Counted from the first letter of the stretch, positions 1-64,000 are shown. The stretch: 64,000 bases of DNA from Caldisericia bacterium (GCA_963674785.1 OY771555.1:1024001-1088000); one strand, 5' to 3'. Notes: a model not told the origin generated them from the sequence alone. A program made the numbers and translations.

Positions 1-614
1 TTCTGGAATTCCTTTTTAGCTTCTAAGATAAACTCTTCTGCACTAAGATGTTCATTTTTCTTTGTTCTGTATTTTTTATCTCTGAAGTATTTTACCTTAA
101 ACACTCCAGATTCAATTACCTGGGAGATTGTCAAAACCGAATACTCCAACAAAGTTTTTTTAATGTTGTAAATTTCTCCTTTTGGATACCCGTCATACTT
201 ATGGTTTAAAGCAAGATCATAAAAAAACTTGCTAATATCGTTATGTGTTGGAAACTTTTCATCCTTGCCACAAATAATTTCTGCAAGTTCTTCTTCAAAA
301 TCTAAGTTGTTTTCCCTGGCCTCAAGAAGTTTTTTTATCTGAGCTTTGTCTATTTGAGTTTGAACTTCAAGTTTGGTAATAAAATCACGAATTATTGCTT
401 GTGCCTCTCTAAAGATATCAAGCTGGAAAAAGTATTCTCCATCAAAAAATGAATAAAATTCCAATCGGTCAAACCGTAATTGATATGATCCTGCTAGCTC
501 ATTAGATACACTATCTCTCCAAGAATCAAAACCAACATCATCGAAATTGTATTTGCTTAGCTCAAAATCATATATCTGGGTGTAAAGATCCTGAAGCAGT
601 TTAATTTTGTCCAT
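1..614 (-). CDS. Hypothetical protein, runs off the window edge; possible AbiJ-NTD-like defence protein
   Basis: Not in the ORF track. Read by hand: GGAGG RBS, then ATG at 614, open to base 1 (MDKIKLLQDLYTQIYDFELSKY...LAEIICGKDEKFPTHNDISKFFYDL...). AT-rich. The family call is tentative. Confidence 0.6.
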   Translation of the reverse strand, partial: MDKIKLLQDLYTQIYDFELSKYNFDDVGFDSWRDSVSNELAGSYQLRFDRLEFYSFFDGEYFFQLDIFREAQAIIRDFITKLEVQTQIDKAQIKKLLEARENNLDFEEELAEIICGKDEKFPTHNDISKFFYDLALNHKYDGYPKGEIYNIKKTLLEYSVLTISQVIESGVFKVKYFRDKKYRTKKNEHLSAEEFILEAKKEFQ

Positions 615-708
615 GTTTTTTACTACCTCCCCGAGGTTTTTTGAATTTTCGAGTTATATGACCAATTTAATATATAGATACTCTAGATTGCACATGAGCG
701 ATAGCTTT

Positions 709-2139
709 CTAAAATCGCCCAACCATCCCACAAACAACCCTCCACTGCTCTTCTGTGATCTTAAAGTTTGTGGCTTGGCTGAACTTGAAGATGTCGAGTT
801 CAGAGAGTACCGGGTCGTCCTGGATTTCAGCTTTCAGCAGGGGTTTATCTGACAAATCCTTCACCATAGAAAGGTCGGCAGCCACCATCTTGCTGGGGTA
901 TTCAAGAGAGAGGGCATATTCATCCTTCTCACCATCTGTTTCTATTATATATGGGTCTGAATCAATCTTCATGATGGCGTATATTCCAGCATTTTTTCCA
1001 GACATCCAGATTATTGCATTATGCCCTTTTTTGATTTTGTTTTTGTATCGTGTGACTCTCCAGCAATCGAGAGCATCATCAGCTATTGCATCAAGAATCC
1101 TGTACTTTTTTGGATTTGCCTGGAAAATCCAAGTTTTGATTTCGTCTTTCATTTCATCTTCCTTTTTTTCTATCCCACTCAAAGCTTCCTTTGCTTCAGT
1201 CAATAATTTCTGATAAGGTCTGCCCCTCTTCCCATCGGTATTTTTTATCACATCCTCAAGGATCGTTTTGTGGCAGTGTGTAAGGGCTTCATCTGCTGGG
1301 GTTTCTATGTCTGGGGTGACACCACAGCCCTCCCAGTTTGTTTCTGTGATTGGGTTTATTGCTCTTCCGCGGGGGATGAAAATCTCGAAATGATCATGGA
1401 TTTTGAATGGTGAACCGGGGTGTGCTCCACCTGCAGTACGCTCTCCGATGATGGTAGCCCGATTCAGGGCTTGGAGATTATAGGCAAACTCTTCACCGCC
1501 AGAAAAAGTAGTCCCACTTGTCAAAACATATATCGGTGTATCTGGTAACAATGTCCCCTTAACGTTAACTGTCCAGAATTCCTCGGTTTTTTCTTCCTCT
1601 CGGCAGTATATGGAATTGAGATGAACCGGCTCTTCATCAAAAAGGAAACTTGAGACAAATGTTACAGTGTGGGGGTTTCCACCCTTGCAATTCCTGAGGT
1701 CAAAAATGATATAGTCAGTGTTTGCAAGATAATTCATTGCAAAACTCAGTGTTTCTTTGCTTCCCCAGTTTGTATCAAAAAAATATCTGATGTCGATATA
1801 TCCAACATTTCCAGCCAATCTTTCAAGTTTGTAAACCCCAAAAGCATTTTGGCTTGCAATCAGCTTCATCTCTTCAAGCTTTTCTTTGTTTTTGAGCAGT
1901 GACCTTTTACTATCTGGAATTTTTTTCTCAAACCAGAGAACAGCAAGATGTTTGTCATTTGAAATCTTTTGGATGTGAGTGGTTAACTCAGTTGCGAGTA
2001 CCTCGGGGTCTTTGATGTTACCGTATTTTTTTATGTTTTCCTTGTGTGTCAAAATATCTTTTATTTTTTTCGCTACATCTAGGAAAATATAGTGTTTTTC
2101 AAGCTTTTCTGTTAGGTTGTTAATCAGTTCTTCTATCAT
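709..2139 (-). CDS. S41-family peptidase with C-terminal EVE domain (apparent fusion)
   Basis: GNVGYIDIRYF, IIFDLRNCKGGNP, TFSGGEEFAY and IIGERTAGGAHP are S41/IRBP-like motifs. The C-terminal WIFQANPKKY...W...IKKG...IIWMSG...GIYA is EVE-like. Start moved to MIEEL (GGGAG RBS). Confidence 0.8.
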   Translation of the reverse strand: MIEELINNLTEKLEKHYIFLDVAKKIKDILTHKENIKKYGNIKDPEVLATELTTHIQKISNDKHLAVLWFEKKIPDSKRSLLKNKEKLEEMKLIASQNAFGVYKLERLAGNVGYIDIRYFFDTNWGSKETLSFAMNYLANTDYIIFDLRNCKGGNPHTVTFVSSFLFDEEPVHLNSIYCREEEKTEEFWTVNVKGTLLPDTPIYVLTSGTTFSGGEEFAYNLQALNRATIIGERTAGGAHPGSPFKIHDHFEIFIPRGRAINPITETNWEGCGVTPDIETPADEALTHCHKTILEDVIKNTDGKRGRPYQKLLTEAKEALSGIEKKEDEMKDEIKTWIFQANPKKYRILDAIADDALDCWRVTRYKNKIKKGHNAIIWMSGKNAGIYAIMKIDSDPYIIETDGEKDEYALSLEYPSKMVAADLSMVKDLSDKPLLKAEIQDDPVLSELDIFKFSQATNFKITEEQWRVVCGMVGRF

Positions 2140-2650
2140 TTTCACTCCCAACTATCCCGCACCACATCTTTCCACCTGGGCATGTGTCATTATAGCTACA
2201 TTTCCCGCATTGAGAAGACATAAACAAAAGAAAGTGAGCGATGATGAGGACAAAATAGACCACAAGATAAACCCAGCCGAACATGTACACCCAATAGACT
2301 GGGAAAAGGATGGTGACAAAGAGAATACTCTCACCAAAGGTTGCGTTGATCTTGAAAAACTTTGGGTCGTGTTCCCTCCGGTTTTTGTAAAGAACTGTTG
2401 AAAGGAGATTTCCAAGATATACCCCGCAAAGAGCAGGACAATAGCGACCGCGATATGGGCAACCAATGCAACACCCAGCTTGAAAGAAATTCACCAGAAT
2501 GTAGAGTGCAAAAAGTGTGATCATCAGCCATATTGAAAATGTGTAGAGGATGTAGGAAGTCAGGGCAAAAACAGCGATGAGAGGTAGCAGAGAAACTGAA
2601 TATAAGACCTTATCTTTTACTGTCCATTCGTAACACTTCTTTTTTGTCAT
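2120..2650 (-). CDS. 4-TM membrane protein with two Cys clusters
   Basis: Hydrophobic helices; CCIGCPY..YCP and CGKCSYNDTCP motifs. Confidence 0.7.
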   Translation of the reverse strand: MTKKKCYEWTVKDKVLYSVSLLPLIAVFALTSYILYTFSIWLMITLFALYILVNFFQAGCCIGCPYRGRYCPALCGVYLGNLLSTVLYKNRREHDPKFFKINATFGESILFVTILFPVYWVYMFGWVYLVVYFVLIIAHFLLFMSSQCGKCSYNDTCPGGKMWCGIVGSENDRRTD

Positions 2651-3246
2651 TACAATCTCTCCTCGTAGCTTTTGCCAAATGTGGGGAAGTTTTCAAAAAA
2701 TGTTTTTCGAACCGCGGGTGGGGTTCGGTTCAGTGGACATGAGATTTGGTAGCACCTTGTGCATCTTTTGGTTATAAGCAAAGAGAAACCTATAATTACG
2801 GATAGCGATGTCAAAGTGAGTATTAGCCATTGTGAGCTGATGATGAAAAAAGGGACAAACCAGAGGAAGAGGATCGCAACATAAACAATCCAAAAGACTT
2901 TTTCCCACGTGGCAAGCGGTTTTGGGTCATACTTTGGAATTTTTGGAAGACCCCAGTTTGCATGGCATGTCAGAGTTTTCCCAGGTTCTGCATAGTGTGG
3001 GCAATGACGACAGAGAACAAGTGCCTCGAAGTAAATGAAGAAACTTGCAGCAAGCCCGATCCATATTATTAACCAGAGGTAGAATTTTCCTATGATCATT
3101 CCTGTTATGAAGAAGATAAAAAACCAGACACCACCAAGGAAAAACCCAAGAAGATCTTTTTTTGTGTGGGTACACATCAGTTTCCCTTCAATCTTACATC
3201 CATCACATGTAGAATTCTTGCACTCAGAAGCAGCTTTTTTGCCCAT
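2650..3246 (-). CDS. 4-TM membrane protein with Cys clusters, similar to its neighbour
   Basis: CRHCPHY..TCH and CTRCYQISCP motifs; start at MGKK after a GAAGGGGG RBS; stop overlaps the next ATG. Confidence 0.7.
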   Translation of the reverse strand: MGKKAASECKNSTCDGCKIEGKLMCTHTKKDLLGFFLGGVWFFIFFITGMIIGKFYLWLIIWIGLAASFFIYFEALVLCRHCPHYAEPGKTLTCHANWGLPKIPKYDPKPLATWEKVFWIVYVAILFLWFVPFFIISSQWLILTLTSLSVIIGFSLLITKRCTRCYQISCPLNRTPPAVRKTFFENFPTFGKSYEERL

Positions 3247-3336
3247 TTTCTGTCCCCCTTCTAATAACAAAATCTTGCTCTCCGGTACTTGCTCTTTCAA
3301 TTAACCTGGAATTAGAATAATTGCCTTTATTTCTGA

Positions 3337-3365
3337 TTGCTTCTTAACTTCGAATCTGTTATATT
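3337..3365 (+). promoter_or_regulatory. Sigma70-type promoter, probably giving a leaderless mRNA
   Basis: TTGCTT-17-TATATT with extended TG; ATG 6 nt after the -10 and no SD. Confidence 0.6.
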
Positions 3366-3371
3366 ATACCC

Positions 3372-3899
3372 ATGAGGGGTATATGGATTCTGATTTTAAC
3401 AGTATTTCTTGCACTGGGGTGTTCATCTGGTGCAGATACTCTTCCTGTGATTTCCTCTTGTGACTATTGTATTTCTGTTGTTTCTGGCATTGGTGAAAAA
3501 TTTCGAGATTTTACAGAGTTTAGCTATACTAGATTTGATAACTCTATTGTTGATTATAAACCCGAAAATAACAATCTTTTGATTTTTTGGCGATATGGTT
3601 GCGAAAGCTGCAGGTCTGAGCTTGATTATATTGAGGATTTCGTGGCAAAATATGACACAGAATTGTTGGTGATTTGCATAAATGATGTTGATTCCCTGCC
3701 AATTGTCATGGATGTCTTGCATGAACTAGATCCATCATTTGAGATTGTTTTTGATCCTTCTGGTGCCCTTCGGGTTCCATATCAAGTTTCCTCGGTGCCT
3801 GATTCGATTTATTTTTCCAGTAATGGTGATATAATAGAAAGAAGGAGAGCTTCCATTGACGAATTAACGCTACCCAGACTGATTGGAGAAAACAGATGA
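3372..3899 (+). CDS. TlpA/redoxin-like thioredoxin-fold lipoprotein
   Basis: Lipobox LALGC; FWRYGCESC active site; YQVSSVP cis-Pro loop. Confidence 0.8.
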   Translation: MRGIWILILTVFLALGCSSGADTLPVISSCDYCISVVSGIGEKFRDFTEFSYTRFDNSIVDYKPENNNLLIFWRYGCESCRSELDYIEDFVAKYDTELLVICINDVDSLPIVMDVLHELDPSFEIVFDPSGALRVPYQVSSVPDSIYFSSNGDIIERRRASIDELTLPRLIGENR

Positions 3900-5041
3900 C
3901 AATAACATCTTTGTCACTTAAAGGGCTACTGAGGAAACCAGCTGGATTTATTGCCTCAGTGCTAACGGTTTCTGTGGCTGCTTTTGTTGCCTGCCTATCT
4001 TTTGGTTTGTGGGTTGGATATGATTCAGCTTTGAGAGATGATATTGGTGGTATGGGTGCAGAGATTCTTGCTATCCCAAAAGGTTGCCCATATGAGGCAA
4101 CGGGTGCAATTCTTTCTGGTTCTGCGATTGGCTACTCAATCGATACTGGTTTGATGGAGCAGGCTCGAGAAACCATTGGTGTGGCTGAGGTTTCTGGGGT
4201 CATTATGGGACAGCGTGGAGCTGGTAAAAACAATAAAGTCATTGTTTTTAATGGCATCGATGAAAACTTTTTTACCTTAAAACCACAGTTTGGATTTGAT
4301 GGGGTTGTAGAAAAGGGAGAGGTCATTCTTGGTTATCACACTTCGAAACTTCTTGAGGTAGGAGTTGGGGATACTCTTCAAATTGCAAAAAGAGATTTTG
4401 AAGTCACACATGTTTTTGATGAATTCGGAAGCAATGATGACCTGCTTGTTTTGATGGAAATATCTGATGCCTGGGAATTGCTTAATGTTGACTCGAAACT
4501 CTCATCGGTTTTGATAAAACTTGATGACCCAGATGATGCTGAGATTGTCTCTGCTAGATTGATGGAGATTCCAGACCTGCAGGTTATTACTGTCAATGAG
4601 TTTTATGAAACTGTTTCAGGATTTATTGATGGTGCAAAAATGGCTGTGAGTGCTGTTCTTTTAATTGTACTTCTCATAGCATTTATCGGGATAATTCTTG
4701 CTCAAACAAGCTCCACCATCCAACGCAGAGGAGAGATTGGCATGATGAGGGCAATTGGTGCCTCAAAAACTCATATGGTTTTTGTATCACTTATTTCTGC
4801 AGGTTTCCTTGGTTTGATTGGGAGTTTGGTTGGGGCATCTCTTGGGTCTGTTTTTTCTGGGTCGATTGAAAACCTCATACGTACAACCCTTCCACAAGTA
4901 CCAAATGGTTCAATTATTCAGATAAACGTTCAGATAATGTTGATTACAGTTCTTTTGATGGCTGTGGTTTCAGTTTTAGCAGGATTAGTACCCACACTTC
5001 AAATTGTGAAAATTCGTCCAGTGGAGGCGATAAGTGAATAA
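3896..5041 (+). CDS. MacB/FtsX-type ABC permease
   Basis: 1+3 TM topology with a large extracytoplasmic domain; RRGEIGMMRAIGA; KGCPY motif. Confidence 0.85.
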   Translation: MTITSLSLKGLLRKPAGFIASVLTVSVAAFVACLSFGLWVGYDSALRDDIGGMGAEILAIPKGCPYEATGAILSGSAIGYSIDTGLMEQARETIGVAEVSGVIMGQRGAGKNNKVIVFNGIDENFFTLKPQFGFDGVVEKGEVILGYHTSKLLEVGVGDTLQIAKRDFEVTHVFDEFGSNDDLLVLMEISDAWELLNVDSKLSSVLIKLDDPDDAEIVSARLMEIPDLQVITVNEFYETVSGFIDGAKMAVSAVLLIVLLIAFIGIILAQTSSTIQRRGEIGMMRAIGASKTHMVFVSLISAGFLGLIGSLVGASLGSVFSGSIENLIRTTLPQVPNGSIIQINVQIMLITVLLMAVVSVLAGLVPTLQIVKIRPVEAISE

Positions 5042-5705
5042 AATAGCGATAAAAACAGATTTACTTTCGAAGTTTTATAGTCGAGGAAGCGAAAAAATAA
5101 AAGCTGTGAATGAGGTCTCAATTGAGATAAAAAAAGGTGAGATGGTGGCGGTTATTGGAAGATCTGGTGCCGGCAAAACAACCCTGCTTTCCTGCATGGG
5201 TTTGCTCGAAGGATTTGACTCTGGAAAGCTGTTTATTAATGGCACTGATTTGACTGGAACCACCGAATCAAAGAGAACAAAATTGAGACTCAAATATCTT
5301 GGTTTTATTTTTCAGAGATTTTATCTCCTTCCAACCATGAACAGTTTTGAAAACATCTCGATTCCATTTTTGTTTTCTGGGAGGAAAGCCCCAAAAGGTC
5401 GAATTGATGAACTGCTCGAGATGGTTGGTTTGACCGAGAGAAAGCTTCACAGACCATATGAGCTTTCAGGTGGCGAGATGCAAAGAGTCGCTGTTGCAAG
5501 GGCTTTGGCACTTGACCCTGACATAATCATTGCCGATGAGCCGACAGGGAACTTAGATAGCGGAAATGCAAACAGAATTTTTTCCCTTCTGAAGAATTTG
5601 GCGAATAATGGAAAAACAATTATAATTGCAACACATAGCGGAGAGCTTGCGGGAAGTTGTGATCGAATAATAGAAATGCTTGACGGAAAGGTGGTAAATT
5701 CATGA
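5034..5705 (+). CDS. ABC transporter ATPase (LolD/MacB-like)
   Basis: GRSGAGKTT, LSGGEMQR, IIIADEPTGNLD, H-loop. Confidence 0.95.
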   Translation: MNKIAIKTDLLSKFYSRGSEKIKAVNEVSIEIKKGEMVAVIGRSGAGKTTLLSCMGLLEGFDSGKLFINGTDLTGTTESKRTKLRLKYLGFIFQRFYLLPTMNSFENISIPFLFSGRKAPKGRIDELLEMVGLTERKLHRPYELSGGEMQRVAVARALALDPDIIIADEPTGNLDSGNANRIFSLLKNLANNGKTIIIATHSGELAGSCDRIIEMLDGKVVNS

Positions 5706-6094
5706 AGAAAATGATTTCGCTTGTGGTTGTTTTGTTGCTTGCTGTTGTCATTATGACAGCTTGCGGAGCTGGAGAGTCTACATTTGGGCCAGAACTTGAT
5801 CCCAACATTGATTATGTAAAATCAACTGTTGGAGAGATATTTGTCGATCCAGAACTTTTTGATACTAATGTTGTCCTCGAGGTTGAACTTGTTGAAATTT
5901 GCCCTGCCGGTTGTTGGTTATACATTGCTGACCCAGATGATACAAACAATATCACGCTTTATGTCACAAGACTCAAAGACAGCTTCACCGTTCCAATGGA
6001 GGTTGAGGGAAAAATCGCAAAAGTCTGGGGCAAGGTGACCGCAAACAATCGAGGTGAAATTCTCGAGGGTCACAGGGTAGAAGTCATCGAATAG
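5702..6094 (+). CDS. OB-fold-like lipoprotein with CPAGCW motif
   Basis: Lipobox MTAC; EICPAGCW; beta-rich. Confidence 0.7.
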   Translation: MKKMISLVVVLLLAVVIMTACGAGESTFGPELDPNIDYVKSTVGEIFVDPELFDTNVVLEVELVEICPAGCWLYIADPDDTNNITLYVTRLKDSFTVPMEVEGKIAKVWGKVTANNRGEILEGHRVEVIE

Positions 6095-6096
6095 AA

Positions 6097-7242
6097 ATGA
6101 ACTGGCTTCTATTTGCATTCAGAGGAATAACAGCAAGAAAAGGCTCATGGATACTTTCCGCTGTGTCCATCGCCTTTTCTTTGATGCTTGTGCTTCTTCT
6201 TTTCTCTTTCTACTCGGGATACAAGATTGCCATGGAATCAGAACTTTCAACACTTGGGGTTCAGGTCATGGCAGTACCAAAGGGCTGTCCATATGCCTCA
6301 ACTGCTCTGCTTCTTCATGGTGGACATATCGAAGGTGAACTCCCCGAAAACTCTGTATCTGAAATCTCAGAATTGGACGGTGTGAAGAGGGCTGAGGGGG
6401 TTGTGATGGGTCAGCTTCATCTTGATTCTGGCAAAAAGATAATTCTTTTTGGAACAACTCCAGGATTTTCTGAACTTAAAACTCTGTGGGAAATTGATGG
6501 TGAGTATCCGGCTGATTCTGATTTTGTGGTACTGGGTTCGAGCATGGCTGAACAACTGGGACTAAAAATTCGTGACAGCTTCAATCTTGGCGAAAATGAG
6601 GTTTCAGTTTCTGGAATCTTGAAACCAACGGGCTCATCAGATGACAGCTTTATTTTTCCAACCATTGAGCTAGCAAGAGAGCTACTCGGACTTTCAGGTT
6701 TTACGGCGGTTTTTGCAGATGTAGAGTCAGGGATGTTAACAGACGTCAGTTCGGGGATTGAGGAATTAACAGATGCACAACCGGTAACTGTGAATCAGGT
6801 GGCAACAACAATCGGTGGACTTGTTGATTCAGCTGGCACAATTTTATTTGCTGTTATTCTGGTTGCTATTTTTGCGAGTGCTGCGGTTGTCGCTGGAAGC
6901 TCACTTCTTGGCATAATTGAGCAATCAAAACTCATTGGTATTCAGAGGTCAATTGGGGCATCACCACTGCAGGTTTCCTTTGGAGTGATTCTGCAAACAC
7001 TCATCACCACAGTTTTTGGAGGAGTCGCTGGAATACTTCTGGTATTTCTTCTGAAAACTCCACTTGAAAACCTGCTTCGCGTCTTGATTCCAAATGCACC
7101 ACTTACTGACCTTGTTCTTATCTCCCCATCCATGATCTTCATCACTTTTGGGGTAGCCGTGGCTTTGGGTTTGGTGTCTGCTATTCCGTCACTTTTTGCA
7201 ACACTCAGGAGTTCACCACTTACTATGGCTGGCGGGGCTTAG
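6097..7242 (+). CDS. MacB/FtsX-type ABC permease (second)
   Basis: Same length and topology as 3896-5041; KGCPY; IGIQRSIGA. Confidence 0.85.
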   Translation: MNWLLFAFRGITARKGSWILSAVSIAFSLMLVLLLFSFYSGYKIAMESELSTLGVQVMAVPKGCPYASTALLLHGGHIEGELPENSVSEISELDGVKRAEGVVMGQLHLDSGKKIILFGTTPGFSELKTLWEIDGEYPADSDFVVLGSSMAEQLGLKIRDSFNLGENEVSVSGILKPTGSSDDSFIFPTIELARELLGLSGFTAVFADVESGMLTDVSSGIEELTDAQPVTVNQVATTIGGLVDSAGTILFAVILVAIFASAAVVAGSSLLGIIEQSKLIGIQRSIGASPLQVSFGVILQTLITTVFGGVAGILLVFLLKTPLENLLRVLIPNAPLTDLVLISPSMIFITFGVAVALGLVSAIPSLFATLRSSPLTMAGGA

Positions 7243-8474
7243 AGGTTTATTTCTTCTGAATTGGCATAAATTACTTGTTCGGCAATTGCCTTGACTAGAA
7301 AAACTTCCCTCTCGATTATACCATCATCAATGAACGGAGTGTAGTACACTTTTTTGTCATTTGACTCTTTTCCATGCACAATAGAGTTTCTAATTTGGTA
7401 TATTCTTTCACTGAGATTTGAATATACTGACTCAGAGTGCGTAAAATTTATTGGAACTCCGATTTGTCCTTTTTTTAGATTCACTTTCTGTTTTTTATAA
7501 TACTCTAACAAGTCTTCATGTATCATTTTTAGCTTGCTCTGAAGGTGATCAACATCAACAAATTCTTCTAAACATTTTCGAAGGGATAATTTCTCATTTG
7601 ATCGCTCACTGTTTGAAATATTATTAAACTCGTTCACAGTATTAATAATATCAGTAATAGCATCTGTATTGTTATGTGAAAATCTTGGGTCAGCAACCCT
7701 TTTACTAATAGCAGTTACTAAAAACTTATTTGTGATTGAGATGAAAAAAAACTCAATAATGTTGTAATAATACAAGTACTCAGTGACTGGGTTTCCGCTA
7801 CTAGATGCAAATATATATCGATCTATGAGTTTATCATTATATAGTTTTTGAGGCTTGGAAACATCCCTTCTTGAGTCATAGAAATGGCTTTTTTGATAAT
7901 TTATGTTGGCAATAACTGGATCGTATCCACAACAATGTAAGTTATATATGAATCCCTTTGCAAGCGAAATGAGTCTTTCTTTTGGTATGTTTCTTTTGGT
8001 TTTAACACTAAGCTCCCTAAACCGATAGTTATCTGCAAACCAGTCCAATAAATCTATTTCCTTTTCTGATTTATATCTTGGGCCTCCATAGTATAAAATC
8101 TCGTTTTCTGAGTTTCTAAGAATAAACCAAAGAATGTGCTCTCTGCTGAGTTTATCAATACTATATGTGATTCCATTTTCTTCATCGACTTTAGTGATTG
8201 GTCTTTTATCAAGTGAATAAGTTCTGGAGATCAACATCTTTAAAGAGTCTTTCTTGTAAATATAGTTTTCCTCACCGTGATACTTGTTCAACTCTTCCAA
8301 TGTGGGTTTTAGTGTGTTGGTATCTAGAATAACATTCTGTTCCTTGGTCAACAGTAGATGGTTTTTTTCGTGTAGTTCTAAGTAAATTTTACTCTCATTT
8401 GTTTTTGAGATATTGGAGAAAGATTTACATGAGTTAATTACATCGTCAAGAATATATTCCAAGTTAACCACCAA
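7239..8474 (-). CDS. Putative HEPN-domain protein (defence-like)
   Basis: YLYYYNIIEFFF and C-terminal RNSIVH (RxxxxH); markedly AT-rich. Confidence 0.6.
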   Translation of the reverse strand: MVVNLEYILDDVINSCKSFSNISKTNESKIYLELHEKNHLLLTKEQNVILDTNTLKPTLEELNKYHGEENYIYKKDSLKMLISRTYSLDKRPITKVDEENGITYSIDKLSREHILWFILRNSENEILYYGGPRYKSEKEIDLLDWFADNYRFRELSVKTKRNIPKERLISLAKGFIYNLHCCGYDPVIANINYQKSHFYDSRRDVSKPQKLYNDKLIDRYIFASSSGNPVTEYLYYYNIIEFFFISITNKFLVTAISKRVADPRFSHNNTDAITDIINTVNEFNNISNSERSNEKLSLRKCLEEFVDVDHLQSKLKMIHEDLLEYYKKQKVNLKKGQIGVPINFTHSESVYSNLSERIYQIRNSIVHGKESNDKKVYYTPFIDDGIIEREVFLVKAIAEQVIYANSEEINL

Positions 8475-9411
8475 TCTTATTATAAGCCAGCTCGATGTAT
8501 TTCTTTATATCTTCAAACTCCTCTTGGTTAGAGATTGTGAATTGGGAATTCCCAGTACCCCAATGCCCAATATTTGTGACATCTTTGTAATACTTTATAT
8601 TGTTTGTATTTTCCGTGAAATCCCCAGGATTAAGTTTGAGAAACAATTTAATATTATTTGTGTGTGGGCTTACACAAGCTATGTTTTGTGATGCCTTATA
8701 AGCAATGTATAACTTTTTGGGCACTTCTTCGATTGAATCATCAAGATTAAGTATGAATTCCCTTATTGATTCAATAAGATCGCATATTTTTTGAGATTTT
8801 CCGTTTACATGTTGCTCAAATGTGTATTCCCCAGTTGCTCTGGTAATTGCAGCTTTCTTCCCGGCTTCGACCATTACGGGATTTTTTCCAGTACTATTGC
8901 TTGAAGATACCGAACTTACCTTTGATTTTTGATATACAACTTCGAGCAAAAGGGAATTGTTTGCAAATTTCCTGTATTTCCATAGTTCAATGTTTGCTCC
9001 CATCATCTAAACTGCCAACAAATCATATTTTCTGTAATTAGGAGCAATACATATTACTCGAATATCAGACCAATCGACTTCAATCCCATTGCCAAGTTTT
9101 TTCTGAACTGCAATTTCAAAATCACCTTTATGGTCAGCAATCCAATTGAGATAAAATAAGCTTTGGTTGATCAATTCAGAGGATTCAACTTTCTTGTACT
9201 CAATGATCACAGGGTTGTCTTCTTCGGAGAGTGCGAGTGAATCGATTCTTCCAGCATGTTTTGCGCCAGTTGAAAATTCGGTTGCTACAAATCTGCAATT
9301 GAAAACAGTTTGAAGGTTTTTCTCAATCAAATTTTGTAGTTCCTTTTCCGTACTAAAGTTCTTTTGTTCGATATGTTTGAGTTTTTCTCCTATGATTTCA
9401 AATATGGGCAT
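8464..9411 (-). pseudogene. NucS-like PD-(D/E)xK nuclease plus DUF5655-like domain, split by an in-frame TAG at 9007-9009
   Basis: N-part EKELQ..GRIDSLAL..PVIIEYKK..LINQSLFY; C-part EEVPKKLYIAYK..DVTNIGHWGTG; both in the same frame, separated only by TAG. Confidence 0.7.
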
Positions 9412-9496
9412 TTCTTCCTCCTGATTTTCCACAGAGATTCTATCACTTACTCTTCCTTTGGTCAAAGTTAATGTGTAAGTATGATAGGTTTATATC

Positions 9497-9916
9497 GTGA
9501 GATACGAACTTGCAGCAACAACTTTTATTTTCAACGGAAATAGGTTTGCCATACACTTTCATGAAAAAGTCAAAAAGTGGCTCCCACCAGGGGGACATGT
9601 CGAGGTGGATGAACTCCCACACGAGGCAGCAGTCCGCGAGGTGATGGAGGAGGCCGGAGTTCCCCCAAGGCTTGTAGTTGCTGGTGGAGAAGACCTTGCA
9701 ATCCAGACTGTGCCGATGCCAATTGCGATTCTTGTTGAGGACATTGACCAGCAACACAAACACATCGATATGATCTATGTGGCGACAACCGAAACTGAAA
9801 AACTGTCAGATGAGTTTCGCTGGGTGACTGTGCAGGAAGCACAAAAGCTCCCCGCACCAGAAGATGTCATACGTTTAGCCCAAAAAGGGCTTGATATTTT
9901 AGGGTTGACTGAGTAA
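9497..9916 (+). CDS. NUDIX hydrolase
   Basis: Nudix box GGHVEVDELPHEAAVREVMEEAGV. Confidence 0.9.
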   Translation: MRYELAATTFIFNGNRFAIHFHEKVKKWLPPGGHVEVDELPHEAAVREVMEEAGVPPRLVVAGGEDLAIQTVPMPIAILVEDIDQQHKHIDMIYVATTETEKLSDEFRWVTVQEAQKLPAPEDVIRLAQKGLDILGLTE

Positions 9917-9917
9917 C

Positions 9918-11861
9918 TTAATCATCCTTAGGATCAACATTTTTTCCAGGGTCGTTGTTCCCCTTAATTCTTTTCTTAACAGTCATATTCTGACTGTTGT
10001 TTTTCAAGTAGAAGATTTTGTAGTTGAATTTATCATCAGCCGAATCATCCATCCAAACAATATGTGCCATTCCTTTTGAATCGAGCGCTATGACTGGGTC
10101 AGATGAATGTCCTTCATTTGTGCTGACATTATAATTTTGGAGTTCATTATTCACAGTTTGGCCAATTGAGTTAACCCATCTGTAATCATTTTCAAGCCAT
10201 TTTGTTTGATTTGGGGCTCTTGTTCCCTTCATTCTGATATACTGAATATCATCTGCCCCGCTCCAAGTTATGTGTGGGTTATCCAGATAATCTAAAGCAA
10301 GGCATGAATAATATGCGCTTGATGTTGAGAAAGAACCGTTTCCATTTATTGGATTATATAGCTCACCGTTTGAGCAAACCCAACAAGTACCATCCCATCT
10401 TGCGAATATCGACCCTTTTCCTGAGTAACTGTAGTCCATCCAGGCAATATTGGGATATCCTCTTGAGTCAACCGCAATTGATGGATGGAATGATTGATCT
10501 GTGTTCCGGCTGACATTCGCATCAAACCTGGTATTGTCATATTTTAAACCGTTTGCCGTAACCCAATCTGACCCATCCCATCTGAGATAAAAGACTTCTG
10601 TTGTTACATCTGCACTAAAATCATCCCATGCAATATGTGGCATGTCATTAAAATCAAGAGCAATAGATGGATCTCTTGAATTGCCTCTGTTCCTGCTGAT
10701 ATTTGCATTTTCTGAATTTGGATCATACTTTTCGCCATTTGCGCATATCCAAGACTGCCCATTCCATTTGATGTAGAAGATTTCAGCGTTATCGTTACCT
10801 TCATCGTTCCAGGTTATATGAGGATAATCATTCGAGTCTAATGCGATATCTGGCAATTGCGAAGAATTGTTATTTCTACTGATGTTTGCGTTACCTGTTT
10901 TCGGGTCATATACTTCGTCATTTGCGCATACCCAGTTTTTTCCGTCCCATTTCACATACATAATTTCCGAGTTTTCTCCATAATTCCAATCATGCCATAC
11001 GATGTGTGGGTTGTCTTTTGAATCAAGAACCATCACTGATTCAGATGAACTGGTTCCGTTTCTGCTGACGTTTGCATTGTTTGACTTGTAATCAAAAATC
11101 TCATCATCGGCTGTTACCCAATCCGTCCCGTTCCATTTTATATAGAAAATCTCCCAACCTAAAATCTCACCAACGCTTTCTCGCCATGCGATATGAGGTT
11201 TATCTTTTGAGTCAATATCAATTGTTGGACACCATGAATTTATCCCATCTGGACAGGGTATAATGTCTTTTGGGAATGAGTTTGAGTCGGGTTTATATTC
11301 TGAACCATTTGCACCAACCCAGTCCGAGTCCGTAAAAATATTCATTCTTAGTCGCTGAGATTCACCATTTTTTCCAGTTATATCTATCACATAAATTCTT
11401 GGTAGAAACGGGACATCTTCAGGAAGATTAATATAGCAATAAGCGGTTGTAATGTTTTCAATCCCTTCTGATGATGTTGGAACCGTTATTTTGTCTTCCT
11501 GGAATGTAATCCAATCTTCGTATGATGTGAGTTTGAATGATGTTTTTGAACCAGTGTTCCAGATTTTAAATGAAAGAGTTTTTATCTCGCCTGGATTAGT
11601 TTTTACAACTAACTCCTTCACTGATTGTGTAGTTTCTTCTTTCTTACCTGCTTCAAGTTTTGTTTCATGAAAAATTCTATTCAGTTCATCCAAAGAATAG
11701 GATTCGTCTGGAGATTTTGATTGGTCTTTGCTCCAAAAAACCTTGAAATTCGATAAATTTGTTTCCCCATTATTCTCAGTTTGGAAATTGTTGCATCCAA
11801 TAATAGGGATCAAAATCAAAAAAACCAAGGTGTAAATCCCTATTCGAAATCTATTTCTCAT
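9918..11861 (-). CDS. Lipoprotein with Ig-like region and a 7-repeat beta-propeller
   Basis: Lipobox IIGC; seven repeats of S..P.IALDS.D.PHI.W.D. Confidence 0.75.
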   Translation of the reverse strand: MRNRFRIGIYTLVFLILIPIIGCNNFQTENNGETNLSNFKVFWSKDQSKSPDESYSLDELNRIFHETKLEAGKKEETTQSVKELVVKTNPGEIKTLSFKIWNTGSKTSFKLTSYEDWITFQEDKITVPTSSEGIENITTAYCYINLPEDVPFLPRIYVIDITGKNGESQRLRMNIFTDSDWVGANGSEYKPDSNSFPKDIIPCPDGINSWCPTIDIDSKDKPHIAWRESVGEILGWEIFYIKWNGTDWVTADDEIFDYKSNNANVSRNGTSSSESVMVLDSKDNPHIVWHDWNYGENSEIMYVKWDGKNWVCANDEVYDPKTGNANISRNNNSSQLPDIALDSNDYPHITWNDEGNDNAEIFYIKWNGQSWICANGEKYDPNSENANISRNRGNSRDPSIALDFNDMPHIAWDDFSADVTTEVFYLRWDGSDWVTANGLKYDNTRFDANVSRNTDQSFHPSIAVDSRGYPNIAWMDYSYSGKGSIFARWDGTCWVCSNGELYNPINGNGSFSTSSAYYSCLALDYLDNPHITWSGADDIQYIRMKGTRAPNQTKWLENDYRWVNSIGQTVNNELQNYNVSTNEGHSSDPVIALDSKGMAHIVWMDDSADDKFNYKIFYLKNNSQNMTVKKRIKGNNDPGKNVDPKDD

Positions 11862-11887
11862 TCTTCCTCCTCCAATAAAAGACTTTC

Positions 11888-12793
11888 TTAAAACAACGGA
11901 TTTTCTGCAGAAACCTTCCAGTCATCGCCTTCTGGCACAAGAAGAACCTTGCTGTTTACACCCATTCGATAGTCATCAATGATTAATTTCTGGAGTTCTG
12001 TGAGGTTGCTCTGGTCAATGCTCTCGAGATCTAAAAGCACATAAAGATTCACTCCCCACCTGTAGTTAATCCCATGAATAGAGGGCTCAAAAACGATTTG
12101 ACCAATGATTGGCTCAATGTTTGCTTGGGATGCAAATTCAGATATATTCTGCCCGTCTTCAGTATCCCAGTCACTAGCAATCTGCTCTTTTGGGGTGACT
12201 TCTGTGATGGCGGAAGGTGTGAAGTCGTAAATTCTGCTCCATTCTTTGTTTATGATTATTGAAATGTAATCTTGGTATGCTTTCATTGCATCATCAATTG
12301 GAAGGATTTCTGGTCCAATTGAGGGGAGGAATTTTGAGTTTCCCTGCTCATCCCTTATCATTACGGTCACATTATCGCGATCATCAATCAGGTCTGCAAA
12401 TACCTTTTCTTCACTAGTGAGAGTCTCAGTATATTCAAATTCAAATGCTATTATGTAGGCGTTTTTATACGTTTGACCGTAGATTCCCCATTCTGGCTGT
12501 TTGGAACACTGGGTAAATTTGACTTTTGACTTGGAAAGAAGTGATGAGAATGCTGGGTAGCTTGACCTCATCTCGATATATCTTTCTTCTATAAGTGATG
12601 GCCAGAGAATCATATCCTCGTACTCGAATGTTTTTTCGTATTCACCTTTAGACATTAACTTGAGATAATTAGAGTAATCCTCACAAACAGATTTTTCTTC
12701 TCCCTCAAAGGGTATATCAAAAGAGATGCTCGTGCCGGCTGAACATCCAGCGAAAAGCAAGATGGTTAGTAATACTAAAACAAAATTTCTCAT
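11888..12793 (-). CDS. Lipoprotein of unknown function
   Basis: Start MRNF; lipobox FAGC. Confidence 0.7.
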   Translation of the reverse strand: MRNFVLVLLTILLFAGCSAGTSISFDIPFEGEEKSVCEDYSNYLKLMSKGEYEKTFEYEDMILWPSLIEERYIEMRSSYPAFSSLLSKSKVKFTQCSKQPEWGIYGQTYKNAYIIAFEFEYTETLTSEEKVFADLIDDRDNVTVMIRDEQGNSKFLPSIGPEILPIDDAMKAYQDYISIIINKEWSRIYDFTPSAITEVTPKEQIASDWDTEDGQNISEFASQANIEPIIGQIVFEPSIHGINYRWGVNLYVLLDLESIDQSNLTELQKLIIDDYRMGVNSKVLLVPEGDDWKVSAENPLF

Positions 12794-13230
12794 CAGTTTT
12801 CCTTCCTGATTTGTGAATATGCAATCCACAGCTTACCATAATCATCCTCAACAATATAAGCCAGCTCTTTGTAAATCTGGTCATTACCATAGCTGAGAGT
12901 GGACTTAATCTCTGTGGTGTTTCGGTAGAATGTTTTGTTCTCAAAAATCCATTTATCCAGTTTTTTTGATTCTACCGAGATAATCTCCTCGCTTTTGACA
13001 GACTCACCAAGTTCTTTTCTGACAAACTCTCTTTTGGCTTTCACGTTTTCAATTGTCTGTTCATCAAGGAGATTTGGATAATAGAAATCGAGGAATTCAT
13101 ATCCATTCGAATTCCAAGAGTTTCTGAAATCCTCATAGAATTTGACTTTTGGATCAATATCTTTACGGCATGAAACCAGTGAAAGAGCTATAATCAAAAT
13201 AAGAAGAATCAGACTATAGCTGTGCTTCAT
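12793..13230 (-). CDS. Lipoprotein of unknown function
   Basis: Start MKHS after GGAGG; lipobox LVSC. Confidence 0.7.
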   Translation of the reverse strand: MKHSYSLILLILIIALSLVSCRKDIDPKVKFYEDFRNSWNSNGYEFLDFYYPNLLDEQTIENVKAKREFVRKELGESVKSEEIISVESKKLDKWIFENKTFYRNTTEIKSTLSYGNDQIYKELAYIVEDDYGKLWIAYSQIRKEN

Positions 13231-14785
13231 TCGTCCTCCGTGTGAAAAGTGTGACAATGATGAGTGTTAGAAATGATAGAGGAACAGCGATTAATGATGG
13301 GTCCATATACTTCATCCATGAATTTGAAGCGATACAATCCACTCCAAAGATTAGTTTACAAACACCGATTCCACTTGATTCTCTCAGATGTACAAAGATA
13401 TACATGAGTCCACTGCTTAAAAAGCCAACAATTATGGAAGATATTACTGCAGGACGTGTACAGCGTTTCCAAAAGATTGCCCCAATAAGAGCAGGAAGGA
13501 ATGTTGCACCTGCGATACCAAAGAAAATCGCGGTTGCGATTGCGATTATGTTTGTTGGAAGCTTGTAAGCCACAAAGAGAATGTAACCAAGAGCAACAAA
13601 GGCACTTATTCTGATTGCCTTTAGTTCCCAATTCTTCTTCTCTTTGCTTTTGCCGTTTTTGTTGTTTGTGTTAATGACATCATGACCAAGAGACGTTGCC
13701 ATTGCATGAACTTGAGCTGTTGATGCAGATATTGAGGCGAGGATGAGAGTAAACAAGATGAGGTATACAAACCAACTTGGAGTAAAGTTTTGTACCGTGA
13801 AAGGGATTACAGAATCAACATTGCCAAGATAAGCAAATGTTGGTTGTCCAAATTTTTGTACAGTCAGAACATTTGAGAGTGCACCAGAAAAAATAGCCCC
13901 ACCATTTGCAATGATAATAAACACTGCACCAAATCCGACAGCTCTCTTTATGTCTAGTTTTGATTTGAGAGTCATGAATCTTACAGAAAGCTGAGGTTGA
14001 GCAAGAATCCCGAAACCAACTCCAACAAGAAGAGACGTAACAAGTAGCCACCAGAGCTGTGAGCCACCGGCTGGCATTTTTGTGAAACTGACCATTCCTT
14101 CTGCAGCCAGATCGGCTGGAATCTTGATGGCTGATAAAGCTTTTATTGATGAGAACCATCCAGTTTGGGCAAGGACGAAAATGGCAAGCCCTGCCATTGC
14201 GACAAACTTAAGAATTCCAAGAACAGCATCTGCATAAATCATTCCTTTAAGACCACCGATTGCGACGTATATGGCAATAATCGAACCATAAATCAGTAGG
14301 GCTGTACCAAATGGGATTCCTAGGATGAGTTCAATTAGTCTGCAGACGCCAACAAGAACAGCTCCTGCATAAAGTGGCATGAAAATGAAGTTGATGATAC
14401 CTGTTGCACCTTGAATGAATGTTGAGTTGAAGCGTCTTCCAAGCAACTCCGGCATTGTTTTTGCTTCAAGCTTATGACCAATTTCTCTGATTCTTGGGCC
14501 AATAACGATATAGGCTATCAAAACACCAACACCTATATTGAGAGTTACAATCCAGAACATGCCAAGCCCTACCTTGCTTGCCATTCCGCCAAATCCAATG
14601 ATGGATGCACTTGAGATAAAAACTGAGCCATATGAGACTGCCATTAGCCATGGCGGAACACTTCTTCCAGCCAACATGAAATCTTCGCCATCTCTAGTGT
14701 GTTTGTAACCCATCCATCCAAGATATGCAAGCACGATGAGAAAAACCCCGAGAAAGGGGTACAATATTGCTGTGTTGATGTTCAT
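13214..14785 (-). CDS. Sodium:solute symporter (SSS family)
   Basis: DFMLAGR, TMPELLGRRF, YVAIGG; about 13 TM helices. Confidence 0.9.
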   Translation of the reverse strand: MNINTAILYPFLGVFLIVLAYLGWMGYKHTRDGEDFMLAGRSVPPWLMAVSYGSVFISSASIIGFGGMASKVGLGMFWIVTLNIGVGVLIAYIVIGPRIREIGHKLEAKTMPELLGRRFNSTFIQGATGIINFIFMPLYAGAVLVGVCRLIELILGIPFGTALLIYGSIIAIYVAIGGLKGMIYADAVLGILKFVAMAGLAIFVLAQTGWFSSIKALSAIKIPADLAAEGMVSFTKMPAGGSQLWWLLVTSLLVGVGFGILAQPQLSVRFMTLKSKLDIKRAVGFGAVFIIIANGGAIFSGALSNVLTVQKFGQPTFAYLGNVDSVIPFTVQNFTPSWFVYLILFTLILASISASTAQVHAMATSLGHDVINTNNKNGKSKEKKNWELKAIRISAFVALGYILFVAYKLPTNIIAIATAIFFGIAGATFLPALIGAIFWKRCTRPAVISSIIVGFLSSGLMYIFVHLRESSGIGVCKLIFGVDCIASNSWMKYMDPSLIAVPLSFLTLIIVTLFTRRTNEAQL

Positions 14786-14880
14786 TATTTATTGTTGTTC
14801 CAGTTTCTGATTGTATAGAAAACCGCGTATAGCGTGAAAATAATCGCAAGTGTTATTGATAAGAATACGAATGTTCCCAT
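14785..14880 (-). CDS. Small (31 aa) symporter accessory membrane peptide
   Basis: Not in the ORF track. MGTFVFLSITLAIIFTLYAVFYTIRNWNNNK; TAATG overlap with the SSS gene; single TM plus NWN tail. Confidence 0.75.
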   Translation of the reverse strand: MGTFVFLSITLAIIFTLYAVFYTIRNWNNNK

Positions 14881-14891
14881 GATTACTGCCT

Positions 14892-16298
14892 TTATCTCTG
14901 ATTTTCACCGAGAATTATTTCTATTTTTGGTATAAATGAGCCTAGATTATCGGTTGACTGTGAGAGAAGTCTTAGAATTGCGTTGGCTTTGTTTGGGTTG
15001 TCGCTTTTACTCGCGTCAATAGCAATATCAAGCCAAAGATTGATTTTTTCTTCCTCAGTATTCATTGATGAAAGAAGAGCTTTTAATACGGGTTTGGATC
15101 TTGGATATTGTGAGAAGAGCTCTGTTAGCTCAGTTGTATTATTTTCATGAGATTGAAGTTTTGCCCACAGCTCAACTGGGGTTGAGCTTTTTCCTTCAAA
15201 TTCATCATTTATCTGTTGTTTTAATCTGACTTTGTCAAGCAGTATTGACCTTAATGTCTTTGATAACTCCATATTATCAGATAGATTCTCGCTTATTTTT
15301 GTTGTTATTGAGTTTATCGTTCTTGAGAAGTCAAGTTCCAATATTGCCTTCAGGTCAGAATCATTGAGAAGCTCTTTTGGGGGTGTAATGTTGTCAAAGG
15401 GTGAAGAGTTCAGTCCAAGTTTCTCACGAAGCTCTCTTGCTCTTTTTATCAATCTTTCCGATTTTGTATCAAGAAGTAGCTGAAGTTCAGTATAATAAAG
15501 AGCTTTTTTTGTGTTGCCTTTTCTTGTGTGCAAATCGGCTAATTCTGCCAAAGACTCGTGAACAAGGTCGAAGTTTGTTGAGTTGAGTGCAAGTCTGTAC
15601 TTTGCAAGTAGAAACTGTGGTTTATCTGGGTAAAGCCTTGAACACTCCATCACAAAAGAATCTAAACCATCAGAGCCTTTTAAAAGATCGATCAATTTTT
15701 CCCTGATTTCAATCGCCTGTTCTTTTTGACCAATTTCTTCATAGATATCAAGAGAGTATCTATATGAGTCGATGTTTTCCGGATTTCTCCTCAGATGTTC
15801 GGGGATCAACCCAACAACAGACTCAGGTCTATATTTTTTCGATGATTTGAGTAGCAGTGCCACAGCTTCATCAAAATCTGGGTTTTCTTCAATCAATGAC
15901 TTAAGTTTTGCAATACCTACCGGAATATCACCTGAGTCTGTTACGCAGGTAGCAATTTCGAATTTCAGACTCAGATCATCTGGTGAAAGCATTCTCGCAG
16001 TTCCGAATGATTTCATTGCAGAATCAAAGTCTCCAGCATTTCTTTGGATCGCCCCTAGTTTTCTGAGGTTTTTTTCACATTTGTCTTTTTCGCCAGTGAT
16101 GAAATAGTATCCGGATTTCTGTGAGAGAAGCATGATTTCCGAATCTCTTGAGATTGTATCTGATTTCAATTCTGGACTTTCTAGTAGTTCACATGTTTCT
16201 TTGAAGTTTCCAGAGTTAAACTCTATATGGGATCTTTTTATAACATCGGTGACATATTCGTCGCTGATTGGTTTTTCAGTGCTGGCGTTTTCACTCAT
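14892..16298 (-). CDS. TPR-repeat protein
   Basis: Helical repeats such as LGAIQRNAGDFDSAMKSF and IYEEIGQKEQAI. Confidence 0.7.
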   Translation of the reverse strand: MSENASTEKPISDEYVTDVIKRSHIEFNSGNFKETCELLESPELKSDTISRDSEIMLLSQKSGYYFITGEKDKCEKNLRKLGAIQRNAGDFDSAMKSFGTARMLSPDDLSLKFEIATCVTDSGDIPVGIAKLKSLIEENPDFDEAVALLLKSSKKYRPESVVGLIPEHLRRNPENIDSYRYSLDIYEEIGQKEQAIEIREKLIDLLKGSDGLDSFVMECSRLYPDKPQFLLAKYRLALNSTNFDLVHESLAELADLHTRKGNTKKALYYTELQLLLDTKSERLIKRARELREKLGLNSSPFDNITPPKELLNDSDLKAILELDFSRTINSITTKISENLSDNMELSKTLRSILLDKVRLKQQINDEFEGKSSTPVELWAKLQSHENNTTELTELFSQYPRSKPVLKALLSSMNTEEEKINLWLDIAIDASKSDNPNKANAILRLLSQSTDNLGSFIPKIEIILGENQR

Positions 16299-16777
16299 TA
16301 CCTTTTCACCTCCACCGATTTGAGGACTTGTTTGAGATGGAAACCCATGTCAGATTCGACTGGTTTTGCCGTGACAATTGATAATGAATTGTCGGTTAAT
16401 GGAATTAAGTAGAGTGTCTCATCAACCTTGATTTTTCCAATCTTTGCGCTTGTTGTAAATGTATCAACTTTTTCACCATTAATTTCGGCAGTTCCAGCTT
16501 TTACAGGATTTCTACCTGTTAACACCGCCTGATTTGTTATCCATGTTTCAAAATTTGTTGGAGTTGGAACTGGCTTGAAGGTCACAAAGAGGTGCTCTTC
16601 ATCGATGTTGATTAATTTGATGGTTCCGTCGTTTATCTTTTCGTATTTCCATCCAGTTAAAAGATCAAAAGAACCCCATGGCATCTCGATTGTCTCTTTT
16701 ATTGATACATTTTTTTCAGCACCACAGGAAACAAAAAGAAGTACAGTGACTAAGAGAATTGGAATTATTTTCTTCAA
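16298..16777 (-). CDS. Lipoprotein (PsbP-like fold possible)
   Basis: Lipobox FVSC. Confidence 0.65.
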   Translation of the reverse strand: MKKIIPILLVTVLLFVSCGAEKNVSIKETIEMPWGSFDLLTGWKYEKINDGTIKLINIDEEHLFVTFKPVPTPTNFETWITNQAVLTGRNPVKAGTAEINGEKVDTFTTSAKIGKIKVDETLYLIPLTDNSLSIVTAKPVESDMGFHLKQVLKSVEVKR

Positions 16778-17514
16778 GGAATCTCCTCCAAATTTGGAAT
16801 TTTTTCAAAGGTAAAACTGAGCTTGTTCCCTTTGGACTTTAAGTCTACATCTTTTTTTATGGTTTTGTATCCATTAAGCGAAAGTTCAAAGGTATGAGTT
16901 GTCATCTCCAGCCCTTCAACATAACAAGGAGTTCTTCCGACAATTATTCCATCAACTAGAACCTGAGCATCCTGTGGATTTGATTCAATGAAAAGACTAT
17001 GTGTCGAATCAAAGTCAAGAAGAATGTTTTCAGTTGTCTCAGTTGTATCAATGATATGTCTGACAGACGGATAATTGGCTAGATCAAGTATCAATTCATG
17101 TTTACCTTCACTGAGGTTGGAAATTCTGCAAGGAGTTATATTTTCTTGAACCTTGCCATCAATTGTGACAGTTGCTCCTGCCGGATTTGACCTAATAACA
17201 AACGAGTATAGGGGTTCGAGGGTATAGTTGGTCATGGTTTTTTTGAACCTTCCAACGTACAGATTGGAAGTTATCCCCTTGTAGGATATACCTTCATCAT
17301 CTGCTGCAACCTTTCCGATTTCAAGCTTGTAGTGCCTTGGTGTTATGAAAGCAAGGTACATCGGTGAGTGACCGATAAAGTTGCCATCCAGGAAGAGCGT
17401 TGAGCCCTCAGGTTCTACCTCAATTCCAAGGTAACCAACAGGCGCAAATAATGCGGTTGTAAGAATCAAAAGAAGACATTCAATCACTATTAAGCCGAAC
17501 ATCTTTTTGTTCAT
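16774..17514 (-). CDS. PEGA-domain protein
   Basis: Three S.P.GA.V.IDG...G.TP repeats after an N-terminal anchor. Confidence 0.85.
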   Translation of the reverse strand: MNKKMFGLIVIECLLLILTTALFAPVGYLGIEVEPEGSTLFLDGNFIGHSPMYLAFITPRHYKLEIGKVAADDEGISYKGITSNLYVGRFKKTMTNYTLEPLYSFVIRSNPAGATVTIDGKVQENITPCRISNLSEGKHELILDLANYPSVRHIIDTTETTENILLDFDSTHSLFIESNPQDAQVLVDGIIVGRTPCYVEGLEMTTHTFELSLNGYKTIKKDVDLKSKGNKLSFTFEKIPNLEEIP

Positions 17515-17999
17515 TCAGATGTTTCCTCCATCTCAGGTCTTAACCTCCCGAACCACACAACATCTCTGTATTGCCCTTCCGAGAATATGTGGCTTTTCAA
17601 TGTCGCCTCTTCTTCAAATCCAAGTTCAGAGGCGATGGATGTTAATGGATTATCAGCAATGATTCTTGTATGTACTCTATTAAGGTTTTGTGTATAGAAG
17701 CAGTATTCACAAACATTATCAAGTGCAACTTTCAGATATTCTTCTTTTCCATTTTCTGCTACGACAAATAATTCGGTGTGTCTTGATTTATAGTCTGTAT
17801 TATTGATTCCTATGAGCGCAACAACTGCTTCATCCTCATCCTCAATGATCCAAATCATGTTACAAACCTTGAAGGAATGAGCAAACTGTTCATCGATTTT
17901 CTCCTCTTCTGGGAGTGGTCTAATCGATGTGCATGGATGAGAGTAATCAAAATCTGTAACCCAAATTGGTAAGTTTCTTGTGTCCCCGCTTTCATTCAT
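17511..17999 (-). CDS. GNAT acetyltransferase (RimJ/RimL-like)
   Basis: NLNRVH..IIADN...LGFEEEATLK; start moved to MNES, which lies 7 nt after TTGCTA-17-TATTAT. Confidence 0.75.
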   Translation of the reverse strand: MNESGDTRNLPIWVTDFDYSHPCTSIRPLPEEEKIDEQFAHSFKVCNMIWIIEDEDEAVVALIGINNTDYKSRHTELFVVAENGKEEYLKVALDNVCEYCFYTQNLNRVHTRIIADNPLTSIASELGFEEEATLKSHIFSEGQYRDVVWFGRLRPEMEETSE

Positions 18000-18079
18000 G
18001 TAAAGGATAATAAGCCAACAAAGCCTGTTTAGCAAGTAATGTTGACCTATTCGGGCTATCAATCTATAATCCGGTTGCT

Positions 18080-18784
18080 ATGGAAAACAATATTGATAAT
18101 AATGCTGTCGAAATAAGTAAAGAAGAAAAACCAATTGTCACCAAAGAAAAGAAAGGTTTTTTTGCAAACCTGTCTGAGAGTGGAAAAGAGCTTGTTGCAG
18201 AAACTGGAATTTTATTTTTAGCAGGTTTAATGTTTATTGTTCCAGTTGTTATGTGGGCTATAAACAGTGGTTTTTTTGGTGAGATTCTTTTATCTGGTAG
18301 GGGACATTTCTCACCATTTTTTGATAGATTACTTCTTTTATCCGTTATGTTCTTCACACTATATGTTGTTTCGTGGATCAAACCGGAAATGAAGTACAGA
18401 GCGTTGAAAGTCTTTGGTGTAATGGCGCTTCTTGCTCTTCTTTCGGTTGTGGCAATTCAGTTTGATAATGTGCTTGTTACAACAAGATCAGATGTAGCAC
18501 CTCTTATGAACAGGTGGTTTTTCACGACTCCTGCGTATATTGTCACAAGCTTGACCGCCGTATTTACATCAGAGTTTCTCTATATTGGGTGGCAGTTTTT
18601 TGCTACACTTGCTGCTTTTCTGATCATTTCAGGAGTGTTGCTTTGGGACATTAAGGTTGAACTTGCTGGGACATGGAAAAAAGCAATCCAGATGTGGATT
18701 TTGTTTGAAGTAATCTACCTGATTTTGTTCTGGTTAATTATTCAGTTCCTTGGTTGGCCGATGTTCCCACCTGTTGCAATCTAG
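18080..18784 (+). CDS. Multi-pass membrane protein
   Basis: About 5 TM helices; TTGACC-17-TATAAT promoter at 18042-18070. Confidence 0.7.
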   Translation: MENNIDNNAVEISKEEKPIVTKEKKGFFANLSESGKELVAETGILFLAGLMFIVPVVMWAINSGFFGEILLSGRGHFSPFFDRLLLLSVMFFTLYVVSWIKPEMKYRALKVFGVMALLALLSVVAIQFDNVLVTTRSDVAPLMNRWFFTTPAYIVTSLTAVFTSEFLYIGWQFFATLAAFLIISGVLLWDIKVELAGTWKKAIQMWILFEVIYLILFWLIIQFLGWPMFPPVAI

Positions 18785-19509
18785 TCCGAGCAAGCACGAA
18801 TAATTGCAGAAAAACTTTCAGTAGAAAGTGATGCTCCGCCGACAAGGAATCCGTCTACTTTTGACTCTCTGAGACCGAGAACATTTGATTCCTTTACAGA
18901 TCCACCATATAGAACTGTGAAGATCGTGTTTTTCTGTAGACGTTTTGCTATATCTTTGATAGCAGATACTGTGTCTCTGATTTCAATTGGATCAGCAGTC
19001 ACTCCAGTTCCAATAGCCCAGATAGGTTCGTAGGCTATTATGAAGTTGTTACCTAGTTTCAATCCTTCAAGTGATCTCATGAGTTGGGATGAAAGGATAC
19101 CAAATGTCCTTCCTGAATTTCTTTGTTCTAAGGTTTCCCCGATACAAAGGATTGGTTTGATGTTGTGTCTGAGAAGTGCGACAATTTTCCTTCTGATTGT
19201 CTCATCACTTTCACAGAAAAGCTGCCTTCTTTCAGAATGACCAACTAGACACCATTTACAACCTAAGTCCTTCAGTTGCGTTGGTGAAGTTTCACCTGTA
19301 AATGCTCCATTGTCCTCATAATAGCAATTCTGAGCACCCACATCGATTTTTGTTCCCTGAGTTTTCTCGATGACCCTTGAAAGCGATACATGAGAAGGAA
19401 TCACACCAGTACTTATATTTTGCGGTAGTTTTATCTTTGCAAGATGTTCCACGAGATCAATAGCCTCGGTTGTTGTGAGGCTCATTTTCCAATTACCTAA
19501 GATTAGCAT
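18781..19509 (-). CDS. tpiA: Triosephosphate isomerase
   Basis: GNWKM, GHSERR, AYEPIWAIGTG, LVGGASL. Confidence 0.97.
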   Translation of the reverse strand: MLILGNWKMSLTTTEAIDLVEHLAKIKLPQNISTGVIPSHVSLSRVIEKTQGTKIDVGAQNCYYEDNGAFTGETSPTQLKDLGCKWCLVGHSERRQLFCESDETIRRKIVALLRHNIKPILCIGETLEQRNSGRTFGILSSQLMRSLEGLKLGNNFIIAYEPIWAIGTGVTADPIEIRDTVSAIKDIAKRLQKNTIFTVLYGGSVKESNVLGLRESKVDGFLVGGASLSTESFSAIIRACSD

Positions 19510-19569
19510 ACACCTCTCCTATGATGGATATTTGTAACTATTGTAATCCCAAAGGAGTATTTTTACAAA

Positions 19570-20916
19570 TTAATCTTCTTGGTCACCTGGAATCTCTTTA
19601 TTTACCATAACCCTGACTTTTGTGATTCTGAATTTCTTGATCTTGTCTATGATGAAGGTTATGTCATCCTCAACAACTCTTTCCTTCAGTTTTCCAAGGT
19701 GTCCGAGTTTGTCGTTGATGAATCCGGCGATTGTGTCATATTCTTCATCAGAGATTTCAGTTCCTAAGAAATCATTCAGATCTTCAATCTCGGTGTCACC
19801 GGGGAAAATGTAGGTATTTTTGTTGACTTTGATGATGCCGTCCATCTCTTTGTCGTATTCATCCTGAATCTCACCAACGAGTTCCTCAAGAAGATCTTCA
19901 AGGGTTACCAGTCCCGAAACACCACCATATTCATCAACGACAATCGCAAGGTGGACATGAGTCAGTTGCATTTCGCTGAACAGTTCAGAAATATGCTTGG
20001 TTTCATGAACAAATTTTGTTTTTCTTATTATTCCAGGGATGCTGAAGTTGTTTTCCCCAGATGCAATGTAAGGTATGAGGTCTTTTATGTGGACAACACC
20101 TTTTATGTTGTCAGTTGATTCCTCAAAAATAGGTATTCTGGAAAACCCTGTTTCTCTGAATGTCTGGATGAGCTGAGCAAGATTACTTTCAATTGGAAGA
20201 ACAGTCATGTCAACCCTTGCAACCATGACATCTCGAACGGTTGTGTCTCCAAACTCAAAAACCCTTTCGATCATCTCGCGTTCACCCTTGGGGATTATCC
20301 CCTCACGGTGTGAGACATCAAGCATTGCCTCAAGTTCTTGCTCTGATACAACTGATTGATCTCCTGGATCTTCTTTTACATGTAAAATCCAGAGCATTCC
20401 TGATGTGAACTTCTGGAAGAGCCACACGATTGGAAAACAAATAAATGTTGAAAAAAGTACTGGGTAATAAACGATTTTTGAAACTGCGAAGGGCTTTCTT
20501 GTGGCAGCAGTTTTGGGAAGCATTTCACCAAATAGGACAATTACTGCTGTCATTATTGGTGTAACCCAAACAACAAATGAGCCAGCATGTGCTGCCATTG
20601 CAGGGGCTTTTGTACCAGCTTCAGCTGCAGCTTCAGCAGCTTTTTGTAAGGATAAAGACAGCTTTAATGCTATGTCCGTTGCAAGTACCGTTGCTCCAAT
20701 GTTTACTAGGTTATTGACAATGAGTATTGTTGTGAGGGTTGTTTCTCTTTTCAGTCTCAGTTTGAGAATGCTCCCTGCCAGGGCAACTCCCTTGTCTGCC
20801 ATTTCTTTAAGCTGAATCTTGTTTGATGAGATCAGCGCTGTTTCAGATGCTGAAAAAATTGCCGATAAAATTAATAATCCAATTAATGCTAAAATGCTAC
20901 TACTTTGAGGGTCCAT
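19570..20916 (-). CDS. CNNM/HlyC-CorC family protein (DUF21 + CBS + CorC)
   Basis: [44 protein letters not shown]. Confidence 0.92.
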
Positions 20917-21313
20917 ATTTCTCCATTATTACCCATAGTGTGGGTGTGATTATTATTGATACTAGGAGCACCCCGGGGGAACTCCAAGCGTAATTTGTAA
21001 AGATTATTAGACCAACTATTGCTGATCCTATTGAGATCACAAGTACAGCAGATGCTGAAACATCAAGGGCTGCTCTTGGATTTTTGTGTCCCTCAGCGAG
21101 TCTTTCGATTGCAGTGTTGAAAAGCTCAGCACAAAGCACTGAAAAAATGCACATAAGAATTATCGCAATGTGTGTAAGTGAGGGTTGGTAATAAATCATA
21201 CAAAGAATAACAATCGCCATCGATGCAAGATGTCTTCTGAAATTGGGTTCTTTCCAGCCAACAGAAAAACCTATGAATGCACGTTTGAAAGATCTCTTAA
21301 GAGTGTGATTCAT
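20900..21313 (-). CDS. dgkA: Diacylglycerol/undecaprenol kinase
   Basis: EPNFRRH, ELFNTAIE, D.SASAV; usual position after ybeY. Confidence 0.85.
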   Translation of the reverse strand: MNHTLKRSFKRAFIGFSVGWKEPNFRRHLASMAIVILCMIYYQPSLTHIAIILMCIFSVLCAELFNTAIERLAEGHKNPRAALDVSASAVLVISIGSAIVGLIIFTNYAWSSPGVLLVSIIITPTLWVIMEKYGPSK

Positions 21314-21746
21314 TGTACTCCCTCAAAATCTTCTCCCCAATCTCAATTACGTTTTCTCTCTCGTCTTCTGTTTCATGGTGAGTTCCAGAGAGGTGTAGGA
21401 GTCCGTGAGAAATTAGGAACAGAATGTATTGTTCAAGTGATCTGTCGTCTTTGGTTCGTTCTGCATATGGGACGCTGACCGCTATCTCTCCTGCATGAAA
21501 GATTCCATCAGGTGAGATGAATCCATCTTCAAACGATAGAACATCAGTTGGGGCATCAACATTACGAAACTCATTATTTAGTTTCTGAATCTCGTTGTCG
21601 TCTGTTAGCAAGATGCTGACAGATACAGGGTTAGTGACAGAAAAGAATTTTGGAATTACTGATAAGACAAAGTTTTGGATGCTACTTTGATAAGGACCAG
21701 ACTCAGGTCCTGAGACATCACAACTGTCGCTACTTTGCTTTTCCAT
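21297..21746 (-). CDS. ybeY: rRNA maturation endoribonuclease YbeY
   Basis: PTDVLSF, HGLLHLSG.HH. Confidence 0.92.
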   Translation of the reverse strand: MEKQSSDSCDVSGPESGPYQSSIQNFVLSVIPKFFSVTNPVSVSILLTDDNEIQKLNNEFRNVDAPTDVLSFEDGFISPDGIFHAGEIAVSVPYAERTKDDRSLEQYILFLISHGLLHLSGTHHETEDERENVIEIGEKILREYNESHS

Positions 21747-23839
21747 TACTCTTTCAATTCCTTATCCGTCGGGTATGGAACCCTTTCGTGTCTTGTTGAC
21801 GCAATCTGATTTGTCAGGGCAACTTTTACTTTGCTAAGTTCATCCAAACTGATTGGACAATCAGAAAGCTGTCCATCATTTATACGGTCTTTTATAATAC
21901 TGTCTACCAAATCTTCAATCTTGCTTCGCTCAGGTTTTCTTGCCCTGGCTGCTGATTCAGCAGCATCAGAGATCATTACGACTGCCTCTTCAATTGTTTT
22001 TGGTTTTTCACCTTTGTATCTAAAATCGGTTTTTCTGCAAAGTGGGTCAGTCTCTTTTGCTTTCATGTAGAAATATTGTACCACAGTGGTTCCATGATGT
22101 GATGATATGAAGTTTGTTACCTCAGGAGGAAGTCCATAACTACTAGCGATGTCATGACCCTCTTTGATGTGTTTAGTGATAATAAGCGTTGACATCGTTG
22201 GAGTGATTTCCTCGTGGGGATTTGCACCAGTCTGGTTTTCGATGAAGAATTCTGGATGTTTTAGTTTTCCAATATCGTGGTAGTATCCACCCACTCTTGC
22301 AAGAAGTGAATTTGCACCGATTGCCTCACAGGCAGCAGATGAAATATTTCCGACAAGAAGTGAGTGTTGGTAGGTACCAGGAGCTTCAAGCATGAGTCTT
22401 TTCATAAGAGGTGAATTGAGGTCTGAAAGCTCAAGCAGATGGAATACAGTCGACTCGTTTGTGATTCGCTCAAGAAGTGGAGTTAGACCAAAACCAAGGG
22501 CGATTTGAACAGCGGTCGAGAATGCGGCATATCCGCCCATAATGAAGATATGTGTGAGGTCGGTTGTAAAAAGCCAGTAGAAGATGAAGAGAATTACTGC
22601 TCCAAGCATGCTGTACCCGGCAACAAGAAAGAAATCAGAAAATCTTTTGACTCGGTCAAGGTGCAAACAAGTGAGTAATGCCAGTACACCATATCCGATT
22701 ATGAGGGCGATGATTCCATGGCTTTCTGTGAACCCAATTCTTGAATAGATTGCCATAATGGGGGCAAGGAACAGAAGGGTTGGTATGGAAATCTTTGTTC
22801 CCAGGAATATCGACATGATAAATGCTATGAATGGGATTGGAACAAGGAATGGATTTATTGGAACAAGGAATCTTGAGGATACGATGAAGAGAGTAATGAT
22901 TATTGTAAAGAGAACCATTCGTTGTCTGTCGATAAACACTTTTGGATCAAACCAGAAAAGAAGGAAGTATAAACCAAGTATCACGATAAACGGAAGAACA
23001 AAGATGATTGCCCATTTTCTTGGGTCGTCAACTCTTGATGATATCCCAAGTTTTTCAATTGTTTCAATGTCCTCGGAAGAGATAATCTCACCCTCATCAA
23101 TTAGGATTTGATTTTCTTTTATCTCCTTCATAATAGGGGTTACTTGGTTTCTGACATCCTCCCTGGCTTCTTTGGTTGCCTCGATGTCTTCTTGAAGATT
23201 TACCTCAACCAACTGGATACAAACCTCTAGCATCGATTCATGGTAGATGGGTGGGATATCTGATTGTTTGAGTGCGAAGTCTAGCGACTTATCTCTGCTT
23301 TCGTATCTTTCTTGTGTTACGCCTTCATTCATAATATCGGAGACAATAGTTTGAATTGTGTCTTTGATTTCATTGAACTCAAGCCTGTTTAGACCCGCAA
23401 AGGTGAGAAGCGTTTGATCTTTTAGTTTGATGTTCAGATCAGGGTTTTCTGACATTCGAAGCTTGATTCTGACGGCTCTTTCTCTGTCAGTTACAAAATC
23501 TTCATCCGATTCATAGTTAACGTTTTCGATTATCGGAAAAAGCTGTTCAAAAGAGTTTTCAGAATGTTTTGTTACCGATGTGATCTTCTTGTATATCGTG
23601 TCAACCTTTTCGGCAGCTTCTTCCTGTGCGTTTTTTGTTGCTTCCTCATCAACAATCGAGGCATCTTTCGGTGAGACAATAACTTGTGGGGCAACATTTC
23701 CGGCTCTCAATACAAAAGAAAAACCCGGATAGAAAAGGGACATCAAACATAAACTAAGAGATATATATACTAACGCGGCAGAAACCCAAACGATCGGGTT
23801 TTGCAGCGGACCATTTTTTTTGTGTTTTTTCTTTCTCAT
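21746..23839 (-). CDS. 7TM-HD phosphohydrolase (PgpH-like c-di-AMP phosphodiesterase)
   Basis: Extracellular domain, 7 TM, EAPGTYQHS, YYHDIGK, SHHGT. Confidence 0.88.
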   Translation of the reverse strand: MRKKKHKKNGPLQNPIVWVSAALVYISLSLCLMSLFYPGFSFVLRAGNVAPQVIVSPKDASIVDEEATKNAQEEAAEKVDTIYKKITSVTKHSENSFEQLFPIIENVNYESDEDFVTDRERAVRIKLRMSENPDLNIKLKDQTLLTFAGLNRLEFNEIKDTIQTIVSDIMNEGVTQERYESRDKSLDFALKQSDIPPIYHESMLEVCIQLVEVNLQEDIEATKEAREDVRNQVTPIMKEIKENQILIDEGEIISSEDIETIEKLGISSRVDDPRKWAIIFVLPFIVILGLYFLLFWFDPKVFIDRQRMVLFTIIITLFIVSSRFLVPINPFLVPIPFIAFIMSIFLGTKISIPTLLFLAPIMAIYSRIGFTESHGIIALIIGYGVLALLTCLHLDRVKRFSDFFLVAGYSMLGAVILFIFYWLFTTDLTHIFIMGGYAAFSTAVQIALGFGLTPLLERITNESTVFHLLELSDLNSPLMKRLMLEAPGTYQHSLLVGNISSAACEAIGANSLLARVGGYYHDIGKLKHPEFFIENQTGANPHEEITPTMSTLIITKHIKEGHDIASSYGLPPEVTNFISSHHGTTVVQYFYMKAKETDPLCRKTDFRYKGEKPKTIEEAVVMISDAAESAARARKPERSKIEDLVDSIIKDRINDGQLSDCPISLDELSKVKVALTNQIASTRHERVPYPTDKELKE

Positions 23840-23881
23840 GATGTGGGGGTCAAGCCCAGAAAGACCCCCAATTATCTTCCT

Positions 23882-24058
23882 TTACTTCCTACTTTTTTTT
23901 ACTTTTCTTGCTCTTTTTTTCTTACGTAAGATTGATGGAGGGATAAAGTATTCTCTTTTTCTGATCTCGGTAAACAGTTTATCTTTAAGACAAATCTGCT
24001 GGAATCTACGTAACAATCCGTCGAAACCTTCGTTATCTTTCTTTTTGACTTCTTTCAT
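23882..24058 (-). CDS. rpsU: 30S ribosomal protein S21
   Basis: Not in the ORF track. MKEVKKKDNEGFDGLLRRFQQICLKDKLFTEIRKREYFIPPSILRKKKRARKVKKSRK; GGGGGTGA RBS; usual position after HIT. Confidence 0.92.
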   Translation of the reverse strand: MKEVKKKDNEGFDGLLRRFQQICLKDKLFTEIRKREYFIPPSILRKKKRARKVKKSRK

Positions 24059-24096
24059 TTTGCTCTATCACCCCCTTTCATTCGGCCGACTTACAG

Positions 24097-24426
24097 TCAT
24101 GGCCAGCTCAACTCTTGTCCGCCAAGGATGTGAATATGGATATGGAAAACAGTCTGCCCAACACCAGCACCGGTATTGATGACAGTTCTATAATCATTTC
24201 CCACACCCAGTTTCTGGGCAATTTTGGGGACAACAAGCAGAAGCTTGCCAGCCAGCTCGGAATCATTAAGCTCGTTCAAACTAGAAATATGCTTTTTAGG
24301 TATAACAAGAACGTGGGTTTTGGCTACAGGATTAATATCCCTGAAAGCCAAAACATCATCGTCCTCATACACTTTTGTAGATGGTAATTCGTTATTTATG
24401 ATTTTGCAGAAAATACAGTCTTCCAA
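24097..24426 (-). CDS. Histidine triad (HinT) protein
   Basis: DCIFCKI, AFRDINP, HIHIH. Confidence 0.93.
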   Translation of the reverse strand: MEDCIFCKIINNELPSTKVYEDDDVLAFRDINPVAKTHVLVIPKKHISSLNELNDSELAGKLLLVVPKIAQKLGVGNDYRTVINTGAGVGQTVFHIHIHILGGQELSWP

Positions 24427-24428
24427 AT

Positions 24429-25010
24429 TTATTGCTCCTGATTTTCTGGGTTGCTTTCAATTTCTGGTTCAGGTTCTGATTCAGCAAGCTTATCAGTGTT
24501 ATCGGTTTCTTCTTCATCAGATGGAAATGCAATTGAGGCTGCAGGCCAGAATGCGAGCATCACGGATGCAGGAAGTGACCAGGTGAGTCTCTTTGTGAAA
24601 ACGTATTCTGCAACGATTGCAATAATCGAAACACCCAACCAGCCAATAACCGATGAGAGAAGTGGAGATTTTGTTTTTTTGAGTGTTGTTGAATAAATGA
24701 CGTAACCGATTGGCCAGAAAACACATGCTGGTGCAAGCAAAGTTGACCATGTAAGTGTTCCTGTCTGGAGAAAATTGGTCAAGAGAAGCATGAGTGCAAG
24801 GATAGATGCTCCGGTGATGTGCCTTAAAAAACTATCTGGAAGGTATGTAAAAACGACTGTCTCAAGTGGCCATACTGCAAAAAGTGTTATTGTTCCCCAG
24901 AACCATGTGAGTTCACCCATAGTTTCTGCTCTATTCATATAGAATGAAATAGCAACAAGTACCACAAAACCAACAATCGAAAACCATATCGAAGCGTTAT
25001 TTTTTTTCAA
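24429..25010 (-). CDS. Membrane protein with three repeated 2-TM units
   Basis: Repeated LTW...WP motif; acidic tail. Confidence 0.7.
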   Translation of the reverse strand: MKKNNASIWFSIVGFVVLVAISFYMNRAETMGELTWFWGTITLFAVWPLETVVFTYLPDSFLRHITGASILALMLLLTNFLQTGTLTWSTLLAPACVFWPIGYVIYSTTLKKTKSPLLSSVIGWLGVSIIAIVAEYVFTKRLTWSLPASVMLAFWPAASIAFPSDEEETDNTDKLAESEPEPEIESNPENQEQ

Positions 25011-26176
25011 ACCTTTTCTCCAATCAAGATGTTTCCTTCGATTCCTATTATCTTGCAGACAACCAATTCCCCCTGAGCAACTTCACCGTTTATCCTCACA
25101 CGATTGTAAGAACCTGTGAATCCACCAGAGTCTTTTTCTACAAGGACAGAAACCCGACTGCCTATGTTATCACAAAGTGCTTTTAAAGCAAGGGTGTTTG
25201 CTAAATCTCTGGCTTTTTTTGCACGATTTGTGACTGTCTCGCTGTGAACGGGTTTCATATTAAATGCATCAGTATTTGGTCTTGGTGAAAACGGGAAAAC
25301 ATGGCATTTTGAAAATCTGGCTTTCTCCATTATGTTGAGAGTTTCATTGAAATCATCCTCTGATTCACCTGGGAAGCCGATGATTATGTCTGTAGTAATT
25401 CCGACATCTGGGTTTGTTTTTTTTGCCGATATGACAAGAGACATGAAGTGTTTACTTGTATATCCTCTCCTCATTTTCTTTAGGATGTTATTTGAACCAG
25501 ATTGTATTGGCAGATGAAGATGTGGGGCAACCTTTGGAAACTTTAGAATTTCGGATACAAGTTCTGGTGTAAGATGTCTGGGATTGAAAGATGACAAGCG
25601 AATTCTTTTGATGTCTGTTTTTGAGAGTTTTGAAAGCAACTTCGTCATCTCATTAAAATGACCAATCTCTGTACCACATAGTACAACCTCGGGGTGCCCA
25701 TTTTCAGCAAGTTTTTCAACTTCATGAACGATCTCTGAAAGTTCTCTATTTCTGGGTTTCCCTCGAAGTGTTGGGACAATGCAGTATGAACAATAATTTG
25801 AGCATCCATATTGAATCGCTACCATTGCCCTTGTGTGTCCGCTGAAATTTGAAATCATCTTGAGTGTTTTTCCATCAAACCCAACTAAGCTGGGAAGCAT
25901 TTCAAGATTGTTTGGAGGGAGTTTTGCAACTGTTGTCTCAGAGTTTTTTGAACCGGCACATCCAGCTGCGATGATTGTTTTTTCGTTCCTATATTTCTCA
26001 ATCAGTCTAAAACACTCAGCCTGAGCTCTTTGAGTTACAAGACATCCAACAACAAATAAAATCTCGGAATCATCAATTTCTGTTTCAATGCCACCAAAAC
26101 TGATCATCGACTCCCGAATAATTTGAGCCTGATACTGGTTTACTTTGCACCCAAAAGGGACTATCGAGAAATTCAC
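25007..26176 (-). CDS. mtaB: tRNA t6A37 methylthiotransferase
   Basis: GCKVNQY, CSNYCSYC, HLHLPIQSGS; follows rsmE. Confidence 0.88.
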   Translation of the reverse strand: MNFSIVPFGCKVNQYQAQIIRESMISFGGIETEIDDSEILFVVGCLVTQRAQAECFRLIEKYRNEKTIIAAGCAGSKNSETTVAKLPPNNLEMLPSLVGFDGKTLKMISNFSGHTRAMVAIQYGCSNYCSYCIVPTLRGKPRNRELSEIVHEVEKLAENGHPEVVLCGTEIGHFNEMTKLLSKLSKTDIKRIRLSSFNPRHLTPELVSEILKFPKVAPHLHLPIQSGSNNILKKMRRGYTSKHFMSLVISAKKTNPDVGITTDIIIGFPGESEDDFNETLNIMEKARFSKCHVFPFSPRPNTDAFNMKPVHSETVTNRAKKARDLANTLALKALCDNIGSRVSVLVEKDSGGFTGSYNRVRINGEVAQGELVVCKIIGIEGNILIGEKV

Positions 26177-26886
26177 TTTTTCCCTTCGATGAGTGCAAGA
26201 ATTTGTGAGAATGTTACGATGGATGCAAGTTGAGTTCGTAGTATCCTTGGTCCAAGTGTTATTGGTTTAAATCCGTTCTTGAGGGCAAAAGCGATTTCAT
26301 CATGTGCAAGCCCTCCCTCTGGACCAATGACAACGGTTATTGTTTCCTGGTCACCTGCAAGTGTGGATGATATATAGTTGTCTCTTTCAAGCTCCCAGGG
26401 GATGAGTTTCTCTCCTGAGCTTGCAAGTATTGCTTCATCAAATGGAAGCGGAGGAGCAATTTTTGGAATGATCTCTCGACCCGAAAGTCCTGCTGAGGAT
26501 TCGGCGACTTTTTTTAGATGCTCGAGTTTTCTGTTGAGTCTTTCTCCACGCATCTTGTGTTGAATTCTGCTTGACTCTGCAAGCTGAATTTCAGAAACAC
26601 CGAGTTGTGTACAAGTTTCAACAATTCCACTTAGTTTGTCAGGTCTTGTAACACATTGAACCAGAATCAGTTTTTTGGGAAGTTCAACTGAAAGTTCAAC
26701 CCTTGAAATGACCTCTAGACCAACAACTCTTGCCTCAGAATCAATCGAGTCTATTTTTGCAAGAAATCTTCTTCCAAGTCCTTGAATGACTTCGATTTCA
26801 TCACCAGTTTTTAGCCTTAAAACGTTGATCGCATGATGATAGTTGTCGTTTTCGAGAAAATAGTCTTCCACGTAGAATCTGTGCAT
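26173..26886 (-). CDS. rsmE: 16S rRNA m3U1498 methyltransferase
   Basis: HAINVLRL, IGPEGG, LGPRILRT. Confidence 0.93.
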   Translation of the reverse strand: MHRFYVEDYFLENDNYHHAINVLRLKTGDEIEVIQGLGRRFLAKIDSIDSEARVVGLEVISRVELSVELPKKLILVQCVTRPDKLSGIVETCTQLGVSEIQLAESSRIQHKMRGERLNRKLEHLKKVAESSAGLSGREIIPKIAPPLPFDEAILASSGEKLIPWELERDNYISSTLAGDQETITVVIGPEGGLAHDEIAFALKNGFKPITLGPRILRTQLASIVTFSQILALIEGKK

Positions 26887-26888
26887 TT

Positions 26889-27917
26889 TTATTCTCCCAA
26901 CAGAGCCGATTCCAATACCTTCGAAAGGTAGTTCAGAGCCTCGAAACTTCTCTCATAGTTCATTCGAAGAGGTCCGATCAGGGACAATACACCTATGGCA
27001 TCATCAACTTGATATGGTTTTCCAATATACACAGCGTTTGTTAGTTCAGGAATCCTGCTTTCAGAACCAATCACAATATCGAGGTCACCCTTTGTGATTG
27101 TATCAAGAAGCAACTCCTGAATTGTTTCTTTAACAGATATTATCTCAAGCAGTTGGTGTATATGTTCGGTAGAACCACCAAATGAAGGATTTCCAAACAA
27201 TCTGTGTGTTCCCTCTTGAAGAATTCTTATGACTTCACGAGAGGTAACCTCTCTGATGAGCTGAAGAACATTTAGGATGATATCTTTGTGGGCTTCGAAG
27301 TCTGTTCTTTCTCTTACGAGGTGTGAAAAAATTTGAATCGGTGTCCAGCTTGGGTTTGATTTGATACTTGTGAGAATCGCTGATGATATTGCATTTAGAA
27401 TATTCTGGTTAGGAGTTGATTTGATTGTCAACATGAATTCTCTTATGTCGTCAGCGTTAACAACCATCACTAGCAACACTTTGTTAGGTGGCACCGAAAC
27501 TAGATGGATTGACTTGAGTTTCAATCTCTGTGCGAGAGGGAAAAGTACTATTGAAACGGTCTGGGTGTACTCAGATAGAGAGCTTGATGCCGACCGAAGG
27601 ATTGAATTGAGATTATGTCTTTCAGGTATCTCAAAAGGAATCTCACTTGCCGCAGGATTTTTGTTTTGCAGTAGATTGTTGATGTATTTTCTATATCCTC
27701 TGTAGCTTGGAATCCTGCCTGAAGAGATGTGGGGTCTTATGACCAGACCTTCTGATTCGAGTCTTGCAAGCTCAGACCTTATTGTGGCTGACGAGACAGA
27801 GTATGGCATTTTGCTCGCGATTTCCTCTGATGAAATCGGTTCACCATTTTTTATGTAGCTTGAAATCAAAATCTTCAAAACAAGCCATGTTCTGTTCTCG
27901 CTATTTTCAGTAGTCAT
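26889..27917 (-). CDS. hrcA: Heat-inducible transcription repressor
   Basis: SSATIRSEL..LE..G, PHISSGRIPS..GYR, IGPLRMNY; start moved to MTTE. Confidence 0.92.
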   Translation of the reverse strand: MTTENSENRTWLVLKILISSYIKNGEPISSEEIASKMPYSVSSATIRSELARLESEGLVIRPHISSGRIPSYRGYRKYINNLLQNKNPAASEIPFEIPERHNLNSILRSASSSLSEYTQTVSIVLFPLAQRLKLKSIHLVSVPPNKVLLVMVVNADDIREFMLTIKSTPNQNILNAISSAILTSIKSNPSWTPIQIFSHLVRERTDFEAHKDIILNVLQLIREVTSREVIRILQEGTHRLFGNPSFGGSTEHIHQLLEIISVKETIQELLLDTITKGDLDIVIGSESRIPELTNAVYIGKPYQVDDAIGVLSLIGPLRMNYERSFEALNYLSKVLESALLGE

Positions 27918-28038
27918 TACTAGACATATTATCTCACATAAGCTTTGGTTCATCAAGTGTTTTTACCTTTCCTATTGACTAATACTCACAATCGTGAGAC
28001 AATTACCGAGGTTTTTTAAGTGAAAGGTAGGATTATCC

Positions 28039-28578
28039 ATGGAAAAAGAGAGACTTTTTTATTCTGAAGATTATGATGACAGTAACGATGAGTCAAAAAA
28101 TGATGAAATCACAAAACTCATTGCTGCTGATAATGCAAGAACCCAGTACTCACAATGCACCTCTGAAATCAGAAGAATGATAACTCTTTCTAATGTCTAT
28201 TCGTTTGGATATGTGGTTTTGTTTGCACTTTTCCTGTGGCTTTCCTTTGCTGTTTTCCCGCAGCATAGATTTGCTTTTAACTTTGGCAACAGTACCTACT
28301 CTCCAGTTCTTGTGCCATCATTGCTTTCCGTGATTATGTCAATTGTTGTTCTTTCACTAAATCTTGTTATCCAATTTTTTGGATTTTTGAATGAGAGAAA
28401 AAACATAGCAAAACTTGATAAGCTCATCAGGCTAAACAAAAGGCTTGAACTCAAAGACTTGATGCTCAATTCAAATCTTTACAATACACCCGACATCAGA
28501 TCAAAGGCAATCTTTCATTTTGTAATGATTGTTGCGGGTCTGGTTGCTCTGATTTCATATATTGCAATTTATTTCTAA
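28039..28578 (+). CDS. Hypothetical membrane protein (3 TM)
   Basis: ORF with AGGA RBS and hydrophobic segments. Confidence 0.6.
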   Translation: MEKERLFYSEDYDDSNDESKNDEITKLIAADNARTQYSQCTSEIRRMITLSNVYSFGYVVLFALFLWLSFAVFPQHRFAFNFGNSTYSPVLVPSLLSVIMSIVVLSLNLVIQFFGFLNERKNIAKLDKLIRLNKRLELKDLMLNSNLYNTPDIRSKAIFHFVMIVAGLVALISYIAIYF

Positions 28579-28637
28579 TTTTAGCTGTCTTGACTGTAAC
28601 TGTACTAGGAGTTAACTGAATACTGTCTCGAAAGAGA

Positions 28638-28722
28638 AAATATCGGGGTGCCGGAAGGCTGAGAGGAAACATATGTTTCCAACCCGCAGAACCTGATCTG
28701 GATAATGCCAGCGAAGGGAATG
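28638..28722 (+). ncRNA. TPP riboswitch
   Basis: GGGGTGC..GCTGAGA..AACCC..GAACCTGATCTGGATAATGCCAGCGAAGGGA core; downstream CCTCC (28759-63) can pair with the thiT SD GGAGG (28772-76). Confidence 0.95.
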
Positions 28723-28783
28723 CAAGTTTGTCCCAAATTTTTGGGATACCTTCCAACCCCTCCAGACTTAAGGAGGAAGACGT

Positions 28784-29569
28784 ATGGTTAATTACCTAAA
28801 TTTAGCCGCATCGCTACTTATTGCTGCAGGATTTATCTGGTTTGTTATTGCTACAAGGAAGATCGCATGGAAACCTATGGTTATTGCTGAAGTTGCAATT
28901 GCAGCAGGTCTATCACTAGTTTTTGGATTTCTAAAAATTGGGCAACTTCCACAAGGTGGGTCAATCACATTGGCAATTCTCCCGGTGCTTGTTATAGCCT
29001 TTAGAAGAGGTTTGGTGCCAGGTGTTGTAACAGGAGTTCTTGCTGGATTTTTACAGATGATATGTGACCCATTTTTTGTGCATCCACTACAGATTGCACT
29101 CGACTATCCATTCGCATGGGGAGCTTTAGGTCTTGCAGGGGTTGTTGTGAAAGATACCAGCAGAAAAAAATTCGTCTGGATTATCGGAATTGCGACACTA
29201 ATTGTGGTTGTTGGGTTTATTTCAACTTTTTTCATCCAGTCAGGAACTATTGTTTGGGATAGGTACGTGATGCTTGCGATATTGGTCATCTTCTTAGGCG
29301 CATCACTTTTCATATCTGGGAACGGATTCAAAGGTAAGATTGGAGCAGTTGCTCTTGGAAGTCTGGGAAGATTTATATTTCATTTTGTTTCCGGGGTTTT
29401 CTTTTTCGCTCAGTATGCTCTACCTGGATACAGCGTGGTTGGATATGTTGCCTTGTATATCTTCTCGCATCTTTTTTTCGAGGCGATCTTGTCAGCAATC
29501 GTTATAATCCCACTTCAAAGATCATCGAACTTGATGGAGTACCAAGAATCAGATAAAGTATCTGTGTGA
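28784..29569 (+). CDS. thiT: ECF thiamine transporter S component
   Basis: LPQGGSIT, RRG...G, HPLQIALDYP, RFIFHFVSG; directly behind a TPP riboswitch. Confidence 0.88.
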   Translation: MVNYLNLAASLLIAAGFIWFVIATRKIAWKPMVIAEVAIAAGLSLVFGFLKIGQLPQGGSITLAILPVLVIAFRRGLVPGVVTGVLAGFLQMICDPFFVHPLQIALDYPFAWGALGLAGVVVKDTSRKKFVWIIGIATLIVVVGFISTFFIQSGTIVWDRYVMLAILVIFLGASLFISGNGFKGKIGAVALGSLGRFIFHFVSGVFFFAQYALPGYSVVGYVALYIFSHLFFEAILSAIVIIPLQRSSNLMEYQESDKVSV

Positions 29570-30201
29570 CAGAGGAATATACGGTAAACCAAATATCAGA
29601 AGGATATTATGAGGATAGGAAGTCGGAGTTTTATGGAGTCTTGACTCCGACTTCTACGCCCGATGAATTCAAAGAATTTACTGACTCTCTCAGAAAAGAA
29701 CATCGAGAGATGTGTCATTTTTGTTCAGCATTCCGTATTAGAAACCAGATATTAACTGAGAAGGCGAGTGATGATGGTGAACCAAGCGGAACTGCTGGAA
29801 AACCAATTCTTGGAGCCTTGCAGAGAAAAAACCTAATGAATTGTGGTATTGTTGTTTACCGCAAGTTTGGTGGAACAAAGCTTGGTACTGGAGGTCTTGT
29901 TAAAGCATATGGGACAGCCGCAAGACTTGCCATAGAATCAGCCAAAATTGGTCAAATCATAGATATGCAAGGATTCTCATTTTCAGTTGATTATTCACTT
30001 TGGTCAAAACTTGAAAAAGAGATAAGAAATTATGACTCAAATCCTTTTTTAGACTATTCTGACTCTGTTGGAATTTCTTTGTTTGTGACTCCTGATCATA
30101 TTGATCAGTTTTTATCATCATTGAAAGAAATGACTGCTGGAAAAATAACACCACAAAAAACTGAAATAAAACCAGTTTTCAGACTCGCTGGAGGAAAATA
30201 A
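29566..30201 (+). CDS. yigZ: IMPACT/YigZ family protein
   Basis: SDDGEPSGTAGKP, FGGTKLGTGGLVKAY. Confidence 0.92.
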   Translation: MTEEYTVNQISEGYYEDRKSEFYGVLTPTSTPDEFKEFTDSLRKEHREMCHFCSAFRIRNQILTEKASDDGEPSGTAGKPILGALQRKNLMNCGIVVYRKFGGTKLGTGGLVKAYGTAARLAIESAKIGQIIDMQGFSFSVDYSLWSKLEKEIRNYDSNPFLDYSDSVGISLFVTPDHIDQFLSSLKEMTAGKITPQKTEIKPVFRLAGGK

Positions 30202-30846
30202 ATGGCATTATTTGATAACTTCGCATCAGATTATGATAGTTTCTTTAACACGTCTTTGGGTAGAGCGGTTTTGGAAACAGAAAAAAACCTTATCATGAAA
30301 ATGATTTCTCCAGAAGCAGGACTTTCGGCTCTTGATGCGGGTTGCGGAACAGGTGTGTTTTCTGAGTTTTTGGTTAGAGCTGGAATGGATGTCACAGGCT
30401 TTGACGAGTCTCCAGAGATGCTTGGTATTGCAAGCAAAAAGAAGTCTTTAAAAACTGTCAGGATGGTGAGAGGGGATATTAATAAGCTGCCATTTGATTC
30501 AGATTGTTTTGACCGTGTACTTTGTGCGTTTGTGATTGAATTTATTCCCGATGCAAAACAGGTCATATCTGAACTGAAAAGGGTTTTAAAACCTGGTGGA
30601 ATACTTGTTGTTGCGACTCTTAATTCTGATGGAGCCTGGGCGCAGTCAAGAAAAGATGATGAATTTTGGAATAATGCAACTTTCAGAAACGAAAAAGCTT
30701 TGAAGGAAATTGGACTCGAAGACGCAGAGTTTGAGCAGTGTCTGTTTTTCCCACCAAATACAAAAAGATTTTTCAAGTTAGCAGATTGGTCGGCACGGAT
30801 TAAAAATGTTCCCGGTGCTGTTGTTTTTTCCAGGTGGGAAAAATGA
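30202..30846 (+). CDS. Class I SAM-dependent methyltransferase
   Basis: LDAGCGTG, LPFDSDCFD, RVLKPGG. Confidence 0.9.
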   Translation: MALFDNFASDYDSFFNTSLGRAVLETEKNLIMKMISPEAGLSALDAGCGTGVFSEFLVRAGMDVTGFDESPEMLGIASKKKSLKTVRMVRGDINKLPFDSDCFDRVLCAFVIEFIPDAKQVISELKRVLKPGGILVVATLNSDGAWAQSRKDDEFWNNATFRNEKALKEIGLEDAEFEQCLFFPPNTKRFFKLADWSARIKNVPGAVVFSRWEK

Positions 30847-31091
30847 AGGTGTCTGCTCAACTGAGCCTTTATCCGCTTGAAACCTGTGAGATGAATGACG
30901 CCGTCATGAAGGGTATTTCTGCACTTGATGACTTTGATGTGACAGTTGATGTAGGTTCCATGTCAACGGTTATTATTGGGCAGATGCCTGAAGTAATGTC
31001 TGCAATATCAAAGCTTTTTGAAGCAACTGCAAAAACGCACAAAACTGTTTTGAATATAACTCTTTCAAATTCTTGTGGCTGTGATTTATGA
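30843..31091 (+). CDS. YkoF-like thiamine/HMP-binding protein
   Basis: VSAQLSLYPL, VGSMSTVIIG; in the TPP-regulated operon. Confidence 0.8.
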   Translation: MKVSAQLSLYPLETCEMNDAVMKGISALDDFDVTVDVGSMSTVIIGQMPEVMSAISKLFEATAKTHKTVLNITLSNSCGCDL

Positions 31092-31143
31092 TTGAAATTG
31101 AATTACACTTCTTTTTTTGTAAAATTTTTTGTCGAGGTGAAAA

Positions 31144-31710
31144 ATGATCGCACATCTTAAGGGTACTGTTGAACATGTTGAGGATGAATTTTTGGTGCTT
31201 GATGTCCATGGTGTTGGATACAGGGTTTTTCATGCTGTGATTCCTGAACTTGCAGTTGGTAAAGAGCTGAAGATTCATATCGTTCATCAACAAAAAGAAG
31301 ATAGTGTCACCCTTTTTGGATTCAATACTGCTCAAGAGGCAACACTCATGAGAACGATTCAAGGTCGAGTTTCAGGGGTTGGTGGAAAAACCGCAATGAT
31401 GATAATGCGTTCACTCACACCGGGGCAGATCGCAGATGCAGTTATGAATGAGAGACCAGATGTTTTTAAAACTGTTCCAGGCATTGGCAAAAAAACTGCT
31501 GAGCGAATTGTGCTTGAGCTTCGAGATATTATGAGCAAACTTCCCGTTGTGCCTGGACAACTTCCAGCATCAGGAAGTATTGATGATGCAAGGGCTGCAC
31601 TTCGAGCTCTTGGTTTCACAATTGGTGAGGTCGAAAAATCTCTTGCGGGAATTGATAGGGAGTTATCATCTGAGGACATAATCCGCCTTGCCCTTGAAAA
31701 ATTGGGTTGA
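31144..31710 (+). CDS. ruvA: Holliday junction branch migration protein RuvA
   Basis: MIAHLKG, GVGY, VSGVGGK, VPGIGKKTAERIVLEL, ALRALGF. Confidence 0.95.
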   Translation: MIAHLKGTVEHVEDEFLVLDVHGVGYRVFHAVIPELAVGKELKIHIVHQQKEDSVTLFGFNTAQEATLMRTIQGRVSGVGGKTAMMIMRSLTPGQIADAVMNERPDVFKTVPGIGKKTAERIVLELRDIMSKLPVVPGQLPASGSIDDARAALRALGFTIGEVEKSLAGIDRELSSEDIIRLALEKLG

Positions 31711-31771
31711 TTAAGAACTAAAAACATCCTTTCGAGGTACTATTTCTAAAGACTAATTGGAGGTTTTTGAC

Positions 31772-34700
31772 ATGAAAAACCTGAAGATACTTCTTGTTAT
31801 TTTGCTATTTTTTTCAATGTTTTCTGGAGTGGTCGATATTTCTGCGGAGGAATCTTTTCAATATGTCAGCAGGATAATCGTTTTATCTGAAATTTCTGAT
31901 TTTTTTAGTGCCGAAAATCTCCAAAATCAAACAATAAAATCTCAATCAGATGTTATCTCAATTCTAGAGGAACTTGCGCAAACGGGAGATGTTATAGATT
32001 TTCAACCCTTCTGGATACAAAACTGGATATCGGTAACCTGCAAGACGTCTGCTCTGAACACTATCTATTCTGCCTCGGGAGTTGAGTCAATTATCCCAAA
32101 CATCAGAGTGTATGCGGATAAAATGACATCATCCAAGTCAGTGGTCTCAGACAATGAGACATGGAATCTTGAAATGATTGGTGCAGATAAAATCTGGGAG
32201 AAGGGTGTTACTGGTGAGGGTGCTGTAATCGGTGTTCTCGATTCGGGTTGTGATTCAACTCATCCCGAGCTTGCAGGGAAAATTCTTCAATATGGATATA
32301 TCGATGGTTATGGCAGGAAAACAAGCCAAAAGGTTGCAACAGATTCTGATGGTCATGGAACAAGCGTTTGTTCTGTAATTGCTGGTGAAACAACAGGTGT
32401 GGCACCCGATGCAAAACTGATTGTGGGTGCTGTAATTCCTGGTGGGTCAGGATCAATGACCCAGATACTTGGTGGAATGCAGTGGATTTTAAATCCAGAT
32501 GGAGACTACAAAACTGATGATGCTCCAAAGGTTGTAAACATGTCATTTGGTGCACCAGGTGCTTTGAAATATCTTGAATCGGGTATTTCAAATATGATAA
32601 AGATTGGTATATTGCCAATTGCATCTGCTGGAAATGACGGCGAGGGAAGTACGAGTAATCCTGGAAACTTCCCTGATGTTATATCTGTCGGGGCGGTCGA
32701 TTTTACCGAGACAATCACCGATTTCTCAGGTGGTGCTGATGTTTTGTGGGAGGATGTTGATACTGTAGAAACAGTTACAAAACCTGATCTTGTCGCCCCC
32801 GGTGAGAGTATCAGGGTGGCAACCCCGCACAGAACATACGATCTTACAGATGGAACAAGTTCGGCATCCCCACATGTTTCCGGACTATGTGCTTTGTTGT
32901 TATCAGAAAACCCTGAAATGGCCTCCGAGGATTTGAAGTATGCACTGATGGATAATGCAAAAGACCTCGGAAAACCTGGAAAAGATAGAAGATATGGGGT
33001 AGGTCTTGTTCAGGGAGAAGAGAGCTTCAACAGTACCCTCGAAAGAGAACCAAAAAATCTGAGTATTTCCTGGGGCAATAATACTCTTTGGGGTGATATA
33101 GAGGTGAAAACCTCAGACAGAACATACACTGTTTCACGAGATTTGGCAGATGACTTCTCATTTTTAGCACTGCCTGGAACTGATATCTCAGTATCATCTT
33201 TTGGATTTGAAGAGACATATGTAACAGGTGATGAGGTCACCCTTAACGCGCTTCCATCATTTACACTCGATTTGTCAGCATATTCTCCTGAGCTTAATGC
33301 GATGTCTCCCTGTACGGTGAGATTTCCTGAAACCCCTCTTCCTGTTTTTGAGGGTGCAGATGGTCATGTAGAAATTACCCTTCCAGTTGGAAAACATAAT
33401 GTAAGAGTTTATTCTTTTGGACACTCGGATGAAGAGATTGAACTTGAAATATCTGATGATCTGGAAATTGAAGTTGAGCTTACAACTGCAAAAATTGCAT
33501 TTATTGATGACAGGAAATCTGTATTTGGCACTCCACCCGAACCGATTCAGGGGAAGATGAGAAGGTCACTTGATTCAACAGAACTTCCATATTTTATCTG
33601 GACAACACGTGATGGCAGAGTAACAGCTTCTCAGCTATCAAGATTTGAATATGTCATCTGGAATCTTGGGGGCTCCCCAACTGATAAGATTATCAAGGTC
33701 TTGAGGGGCTATATGGATTTGGGCGGAAAGCTTATCTTGACCTCTGATTTTTACGGCGCAAGTTACTTAGGCGAGAGCGATTCTACAGTTTTTCTTGCCT
33801 CTTATTTTGATTGTTATCCAACCGATGGTGGAGGTTCCGCAATTAAACATTGGGATGGAGAGAATTGGAATACTGTCGCAATCGAAACGCCATCATTCCT
33901 CAGAAGCACAGAACTTGTCCCTCTTGGTGATAAAGCTGAACCTATCTTTTACTACTCTGGGTTTGTGAAACAAACTGTGGCAGGGATAAAAGTATCATCA
34001 ATCCACAACCAAGGTGTGGTTCTAGGGTTTACAGTTCCTGTTATCAGTTCTGATGAGAAAAGATCATGGCTTTTGAATTATCTGCTTAATTCCTTTGATG
34101 ATACATCAACTTTTAGAACAAGGATTGAATCTGGTGGGGTTGGTTTAAGTGGAATTGCTATTGTTGATGGTGAACAGGTAGAATTTACTGATGGTGATTT
34201 GTTCATCCCGCATGTCCCAAAAAATCCTGTTAGTGCGAGGATTATCAGTTATGGGTATGATGAAAAAAGCATTAGCTTGGATATGTCTAATACTCCTGAA
34301 GTAATATCTCTTGAAAAATCGAAAATTTCTGAATTAAAAGTAAACACAAATACAGATGGATACATAATTTTTCATGATGTTCCGATTGACCCAATAAAAA
34401 GCACCAGAAACCAGATACTCAAATTACCTGAAGGTGATTATGAGTTAACCTTTGTTTCAAAAGGATTTGTGCCTCAGAAATTAAGTGTTTCTGTACCGGG
34501 ACAATTGAATGCGAGTCTTGTGAATGCCCCAGATTATGTTCTTCTCCCTGAAGGTTATACCCAGATTGCAAATAGCTTGTCGTCACTAGGGCTTGCACAT
34601 TCCAGTAAAGATTTCATAAAAGCAGAAGATATCGTTTCATCTACAGTTTTCCTTTGGAGCAGTTCAGGTAAGGTAAAACAGAGCGATAGAGAGCTGATCT

Positions 34701-36097
34701 CAGAGATAAAAACTGCCCTAAAATGCGGTGCTTCTGTTATTGTTGCGGGTCCCGAGGTTGTAAAATCCTTTGGCGATCCTGTTGAAATCGATTCAATCGC
34801 CTCACAGATTTTTGCTGTAATCGGTAAGGGAAAACTGGATAATATCTTGATTTCGATCAACAAAGCGACAAAAAGGTATGGAATGACGATTCCTGTTCTT
34901 GCTGGTGGTGATACACTTGCAAGTTTTGTAGGTGGAGAATCAGCGATTGTAAGATATGACAATCTCATCATATCTGCTTTTGAGTTTGAAAAGATCGACC
35001 TTGATATTGTGGCAAAGGAAGTAATTCGGCTTCTCCTTTCAGAATTTGGGATTGATGAATCGAATCTTCCTATGCCAAAGATTACAACACCTGCATCACC
35101 CACAAATATGAATCCGCTTGTTGTAACAGGATTTGTTGCCCCAGATTCTGATTCTGTGATAGTGATAAGTGATGCTGAGTATGATTTAAATACTGATCTT
35201 GAAGGTTTTTTTGTGTTTGAATCTAATCTTCCAGAGGGTTCATATACTGTTCAGTTAAAGTCAAAAAAGAATGGTAAGAGTTCTGAAAGTGTAAAAACTC
35301 CCCTTGTGATCGATAGAACTCCTCCGGAAGTTATTGTACTCTCACCAAAAGATGGTTATTGCATAAATCAAGAGGTTGAGGTCATAGCGTCGTGTGTTGG
35401 TGCAAAAGAAGCACGAATTGATGGGGTTGAAGTAAAGATTTCAGGTGATCAGATTTCAAAGAAAGTATCGGCTACAAACGGAACAATAATGCTTGAAGCT
35501 GTTGATGCTACGGGAAACAAAAATCTTCAAATTCTCAACTACAAACCAAATATGAATATCGCAATTGACGCAAAGTCATCCGATGCATTCTTCGAGATTT
35601 CCCAGGTTTATGCTGCAAATGTGTTTGATGATGAATCATTCCGTCCATTCCAGGTTTCCACCAAGGGAGAGGTTGCCACATATCTTACTAAGGCATTGGG
35701 ATTATCACCAAAACCTGGGAAATGCCCATATAAAGATGTTTCCAAGAGCGATCCAGCCGAACCATATATTGGTGCACTGTATGAAGCGAATGTTCTTTCC
35801 GGTGTTGGAGAGTTTAAATCAAATTCAAATTCGACGATGGAATTCTTGCTTCAGATGATTGCTAATCGATACGGATTATCGTATTCCCCACCCACACCTA
35901 CATTTTCTGATTTGAATAACAGTAGCCTTTGGTATGGTGGGGTTGAAGGTTGTGTAAAAGCAAAGATTCTCAATCCAAAGGATATTAGATTGTTTACCGG
36001 TGAAAGTTTTAACCCAGGCTCAGGTGTAAAGAGAGAAGAAGTTGCAATAATAATTTATTGGTTGTTGAAATATAGAGCTAGAAATGGAGGGAAATAA
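31772..36097 (+). CDS. Large secreted S8 serine peptidase with accessory beta domains and C-terminal SLH-like repeats
   Basis: Signal peptide; VLDSG, HGT and GTSSASPHV triad; DRTPP Ig-like linker; FRP..STKGEVA and FNPG..VKREEVA SLH-like ends. Confidence 0.88.
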   Translation: MKNLKILLVILLFFSMFSGVVDISAEESFQYVSRIIVLSEISDFFSAENLQNQTIKSQSDVISILEELAQTGDVIDFQPFWIQNWISVTCKTSALNTIYSASGVESIIPNIRVYADKMTSSKSVVSDNETWNLEMIGADKIWEKGVTGEGAVIGVLDSGCDSTHPELAGKILQYGYIDGYGRKTSQKVATDSDGHGTSVCSVIAGETTGVAPDAKLIVGAVIPGGSGSMTQILGGMQWILNPDGDYKTDDAPKVVNMSFGAPGALKYLESGISNMIKIGILPIASAGNDGEGSTSNPGNFPDVISVGAVDFTETITDFSGGADVLWEDVDTVETVTKPDLVAPGESIRVATPHRTYDLTDGTSSASPHVSGLCALLLSENPEMASEDLKYALMDNAKDLGKPGKDRRYGVGLVQGEESFNSTLEREPKNLSISWGNNTLWGDIEVKTSDRTYTVSRDLADDFSFLALPGTDISVSSFGFEETYVTGDEVTLNALPSFTLDLSAYSPELNAMSPCTVRFPETPLPVFEGADGHVEITLPVGKHNVRVYSFGHSDEEIELEISDDLEIEVELTTAKIAFIDDRKSVFGTPPEPIQGKMRRSLDSTELPYFIWTTRDGRVTASQLSRFEYVIWNLGGSPTDKIIKVLRGYMDLGGKLILTSDFYGASYLGESDSTVFLASYFDCYPTDGGGSAIKHWDGENWNTVAIETPSFLRSTELVPLGDKAEPIFYYSGFVKQTVAGIKVSSIHNQGVVLGFTVPVISSDEKRSWLLNYLLNSFDDTSTFRTRIESGGVGLSGIAIVDGEQVEFTDGDLFIPHVPKNPVSARIISYGYDEKSISLDMSNTPEVISLEKSKISELKVNTNTDGYIIFHDVPIDPIKSTRNQILKLPEGDYELTFVSKGFVPQKLSVSVPGQLNASLVNAPDYVLLPEGYTQIANSLSSLGLAHSSKDFIKAEDIVSSTVFLWSSSGKVKQSDRELISEIKTALKCGASVIVAGPEVVKSFGDPVEIDSIASQIFAVIGKGKLDNILISINKATKRYGMTIPVLAGGDTLASFVGGESAIVRYDNLIISAFEFEKIDLDIVAKEVIRLLLSEFGIDESNLPMPKITTPASPTNMNPLVVTGFVAPDSDSVIVISDAEYDLNTDLEGFFVFESNLPEGSYTVQLKSKKNGKSSESVKTPLVIDRTPPEVIVLSPKDGYCINQEVEVIASCVGAKEARIDGVEVKISGDQISKKVSATNGTIMLEAVDATGNKNLQILNYKPNMNIAIDAKSSDAFFEISQVYAANVFDDESFRPFQVSTKGEVATYLTKALGLSPKPGKCPYKDVSKSDPAEPYIGALYEANVLSGVGEFKSNSNSTMEFLLQMIANRYGLSYSPPTPTFSDLNNSSLWYGGVEGCVKAKILNPKDIRLFTGESFNPGSGVKREEVAIIIYWLLKYRARNGGK

Positions 36098-36524
36098 AGT
36101 GGAAGATATTCTTGAAAAACTCCGTAGAAATGGCTATAGGATCACGAAACCTAGGGAAGAGATTTTAAAACTTTTCATCGAAGCAGAAGGTGAAAACCTG
36201 GATGCAAGCGAAATAATGGAAAGACTCATCAAAGCAAAAGTCGATATTGATATGGCGACACTCTATAGAAATCTCGAGCTTTTGTTTTCGCTTAAGATTA
36301 TTCATAAAAGTAATTTCACACACCAGCATGCTCATTATGGGTTGACAACGGACAGAGAAATACACTTTGTTTGCAAAGAGTGTGGTTCGATTACCGAAAC
36401 CTCAATAGATGAAAACTCAGAAATAATAAAAACAATAAATGAAATAGGTGATAATTTTGTAGTTGAAAGTGTCTCAATAGAAGCCTACGGCACCTGTAAA
36501 AGATGCCGTAGGAACGATACCTAA
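36084..36524 (+). CDS. Fur-family transcriptional regulator
   Basis: GYRITKPR, ATLYRNL, HFVCKECG, GTCKRC. Confidence 0.9.
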   Translation: MEGNKVEDILEKLRRNGYRITKPREEILKLFIEAEGENLDASEIMERLIKAKVDIDMATLYRNLELLFSLKIIHKSNFTHQHAHYGLTTDREIHFVCKECGSITETSIDENSEIIKTINEIGDNFVVESVSIEAYGTCKRCRRNDT

Positions 36525-36560
36525 TTAATTATAAGTATTCTTTGTGGTCTAAAATAATAA

Positions 36561-36776
36561 TCAGTCTGTGATTGCTCTGACAGCTGATGCCTGTTTGCCT
36601 TTGTCGCCGTCAATTATTTCAAACTCAACCTGCTGGTCTTCTCTAAGTGTTTTGAAGCCATCAACACCCTGAATAGAGGAGAAATGTACAAATACTTCCT
36701 CGTCACTACCGTCTACCTTGATAAAACCGTAACCTTTTTTGTTGTCAAACCAGAGTACTTTACCCTTCGAAATCAT
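36561..36776 (-). CDS. Cold-shock protein
   Basis: [26 protein letters not shown]. Confidence 0.95.
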
Positions 36777-36820
36777 CTAATCAAACCTTCCTATCTTGCG
36801 CTCTCGCGCTATTTCTTTCT

Positions 36821-36864
36821 GACAGAATCCAATGACACCAGAATTTTTGTGTCAGGAATCTGTC
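36821..36864. other. Long hairpin upstream of the csp gene (terminator or csp 5'-UTR structure)
   Basis: GACAGA..TGACAC-loop-GTGTCA..TCTGTC. Confidence 0.5.
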
Positions 36865-36876
36865 TAGTAACTATTC

Positions 36877-37623
36877 TTACTTAAATCTAAAGTTTGCAAT
36901 CTTGCCGTGATTAATCCAGACAAGTTCTGCGCCGAGTGAATCTCCAACAGCTTTTACAGGAACAAATGTTCTGCTGTTTACAATCTCTGGTGCTGAAACA
37001 AGATCATAGTCTTTGCCGTTGACCTTGGCGTTTTGTTTACCGATCCACATCTGACCAACAAGTTTGCCGCTCTTCTTGATGTCGACTCTTCTCTCGTTGC
37101 CGTCCCAACCAACTTCTCCACCAAGGTTCTCGATTCCTGCTCTAAGCGGAACCATGGATTTTTCCTTTTTGGAGATATAGCAAGGTGCGTCGATTTCAAC
37201 CTGTTCACCATTGCCAATAATATACTGCCTTGCATCACCATCATCTTCATTGCTGAGGATGAAAGAAACACATTTGCTATATTTTTTCTTTGGGTTGCTC
37301 ATGAAATCACCAGGGTTATATCCTGCTTCGATTTCCTGTATGTTGGTGTATCCATCGGCATCCACGTCATCGTTTTCAAATGCTGGGAAGTCGCCATCCA
37401 TAAGGACTTCGTACTGTACGCCGTAAAGGTTTCTTGGTGTGTCACCATTTTCATGGAAGTGACAAAGCCAACAGTCGGCACCCTTTAGTTTAGTATCTTT
37501 TGCACTGAAATCTGGGTAGAAATATAAAAATTCCTCTGAATAATCTTCCTGACCGAGAACCACCATGAAAGAAGCCACGAACATGATTGCTACAACAACT
37601 GCAACGATTGATAATCTCTTCAT
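36877..37623 (-). CDS. Secreted protein with CxxCH heme motif, Ca-binding DxDxDG motif and copper-amine-oxidase-N (stalk) domain
   Basis: CWLCH; DVDADGYTNIQEI..G.NPGD; MVPLR..E.LG.EVGWD; APEIVNSRTFVPV. Confidence 0.8.
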   Translation of the reverse strand: MKRLSIVAVVVAIMFVASFMVVLGQEDYSEEFLYFYPDFSAKDTKLKGADCWLCHFHENGDTPRNLYGVQYEVLMDGDFPAFENDDVDADGYTNIQEIEAGYNPGDFMSNPKKKYSKCVSFILSNEDDGDARQYIIGNGEQVEIDAPCYISKKEKSMVPLRAGIENLGGEVGWDGNERRVDIKKSGKLVGQMWIGKQNAKVNGKDYDLVSAPEIVNSRTFVPVKAVGDSLGAELVWINHGKIANFRFK

Positions 37624-37771
37624 AAACTAGACCTCCTGTAGTCTTGATGTCATTTTATGTCTCGTTTTATTAAATACAACTATTTCGTAGTATAAGGTTT
37701 TCTGAGTTTTACTGATTTTTTTAACCAAAGTTTTGATTTCTATCCCTGGCAGAAAAAGCTTGAAAGAGTTG

Positions 37772-39259
37772 TTATTCAGGAAATCCCTGTCCCCAGAGGA
37801 AACGTATGATTCTTTCAGCATCCTCATCGCTTATATGATTTGGATCTTTTTGAACCATTCTTTTTACTATCGGTTCCCAATCATTCCTTGCCTTTGTCTC
37901 AGGAGCTGGAAGATTGTGGCATTTGCTGCATTTTTCTTCAAAAAGATTTTTCCCAATGTTCGGTTCTGGAAGTGATTGGTTTTCATTAAGCTTTGGACTA
38001 ATGAAGAAAAGCGACCCATTATTGATCTCTGCTGTTACATCAAAATTATTGTTGATGAATGAGAGTGGAATCAAGAGTTTGCTTTTTGAGATAAAAACGT
38101 TTGGAATAATCTCAAATGTTTTTGCATCTTTGTGAGCCATTGATGTGTCCGGAAACACTTTTACTAATGAGTTATTATTTGATACTGCAGCACTTCTTTC
38201 AGTTTCATCCCAAAAAACATCATAACCGAAGCTTTCGAAGATTGGTCGAAGTTCGACAAAATAATGCCCATCAATGAGCTCTGGTTTGTTTTTTAAACCG
38301 ATATTTTCACCAGATCTGCTGTATATTACAAAACTGTTTGGATTTGCGGTCAAAAGTTTTTGTTCGGGTAGTGTGGTTGCATTTCTTAGCGTGAAAAGGT
38401 AAACACCGTCTTTGTCAAACTTGTGAAGTAGCACCTCATTGTCAACGATTTCAGCGGCATAACATCCTGCGTCGAGATAATCACAAATAACAGTAAGTGG
38501 ATCTGTTAAAACTGATTCGCCACAGCTAAACAGGTACTCAAGTTCACGTGAAAACACATGAAGACTGCCTGTTCCTCGGTCTGCGACCCAAACCCTTCTG
38601 TCGTTATCCTCTGAGGTTGCGACATCTGAGGGATTCTCAAGTATTCCATCACCACACTCCCCAATGACTCGACCCCACTCGTCTGTTTTGACGATTCTTT
38701 TATTTTCGGGGTCGGCTATGAAGACCTGTTTGATGAAATCCATGTAGGTGCCAGCAATTTTGCCGAAAGGTTTTTCGGGGTAGTTTTTGAACTCTCCATC
38801 GATTTCTCCTGGAGGTGCAACATGAAATGCTTTTCCATCCATCGTCCCGAGGATCAGATGTTCATAATTAGAATCCTGACAGATTGCGAGGCTTGAAGAG
38901 TTTGAGTACTTCAGTTCAGGTATTGTGTTGTCTTTTTTCCACAAAATGCTTCCTGAAAAATCAACCACCCAAATGGTTTCTGTAACTGGATCGAGAAGCC
39001 CAATGCCTCCACCACAAGAGCAAACACTTACGTCCGTAAAGCTTTCTGCGCCAAGATTTGATGCAGAATCAAACTCCCCAAGGTATATTCCTGTTTCTGA
39101 ATCAATATGATGAATTATGCCTGTTTCAAAATCGAGAAGATAAAGGTCTTTGTACTTATCGACACCGAGAGATAATCCCTGAAGTTTGGAACCAATATTT
39201 GTAGGAAACGTCATCGCACACAAACAGACAACGAACACCACTAAAAAAACTTTTTTCAT
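37772..39259 (-). CDS. Secreted NHL-propeller + stalk domain + C-terminal monoheme cytochrome c
   Basis: VFIADPENKRI and VWVADRG repeats; VELRPIFESFGYDVFWD; GKNLFEEKCSKCH...WEPIVKRM. Confidence 0.8.
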   Translation of the reverse strand: MKKVFLVVFVVCLCAMTFPTNIGSKLQGLSLGVDKYKDLYLLDFETGIIHHIDSETGIYLGEFDSASNLGAESFTDVSVCSCGGGIGLLDPVTETIWVVDFSGSILWKKDNTIPELKYSNSSSLAICQDSNYEHLILGTMDGKAFHVAPPGEIDGEFKNYPEKPFGKIAGTYMDFIKQVFIADPENKRIVKTDEWGRVIGECGDGILENPSDVATSEDNDRRVWVADRGTGSLHVFSRELEYLFSCGESVLTDPLTVICDYLDAGCYAAEIVDNEVLLHKFDKDGVYLFTLRNATTLPEQKLLTANPNSFVIYSRSGENIGLKNKPELIDGHYFVELRPIFESFGYDVFWDETERSAAVSNNNSLVKVFPDTSMAHKDAKTFEIIPNVFISKSKLLIPLSFINNNFDVTAEINNGSLFFISPKLNENQSLPEPNIGKNLFEEKCSKCHNLPAPETKARNDWEPIVKRMVQKDPNHISDEDAERIIRFLWGQGFPE

Positions 39260-39271
39260 AAATCAAAAAAT

Positions 39272-39703
39272 CTAGTGGAATTCGATCCTGGTGTCAGTGA
39301 TCACGTAGACAAGACCACGTTTGGTGAGTGTCCCGAATATTGTTGCTTTTCTACCCACTCTTGATGGAAGAAGAAGTCCGTACGAAGAGTTGTCTTCAAT
39401 CAAAATCTCGCCGGTTTCGTCTTTCAAAAAGAAGTCACAACATTGAGCCTCGTCGCGAGTGATTATGCCACAAACCTCCACCGTCGATTGGTTTCTGTTT
39501 TCACAATATCTATCGATGGCATCAGAGATACAGCATCTCATATTAGTCCTGTTGGAGTCACTTGTTGCGACTGGTGAAAGAGTCAACCAGCCAGATATGT
39601 AGAAGGTTGTGAAAGCGATTAAAAGCACAAGCACAAAAACAATATACGGAATAAATCCGACCGCTACACCGTCCTTATTTTTAGTTTTTTTTGAAAGAAT
39701 CAT
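39272..39703 (-). CDS. Membrane-anchored OB-fold-like protein with two CC pairs
   Basis: N-terminal TM; RCC, QCC; FFLKDETGEILIE. Confidence 0.65.
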   Translation of the reverse strand: MILSKKTKNKDGVAVGFIPYIVFVLVLLIAFTTFYISGWLTLSPVATSDSNRTNMRCCISDAIDRYCENRNQSTVEVCGIITRDEAQCCDFFLKDETGEILIEDNSSYGLLLPSRVGRKATIFGTLTKRGLVYVITDTRIEFH

Positions 39704-39733
39704 ATTCCCTTCTTGAAACCTAAAAACAACTTC

Positions 39734-40159
39734 CTATTTACTCGCTCCAAAGCTTATAACGTCGATGATCTTCTTATCTTTAATTATGGCAACTTCGATA
39801 CCTTCAGCTGTTGTGTAAGCTTTTGCGTCGATACCTGTTTCACCTGTCTGTGAAGTATAATAGCTAATTGCCTCTGCTTCAAGTCTCTCAAAGTCAACAT
39901 TTGAAGTAGCAGATGATCCACAACTGCTTGCCGATCCACATCCACCTGCGGTGCTTCCGCATCCGCCAGAAACAGTGGCGCTGCTACAACTTGCCTGTTC
40001 TGCGGGTGAACATCCACCTTCGATTCCCGAACATGATCCCCCACTAACATAATTTGTTAGGTTTCCACCGGATGATGCAAATGCATTAATCCCAAGGGCG
40101 ACAAGAATCACCACACAAACAACGATTATCGAAACCATCAAAATATTCTTTTTATCCAC
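39734..40159 (-). CDS. Membrane-anchored protein with a Gly/Ser/Cys-rich tract
   Basis: GGSCSG..GGCS..SCSS..GGCGS..GGCGS..SCGS; GGAG RBS. Confidence 0.7.
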   Translation of the reverse strand: MDKKNILMVSIIVVCVVILVALGINAFASSGGNLTNYVSGGSCSGIEGGCSPAEQASCSSATVSGGCGSTAGGCGSASSCGSSATSNVDFERLEAEAISYYTSQTGETGIDAKAYTTAEGIEVAIIKDKKIIDVISFGASK

Positions 40160-40190
40160 AATAATACTCCTTGGTCAATCTTTAGCCGTA

Positions 40191-40218
40191 ATGATACACC
40201 CCCGGGGGTATACATCAA
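40191..40218 (-). promoter_or_regulatory. Promoter with a CsoR/RcnR-type operator in the spacer
   Basis: TTGATG-TATACCCCCGGGGGTG-TATCAT; C-tract/G-tract inverted repeat flanked by TATAC. Confidence 0.7.
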
Positions 40219-40296
40219 GGGAATGCAATTAAAGCTAAGTAAATATTGGTTTAATCCTGTCAATAGCAACGATTCTTACTCACTTCTGTGGTGTTC

Positions 40297-40324
40297 TTGA
40301 AAAGTGCCTGCACACTGCTATAAT
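40297..40324 (+). promoter_or_regulatory. dnaN promoter
   Basis: TTGAAA-16-TATAAT with extended TG. Confidence 0.6.
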
Positions 40325-40345
40325 CACGTTTCCGGAGGTGTCTCT

Positions 40346-41440
40346 ATGAAACTTAATGTAAAAAAAGCCGATGTTTTTGGAGCGGTGTCAGCTGTTGCAA
40401 CAGTTATCCCAAGAAATCCATCGATTCAACTTCTTGGAAATATTTTATTTGAAGCTCGTGACGGTAAGGTATTTTTTACAGGAACCGACATGGAAACATG
40501 GGTTCGAATCGAAGTTTCGGCAGAGATTACAGAAGAAGGAGAGATTACAGTCCCTTCAAGAATCTTTACCGATCTTATTTCAAGCCTTCCCGGTGAAGAT
40601 ATAACCATAACTCTTGAAGAGGGTCAGATGAAGATTGAAGCTGGTGACTCTCACTCGACTCTTAACTGTATGCCAAGCCACGAATACCCAACCATTCCAG
40701 AGATTACTTCTGGTGAATCGGTCATATTGGATAGAGACGTACTCCTTGATATTGTCGGTAAGGTTACGCCATCGATCTCAGATAGACTCGAGGATAAAAG
40801 AGAGCAGCTTGGTGCACTCATCTCTGTTGAAGATGGAAACTTGAATCTCGTTGCAACTGATAACTACAGGCTTGCAATTTGCAAAGAACCAGTTAATACA
40901 TCTGCAAACATTAGCGCAATTGTTGCAGGAACAGTTTGGAAAAACCTTTTCAAACTTGTTGGTTCAGGTGAATCTTCAGAAATAAAACTTATTTTCACAC
41001 CATCCCAGGTTGGGTTCAAGTTCGGGGATGTTGAACTTGTAAGCAGACTCATTGATGGAGAGTTCCCGCCATATAAACACGTCATTCCAACAAACTTTGA
41101 TAAAACTGCAATCATTCCTTCCGATGAATTCCTTGCAGCACTCAATCGTGTAAATATCATTGTCAAACAGGGAAACAGAAAAGTAACCCTTGTCTTCTCT
41201 GAAAATAAGCTCGTTTGCAAGGGAATCGCTCCAGAGTATGGTGAAGTTGAGGAGACACTCGAAATTGAAACTGGTGCTGCAGAGCTAGAAGTTTCAATGA
41301 ATCTTAAAAAGCTTGTTGATGGAATCAGATGTGCAGATAGTCCAAAGGTGCAGATCAACACAAATGGAGTCATGCAGCCAATCCTTCTTCAACCAGAGGG
41401 TTCTGATTCATTCATCTATGTGCTAGTAACCCAAAGATAG
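40346..41440 (+). CDS. dnaN: DNA polymerase III beta clamp
   Basis: GTDME, LVATDNYRLA, SRLIDGEFPPY; GGAGG RBS. Confidence 0.95.
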   Translation: MKLNVKKADVFGAVSAVATVIPRNPSIQLLGNILFEARDGKVFFTGTDMETWVRIEVSAEITEEGEITVPSRIFTDLISSLPGEDITITLEEGQMKIEAGDSHSTLNCMPSHEYPTIPEITSGESVILDRDVLLDIVGKVTPSISDRLEDKREQLGALISVEDGNLNLVATDNYRLAICKEPVNTSANISAIVAGTVWKNLFKLVGSGESSEIKLIFTPSQVGFKFGDVELVSRLIDGEFPPYKHVIPTNFDKTAIIPSDEFLAALNRVNIIVKQGNRKVTLVFSENKLVCKGIAPEYGEVEETLEIETGAAELEVSMNLKKLVDGIRCADSPKVQINTNGVMQPILLQPEGSDSFIYVLVTQR

Positions 41441-41443
41441 CCT

Positions 41444-42454
41444 TTGATTAAAACACTTGAGACTTCAGGATTTAGGATTTTCGATGACCTAAAGGTGGAG
41501 CTGAAGCCGGGTTTAAACATAATTTCTGGTGAAAATGCCACAGGTAAAACCTCTGCTCTTGAGGCTGTTGGTTATTGTCTCCGAGGTAAATCAATTCTCT
41601 CATCAAAAGATTTTGATGTAGTCACCTTCGGTAAAGACTACTTCAGAATAATGCTCGAATTTGAGAGATCATTCAAAGAGACGATCACGGTTTTTTGGGA
41701 TGGAAGAAAAAGAATTTCGATTGGAGAGAAACCAGTTCGTTCTGCCAGGGAGCTGATGAGAAGATTCAAGGTTGTTTTTGTTGGGCCAAAATCGGTTGAC
41801 ATCGCTCTTGGTTCGCCATCTCTTCGTAGAGGATTTCTCGATGAAACAGCAAGTCAGATGAATCCTGAGTGGGCTGAGACAATCTCTGAGTATCGGGCAA
41901 CCGTGAAGGATAGAAATTCACTTCTTAGCAATGAGTTTATTGATTATGATCTTCTTGAAGTTTTGACGAGACAGATTATAAAGATCGGCACAGATCTTCG
42001 TGCAATCAGGAGAGCGGTTGCAGAAGATATTAACTCAAAAGTAACCGCTGACGATATCGAGGTACTCATAGATGATTCAAAGGAGCTTTCAAAAGAGACT
42101 TTCGGTGAAAAGCTGTATCTTGAGAAAATCAGGAAGTCAACATTGATTGGACCACATCGAGACGACTGCTATTTTGTTTACAGAGGTAATAGAGTTGAAA
42201 AGTTTGCATCAACGGGTGAAGCACGTAGAATCACGATGGTTTTAAAACTTGCGAGCGCAAATATGATCTCAGAAAAAAGTGGTATTGAACCGGTGATTTT
42301 GGCGGATGACCTTCTTGCTGAACTCGATGAAAAGAATTCACTTCTGGCACTTGAGAAACTGAGAGAGTTTTCTCAGGTAATACTGACAAATGCAGGAAGC
42401 AACCCACCAGGTGATTATAATTTGATAAGGACTGAAGAATGGCAAAACCGGTAG
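41444..42454 (+). CDS. recF: DNA replication/repair protein RecF
   Basis: GENATGKTS, GSPSLRRGFLD, GPHRDD, FASTGE, ILADDLLAELD. Confidence 0.92.
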   Translation: MIKTLETSGFRIFDDLKVELKPGLNIISGENATGKTSALEAVGYCLRGKSILSSKDFDVVTFGKDYFRIMLEFERSFKETITVFWDGRKRISIGEKPVRSARELMRRFKVVFVGPKSVDIALGSPSLRRGFLDETASQMNPEWAETISEYRATVKDRNSLLSNEFIDYDLLEVLTRQIIKIGTDLRAIRRAVAEDINSKVTADDIEVLIDDSKELSKETFGEKLYLEKIRKSTLIGPHRDDCYFVYRGNRVEKFASTGEARRITMVLKLASANMISEKSGIEPVILADDLLAELDEKNSLLALEKLREFSQVILTNAGSNPPGDYNLIRTEEWQNR

Positions 42455-42882
42455 CATTAATAGAGGTAATCAAGGGAATAAAAAAGAAATTCCCAGTATC
42501 AATCAATGCTACTGCAGTTGTCCCCATCTGGAAACTGGTGGTCGGTGAAAAACTTGCAAATCACTGCAAACCGGTGGGTTACAAGGGTGGAAAACTTCAG
42601 GTCATCTGTTCCAGTGCTTTGTGGGCATCTGTACTCATGAGCAGTGAAACGATGATAATTGAGAAAATCAAAATCAAAACGGGTTCAGATTTGATTCAGG
42701 GATTTTCAACAGTAATCAGGGATGTTAAACAAGAACCGGGTAAAGAAACAAAAAAGATTCCGTTGAAGCCGTTGACGGAAGAAATGGTTGTAAGGTCGGA
42801 GGAGTTATCTGAATCTCTACCAGATGAACTAAAGGAATCATTTCAGAGGGCATATATAACACAAAAAAGATCACCATTGTAG
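42439..42882 (+). CDS. DUF721/DciA-family protein
   Basis: W..VVGEKLA.H..P...GKLQV...SALWA; follows recF. Confidence 0.82.
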   Translation: MAKPVALIEVIKGIKKKFPVSINATAVVPIWKLVVGEKLANHCKPVGYKGGKLQVICSSALWASVLMSSETMIIEKIKIKTGSDLIQGFSTVIRDVKQEPGKETKKIPLKPLTEEMVVRSEELSESLPDELKESFQRAYITQKRSPL

Positions 42883-42908
42883 GTGTAAAAAATTACTGGG
42901 GGTGCAGT

Positions 42909-45428
42909 GTGAAGAAGATTGGTTTGGTGTTGGTTTGCTTGGTTATTCTTACGGTTCTTGCTGGGTGTCAAAAAGGGGATATGATCGATTTTCTAAGTTC
43001 CAATTACGAAGTTTTTGATTATCGACTTCTATCTGATGAAATTCCAGACGTTCCAAAGTGTGATAAGGTTTGGACTCCGAAAGGATTTATGGGGTTTGGG
43101 CAACTTCAACAAAAGTGGGTGAATGAAATTGATTATGGCGACAGATGGGAAGGAATAAGTGATGTAGATGTTTACCCTGACTCCTGGGGTCAACTTGATC
43201 CGGAAACTGGGAAATATCTTGGGTCACCTTCCCAACAGGCTAATGGGAGTATTGTTGATGGTGTTATCGATGAATTTTCATTTAGCCAAGGTTTCACTGA
43301 CGAAAAGTATAAAATTGAAAAAACGTATGGTGGGCACATGAGTACCATTGCCATGGTTGTCAAAGATTACGAAACAAACGAGATTCTTTGGAGAAAAAGT
43401 ATTGGAACCGATTTTGAATCTCTTGTTGTTTCGAATTCTTTGATTTTTATTAAAACTGATTTGGGAGGTGGTTATATCGCAAGGTTGAATCCAGAGACTG
43501 GCGAAGAGATTTGGTCACTGAATCTGCAGATTTTTCAATCAATCGATGCCCAGATATTTGATGATAAAATTGTTTTTGTGCTTGGTGCCCCAAACCTTGA
43601 CAAAACCATTATTTGTTTGATTGATCCTGAAACTGGTTCATATATGGAAAAAGAAGTAAGTTTTTCAAATATTGAATCATTCATCTGTTTAGATAATAAA
43701 ATATGGCTTTTCGATGCTTGTTCAAATTATTGCATCTTTGATATGCATGATGAAAGCATTTTAACCGGAGACCTGGGGTTTGAAACGGATTTCATGTTGG
43801 CAAATGATAAACATGAAAGAATCAAAGTTATCGATAATTTATTGCTCATAAAGCTTTTGAAACCAGATGAGTACGATTCATATTATATGCTTTTTGACAC
43901 AAAATCGAAAAAACGAGAATTCCTCGAATATGAATATGTGGATGTTGTAAATGGTGCTCTTGTTGCTTGCAATGAAGAGACGATTTTTGAGCTAAGTCCT
44001 GATTCTTTGAGCAGAATTTGGTGGGTAAAAAGAACCGATGAAATGGATTTTAATCCGAATCCACAATACTATGACTCAAAACCTTCGGTTCTCTGGTGTG
44101 ATGATAGAGGAGTACTTATTGTTGGTGGGGGCAAGCTCTTTTGCTATGATCAAGAGGACTCTCTGTCAAAAGTTATTAGCCAGAATGAAAATGGTCTTGT
44201 TGCGACATTCCCCGAAGGGTGGAGTTTTTCAAGTGATTCTGATGAGATAGATGACAAGATAATCAGGCTTCAAGAAATTGTCCCAAACTCAGAAAAACTC
44301 GAAATTTATGTACCAGAAAAGTTTGATGGTGAAGGGGTGCTTTCAAAAAAATGGGAGATAGATTTGGGTACTGGTAAACATTTTGTTGAAGATATGTTCG
44401 GTTCTCAGAAATTTGATTTCCTAGCTCTTAATGATACCTGGTGTTTCAAAAAAGATTACTTGGATAAAGAGGGAGACTGGGAAAGCAGGAAAGAACTAAG
44501 TTTTGCAATTAACCCCGAAACAGGGGACTATAAAGAAACCCAAACAAGATACGGAATAACAGATGGGAAAACTGTTTGGGTGGATGATTATTGTGGTGGA
44601 TGCCTTGAAAGAACACTTTGTTGGAAACCTGATGTTGGAGATATTTGGGTTGGCAAGGAGTTTGATGAAGGAGAAGGGCTTTTTAATCGCGATGATTTTT
44701 ACATTGTCTCTGGAAAACTACTCTTTGTTGGAAAAAAGACTTGGAATGGATTACGTTCAGAAAAAATATCATTAATGGATCCATGGACAGGTAAAAGGGA
44801 ATGGGAGTTCTCGACATCAAATGAGATTCTTAGGGTGTTTTCTCTCCCTTTAAGTAATTCAATACTCTTGGAGACGGGATATGCAGAAAATATAGGTATT
44901 GGCGAACATACTTATATCTATGAATATTTTGTTTTAGATATTAATAATCTTATTATGAAAAAAGTTTTTGATGGTGAGAATTTTTTTGTCTTTAAAGTTG
45001 ATGATGATGTTTTTGCAATGACCAATGGTGAATTATTCAGGTTTTCAAATGACTTCGAAAAACTTGAAAAAATCACTGATTATGACCAGGATTTTAGACC
45101 CATCACTGATAGAAGAAAATTCTGGAATAATGCAGCAGGAACGTATATCTTGGTTGAAAGCTGGAAGAATCAAACTCTTCCACCTGAACTTATGAATACT
45201 GAAACAGGTGAAAAAAAGCCCCTGGGTTTTTCAAGCCAAATGATTATCAATGGGTGTCTTGTTGCAAGTGATGGCAGGAGATTGTTCTCGCTTAACCCAG
45301 AGAACCTCAATCCAGTTTGGAAGATAGAATGTGATAACCTTGGTAAAAATCCTGAAGTCATTTGGCAGGATGAACGTGGAGTTCTTATCATGAGTGATAG
45401 TAAACTCACTTGCTTTGGTGGAAATTAG
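42909..45428 (+). CDS. Lipoprotein with two PQQ-like beta-propeller modules
   Basis: Lipobox LAGC; LDPETG..W repeats; both halves end in W.D.RGVLI...KL.C. Confidence 0.75.
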   Translation: MKKIGLVLVCLVILTVLAGCQKGDMIDFLSSNYEVFDYRLLSDEIPDVPKCDKVWTPKGFMGFGQLQQKWVNEIDYGDRWEGISDVDVYPDSWGQLDPETGKYLGSPSQQANGSIVDGVIDEFSFSQGFTDEKYKIEKTYGGHMSTIAMVVKDYETNEILWRKSIGTDFESLVVSNSLIFIKTDLGGGYIARLNPETGEEIWSLNLQIFQSIDAQIFDDKIVFVLGAPNLDKTIICLIDPETGSYMEKEVSFSNIESFICLDNKIWLFDACSNYCIFDMHDESILTGDLGFETDFMLANDKHERIKVIDNLLLIKLLKPDEYDSYYMLFDTKSKKREFLEYEYVDVVNGALVACNEETIFELSPDSLSRIWWVKRTDEMDFNPNPQYYDSKPSVLWCDDRGVLIVGGGKLFCYDQEDSLSKVISQNENGLVATFPEGWSFSSDSDEIDDKIIRLQEIVPNSEKLEIYVPEKFDGEGVLSKKWEIDLGTGKHFVEDMFGSQKFDFLALNDTWCFKKDYLDKEGDWESRKELSFAINPETGDYKETQTRYGITDGKTVWVDDYCGGCLERTLCWKPDVGDIWVGKEFDEGEGLFNRDDFYIVSGKLLFVGKKTWNGLRSEKISLMDPWTGKREWEFSTSNEILRVFSLPLSNSILLETGYAENIGIGEHTYIYEYFVLDINNLIMKKVFDGENFFVFKVDDDVFAMTNGELFRFSNDFEKLEKITDYDQDFRPITDRRKFWNNAAGTYILVESWKNQTLPPELMNTETGEKKPLGFSSQMIINGCLVASDGRRLFSLNPENLNPVWKIECDNLGKNPEVIWQDERGVLIMSDSKLTCFGGN

Positions 45429-45440
45429 GGGAGGTGTAAA

Positions 45441-48017
45441 ATGAAAAATACTGTAATTTTAAGCATTTGTTTTATGATGTTGTTTTCATTGATTGGGTGT
45501 GGCGGAATCCAGGAGAAAGCTGGCGAAACTGTAGTTAAGATAAGCATTCCGGAGAGTGAAAACGAATCTGGCAATGAGATTGATTCAGATACTTCACTTT
45601 CAGGGAGATGGTATGGAACTGGTGAACGAGAAAACATATTTAGTTATGGAAGATCATGGATTCGTGATATAGAAATTGATAAGTATGGAAGAGCACATCT
45701 TTTGTATGAGTTATCCACAAAAATATATCCCATCAAGAATACATTGGTTTATGCTGTAAAGAACGGATTGGATTGGGTCTCCTTGGATGATGAACTCATA
45801 AATGAAATAGCCTACCCACACTTTATTAGTGAGAACTTCAGCGAAAACCAAGATTTTCCTGGAAGAATGAGACTTGATAGTAAAGGACGAACCCATTTTT
45901 TCGATGGTTCATTATATCTGATTTGGAATGGACTTGGTTGGGAAAGACTTGATGGAACAAGGGCTTACTCGAGCAATGTGATAAAACCATTTATTTCTAT
46001 CCCAAGTGAAATCTTTTGGGAGTTAGATTCAAAAGATCATCCGCATGTTATTTATCAAAGCGAAAAAGCAATTCACTACGTAAGGTGGAATGGAAAAAAC
46101 TGGGTCACCTCAGACAACAATCTGTACGATGAGGAATCCAATAATGGATTCATTCTTGAACCAAAAGGCAAAATCTATGATTTGAAATTCTATCTTGATG
46201 ATGATACTCCAAAACTTCTCTGGAAAGTCTCAGGTTATGACAAGCCTGGAGTTCTTTGTGGAATAAAAAAATCTGAATCAGATTGGGTGAACATGTATGG
46301 TGCTGACCCTCAGGATTTTGAAATTTTTGATTATTCAGGGGAAAACCTGTTAGGATGGCAGGGAGTTTGGTGCTGGCTTGATTCAGAAAATAATCTTCAT
46401 CTTTCTTGGGGTAGAGAAGCAGATGAAAATGAAGAGTTTCCGGTGGAGTACTGCTACGCAAAATATGATGGAACAAGTTTTGAAAACTATCTTGGTGAGA
46501 AGTTGGATGAGAATTATGTGAATGCAGATGTTCCAGTTCACATTGACCATGTTGATGAAAGGGGTTTTCTATATCATGTTGAATATAAATACTGCGGAGA
46601 GACAGAAGCCTCTGGTTCTGACCTTGCACTGACAATCTGGAATGGAGAAAAATGGGTACGGGTTGATGGTATAGAGACTACTCCTGAGGGTGATGATAGT
46701 TGTATTTTTTATCGTAACTATGAAGGTGGTAGGGTTCCCACAGATTTGATAATAAAAACAAAGGGAAATAATTTCTATGTTGCTTGGCTACAATGGTCAA
46801 ATAGTATTGGGGTGAATTATAATCTGCATTTTATGGAGTGGATCGAGGAAGGATCTATTCCAAAAGATTTATATCCGAGAGAAAAGGAAATCGAAGAGAA
46901 TTTAGAAGAATTATCTGCCTTTGGTGACTGGAAAGCAAAACAATTTACCGGAAAAGGGGAACTCAAGCAAAAATGGGAGATTGAGGCACATTCAAAACCG
47001 ACTGAAAGGTATTACGGTGTGATGAGTGTTCCTGGAGGATGGTATATGGATACAAACAGATATTCTGTACTTGATGATAGATCATTAAAGAGAGTATTTA
47101 TCGATCCGGAGACGGGTGAAACCATGGAACCTATTCATGGAGACGTTCCAATGCCTGGAGTCACAGATGGCAGATATGTTTATGAGGATAGATGCCCTAT
47201 TTGTGGATTTGGTATGGAATGTTGGGACTTGGCGGATGGCAGTTCTGTTTGGAGTTATGATTATGCAACCCTTTTAGGCGGAAGATTCTACGAATCCTAT
47301 CTAGTAAACGAAATGCTGTTTGGCTTGGCTGTACCCGGTTCAATTATCCCAACTTTTGCAAGAATTGATAGAAAAACAGGGGAGATTGTTTGGAAGTATT
47401 CGTTTGATGGAAAAAAACTGATTGATTATTCATTCTCAAAAAAATATATGTTCCTTCTTTTTGATGATTCAAAAATTGTAAAAATAAATCTTGAAACTAG
47501 TGACTTAGAGGATGTAGAAACAAATACTTCGAATATTGCCGCTATAAATGGTGACAGGAATATTTTGTATACTCTCGATACAATCGGCAATCTAAAACAG
47601 TTTTTTGATGATGATATTCGAGAATCTAGGATTGTGGAGGGAACTATAGAAAAATCTGAACTGTGGCAGGTATTCATCAAACAACATGGGATAATAAATG
47701 AAACAAGTATTGATCCTATAGGTGATTCACATCTTTTGGTGACAATCGAAAGAAGTGATCATAGTCTCAATTATTTCGTTGTGCCAACAAACACACTCGA
47801 GCCGATTATGCTGGAAGGTACCGTAATAAAGGTTGGCGATCAAATGGTCGTGTATGCTCCAGAGATAATTTCTGCAGTTGATCCTGAAACATTGGAGCCG
47901 ATTTGGTGGATTCAAAGGTCTGAAGAAATGGGAATTGATCCAAAGGTAATATTGACTGATAATTACGGAGTTCTTATTCTAACAGAAAAGAAACTCATCT
48001 GTTTCGATTCTGAATAA
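45441..48017 (+). CDS. Mosaic lipoprotein: LDS..PH propeller plus PQQ-like propeller
   Basis: Lipobox LIGC; N-half repeats resemble 9918-11861 and C-half resembles 42909-45428. Confidence 0.75.
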   Translation: MKNTVILSICFMMLFSLIGCGGIQEKAGETVVKISIPESENESGNEIDSDTSLSGRWYGTGERENIFSYGRSWIRDIEIDKYGRAHLLYELSTKIYPIKNTLVYAVKNGLDWVSLDDELINEIAYPHFISENFSENQDFPGRMRLDSKGRTHFFDGSLYLIWNGLGWERLDGTRAYSSNVIKPFISIPSEIFWELDSKDHPHVIYQSEKAIHYVRWNGKNWVTSDNNLYDEESNNGFILEPKGKIYDLKFYLDDDTPKLLWKVSGYDKPGVLCGIKKSESDWVNMYGADPQDFEIFDYSGENLLGWQGVWCWLDSENNLHLSWGREADENEEFPVEYCYAKYDGTSFENYLGEKLDENYVNADVPVHIDHVDERGFLYHVEYKYCGETEASGSDLALTIWNGEKWVRVDGIETTPEGDDSCIFYRNYEGGRVPTDLIIKTKGNNFYVAWLQWSNSIGVNYNLHFMEWIEEGSIPKDLYPREKEIEENLEELSAFGDWKAKQFTGKGELKQKWEIEAHSKPTERYYGVMSVPGGWYMDTNRYSVLDDRSLKRVFIDPETGETMEPIHGDVPMPGVTDGRYVYEDRCPICGFGMECWDLADGSSVWSYDYATLLGGRFYESYLVNEMLFGLAVPGSIIPTFARIDRKTGEIVWKYSFDGKKLIDYSFSKKYMFLLFDDSKIVKINLETSDLEDVETNTSNIAAINGDRNILYTLDTIGNLKQFFDDDIRESRIVEGTIEKSELWQVFIKQHGIINETSIDPIGDSHLLVTIERSDHSLNYFVVPTNTLEPIMLEGTVIKVGDQMVVYAPEIISAVDPETLEPIWWIQRSEEMGIDPKVILTDNYGVLILTEKKLICFDSE

Positions 48018-48060
48018 CCACATGCTTTACTCATCTTCAGTTTTATGCTAAAAACTAGAT

Positions 48061-48432
48061 ATGGAATTTGAAAACAAAAACGTAAACTTCGTTTTGAATA
48101 ATACTGGCTGGATTTCAATTGGGCTTGGTCTTGCTTCAATCCTCCTCTGGCATCTGCTCAAAATTGTCCCGTTTATGGGTATACTGACTCTTATAATTGC
48201 AGGGATTGGTCTGCTGTTTGGAGTTTTTGGACTTGGAAACAAAGATAAAAGATCACTTTCAATTGCAGGTATTGCGACATGTATTATTGCTGGAATAATA
48301 CATTTTGGATCAATTTGGCTATTGCTCTTGCTTGCGGTGTCAGCTTTTTTTGTTTTCTTTAGAAAACCCAGCAAAAAGCAGTCAGACCCAAATGAAATCT
48401 ACGATACTCAAGATGGAAGGTATTTGGATTAG
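48061..48432 (+). CDS. Small membrane protein
   Basis: 3-4 hydrophobic helices. Confidence 0.6.
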   Translation: MEFENKNVNFVLNNTGWISIGLGLASILLWHLLKIVPFMGILTLIIAGIGLLFGVFGLGNKDKRSLSIAGIATCIIAGIIHFGSIWLLLLLAVSAFFVFFRKPSKKQSDPNEIYDTQDGRYLD

Positions 48433-49454
48433 TTCTTTTTCACCTTTTTTGATTTAAAAAATACCTGAGAGTATCCACTGACGCAGACCGAACCACCAGG
48501 TAAGACAAAAACCTGGTCTATGTCTGGGTTTAGGTATCTATCTGAATTAAACTCAAAGTCCAAATCATAAAGCTCAAGTTTGTATGGCTTCAAGATTGCG
48601 TATCCATCATCTGCAACACCTATGTCTGTTATTTTTCCGATGATTTCAAGCTCGTTTGTGGCAAGACCTTCTTTGTCAACCTTTTTAATTATATTGTTCT
48701 CGGCAAAAATCATGCCATCAATAGTATCTCTTATCATTGTTGTCGGGTAGAATTCTTTTTCCCAGATTGCCGCTCCCGTTTCATAGTCAAGTGCGAGAAT
48801 GGAGTCTTTTGCCATTAAACACAGACACCATGTGAGATCAAAAAGCTGAAAGTAGCTTTTTTCATTGTGGGTTTCATACTCCCATACAAGCTGACCTTTC
48901 AAGTCCCTTGCTTGGATGACACCGTCTGTTGTTTGTGAAAATACCTTCCCATTTTTGTGAACAAATTCTGGGTAAGAATCTGGAATCTCAATGTCAATTC
49001 CGTCACCAAAGAATTTGTTTGTCGTCATTCTCCACCATCTGTCTTCAATCCAGATGGGAGCAGATGCCTCAATTTCACTCTTTGTGATTTGAAGAACCTG
49101 TTTATCCCTGCTGAGCCTTACAACCATTTCTATTCCTTCGGCTTCAAATCCACAGAGAAATTGGTTATTTCCGCCGGCAATCCATGTTGAATTCCAGGCT
49201 TTATCAACAGTTGTTGAATATCTCCAGTTTGGTTTCCCATCATCTGTGTTGATGGTAATCACGCTATCATATACAGGAATAGCCAGAAGATTTTCATAAA
49301 TAATAGATTTTCCCGTTGCATGGTAACCGGTGCTAGAAAGAGTCTCCAGGCTCAGAATGCTTGATTTTGGAATCTCATCGGTTTTTCCACCACAACCAGA
49401 TGCAAAGATAACAATGGAAACCAGAACAATAACAACATTTTTGAAAGTCTTCAT
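48429..49454 (-). CDS. PQQ-like beta-propeller lipoprotein
   Basis: Lipobox ASGC; ALDYETGAAIW; start MKTF 7 nt after TTGCAT-16-TAAAAT. Confidence 0.7.
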   Translation of the reverse strand: MKTFKNVVIVLVSIVIFASGCGGKTDEIPKSSILSLETLSSTGYHATGKSIIYENLLAIPVYDSVITINTDDGKPNWRYSTTVDKAWNSTWIAGGNNQFLCGFEAEGIEMVVRLSRDKQVLQITKSEIEASAPIWIEDRWWRMTTNKFFGDGIDIEIPDSYPEFVHKNGKVFSQTTDGVIQARDLKGQLVWEYETHNEKSYFQLFDLTWCLCLMAKDSILALDYETGAAIWEKEFYPTTMIRDTIDGMIFAENNIIKKVDKEGLATNELEIIGKITDIGVADDGYAILKPYKLELYDLDFEFNSDRYLNPDIDQVFVLPGGSVCVSGYSQVFFKSKKVKKN

Positions 49455-49516
49455 GAAATGGATTTTATTGAGTAAAAACACTTATGCAAGAGTATTGACC
49501 AAACCCAGTATATTTC

Positions 49517-50056
49517 TTAACGGGATGTTTTTTGGGGGCTATTACTCTTTCTTTTTTTGCCTTTGAATTTTCGAGCCTGGGCAATAGGTGGGAGTTTGGT
49601 TTTCATTTTTATTGTGCCACCAGAGCCACTATCTTTTCTCTTCTTGCCTTGATTGTTTCTTTTTTGTGATGGAGATTTTGTTTTTGTTTGCCAGTTTCCA
49701 AAGCCGATTTTTGGCGTTTCTGTGAGTTGACCAGGTTTCCAGTTATGAATGTCAGGTTGAGCGGACTGGGGTTTATTTGCTCTTGCAGATGGTGCTTTTG
49801 TCTTTCCGGGTGTAAAGTTTTTTTGATGCCAAGTAAACATTGATGTGGACGAGGAAAAATCTGATGGAGGTTCATCAAGATCAAGATCAGGATTTGAAAC
49901 ATCAAAAAAGTATGGTGGACCAGAGAGTTTATTTATGCCAGTTTCATTAAGTATTATTCTGTTATCTTCTACCTGCTCAGCCCATCCCTGCGATACACAG
50001 TACTCCGCAAGCATTCTCCCGAGGCTCTCAAAATCAAGTTCAATAATTTTCTTCAC
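49517..50056 (-). CDS. Hypothetical protein with small folded N-terminus and basic disordered tail
   Basis: K/R/P/S-rich C-terminus; TTGAAT-16-TAATCT promoter 7 nt before GTG. Confidence 0.6.
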   Translation of the reverse strand: MKKIIELDFESLGRMLAEYCVSQGWAEQVEDNRIILNETGINKLSGPPYFFDVSNPDLDLDEPPSDFSSSTSMFTWHQKNFTPGKTKAPSARANKPQSAQPDIHNWKPGQLTETPKIGFGNWQTKTKSPSQKRNNQGKKRKDSGSGGTIKMKTKLPPIAQARKFKGKKRKSNSPQKTSR

Positions 50057-50203
50057 GCCACTAAGATTAACACCCCTTGCAACTTATTCAAGGTCGACAG
50101 CTAAAATATCTTGTAGAAATGATATTTTTTTACATTAATGAACAAATACACAAGTTAGATTGTAGTATGTGAAAACGGAAGCTTATAAAGGAGGCAACCA
50201 TAA

Positions 50204-50962
50204 ATGAAGAAAAATACGCTTATTTTGACAGTAGCCATAATCGTGGGATCGATTCTAGTGGGAACGCTGGGAGCATTTGGAGTGGCAGGAGCAGCAAGTA
50301 CACCTGAGGATAATGATTGTGATTCACCAAGAATTATCTCTGTAAATGGAACTGGTGTTGTGACAGTAAAACCTGATAAATTCACAATCAGTTTTACTTT
50401 TTGGACACAGACAAAGTCGGCAAGGGATGCACAGCAGACAAATGATAAGAAAGCAAATGATCTGATCGATGCACTCAAAGATGCTGGTGTTAAAGAGGAT
50501 GACATGGTGACTTCCGGTTACAGACTTGATACCGCCTATGAGTGGAATCAGGACACAAGAAAGAATGAACTTGTGGGATACAGAGCCAGTTACACTCTTG
50601 TTGTGACAACCTATGATCTTGCAGACATGGGAGAGATGATCGACCTTGCAACATCAAATGGTGTCAACAACATCGGATCAATCCAGTATGGTGTAAAAGA
50701 CAGAGAAGCACTAGCAACTGAAGCTCTCAAGCTTGCAATGCAGGATGCAAAAGCAAAAGCAAACCTCGCACTTGGTGAGTATGATCTTGAAGTGCTCAAG
50801 GTTAGAAACATTTATCTTAATACTTATGAACCAATCGGTGGTACATATGAAGAAAACAGTAAAATGAGAGGCGTCGCTGCTGAGGATTCCTCAGTTGCTC
50901 CAACAATCATTTCTGGTGATCTCACCCATTCAGTAAATGTTTCAGTAGAGTTTGAATTTTAA
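50204..50962 (+). CDS. SIMPL (DUF541) domain protein
   Basis: ISVNGTG.V.VKPD, LKDAGV, AMQDAKAKA, VSVEFE. Confidence 0.9.
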   Translation: MKKNTLILTVAIIVGSILVGTLGAFGVAGAASTPEDNDCDSPRIISVNGTGVVTVKPDKFTISFTFWTQTKSARDAQQTNDKKANDLIDALKDAGVKEDDMVTSGYRLDTAYEWNQDTRKNELVGYRASYTLVVTTYDLADMGEMIDLATSNGVNNIGSIQYGVKDREALATEALKLAMQDAKAKANLALGEYDLEVLKVRNIYLNTYEPIGGTYEENSKMRGVAAEDSSVAPTIISGDLTHSVNVSVEFEF

Positions 50963-50997
50963 TCGATAGTTTTTAAATTTTATCACTCTCTTTTATT

Positions 50998-51032
50998 AAA
51001 AGGGGCACAGGTTTTGTCTGTGCCCCTTTTTT
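50998..51032 (+). terminator. Rho-independent terminator
   Basis: AAAAGGGGCACAG-loop-CTGTGCCCCTTTTTT. Confidence 0.9.
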
Positions 51033-51070
51033 ATGTCCTTCCTCTCCCTCCGTTATCCCGTACTCCCTCC

Positions 51071-51260
51071 CGTCATTCCGTGCTTGACACAGAATCCAGG
51101 GCATATGTTTTCCCTATGTCTTTCCCGTGAAAACGGGAAACCAGGAAAATGAGAAGCGCATTTTTTCTCTGTTGACATTGCCTCTTCATGTTCAAAATAG
51201 CCCTATAGAAATTCCTGATTCAAGAACAATCCTGGATTCCAGATCAAGTCGGGAATGACG
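51071..51260. repeat. Three REP/RPE-like short palindromic repeats
   Basis: CGTCATTCCGTGCTTGACACAGAATCCAGG (51071-100), GTCTTTCCCGTGAAAACGGGAAACCAGG (51118-145), and an inverted copy at 51231-260. Confidence 0.75.
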
Positions 51261-51354
51261 TGAATGATAAGCGGAATTACTGAGGAAGTAGGTTTTAACT
51301 TTTTATTAGGCTTTTTTCTCTTTGATTGTTCTCCCCCTCATCTACTATTGAAAT

Positions 51355-52509
51355 ATGTTTGGGAAAATAGTCGCAACAATAATATCATTACTCTTACTGG
51401 GCGGAGGGCTTCCAAAGGAAACCATCCCTCAAAAACCAGACGGAAACTGGACATGTTTCCAAGCTGATTGTCAGCACACAGGTTGGATGCCACAGGAATC
51501 TTTGTCTGATCCGACCAAGATAAAGCTTGCTTGGAAAACAGAATCAAAATCAACAAGTGGAAAACCAGTCATCGTAGATGACAAAGTTTATCTTGGAGAT
51601 CTGGAAGGCTTGAAGTGTTATGCGCTAGAGGATGGTGAGATAATTTGGAAAATGGACTACAAGGGGGCAATCTGCAGACAACCAGTGTGGTATGAGGGGA
51701 AGATTTTTGTAAACTCCTGAACAACTTTTAAAATGCTGTGCCTGTCAGGCACAGATGGTGAGATTCTATGGGAGGTTGATAAAGGTGTTCCTGTTTATGA
51801 GCCAACCCTTGCAGATGGTAGGGTCTATGTTGGCGAAAGATGTTATTCATTTGATGGGAATATATTGAGGAGGAATGATAAATTAAATGGTGGACATACT
51901 GGTGAATCTACATGTTTCTATGATGACAAGCTATATCTTGATTTGGATAGATCTCCTGGATGTTTCGATGCAAATACTGGAGAAATTATTTGGGAATATG
52001 AAAAAAGAGGGAATGAAAAGTTTTCAAGTTCGATGGTTGCGGGATTTGGAAAGGTTTTTATAACAGGATATAAAAATACATATTGTTTAGATCATGTGAA
52101 TGGAAACATTGTTTGGGTAGCACCTTTTAGTACAAGGTGGAAAAAAATCCCAGACAAAAGAATAAATGGCGTCTATAACGGTGGTGGGATTGCAATTTCT
52201 GATACAAAGGTAGTTGTTTCTGGTGGTGGCGGAACTGCTTGTATGGACATTGATACAGGAGAGATTCTTTGGGAATCGGATGTGAAGGGGTGTCTCCCCG
52301 TAATTGTTGGAGACGAACATGTTTGGACAGCAATTGGTGGCACATTGAGCTGCCTTTCCCTTGAGACTGGTAAAACAATTATTCAAAAGAAATATTACAC
52401 CAGAGGGACTAATGGGCTTGGTTACTCCCAAGTTGCAGTCGCAAAAGGAAGGGTGTTTGTAAGTAACTGTTGGCAAGGGCAGCTTCACTGTTTTGAGATG
52501 GAAGACTAA
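51355..52509 (+). CDS. Secreted PQQ-like beta-propeller interrupted by an in-frame TGA at 51718-51720 (pseudogene or recoded)
   Basis: Both ORF-track pieces are in frame: ...KIFVNS*TTFKMLCLSGTDGEILW...; WTCFQAD.QHTG N-terminus typical of BamB/PQQ-like proteins. Confidence 0.7.
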
Positions 52510-52541
52510 ATAAATATAGAATATTTATATATTTGGTGGGG

Positions 52542-52569
52542 TTGACAAATCCTGTATCCTATCTAAAAT
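52542..52569 (+). promoter_or_regulatory. Sigma70 promoter of the leader-rsgA transcript
   Basis: TTGACA-16-TAAAAT. Confidence 0.75.
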
Positions 52570-52611
52570 GTTCTCATTGTTGGAAGAATTCTAAGTAAGG
52601 AGGTGTGGTTG

Positions 52612-52692
52612 ATGATTATGACAAGAAGAGATGTAGCGTGGTTTGTTTACGCACCATACCTCTGGGCTAGAAACAACAAGAATAGACATTAA
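52612..52692 (+). CDS. Putative leader peptide (26 aa)
   Basis: TAAGGAGGT SD 7 nt upstream; MIMTRRDVAWFVYAPYLWARNNKNRH. Confidence 0.7.
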   Translation: MIMTRRDVAWFVYAPYLWARNNKNRH

Positions 52693-52826
52693 CCAAAAAG
52701 TCTCATTCTAGCAAATCTGGCTCGGGGGAACCCGGGCAAAATCATTTCAAATACATCCTATTTGTTTTTGTTTGGGTTACACGTACACATTTATCGAATT
52801 TCTGTATGCAAGTAAGGGGGTACCAA

Positions 52827-52901
52827 ATGAGAATAATAAAAATGACACAAGAAACTTTGATCCGAATCGAGAATATGGAAATATGTAGGAGACAAAAATG
52901 A
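52827..52901 (+). CDS. Second short uORF (24 aa) coupled to rsgA
   Basis: TAAGGGGGT SD; MRIIKMTQETLIRIENMEICRRQK; TGA overlaps the rsgA ATG. Confidence 0.45.
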   Translation: MRIIKMTQETLIRIENMEICRRQK

Positions 52902-53947
52902 CAGGTACAGTAACAAGAAAAACTCACGGAATATATACAGTAAAAAATAATGAAGGTGAATTCCTTTGCAGGATAAGCAACAAACTAAGGAAAGATTTGG
53001 TCTACCCAATTGCCAGCAACAGAAGTCTTAGAAAAAGAGTTGTTGAGGTTAGGGATATAAAAAAGATTGACCCTGTTGCGATTGGTGATAATGTGAATTT
53101 CAAACTTGGGGGAGATGAAGAGGGTCGCGGGATGATTGATGAAGTCCTCCCAAGAAGAAACAGCATGAGTAGGCTGGGAGCAGGAAGAAAACCAATTGAA
53201 CAGGTTATAGTTTCCAACATAGACCAAGCTGTGATTGTCGCAAGTGTGACATATCCAAAAACAAATCTTTTCTCAATTGATAGGTATTTGGCAGATGCTG
53301 AAATTTCAGAAATTCCGGCTGTGATCATAGCAACGAAAACAGACCTGCTAGAGGTAGATGACATCAAGAAAGAATATGGAATCTATCAAAGCATTGGTTA
53401 CCCAGTGGTATATACCAGTTCAAAAGATGGCGTAGGAATTGAAGAGGCAAAAGAAGTACTGAGAAATAAAAGGTCTGTCCTTTTGGGTAGGTCTGGTGTT
53501 GGCAAGAGTTCACTCCTGAATGCCATGCAACCTGACTTGGGTCTGAAGGTTCGAGAGGTATACAACAAAACCGGAGAGGGGATGCACACCACAACCCATC
53601 TTGAGATGTTTGAGCTTGAGTTTGGTGGAGAGATTGTTGATACACCAGGTATGAGAGAGTTTGGTGTCTGGCGTGGTCGCGATATGGATTGGGCAACACT
53701 TTTTCCAGAGATGAGACCATTTTTGGGTGGTTGTAAATTCGGAGAGGGGTGCAAACATCTCACCGAACCTGGATGTAAAATAACTGAAGCAGTCTCGGCA
53801 GGACAGATTGCCGTCAGCAGATATAGGAGTTATTGCAAGCTTGCTGGAAATTCCGAAACTGCTGTTCGCAACATCAAAGAAGGTCGAAAGATTGAAACGG
53901 GTCTTATGAGAAGGAACAGAGGAGCTGACCTTGAAAGCGAATACTAG
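52898..53947 (+). CDS. rsgA: Ribosome small subunit-dependent GTPase A
   Basis: AIGDNV, LPRRN, NIDQ, TKTDL, GRSGVGKSS, HTTT, DTPGMREF, CKFGEGC.H..EPGC. Confidence 0.93.
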   Translation: MTGTVTRKTHGIYTVKNNEGEFLCRISNKLRKDLVYPIASNRSLRKRVVEVRDIKKIDPVAIGDNVNFKLGGDEEGRGMIDEVLPRRNSMSRLGAGRKPIEQVIVSNIDQAVIVASVTYPKTNLFSIDRYLADAEISEIPAVIIATKTDLLEVDDIKKEYGIYQSIGYPVVYTSSKDGVGIEEAKEVLRNKRSVLLGRSGVGKSSLLNAMQPDLGLKVREVYNKTGEGMHTTTHLEMFELEFGGEIVDTPGMREFGVWRGRDMDWATLFPEMRPFLGGCKFGEGCKHLTEPGCKITEAVSAGQIAVSRYRSYCKLAGNSETAVRNIKEGRKIETGLMRRNRGADLESEY

Positions 53948-53983
53948 AAACACTCATATTGCCAATAAAAAAGGAGTACAAAA

Positions 53984-54748
53984 ATGAGTATTTATGACCA
54001 CAGAATCGTGGCACAGATATATGACAAAATATATAATGACAACGAAGACATCAACCTTATTTCTGACATCATTGGTGATCACAGATGGAAAATCTTGGAG
54101 CCGATGTGTGGAACGGGAAGGATAATTAAAGAGCTTGCCAGAAAGGGACACAGAGTTTTTGGAATTGAAAAATCGACTGAGATGATTGAGGAGGCAAGAA
54201 AAAACCTTGCAGAAACAAATGCTGAATGGAAGCTTGTTAATAAGTCTGCTCTTGATGGTAGCTGGGGTGAAGAGTATGACCTCATCATCCTTGGTTACGA
54301 TGCTTTGGTGGAACTTGAAACCGCAAGAGAGCAGGAAATGATGTTTGATTTTGCAAAAACATCACTCAAGGATAACGGTCGTATTTTCATTGATACCCTT
54401 GTTTTCAAAGAAGAAGATACTATTCCATACCTTTGTCTGAGTTTTGAAGGCGAGAACGATTATGGGACCAAGGCAATTTGCAGAGTTAGTAATCAGAAAA
54501 ACTTGAAGAATCAGCAGGTGAAAGTTTCTCAGAAACTCATTTCAAAAACCGTTGATGGTCATAGGTTTGATACTGTTTATCAAAGGATTTCACATATCCC
54601 AAGTGCAAGACAGATTAGAAATTGGTTGATCGACAGGAATTTCCAGATTGTTCATACATATGGTGATTATGAGGGAAGAAACTTGGATGATCACCACGAG
54701 AGGGCAATTTTCTGGGCACAAAAGACTGTAAATGATCGCGAAGAGTAG
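53984..54748 (+). CDS. Class I SAM-dependent methyltransferase
   Basis: ILEPMCGTGR, GIEKSTEMI, YGDY. Confidence 0.85.
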   Translation: MSIYDHRIVAQIYDKIYNDNEDINLISDIIGDHRWKILEPMCGTGRIIKELARKGHRVFGIEKSTEMIEEARKNLAETNAEWKLVNKSALDGSWGEEYDLIILGYDALVELETAREQEMMFDFAKTSLKDNGRIFIDTLVFKEEDTIPYLCLSFEGENDYGTKAICRVSNQKNLKNQQVKVSQKLISKTVDGHRFDTVYQRISHIPSARQIRNWLIDRNFQIVHTYGDYEGRNLDDHHERAIFWAQKTVNDREE

Positions 54749-54757
54749 TTAGTTTTT

Positions 54758-54789
54758 TCTGGGTTATCTGGTAAAACAGATAACCCAGA
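54758..54789 (+). terminator. Strong hairpin, probable terminator
   Basis: TCTGGGTTATCTG-GTAAAA-CAGATAACCCAGA, a 13-bp perfect stem with a weak U-tail. Confidence 0.65.
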
Positions 54790-54944
54790 TTCTCATATCC
54801 ATCCAATTCCTTGATAATTTCCTGTCTTTTTGGCTCACTGAGATTGATATTTAAAACACATTTAGCCAAAATAAAATGTTATTTCGTTGAAAGAACATTC
54901 AAAGTTGGGTAGAATGCCTGGACAACTATAAAGAGGTGGTAAAC

Positions 54945-56522
54945 ATGAAAAGAGCATTCAAACTTGCTTTGTTCTCAGTTTTGATTCTTTCACTCGTGCT
55001 TGCAACATTTGTTTTCAATATCCCAGCAGGCACAGAGGCTGAAGAGGGTGTAGAGATATTTGGTGTTGCATCAAACTCCTTTGGGTACTACATTTATGTA
55101 GCAGATTCTAAGCACGACAGAGTTCTCAAGTATGACCTCAATGGAAACTTCCTAAATGACTTTATCAAACATGACCCAAATGGCGATTGCCCAAGCTGGG
55201 ACTATGAAGGTTTGATTGCAGTTTCAGTTTGTAGAGTTACAGATGTTTTTGCTGTCACAGACTACAAATTGAGAAAAGTTTTTACCTTCAATCCAGATTC
55301 AGTTCCACATCATCCAATTGGTGATCCATCCAAGAACGAACTCCTCACACCATGGCATGCATCCGAGACCGAAATCTATGACGACATTGGTAACTATGTT
55401 GTAGATAAAGATGGAAATAAGTTCAACAGGTACGATCCTCCAAGTATTGATTTCGACAAAGCTGCTGTTGAATGCGATGTTTATGGTGTTCTCAGATTCA
55501 CGGTTCCAACTGGGTATGAAAATGAACCAGCCCCAAAGGGAAGTGGTCCAAGTGAATTTGACAGCCCTGAGGGTATTGCTGTTGACAGACGTGGATATAT
55601 TCTTATCGCTGATACGGGTAATAATAGAGTCCAGAAATTCAGAAGAAATGGCGACTATGTAATGGAGTGGGATGGTACCGATGATGGCACAAAATATGAT
55701 AAGCCCGTCTATATCATTCCAGACTTCAATGACGACTCACCAAACAGATACTATATTGTTGACCAGGGCAATAATCGTATTGTCATGACTGACGAATATG
55801 GTGAACTTATTGATGAGTTTGAGCCAAAAGATGAAGATGGCAAACCGCTTGAGCATATGGTCGCTTGTGCAATTGATATGGAGTACAACATTTGGGTAGC
55901 CGATGCAAAGAATGAATGCATCTATAAATATGGCGCATATGAGGGAGACAAAGAATTTGAGCTTATCCTTCAGGTGAACCAGGTTCTTGACCCACCACCA
56001 CTTTTCACTCATGTTACAAGAATCATCATCAAAAAATTCTTTGGCTATGTTGATGAAGCAACTGTTCCAATCAAACCATACGCACAGATCAAGAATTCAA
56101 GAACACTCCTTCCACTCAGATGGGTTGGTGAAAATGCTCTTACTCAGAGCGATCCAGATCATGGTGTAACATATGAATGTGCCGTTGATTGGGATGCAAA
56201 TGAAAGAAAAGCAACCTTCACCCTTCCAGAGATCAAGTTTAGTGACAAACTTACATACAACAAAACTGTTGTTGAGCTTTGGCTTGGAAAACCAACCGCA
56301 AAAATCAACGGTGTCGACACTCCAATTGATAAGAATAACGCAAGTGTTATGCCAGAGATTATTGATGAGAGAATGTTTGTTCCTGTAAGGTTTATTGCTG
56401 AGGCCTTTGGTGCTGAAGTTATCTGGAAAGACAAGAGCGAAATCCCATATACAAAATATGGTGAAGTAATTATCAATATGCCAGATACTCAGAAGGTCAA
56501 AGAGGTCTACGGAATCAAGTAA
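54945..56522 (+). CDS. Secreted NHL-repeat protein with copper-amine-oxidase-N (stalk) domain
   Basis: FDSPEGIAVD..GYILIADTGNNRVQKF; RTLLPLR; RMFVPVRFIAEAFGAEVIW. Confidence 0.85.
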   Translation: MKRAFKLALFSVLILSLVLATFVFNIPAGTEAEEGVEIFGVASNSFGYYIYVADSKHDRVLKYDLNGNFLNDFIKHDPNGDCPSWDYEGLIAVSVCRVTDVFAVTDYKLRKVFTFNPDSVPHHPIGDPSKNELLTPWHASETEIYDDIGNYVVDKDGNKFNRYDPPSIDFDKAAVECDVYGVLRFTVPTGYENEPAPKGSGPSEFDSPEGIAVDRRGYILIADTGNNRVQKFRRNGDYVMEWDGTDDGTKYDKPVYIIPDFNDDSPNRYYIVDQGNNRIVMTDEYGELIDEFEPKDEDGKPLEHMVACAIDMEYNIWVADAKNECIYKYGAYEGDKEFELILQVNQVLDPPPLFTHVTRIIIKKFFGYVDEATVPIKPYAQIKNSRTLLPLRWVGENALTQSDPDHGVTYECAVDWDANERKATFTLPEIKFSDKLTYNKTVVELWLGKPTAKINGVDTPIDKNNASVMPEIIDERMFVPVRFIAEAFGAEVIWKDKSEIPYTKYGEVIINMPDTQKVKEVYGIK

Positions 56523-57161
56523 ATGAAAAAAATCGCAACTGCGATACAAACATGGTTTAGCAATATCTGGGCCAGGGGACGATGGACTGTCATCGTCTCG
56601 CTGGCTCTTGTTTTATTGATTGCTACTGCTGGTCTTTGGTTTCCGGTGAAGTTGAAGTGGAAACTCGTCAGATCGTTTAGGAACTTTTGGCGTGGCGTAA
56701 CTGAAGACTGGGATGACAAGTGGGACACAATCGAAGATATGCTTGGTATAAATGGTGTCGGTGATGGAGCAAAGATCGCTGCTGCCTGTGCTGATTGTGA
56801 TGTGTGTCTCGTTGCTCAGACAAGATTTTTCCATAAGTATAATGTCGCTGATGTAAAAGAGATTATCAGGGAGGGGGGAGTTACGATTCTTGAGGATGTC
56901 CCTCCTCTTTTCATAGATATCCGAACAGAAGAAGATTACATCAAAGGACATATTCCTGAAGCGATAAACATGCCACTTGCTGAACTCAAAACTGACATCT
57001 GGCCAAGTAGGCGTGACACTCCACTTGTTATTATTGGTTATGCTGAAACCGATTATATAGAGCTTGGTAAAGATCTTGTTGATAATTGGTGTTTTTACAA
57101 TGCAGGTTACCTTGTTGGTGGCATGGATGTTTGGGATGGGGAGATAGAATCTTTTGAATAA
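56523..57161 (+). CDS. Membrane-anchored rhodanese-like protein
   Basis: FIDIRTEEDY..GHIPEAINMP, YLVGGMDVW; no active-site Cys. Confidence 0.8.
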   Translation: MKKIATAIQTWFSNIWARGRWTVIVSLALVLLIATAGLWFPVKLKWKLVRSFRNFWRGVTEDWDDKWDTIEDMLGINGVGDGAKIAAACADCDVCLVAQTRFFHKYNVADVKEIIREGGVTILEDVPPLFIDIRTEEDYIKGHIPEAINMPLAELKTDIWPSRRDTPLVIIGYAETDYIELGKDLVDNWCFYNAGYLVGGMDVWDGEIESFE

Positions 57162-57993
57162 TAATTTTGATACACCAAATATTACACAGATAGCACAGTC
57201 TAACAAAAAGGACATTAGAAATAAAAGACTTTTGATCTTTTTTGGTATATTGTTGGCAGCTTTGGTCGTTGTTTTCTCAGTTTACTTAGCCATGAGGGGA
57301 ACGGGAAGCATTTTTTCATCATTTACCTTTTGGGTTTCATCGGTATTTTTTTCCATTAAAAATAACCCACTTGTGTGGTCGATGGGTACTCTTCTTGTTC
57401 TTGTAACCCTGGCATTTATTGTCTTTTTACCAAAACGGAAGACAAAAGATAAAACACCGATGACAACTGCACGAATCGCCGAAATCGGTGTCGTGACGGC
57501 TGCTGTTGCTGTTGTTTATCTTACAACAGCTTGGCTTATCGATGCACTTCTTCCATATATTGGATGTGTCGCGAGAACAATTGCTGTTGCAGTATTTCTT
57601 TCGGGTGTCAGGCACTACAAATGGTGGGAGCTTTTCTTAATAACAACACTTGCTCTTGTGATCACCCTCATCATTATTCCATGCCCAATCAATACGATCG
57701 CAATCCCGATTTCAATGGGGTTTGTTTTGGTGTATGGGCTTTTGAGAAGATATGTCCCAGTCTGGCTTGCAATTTCTTTGGGAACTATTGTTGCATATAT
57801 AGTTATGATTGCATCGATTGCATTTATCAACCCGTCAGAATTCTTGCATAATTTTAAAGCTGCACTTAGGTTCTCAATATTTCTCCCGATTGTAGTTGCG
57901 TTGATTATTATGTGGAGAACTAGTAAGAATAAAGATGTCAGTTGTCAGGGTTGTGACAAGGATTGTGACCATTTCAGTTTAGGAAAGAACTAA
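57154..57993 (+). CDS. Multi-pass membrane protein with C-terminal Cys cluster
   Basis: About 8 TM helices; IIPCP; CQGCDKDCDH. Confidence 0.65.
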   Translation: MNNNFDTPNITQIAQSNKKDIRNKRLLIFFGILLAALVVVFSVYLAMRGTGSIFSSFTFWVSSVFFSIKNNPLVWSMGTLLVLVTLAFIVFLPKRKTKDKTPMTTARIAEIGVVTAAVAVVYLTTAWLIDALLPYIGCVARTIAVAVFLSGVRHYKWWELFLITTLALVITLIIIPCPINTIAIPISMGFVLVYGLLRRYVPVWLAISLGTIVAYIVMIASIAFINPSEFLHNFKAALRFSIFLPIVVALIIMWRTSKNKDVSCQGCDKDCDHFSLGKN

Positions 57994-59463
57994 GTGTTCA
58001 TTCCCATTGACAGAAACAGCTCTGAAACAATTACAGAACAGATAGTCAAAGGGATTAAAAATCTTATTGCTGATGGATATTTAAAAAAAGGCTCAAAACT
58101 ACCTTCGACAAGAGAGCTTGCAAACTCTCTTTCAGTCAACAGAAATACCGTTGTTGCCTCGTACGACTTGCTGATTGACGCAGGTATTATTGAGTCACAG
58201 GTGGGGATGGGCACCGTTGTCGTCAAAAAACTTCCAAGAAGAAAAGTGACCTCAATTGGTCACAGATTTCCTTGGGCAGATTCTTTTGTTGGAAATTCCT
58301 ATCCTGTGATTAACTCCTGGGTTTCTAATGTTATTGATGACTCTGACAAACCAATTTCTTTTCTAAGGGCGTATGGTGGTAATGATGAGCTGAAGAAAGA
58401 GTATATTCGGATTTTAACAAGATTGAGCAGAAATATTGGTTTAAAATCTCTTTCTATGACTTTAAATACTGGATATGTCCCTTTGATTAATGAACTTAAA
58501 AAAAGAATAGCTCTTTCAGGTGTTGATATGCGGGAGCGAAGTTTGATGATAACCCCAGGGGGAACTCCTGCCAATACGCTTGTTTTGTCCCTTCTTGTAA
58601 AACCTGGTTCGGCGGTTGTTATTGAGCGTCCAACATATTTCCAGACAATAAGATGGTTGAGATGGAATAACTGTCGAATAATTGAAGTTCCAATGACAGA
58701 GTATGGGATGGATTTGGAATCTCTTTCAAACGTGCTTAGTAGAGGCGATGTCCAACTTATCTACACACAGCCAAACTGCCATAACCCCACGGGTGTGACC
58801 ACTGATTCAAATCACAAAAAGAAGTTGTTGGAAATTGCAAACGACAAACATGTTCCAATCCTTGAAGATAATTACTTATTTTCACATTCTTTTGTAAACA
58901 ATAGAAACCCTTCTCTGTGTGTTTGGGATAAGTATGGATCTGTTATTTCAACTTCGAGTATTTCAAAGTTTATTGGACAGAGCGCTAGATTGGGTTTTAT
59001 TTCTGCTCCAGAAAGAGTGATTGCCCAATTAGAGCATCTAATGTGTTTTCATTTTGGCCCATCAAATGCACTTGCACAGATGGCACTCTATGAACTGATT
59101 ACGTCAAAGCCATTCTCGAAATCTCTTGAGAGATGGACAAAGAAGATAAACAAATTTAAATCGTTAATGATTGATTCTCTTAAGAAGAATGTCGGAGAGA
59201 TTTGTAATATTTGGACTCCGGATTCTCTTTCGATATGGATTGAGACACCTGGAATTTCTGGTGAGGTTATTGCTGCTAGATGCGCAAAAGAGAACGTCCA
59301 TGTGCTTCAAGGTTCATGTTTTGTACCTGAAAGCCACGGACTCAACGCAATCAGATTATCGCTTACTGAGGTTGAAAGTGAGAAGGACATAATAAAGGGT
59401 GCAAGCGTAATTTCAAAGGCAATCCTTTCTGGGCCAGAATCAATTATGGAAACTGGATTCTAA
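57994..59463 (+). CDS. MocR/GntR PLP-dependent transcriptional regulator
   Basis: KLPSTRELA..L.VNRNTV..Y; HNPTG; ILEDNY; SISK..RLGF. Confidence 0.92.
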   Translation: MFIPIDRNSSETITEQIVKGIKNLIADGYLKKGSKLPSTRELANSLSVNRNTVVASYDLLIDAGIIESQVGMGTVVVKKLPRRKVTSIGHRFPWADSFVGNSYPVINSWVSNVIDDSDKPISFLRAYGGNDELKKEYIRILTRLSRNIGLKSLSMTLNTGYVPLINELKKRIALSGVDMRERSLMITPGGTPANTLVLSLLVKPGSAVVIERPTYFQTIRWLRWNNCRIIEVPMTEYGMDLESLSNVLSRGDVQLIYTQPNCHNPTGVTTDSNHKKKLLEIANDKHVPILEDNYLFSHSFVNNRNPSLCVWDKYGSVISTSSISKFIGQSARLGFISAPERVIAQLEHLMCFHFGPSNALAQMALYELITSKPFSKSLERWTKKINKFKSLMIDSLKKNVGEICNIWTPDSLSIWIETPGISGEVIAARCAKENVHVLQGSCFVPESHGLNAIRLSLTEVESEKDIIKGASVISKAILSGPESIMETGF

Positions 59464-59467
59464 TTTT

Positions 59468-60436
59468 CTAGTGTTCATCCTCAAGGTAGAAAAATAATTT
59501 ATCTGGGAGATTCGGATCGACCGTCATTCCGTCAATTGTTGGGTGAGGAAGCAGTCCTGATGGGGTGTCAATGTAATCAACGAGATAATACGAATCATCC
59601 TTATCTGAGTAACATGGCACTTTTTTGTTCAGAATAGTTTTCCAGCTTGGAGCTGGCATTATTCCTTTTCTCATCTGTAATTCTTTTAGCTCAATCTCTT
59701 CTTTTGCAAATCTAGTTTTTGAATAAGTCTTTGGATCAAGTTCTGCTCTTTCCATCTTTGCATCAACCTCGGTTTTTGATGGTAGAAAAAAGATCGATTT
59801 TCTGATCATATCGAGATTGTATTTGTTGTCTTCCCAGTCTGTTGTTGTCGATTCGCTCATAAGAACAAATCCCATGCTTGCAGCTTTATTTCTCTCTGAC
59901 TCTCTTACATCGAACCAGTATATCCAGATTTCACCAGTGACTTCTATGTCTTCATTTTCTGTTCGAGTATACATGGCAGAGGCGAAGGTTGCCTCGCTAT
60001 GTGTTATATCTTCTTCCCCCGGAAACGGTGTAAAGATTGGGCCATCGAATGTTTCAAGAATGAAATCGGAGCTTGCCATCGTATCATCTTTAATTACCCT
60101 GTCAAAATATAGGATTGCATCAGAATGCCCTTTGAAGTTTACAAGTGAGAACTGAAATCTTGCATATGAAGAATCTTTGTTTACCGAAAGTGCACCATTG
60201 GAATCGAATGAATCTGTGTTAACAGCATAACCTTCTGGGACATGAATTCCGATCGGCCAAATTGATGAATTTTCAGGGATGATAAATCTGTAGTTAAGAT
60301 GATTTGATTTGACAACAGATGAAACCTCTGTGTCATGTGAAACATCTTCTGTTTGATCAGTTTGTTCAATATCTTTTCCACCACATCCAGCAACAAAAAA
60401 TACCCCAATCAACAAAGTGATAATAATTTTTCTCAT
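59468..60436 (-). CDS. Lipoprotein of unknown function
   Basis: Lipobox VAGC. Confidence 0.7.
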   Translation of the reverse strand: MRKIIITLLIGVFFVAGCGGKDIEQTDQTEDVSHDTEVSSVVKSNHLNYRFIIPENSSIWPIGIHVPEGYAVNTDSFDSNGALSVNKDSSYARFQFSLVNFKGHSDAILYFDRVIKDDTMASSDFILETFDGPIFTPFPGEEDITHSEATFASAMYTRTENEDIEVTGEIWIYWFDVRESERNKAASMGFVLMSESTTTDWEDNKYNLDMIRKSIFFLPSKTEVDAKMERAELDPKTYSKTRFAKEEIELKELQMRKGIMPAPSWKTILNKKVPCYSDKDDSYYLVDYIDTPSGLLPHPTIDGMTVDPNLPDKLFFYLEDEH

Positions 60437-60466
60437 GTAAAAATCCTATTTGAAAATTGCCTTTTT

Positions 60467-60808
60467 TCAAGATGTTGTGGATTTATCAAATACCCTTTTG
60501 TTTTTGTATAGTTTATTGGCTATATTTCTTCGTACCCGATAAATTGTTGATTTGGATAGTTTGAGCTTTTGAGCAATCTCCCTTTTCGGTAGCTTTTTCA
60601 TATACCAGAGGTCAACAAACAACTCTTCATGTTTGGTTAGAACCATGAAGAGATCTGAAAAATCAAGGATCTTGTCCTCCAGATAAGAACTTCTTTTCTC
60701 TAATTTGTCTCGGTTGATTTTGATAACTGATTTAGAATTTGCAGATTTTCGTGAGATTAACTCGATGTATCTTTCCATTTTTTCATCTAACCAGGTTGTT
60801 TTTGACAT
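60467..60808 (-). CDS. Sigma-region-4/ArpU-like HTH protein
   Basis: LWY...LPKREIAQKLKLSKSTIYRVRR; start moved to MSKT (GAGGAG RBS). Confidence 0.75.
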   Translation of the reverse strand: MSKTTWLDEKMERYIELISRKSANSKSVIKINRDKLEKRSSYLEDKILDFSDLFMVLTKHEELFVDLWYMKKLPKREIAQKLKLSKSTIYRVRRNIANKLYKNKRVFDKSTTS

Positions 60809-60818
60809 TTCGCTCCTC

Positions 60819-60856
60819 GGTATTGTATTTATACTATATAGTATAAATACGATACC
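60819..60856. promoter_or_regulatory. 38-bp palindrome, putative operator
   Basis: GGTATT-GTATTTATACTATATAGTATAAATAC-GATACC; the 26-bp core is perfect. Confidence 0.65.
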
Positions 60857-60902
60857 AGTTGTCAAGCTTGAATGAAATATTTTATCAGATAGAATAATTT
60901 GA

Positions 60903-61442
60903 GTGATAAAGATGGATTCAAAGAAAAGAAATATTGTAAAGATAATAGCAGCGGTTATTGTATTTCTGCTCCTGTTTATTTGGGCACTCTTATATTCTCC
61001 CTCACATTGGAGTTCATCGGAATTCTATTTTGATGGAGATGCTGAAGATGCCATTTTTTCACTCATAAGAAATGCTGATCATCAAATCCTTATTCAGATG
61101 TTTTCTTTCACTCATAAGGGTGTAATAAATGAGCTTGAAAAGGCGAAGAGCAGAGGAGTTGATGTTCGTGTTATTGCAGAAGACAAGGAAGAAAACGAAG
61201 AACTTTTGCATACGAATTTTGATGTTAGATGGGATGATTCTTCAAGACTATTTCATCGTAAACTTGCAATATTTGATGCAAAATGGATATGGATTGGCTC
61301 AACAAATTGGACATACTCAGGCTTAAGACATAATGCCGAGGTTGACATGCTTCTCTCCTCAACTGATCATGCTCTTGATCTTGTAAGCCAGTTTGAGAAA
61401 GAATGGCGTAATTCTGTTGAAAGGAATTGGTTTGATGAGTAA
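60903..61442 (+). CDS. Single-HKD phospholipase D/Nuc-family protein
   Basis: N-terminal TM; MFSFT; HRKLAIFD; GSTNWT...N.E. Confidence 0.85.
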   Translation: MIKMDSKKRNIVKIIAAVIVFLLLFIWALLYSPSHWSSSEFYFDGDAEDAIFSLIRNADHQILIQMFSFTHKGVINELEKAKSRGVDVRVIAEDKEENEELLHTNFDVRWDDSSRLFHRKLAIFDAKWIWIGSTNWTYSGLRHNAEVDMLLSSTDHALDLVSQFEKEWRNSVERNWFDE

Positions 61443-62763
61443 AAAATACCTTGTAATCGGAAGCGGAGGAAGAGAACATGCGATTGCCTGGGCATTGAGC
61501 CGTGATTCTGAATCATACGTGCTTCCTGGAAACCCTGGAATGGTTCAAGATGCTCAAATAATTTCTGGAAATCCAAATGATTTTGAGTTTGTCGCAAAAA
61601 AGGCAAAAGAACTTGAGGTTGATGCCGTGGTCATAGGACCAGAAGCCCCACTTTGCGTAGGAATAACAGATGTTCTTGAGGAACATGGTTTAAAGGTTTT
61701 CGGGCCAAAAAAATCTGCAGCCAAACTTGAGGGCTCAAAGGTTTTTGCGAAAGAATTTATGAAAAAACATGGAGTGCCAACTGCAAACTCAGAGGTTTTT
61801 TCAAATGAAGAAGATGCTGTTGCATTCATAAAAAAACTCAGTTTTCCTGTTGTAATAAAGGTTGATGGTTTGGCAGCTGGGAAAGGCGTGCAGATTGTTT
61901 ATAACATGTTTGATGCCGAATCGGTTCTTCATGGGATTTTTTCAGATGGAAAATTTGGGGCATCCGGGGAGCAGGTTGTGGTTGAAGAGTTTCTTGTAGG
62001 AAAAGAGTTATCGATCCTTGGTGTCACAGATGGAAATGTAATAAAACCACTTCCTCATTCAAGAGACCATAAACAACTATTAGATGGAAATAGGGGACCT
62101 ATGACTGGCGGAATGGGTGCATTCTGTCCGGTACCTGGAATTAGTAGTGAGTTATTTGAGACAATTAGAACCACAATCCTTGAGAAAACTCTAGAGGGAC
62201 TCAAGAAAGATGGTATTCCGTATAAAGGTGTAATCTTCTTTGGGCTGATGCTTACAGATGATGGTCCAAAGGTGCTTGAATATAATTGTAGATTTGGTGA
62301 CCCAGAAACACAGGTGGTTTTGATGCAGATAGAAACCCCACTATCTGAAATTGTTGATGCAGTTGTTGATGGGAAGCTGGCTGATCTTGAAATAAATGTA
62401 AAAAAAGGTTTTTCTGCAGCAGTTGTTCTGGCATCGGAAGGTTATCCCGGAAGTGCCAAAAAGGGATTTGAAATTACTGGTGTAACAAATGCAAGAAATG
62501 AGCAGCATAGTAAAGTATTCTTTGCTGGTGTCTCAGAAACTGATGGCAAACTTGTAAATTCTGGCGGAAGAGTGCTTGCATGTGCCGGTAGTGGAACTAC
62601 ACTCAAACAAGCGTTGGGTAGAGCCTACAGGCTCACATCAATAATAAGCTTTAAAGGAAATCAAATGAGAGGTGATATAGGAGGTCGCTATGCCAGAAGA
62701 CGTAAAAGTATCTTTAATTTTAGGCTCAAAATCGGATCTAGAAGCTGCAAAAAAGGCAACTGA
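61435..62763 (+). CDS. purD: Phosphoribosylamine-glycine ligase
   Basis: GSGGREHA, GPEAPL, LEGSK.FAK, GLAAGKGV, EYNCRFGDPE. Confidence 0.97.
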   Translation: MSKKYLVIGSGGREHAIAWALSRDSESYVLPGNPGMVQDAQIISGNPNDFEFVAKKAKELEVDAVVIGPEAPLCVGITDVLEEHGLKVFGPKKSAAKLEGSKVFAKEFMKKHGVPTANSEVFSNEEDAVAFIKKLSFPVVIKVDGLAAGKGVQIVYNMFDAESVLHGIFSDGKFGASGEQVVVEEFLVGKELSILGVTDGNVIKPLPHSRDHKQLLDGNRGPMTGGMGAFCPVPGISSELFETIRTTILEKTLEGLKKDGIPYKGVIFFGLMLTDDGPKVLEYNCRFGDPETQVVLMQIETPLSEIVDAVVDGKLADLEINVKKGFSAAVVLASEGYPGSAKKGFEITGVTNARNEQHSKVFFAGVSETDGKLVNSGGRVLACAGSGTTLKQALGRAYRLTSIISFKGNQMRGDIGGRYARRRKSIFNFRLKIGSRSCKKGN

Positions 62764-63184
62764 GGTTTTTGACACACTTGGAATAAGTTATGAAGTAAAG
62801 GTTTCATCCGCACACAGGACACCTGAGCGAACAGCAGAGATTGCAAAGGGACTAGAGGGTCGTGGAATACAGGCAGTCATCTGTTTAGCTGGATATGCTG
62901 CACACCTTCCAGGTGTAGTTTCAGCATATACAAATATCCCTGTGATTGCTGTTCCACTTGCAGGATCACCACTTGGTGGGCTTGATGCACTTTATGCTCA
63001 GATGATGCCTGGCGGAGTCCCTGTCGCGACTATGACAGTTGGTCCAGCCGGTGCAAAAAACTCAGCAATCTTCACTGCAAGAATGCTTGCCCTTCATGAT
63101 GAAAAAGTGAAAAAATCTCTTGAAGATTATGTCGAGAATATGCGCGCAAAATCTCTTGAGGGTGCGGATAATTTAGGGATATAA
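62690..63184 (+). CDS. purE: N5-CAIR mutase
   Basis: GSKSD, SAHRTPE, AG.AAHLPG, MPGGVPVAT. Confidence 0.96.
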   Translation: MPEDVKVSLILGSKSDLEAAKKATEVFDTLGISYEVKVSSAHRTPERTAEIAKGLEGRGIQAVICLAGYAAHLPGVVSAYTNIPVIAVPLAGSPLGGLDALYAQMMPGGVPVATMTVGPAGAKNSAIFTARMLALHDEKVKKSLEDYVENMRAKSLEGADNLGI

Positions 63185-63242
63185 GAGGAAATAAAATACA
63201 CATGTGGGATTTGAAAACCTCTCACATGTGTATTACAGATAT

Positions 63243-64000
63243 ATGAAAGATAATTTTCAAAATGGGAGAAAAAATGTTTTATTTGGAATAATCTTCCTCT
63301 GTTCTTTGGTGCTAATTTCCGGAGTTTTTCTTTCCTGCAAAGTAGACATCCAACCAAAAGAACCCCTTCTAGGTAAAGGTCTTTTCATCTGGCAGCTTTG
63401 GAATTTGCCTGTGAGCACCAACTTTGATACTGCAGTTGAACTGACTTGGGAAAATGATAAAGGTGAAGATGAGGCACATGTTGTTTTGTGTTTTGATTCA
63501 CTCAAGAGGAAGTTGATGCAATCGGGTGTGTCATGGATTGCCGTTAAAATGGGTGACAGCAATTCATTTTGGCTTCGCGATAATGCTTTGATTCCAAGGT
63601 GGCTTGAAAAAAATAATCTTACGTTTGATGATTTTTTGGATGAATTGCATGAGATTGATGTGAAGGTTTTTGGATGGAGTTTCGTTTATGGTGGCTCAAA
63701 GTGGAACTCTGAGCCTAATGAGGTAAAGGTTTGGTTGCAAAAAAGATCATTAATTCCGGTGTTGATGGTTTTATCGTGAATGCTGAAATCCATCTTGAAT
63801 TGATTGGCAACCCTGTTGCTTACACAAGAAATTATTTTACAAGCTTGAAGAATTATTCTCCTGATACCTTCCTGGGGTATACAACATTTGCCCAGACCAT
63901 AAAACATTTGAGATTTCCGTATTCAGAGTTTGCAAAGTATTGCGATGTTTTTATGCCTCAAAACTATTGGGTTGATAGGAATTCAAATTGTGATGAATTT
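63243..64000 (+). pseudogene. Lipoprotein with glycoside-hydrolase-like TIM barrel; frameshifted near 63722-63745 and runs off the window
   Basis: Frame 1: KGLFIW..WIAVK..VFGWSFVYG. The -1 frame continues VAKKIINSGVDGFIVNAE...FPYSEFAKYCDVFMPQNYW. Confidence 0.65.

Follow-up and report, generated by a model that had tools for sequence, protein, structure and literature searches.

Why would a bacterium keep exported haem proteins where haem synthesis and known respiration appear to be missing, and what would it use them for? This puzzle is posed by a cluster of four genes, called A to D here, on the minus strand (40218-36877) of a 64,000-nucleotide stretch of Caldisericia DNA (the window), with a sigma-70-like promoter ahead of it. 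A sequence-only reading had described the cluster as a metal-sensor-controlled operon of exported Cys-rich proteins and surface cytochromes. The features of the locus are:

40216-40243, minus strand: upstream element TTTAC-N6-CTTTAAtTG-N7-CTTG, extending into the -35 hexamer
40191-40218, minus strand: promoter of A-B-C(-D), with -35 TTGATG (40218-40213), a 16-nt spacer and -10 TATCAT (40196-40191)
40195-40212, no strand assigned: CsoR/CstR-type-looking palindrome, halves TATACCCCC and GGGGGTGTA, in the spacer of the A promoter
39734-40159, minus strand: gene A, 141 aa, anchored Cys-rich protein
39272-39703, minus strand: gene B, 143 aa, N-terminal anchor and OB-fold-like ectodomain
37772-39259, minus strand: gene C, 495 aa, signal peptide, NHL propeller, PF07833 stalk and cytochrome c
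39184-38369, minus strand: six-bladed NHL propeller of C (residues 26-297)
38311-38015, minus strand: PF07833 stalk of C (residues 317-415)
37930-37916, minus strand: CSKCH (residues 444-448) in the class-I-like monohaem cytochrome c domain of C (residues 431-495, with Met468)
37652-37681, minus strand: internal promoter-like element before D, AGTTGTATTTAA ... TA(A/G)AAT
36877-37623, minus strand: gene D, 248 aa, signal peptide, CxxCH module and PF07833 stalk
37551-37264, minus strand: module of D with CxxCH, RNxYG and DxDxDG, a TSP3-like Ca motif (residues 25-120)
37473-37459, minus strand: CWLCH of D (residues 51-55)
37212-36907, minus strand: PF07833 stalk of D (residues 138-239)

The sequence-only reading had proposed looking for conservation of the operon and of its CxxCH motifs, for a CsoR-family gene and for cytochrome c maturation genes, and all of these were found. 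The A-D cluster is kept in nine of ten sister genomes of one Caldisericales family of uncultured bacteria, and full-length C is likewise present in 9/10, the tenth genome being 69% complete. The four genes adjoin one another in eight loci, and in a ninth A and B lie at a contig end. Between C and D there is a gap of 148 nt that holds D's own conserved promoter, in which a 12-nt block and a -10-like hexamer are kept in 4/4 same-genus sequences. Because D has this promoter, A-B-C and D may be two transcription units. We put at about even the chances that the locus is a lineage-specific cell-envelope redox module of this family. The co-occurrence of the operon with the ccm genes described below falls within the one family and is a single phylogenetic event.

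Gene C had been read as an NHL propeller, a stalk domain and a CSKCH cytochrome with a distal Met, and each of these parts was recovered behind a single N-terminal hydrophobic segment (the export signal). The propeller was detected by PDB profile search (1.2e-17) and, in a model with a pLDDT of 87, matched the NHL domain of TRIM3 (VIA) with Z 28.7 and rmsd 2.5 over 244 residues; with the single sequence, the Pfam NHL score was 16.7, below the cut-off of 20. In each of the six blades, the loop between strands A and B carries invariant residues drawn from Cys, His, Asp and Glu, an axial clustering derived from sequence and predicted strands and not from coordinates. The motif CQDSxYEH is missing from three haem-less paralogues of C. 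The stalk matches PF07833 at 1.9e-15 (57.2 bits vs a cut-off of 24.2). In the cytochrome domain the CxxCH and Met468 are invariant in 21/21 sequences; its nearest cytochromes are SorB (NF052246, 4.7e-5), 3a9f and 2blf_B, with scores that are sub-threshold both for PF13442 (20.2 vs 27) and for SorB (23.4 vs 93).

The earlier description of D as a CWLCH protein with a stalk also stood: its PF07833 match is at 1e-23 (83.7 bits vs 24.2), and the stalk matches domain 1 of the E. coli amine oxidase (1d6u residues 7-82) with Z 8.0. D has a single N-terminal hydrophobic segment as export signal, and its CxxCH is invariant in 17/17 sequences. Within the module no Met or His is invariant as a haem partner, and the candidate distal ligands are the invariant Lys114, the invariant Cys118, or Tyr28/36. 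Pfam gave no cytochrome HMM match for D. The module aligns with cytochrome c2 (2c2c) at E 0.0015 over C..CH....G...NL.G, and the structure model of D has low confidence in its haem half (pLDDT ~50). Residues 47-121 match positions 47-131 of NF041762 at 4.9e-8, with 32.6 bits against a cut-off of 300; a literature search found no paper on this GEGP-motif family. A profile of the D module drew 2019 proteins at E<=1e-3, and the pattern CxxCH...RNxYG...DxDxD...PG occurs in 92 among the 149 matches listed for it. Relatives of the module end in His-Pro in 43/100 cases, as do 2/9 D orthologues, and they are fused to multihaem MtrC-like or c7-like cytochromes, to cohesin/dockerin and to archaeal surface anchors. 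They also match Pfam Temptin_C (PF24784), an animal family that, to our knowledge, is not known as a haem protein. Judged by these profile matches, the haem module of D is part of a large unnamed family.

The two upstream genes encode small anchored proteins. A, for which a (GGCGS) repeat had been claimed, is Cys-rich and membrane-anchored (one N-terminal hydrophobic segment), but the repeat is only loose: six Cys lie within a G/S/C-rich stretch, approximately GGC(G/S)S, that forms an extracytoplasmic linker. A small conserved C-terminal alpha/beta domain is also present, and neither Pfam nor NCBIfam gave a match for A. Across its orthologues in nine family loci, C50, C67, D89, Y101 and K113 are invariant, so that only two of its Cys are. 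B has one hydrophobic segment and the two CC pairs that had been noted in an OB-fold-like protein, but among nine aligned sequences the pairs occur only in three of the same genus, and no His, Tyr or Cys of B is invariant. There was no direct Pfam match for B. Its distant profile matches carry DUF4920, one of them above the cut-off, and hhalign joins it (92.6%, E 4.6e-7) to a second protein in the window, itself at 19.2 vs a cut-off of 25 for DUF4920:

5702-6094, plus strand: lipoprotein of 130 aa, DUF4920-like and paralogous to B, inside a thioredoxin-like/MacB-type operon

From these profile comparisons, the ectodomain of B appears distantly related to DUF4920/BOF proteins and OB-fold-like.

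The promoter of A scored 9/12 in a consensus scan. Eight aligned orthologous regions show no variation at its CTTG and TA..AT positions, nor at TTTAC, TTA and CTTG of the upstream element, which may be an UP element or an activator site. The CCCCC-GGGGG inverted repeat reported in the promoter spacer is indeed there: the core CCCCCGGGGG lies at 40199-40208, between -35 and -10, in an extended palindrome with 16/18 positions paired. This core occurs twice in the 2.23-Mb genome vs ~0.2 expected, and at <=1 mismatch it has three matches in the 64-kb window vs 0.20 in shuffles, a count reached by 0/100 window shuffles. The CsoR family typically uses G/C-tract pseudo-palindromes that overlap promoters (PMC10318464), as the sequence-only reading had said. 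The half-site letters are those of the genome's canonical operators, described below, but the ACCCC..GGGGT core spans 12 bp vs 13 bp in those conserved sites, and the palindrome scores 4.4 bits (rank ~70 in the genome PWM scan) vs 21.9-29.8 bits for three canonical sites. For the Thermus repressor TTHA1953, one base more or fewer between the half-sites is reported to lower affinity 10-15-fold (PMC10318464). The palindrome is present in 0/9 orthologous promoters and is confined to this genome; with its spacing 1 bp off as well, the label of a metal-sensor-controlled operon fits at best one strain. We give somewhat less than an even chance that this palindrome functions as an operator for the CstR-like protein introduced next; control of the A operon by this protein is plausible but unproven.

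The genome encodes a single CsoR-family protein (PF02583), with C34, K59 and C63 as its sensing residues (x-C-K-C) and no His at the W position. In alignment, K59 takes the place of a His in both InrS and Geobacillus CsoR and of an Asn in SpCstR, and two family orthologues have the same x-C-x-C pattern. Metal sensors of this family are marked by x-C-H-C (Cu) or by H-C-H-H/H-C-H-C (Ni/Co). The pattern x-C-x-C is described as the defining mark of persulfide sensors (PMC8643695). By its ligand residues the protein is thus of the CstR persulfide-sensor type and not a Cu/Ni sensor. Sites of the form atACCCC-N3-GGGGTat lie ahead of dsrE2-dsrEFH in this genome and five relatives, ahead of napH-like genes in two genomes, and ahead of the thioredoxin/MacB/DUF4920 operon. 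One of this genome's canonical sites lies in the window:

3364-3384, no strand assigned: strong putative CstR-type operator TTATACCCATGAGGGGTATAT, 23.9 bits (PWM)

It has the second-best PWM score in the genome, is outside the PWM training set, and is followed by the thioredoxin-like/MacB-type ABC operon (3372-7242).

We infer from these observations that A-D is an envelope redox module, possibly linked to sulfur. Scavenged haem would be attached by Ccm as covalent haem c to C and D, and the stalk domains would hold both proteins at the envelope. The NHL propeller of C would be the substrate or catalytic site, with electrons passing to or from it via C's own His/Met haem; D would be a second tethered carrier, and A (the Cys-rich tether) and B (the DUF4920-like OB fold) would be membrane-anchored partners. 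The most likely chemistry would be extracytoplasmic sulfur or thiol redox, acting on sulfide, polysulfide or persulfide, because the promoter spacer in this genome gained a CsoR/CstR-type palindrome, because the sole CsoR-family repressor has the two Cys and lacks the His, as persulfide sensors do, and because the canonical sites head dsrE2-dsrEFH, a napH-like gene and the thioredoxin/MacB operon with the B paralogue. We advance a function in sulfur or thiol redox tentatively; no sulfur enzyme domain was found in A-D. As for the Cu/Ni or sulfur handling suggested from the sequence alone, sulfur is the better lead, still an inferred one, and the metal part did not stand.

It is unlikely, though worth weighing, that the cytochrome module is real but has a job unrelated to sulfur, such as an extracellular electron sink for fermentation or peroxide/oxygen removal, with the palindrome being chance or structural sequence or the site of another factor rather than a CstR-like operator. 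The missing base pair and the low PWM rank fit this reading, as does the conservation of the operon where 0/9 orthologous promoters carry the palindrome, which means that the operon works without it. The fusions of the D-module relatives (MtrC-like, c7-like, surface anchors) fit outward electron transfer, and a UbiA-family prenyltransferase is present in the genome. However, the core is found twice where 0.2 occurrences are expected, one of them fitting precisely into the space between -35 and -10 and flanked by TA-rich palindromic sequence as the family's operators are, and a membrane link from quinol to cytochrome c (bc1, NrfD, NapC-type multihaem) was not seen in this genome. Mo-oxidoreductases (molybdopterin), NrfD, COX1 (haem-copper oxidases) and cytochrome bd are missing from it, and it yielded no known respiratory complex.

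That a CsoR/RcnR repressor sensing Cu(I) or Ni/Co controls an operon for handling metal at the cell surface is very improbable. It would account for the G/C-tract palindrome over the A promoter and for the PF02583 gene, the Cys-rich A and the CC motifs of B could bind metal, and the regulator's best NCBIfam matches are RicR and RcnR, both far under their cut-offs. Against this, the Y position of the regulator is Lys and not the His of Cu and Ni sensors; no such site lies upstream of the copA-like gene, and the best-scoring PWM sites are elsewhere; DsrE-type and thiol-redox genes follow the conserved sites; the palindrome is strain-specific; and the CC motifs of B and most Cys of A are unconserved. 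Cu/Ni handling is left unsupported.

The sulfur-linked redox module that we prefer would need a haem supply. HemB (ALAD) and HemC were each found in 0/11 family genomes, and by these two tested markers haem synthesis appears excluded for the family, so holo-C and holo-D would depend on haem uptake. A streamlined System I set, ccmABCEF, is present in 11/11 family genomes; in this genome ccmC, ccmE and ccmF are Pfam-confirmed, ccmA and ccmB were assigned by reading ORFs, and ResB was not found. CcmF_C scores above its threshold in 11/11 genomes of the family and in 0/30 genomes of four other families. The CcmE of this genome has CPSKY, and such CxxxY-type CcmE is reported to be functional in Methanosarcina acetivorans (PMC9084895). 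CxxCH occurs in 38 six-frame ORFs of this genome, in which the other exported examples are thioredoxin-like WCxxC proteins or are not conserved, and C and D are its sole conserved CxxCH proteins. C and D are probably real Ccm-matured cytochromes.

A role in haem economy, in which a haem auxotroph would use the module to capture, store or buffer scavenged haem at its envelope and not to transfer electrons, has little probability: the missing HemB and HemC, the position of C and D as the only conserved haem c clients, and the anchor and OB-fold build that B shares with the haem chaperone CcmE would suit it, but haem on CxxCH thioethers cannot be passed on, hhalign matches B only weakly with the CcmE of this genome (15%), no His, Tyr or Cys of B is invariant, and the haem domain of C is of the classic His/Met kind that transfers electrons. 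It is equally hard to credit that neither C nor D is a haem protein, with CxxCH as a disulfide or metal motif in surface-binding proteins and ccm serving something else; sub-threshold cytochrome HMMs, the Temptin_C matches and the missing haem synthesis point that way, whereas the CxxCH His is invariant in a class-I context in both proteins, Met468 is invariant, and the five-gene ccm set, retained in 11/11 genomes, has no other conserved client.

The sulfur-linked module resembles known systems in part. Its regulator shares with CstR and TTHA1953 the PF02583 fold, the x-C-x-C pair and the lack of a Cu-ligand His; the canonical sites resemble the cst core operator ATATACCCTTATGGGGTATAT (PMC8643695), and here too they head sulfur-transfer genes. 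A precedent for control of c-type cytochrome (Sox) genes by such a repressor is TTHA1953, which belongs to the CsoR family, has two Cys and represses the sox operon of Thermus (PMC10318464). The predicted regulon differs in comprising dsrE2-dsrEFH, a napH-like gene and the thioredoxin/MacB/DUF4920 operon in place of rhodanese, persulfide dioxygenase or CoA-persulfide reductase, and the putative site before A differs in its shorter core and its restriction to one genome.

Quinohaemoprotein alcohol dehydrogenases, cytochrome cd1 nitrite reductase and cytochrome-fused NosZ combine an active-site propeller with a cytochrome c. Like them, C would join in one chain a beta-propeller and a monohaem class-I cytochrome c wiring it to a redox partner. 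Unlike them, it has a six-bladed NHL propeller without PQQ, d1 or Cu-site signature, whose closest structural matches are NHL domains that are not enzymes (TRIM2/3, the PknD sensor); PF07833 sits between its propeller and haem domain, and no catalytic cofactor was identified for it. With SorB/c2-type cytochromes (NF052246; 2blf_B, 3a9f, 2c2c) both proteins share a short helical domain that carries CxxCH close to its beginning, together with the distal Met in C and C..CH....G...NL.G in D. All their scores are under the family cut-offs, however, and in D, which has no invariant Met/His, a Ca-binding TSP3/EF-hand-like loop replaces the usual C-terminal half. The 'GEGP motif-containing diheme protein' NF041762 and PF24784 likewise carry a CxxCH and TSP3 module, N-terminal in many uncharacterised surface proteins, but D matches NF041762 only partially, has one haem motif, and continues into PF07833 instead of the rest of the GEGP protein.

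PF07833 (Cu_amine_oxidN1) is the domain common to C and D. A literature search found no report of its fusion to cytochromes c. The sequence-only reading had placed stalk domains on surface proteins, and PF07833 has been reported on surface-exposed and cell-wall proteins (PMC4137172). The domain is hugely expanded in this genome, with 42 matches at E<=1e-20.

We analysed the four-gene operon on the minus strand of the window, whose genes are here called A to D; other coordinates are given on C1, the single contig of the source genome.

Features of the operon
40218-40191, minus strand: sigma-70-like promoter, TTGATG-16 nt-TATCAT (direct reading and consensus scan)
40159-39734, minus strand: gene A, 141 aa (ORF)
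39703-39272, minus strand: gene B, 143 aa (ORF)
39259-37772, minus strand: gene C, 495 aa (ORF)
37623-36877, minus strand: gene D, 248 aa (ORF)

The genes are separated by gaps of 30 nt (A-B), 12 nt (B-C) and 148 nt (C-D), and a promoter-like block ahead of D (37652-37681) is conserved in 4/4 same-genus sequences. The operon diverges from dnaN, which starts at 40304. In related genomes, eight of the fetched loci have all four genes side by side, and the ninth carries A-B at a contig end. Among 40 relatives examined, full-length C was found in nine of the ten sister genomes of the same Caldisericales family (the tenth is 69% complete), and four other families of the class contain only haem-less paralogues made of propeller and stalk. 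A large protein collection held 23 members of the C family, 15 of the D family and 22 of the close B family.

Both C and D start with a signal-like N-terminus. C continues with a six-bladed NHL propeller, a PF07833 (Cu_amine_oxidN1) domain (1.9e-15), which we refer to as the stalk, and a short helical domain carrying CSKCH; this combination of NHL propeller, PF07833 and cytochrome c is an apparently undescribed architecture. The structure of C was predicted with a pLDDT of 87, and its propeller matched TRIM3 (VIA; Z 28.7, rmsd 2.5, 244 residues) and scored 1.2e-17 in a profile search of the PDB. Foldseek and VIA returned generic NHL propellers only, with no enzyme-specific match. The nearest relatives of the haem domain are the class I cytochromes 3a9f and SorB (2blf_B, NF052246), all under curated cut-offs. 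The CxxCH motifs taken by the sequence-only reading as haem c sites proved to be conserved: CxxCH and the distal Met468 are invariant in 21/21 C sequences, and CxxCH, Lys114 and Cys118 in 17/17 D sequences. Further invariant residues of C (D34/K35; C80/C82; C127/Q128/S130/E133/H134; D174/K177/Q178; E217/D218/R221; D260/Y261/D263) come just after the first predicted strand in each of the six blades, and this placement suggests that they form one pocket around the propeller axis. The CQDSxYEH motif in this set is missing in three haem-less paralogues. The PF07833 stalk is strongly expanded in the source genome (42 matches at E<=1e-20, for example at C1:1095102-1110515), with many copies fused to propellers, so that the family probably relies on it as its usual means of envelope attachment.

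D consists of a module of ~95 residues, with CWLCH, RNxYG and a DxDxDG calcium-type loop, followed by a PF07833 stalk (1e-23). By alignment, the module matches the N-terminal half of cytochrome c2 (2c2c, E 0.0015) as well as EF-hand loops; the aligned orthologues contain no invariant Met or His in it. Because the D model was poor in its N-terminal half (pLDDT ~50), the wide structure search was confined to the stalk, which matched domain 1 of the E. coli amine oxidase (Z 8.0). When 1.84 billion representatives were searched with a profile of D residues 25-120, a threshold of E<=1e-3 gave 2019 proteins, some of them matching the calcium-loop part only, and E<=1e-10 gave 220. In 92 of the 149 relatives listed, a regular expression found the order CxxCH...RNxYG...DxDxD...PG, mostly directly after the signal peptide, and 43/100 modules end in His-Pro. 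The relatives range from ~105 aa to >1000 aa, and their other parts include multihaem MtrC-like and c7-like domains, class I cytochrome repeats, cohesin/dockerin, PGF-CTERM archaeal anchors and up to seven (<=7) tandem copies of the module. Judged from these sequences, the CxxCH plus calcium-loop module is widespread at the N-terminus of surface proteins in bacteria and archaea. Several relatives carry the Pfam label Temptin_C on it, some above cut-off, and it matches part of the NCBIfam model 'GEGP motif-containing diheme protein'. A literature search found no paper that treats Temptin_C or GEGP motif proteins as haem proteins, the temptin papers being on molluscs only, and a cluster look-up of ten relatives gave no informative names. 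The module appears to be undescribed, with ~2000 relatives at E<=1e-3 that include matches to the calcium loop only.

A single hydrophobic segment lies at the N-terminus of A, and likewise of B. In A, six Cys fall within a Gly/Ser-rich stretch, and the C-terminus forms a small conserved domain; no family in Pfam or NCBIfam matched A, and the protein atlas gave nothing useful for it. B had no direct family match. The earlier description of B as OB-fold-like is reasonable, since B aligns with a DUF4920-like lipoprotein of 130 aa encoded elsewhere in the window (5702-6094; hhalign probability 92.6%, E 4.6e-7) and its most distant profile matches carry DUF4920 (one above cut-off) and a weak BOF. 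In the protein atlas B led to OB-fold clusters, all below 0.9. We dropped the idea that B is a CcmE-like haem chaperone, as hhalign to the CcmE of the genome gave just 15%. Conservation of the CC pairs of B and of most Cys of A ends at the genus.

Genes that could attach haem c to C and D are present. The source genome contains ccmA, ccmB, ccmC, ccmE and ccmF in one cluster (C1:1975567-1979993; ccmC, ccmE and ccmF by Pfam, ccmA and ccmB by ORF reading); ccmD, ccmH and ccmI are not among the ORFs listed there, and ResB of System II was not found in the genome. CcmE has the motif CPSKY, the Cys variant also seen in archaea and Desulfovibrio; a CxxxY-type CcmE without CcmD, CcmH or CcmI is described as functional in Methanosarcina acetivorans (PMC9084895). 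CcmF_C was above cut-off in 11/11 family genomes vs 0/30 genomes of four other families, one of which gave three sub-threshold matches. This family-wide co-occurrence with the operon is one phylogenetic event and gives no independent support. A six-frame scan of the genome yielded 38 ORFs with CxxCH. Besides C and D, two of the exported ones are thioredoxin-like WCxxC proteins; a candidate third cytochrome (524 aa, CNWCH, C1:1271290-1272864) lacks the motif in two orthologues and one paralogue; and in a further one, a giant surface protein, the motif occurs once. For these reasons we regard C and D as the only conserved Ccm clients.

The haem itself would probably come from outside. ALAD (HemB) was not found in any of the 11 family genomes, yet 5/7 genomes from a different family of the class have it, and HemC was likewise not found (0/11); most of the genomes are an estimated 90-96% complete, so we read these absences as 'not found' and not as proven. 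Molybdopterin oxidoreductase, NrfD, haem-copper oxidase and cytochrome bd were all searched for in the single-contig source genome and not found; a UbiA-family prenyltransferase is present. The source organism thus resembles a haem auxotroph that has no known respiratory chain. Read literally, these results mean that the family obtains its haem by scavenging and maintains five ccm genes for the sake of two envelope proteins, while missing each standard respiratory complex searched for. Should C and D prove to be true cytochromes, fermenters without haem synthesis or a recognisable respiratory chain can keep c-type cytochromes and Ccm. A literature search on cytochrome c in Caldisericum returned no paper on the A-D locus by title or abstract.

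The inverted repeat (palindrome) in the spacer of the A promoter was confirmed. CCCCCGGGGG fills part of the spacer (40199-40208) and occurs twice in the genome (2.23 Mb, 39% G+C), vs ~0.2 copies predicted by a composition or first-order model. The window has three matches to the C5G5 word at <=1 mismatch, a count reached in 0/100 shuffles, and with its flanks the palindrome spans 18 nt, 16/18 of them paired, so we consider it real and not a chance of composition. The remaining two near-matches (20970, 58553) have no TA flanks and resemble coding sequence. Literature on the string ACCCCCGGGGGT gave nothing relevant. The -35 and -10 elements are conserved among orthologous upstream regions, together with an upstream element, TTTAC-N6-CTTTAAtTG (40216-40243), that extends into the -35 and has 12 positions invariant in eight family sequences. 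A C3+/G3+ pair is absent from 9/9 orthologous upstream stretches, and the closest relative has a spacer that is also 16 nt long and shares 7/16 letters. From this we conclude that the palindrome arose in place in the source lineage. It offers a natural experiment, in which one strain gained a CsoR/CstR-type palindrome and its relatives run the same promoter without it.

The sequence-only reading had also proposed a CsoR/RcnR-type metal sensor. A CsoR-family repressor does exist, encoded by the only PF02583 gene of the genome (C1:1148635-1148859); its fingerprint, C34, K59 and C63, is of the persulfide-sensor type and not that of a metal sensor. In alignments to solved structures, K59 falls on the metal-ligand His of InrS and Geobacillus CsoR and on Asn of S. 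pneumoniae CstR. Fakhoury et al. describe persulfide sensors as x-C-x-C without the metal-ligand His, and give ATATACCCTTATGGGGTATAT as the cst core operator (PMC8643695). We found atACCCC-N3-GGGGTat between the promoter and the start of a dsrE2-dsrEFH-like operon in the source genome (C1:1089146) and five relatives, and before a napH-like polyferredoxin gene in the source genome and one relative. A weight matrix (PWM) of the presumed operators of this CstR-like protein was built from seven such sites.

Highest-scoring PWM sites
C1:1089146 region: best site, dsrE2, 29.8 bits, in the training set
3364-3384 of the window: second site, 23.9 bits, new
napH: third site, 21.9 bits

A promoter and the predicted operator ATACCCCAGGGGGGTAT immediately precede the dsrE2 operon, an arrangement kept in five relatives. 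This sulfur-relay operon, with dsrE2 and dsrE/F/H-like (tusBCD-like) genes, occupies C1:1089146-1090944, just past the window end. The new site, TTATACCCATGAGGGGTATAT, is a strong CstR-type predicted operator at 3364 that overlaps the ATG at 3372. Behind it, five genes (to 7242) encode a thioredoxin-like lipoprotein, a MacB/FtsX permease, an ABC ATPase, a DUF4920-like lipoprotein with CPAGCW, which is a paralogue of B, and another permease. Divergent from this operon (2120-3300) are genes for two Cys-rich membrane proteins with no assigned family. The palindrome before A has an ACCCC...GGGGT core of 12 bp and not 13 bp, and for this reason scored only 4.4 bits (about rank 70); in the Thermus relative TTHA1953, changing the half-site spacing by one base in either direction is reported to lower affinity 10-15-fold (PMC10318464). 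The locus helps to define a CstR-type regulon of DsrE2/DsrEFH, NapH-like and thioredoxin/MacB/DUF4920 genes, in a phylum that, to our knowledge, is known in culture from a sulfur-compound reducer only.

The best-supported reading of the locus is a lineage-specific envelope redox module; its components would be two cytochromes, matured by Ccm and tethered by their stalks, and a pair of anchored accessory proteins. For its chemistry, we tentatively favour extracytoplasmic sulfur or thiol redox, which we judge possible, short of probable. All pointers to it are indirect: the source strain has acquired a palindrome of the persulfide-sensor type, a B paralogue sits inside a canonical operon of the CstR-type regulon, free invariant Cys occur in C (C80, C82, C127) and D (C118), and the haem domain of C weakly resembles SorB. 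The main alternative is that the module serves as a general electron sink or in oxidant defence. Handling of Cu or Ni, as first proposed, is not supported, given the Lys at the metal-ligand His position and a copA-like gene whose upstream region contains no such site.

A more specific form of the sulfur or thiol proposal, which we consider unlikely, is that a non-respiring, haem-auxotrophic family keeps Ccm solely for a new extracytoplasmic sulfane-sulfur/thiol redox enzyme made of C, D, A and B. Here a Cys/His-lined axial pocket of the NHL propeller would be wired to the haem c of C itself, and D would supply a partner haem with unusual ligation (His/Cys, His/Lys or His/Tyr). A would be a Cys-rich membrane tether and B a DUF4920-like OB protein, both acting as partners. 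If this is so, a large unnamed family of surface haem modules, bacterial and archaeal, would gain its first functional handle in the D module.

Contigs of one marine-sediment RNA library cover 37272-37422 within D (0 differences) and 39333-39602 within B (1 difference). They may stem from DNA, so they give only a weak hint that B and D are expressed. Most of the stretch is without cover in the RNA-library contigs of run X1, which is uninformative on expression.

On the minus strand, TGTGGATAA, a perfect DnaA-box word (40152-40160) not common to the closest relative, overlaps the GTG start of A opposite dnaN. No dnaA lies upstream of dnaN, which is followed by recF (41444), a DciA-family gene (42439) and a gene (42909-45428) whose lipoprotein-like product (839 aa) weakly matches PQQ_2/BamB-like propellers. 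On the other side, the next gene after D encodes a cold-shock protein (36561-36776, minus strand). Beyond it, the stretch 31757-36524 encodes a 1446-aa S8 subtilase with SLH and CarboxypepD_reg-like domains and a Fur-family regulator (36084-36524), the start of the regulator gene overlapping the end of the subtilase gene.
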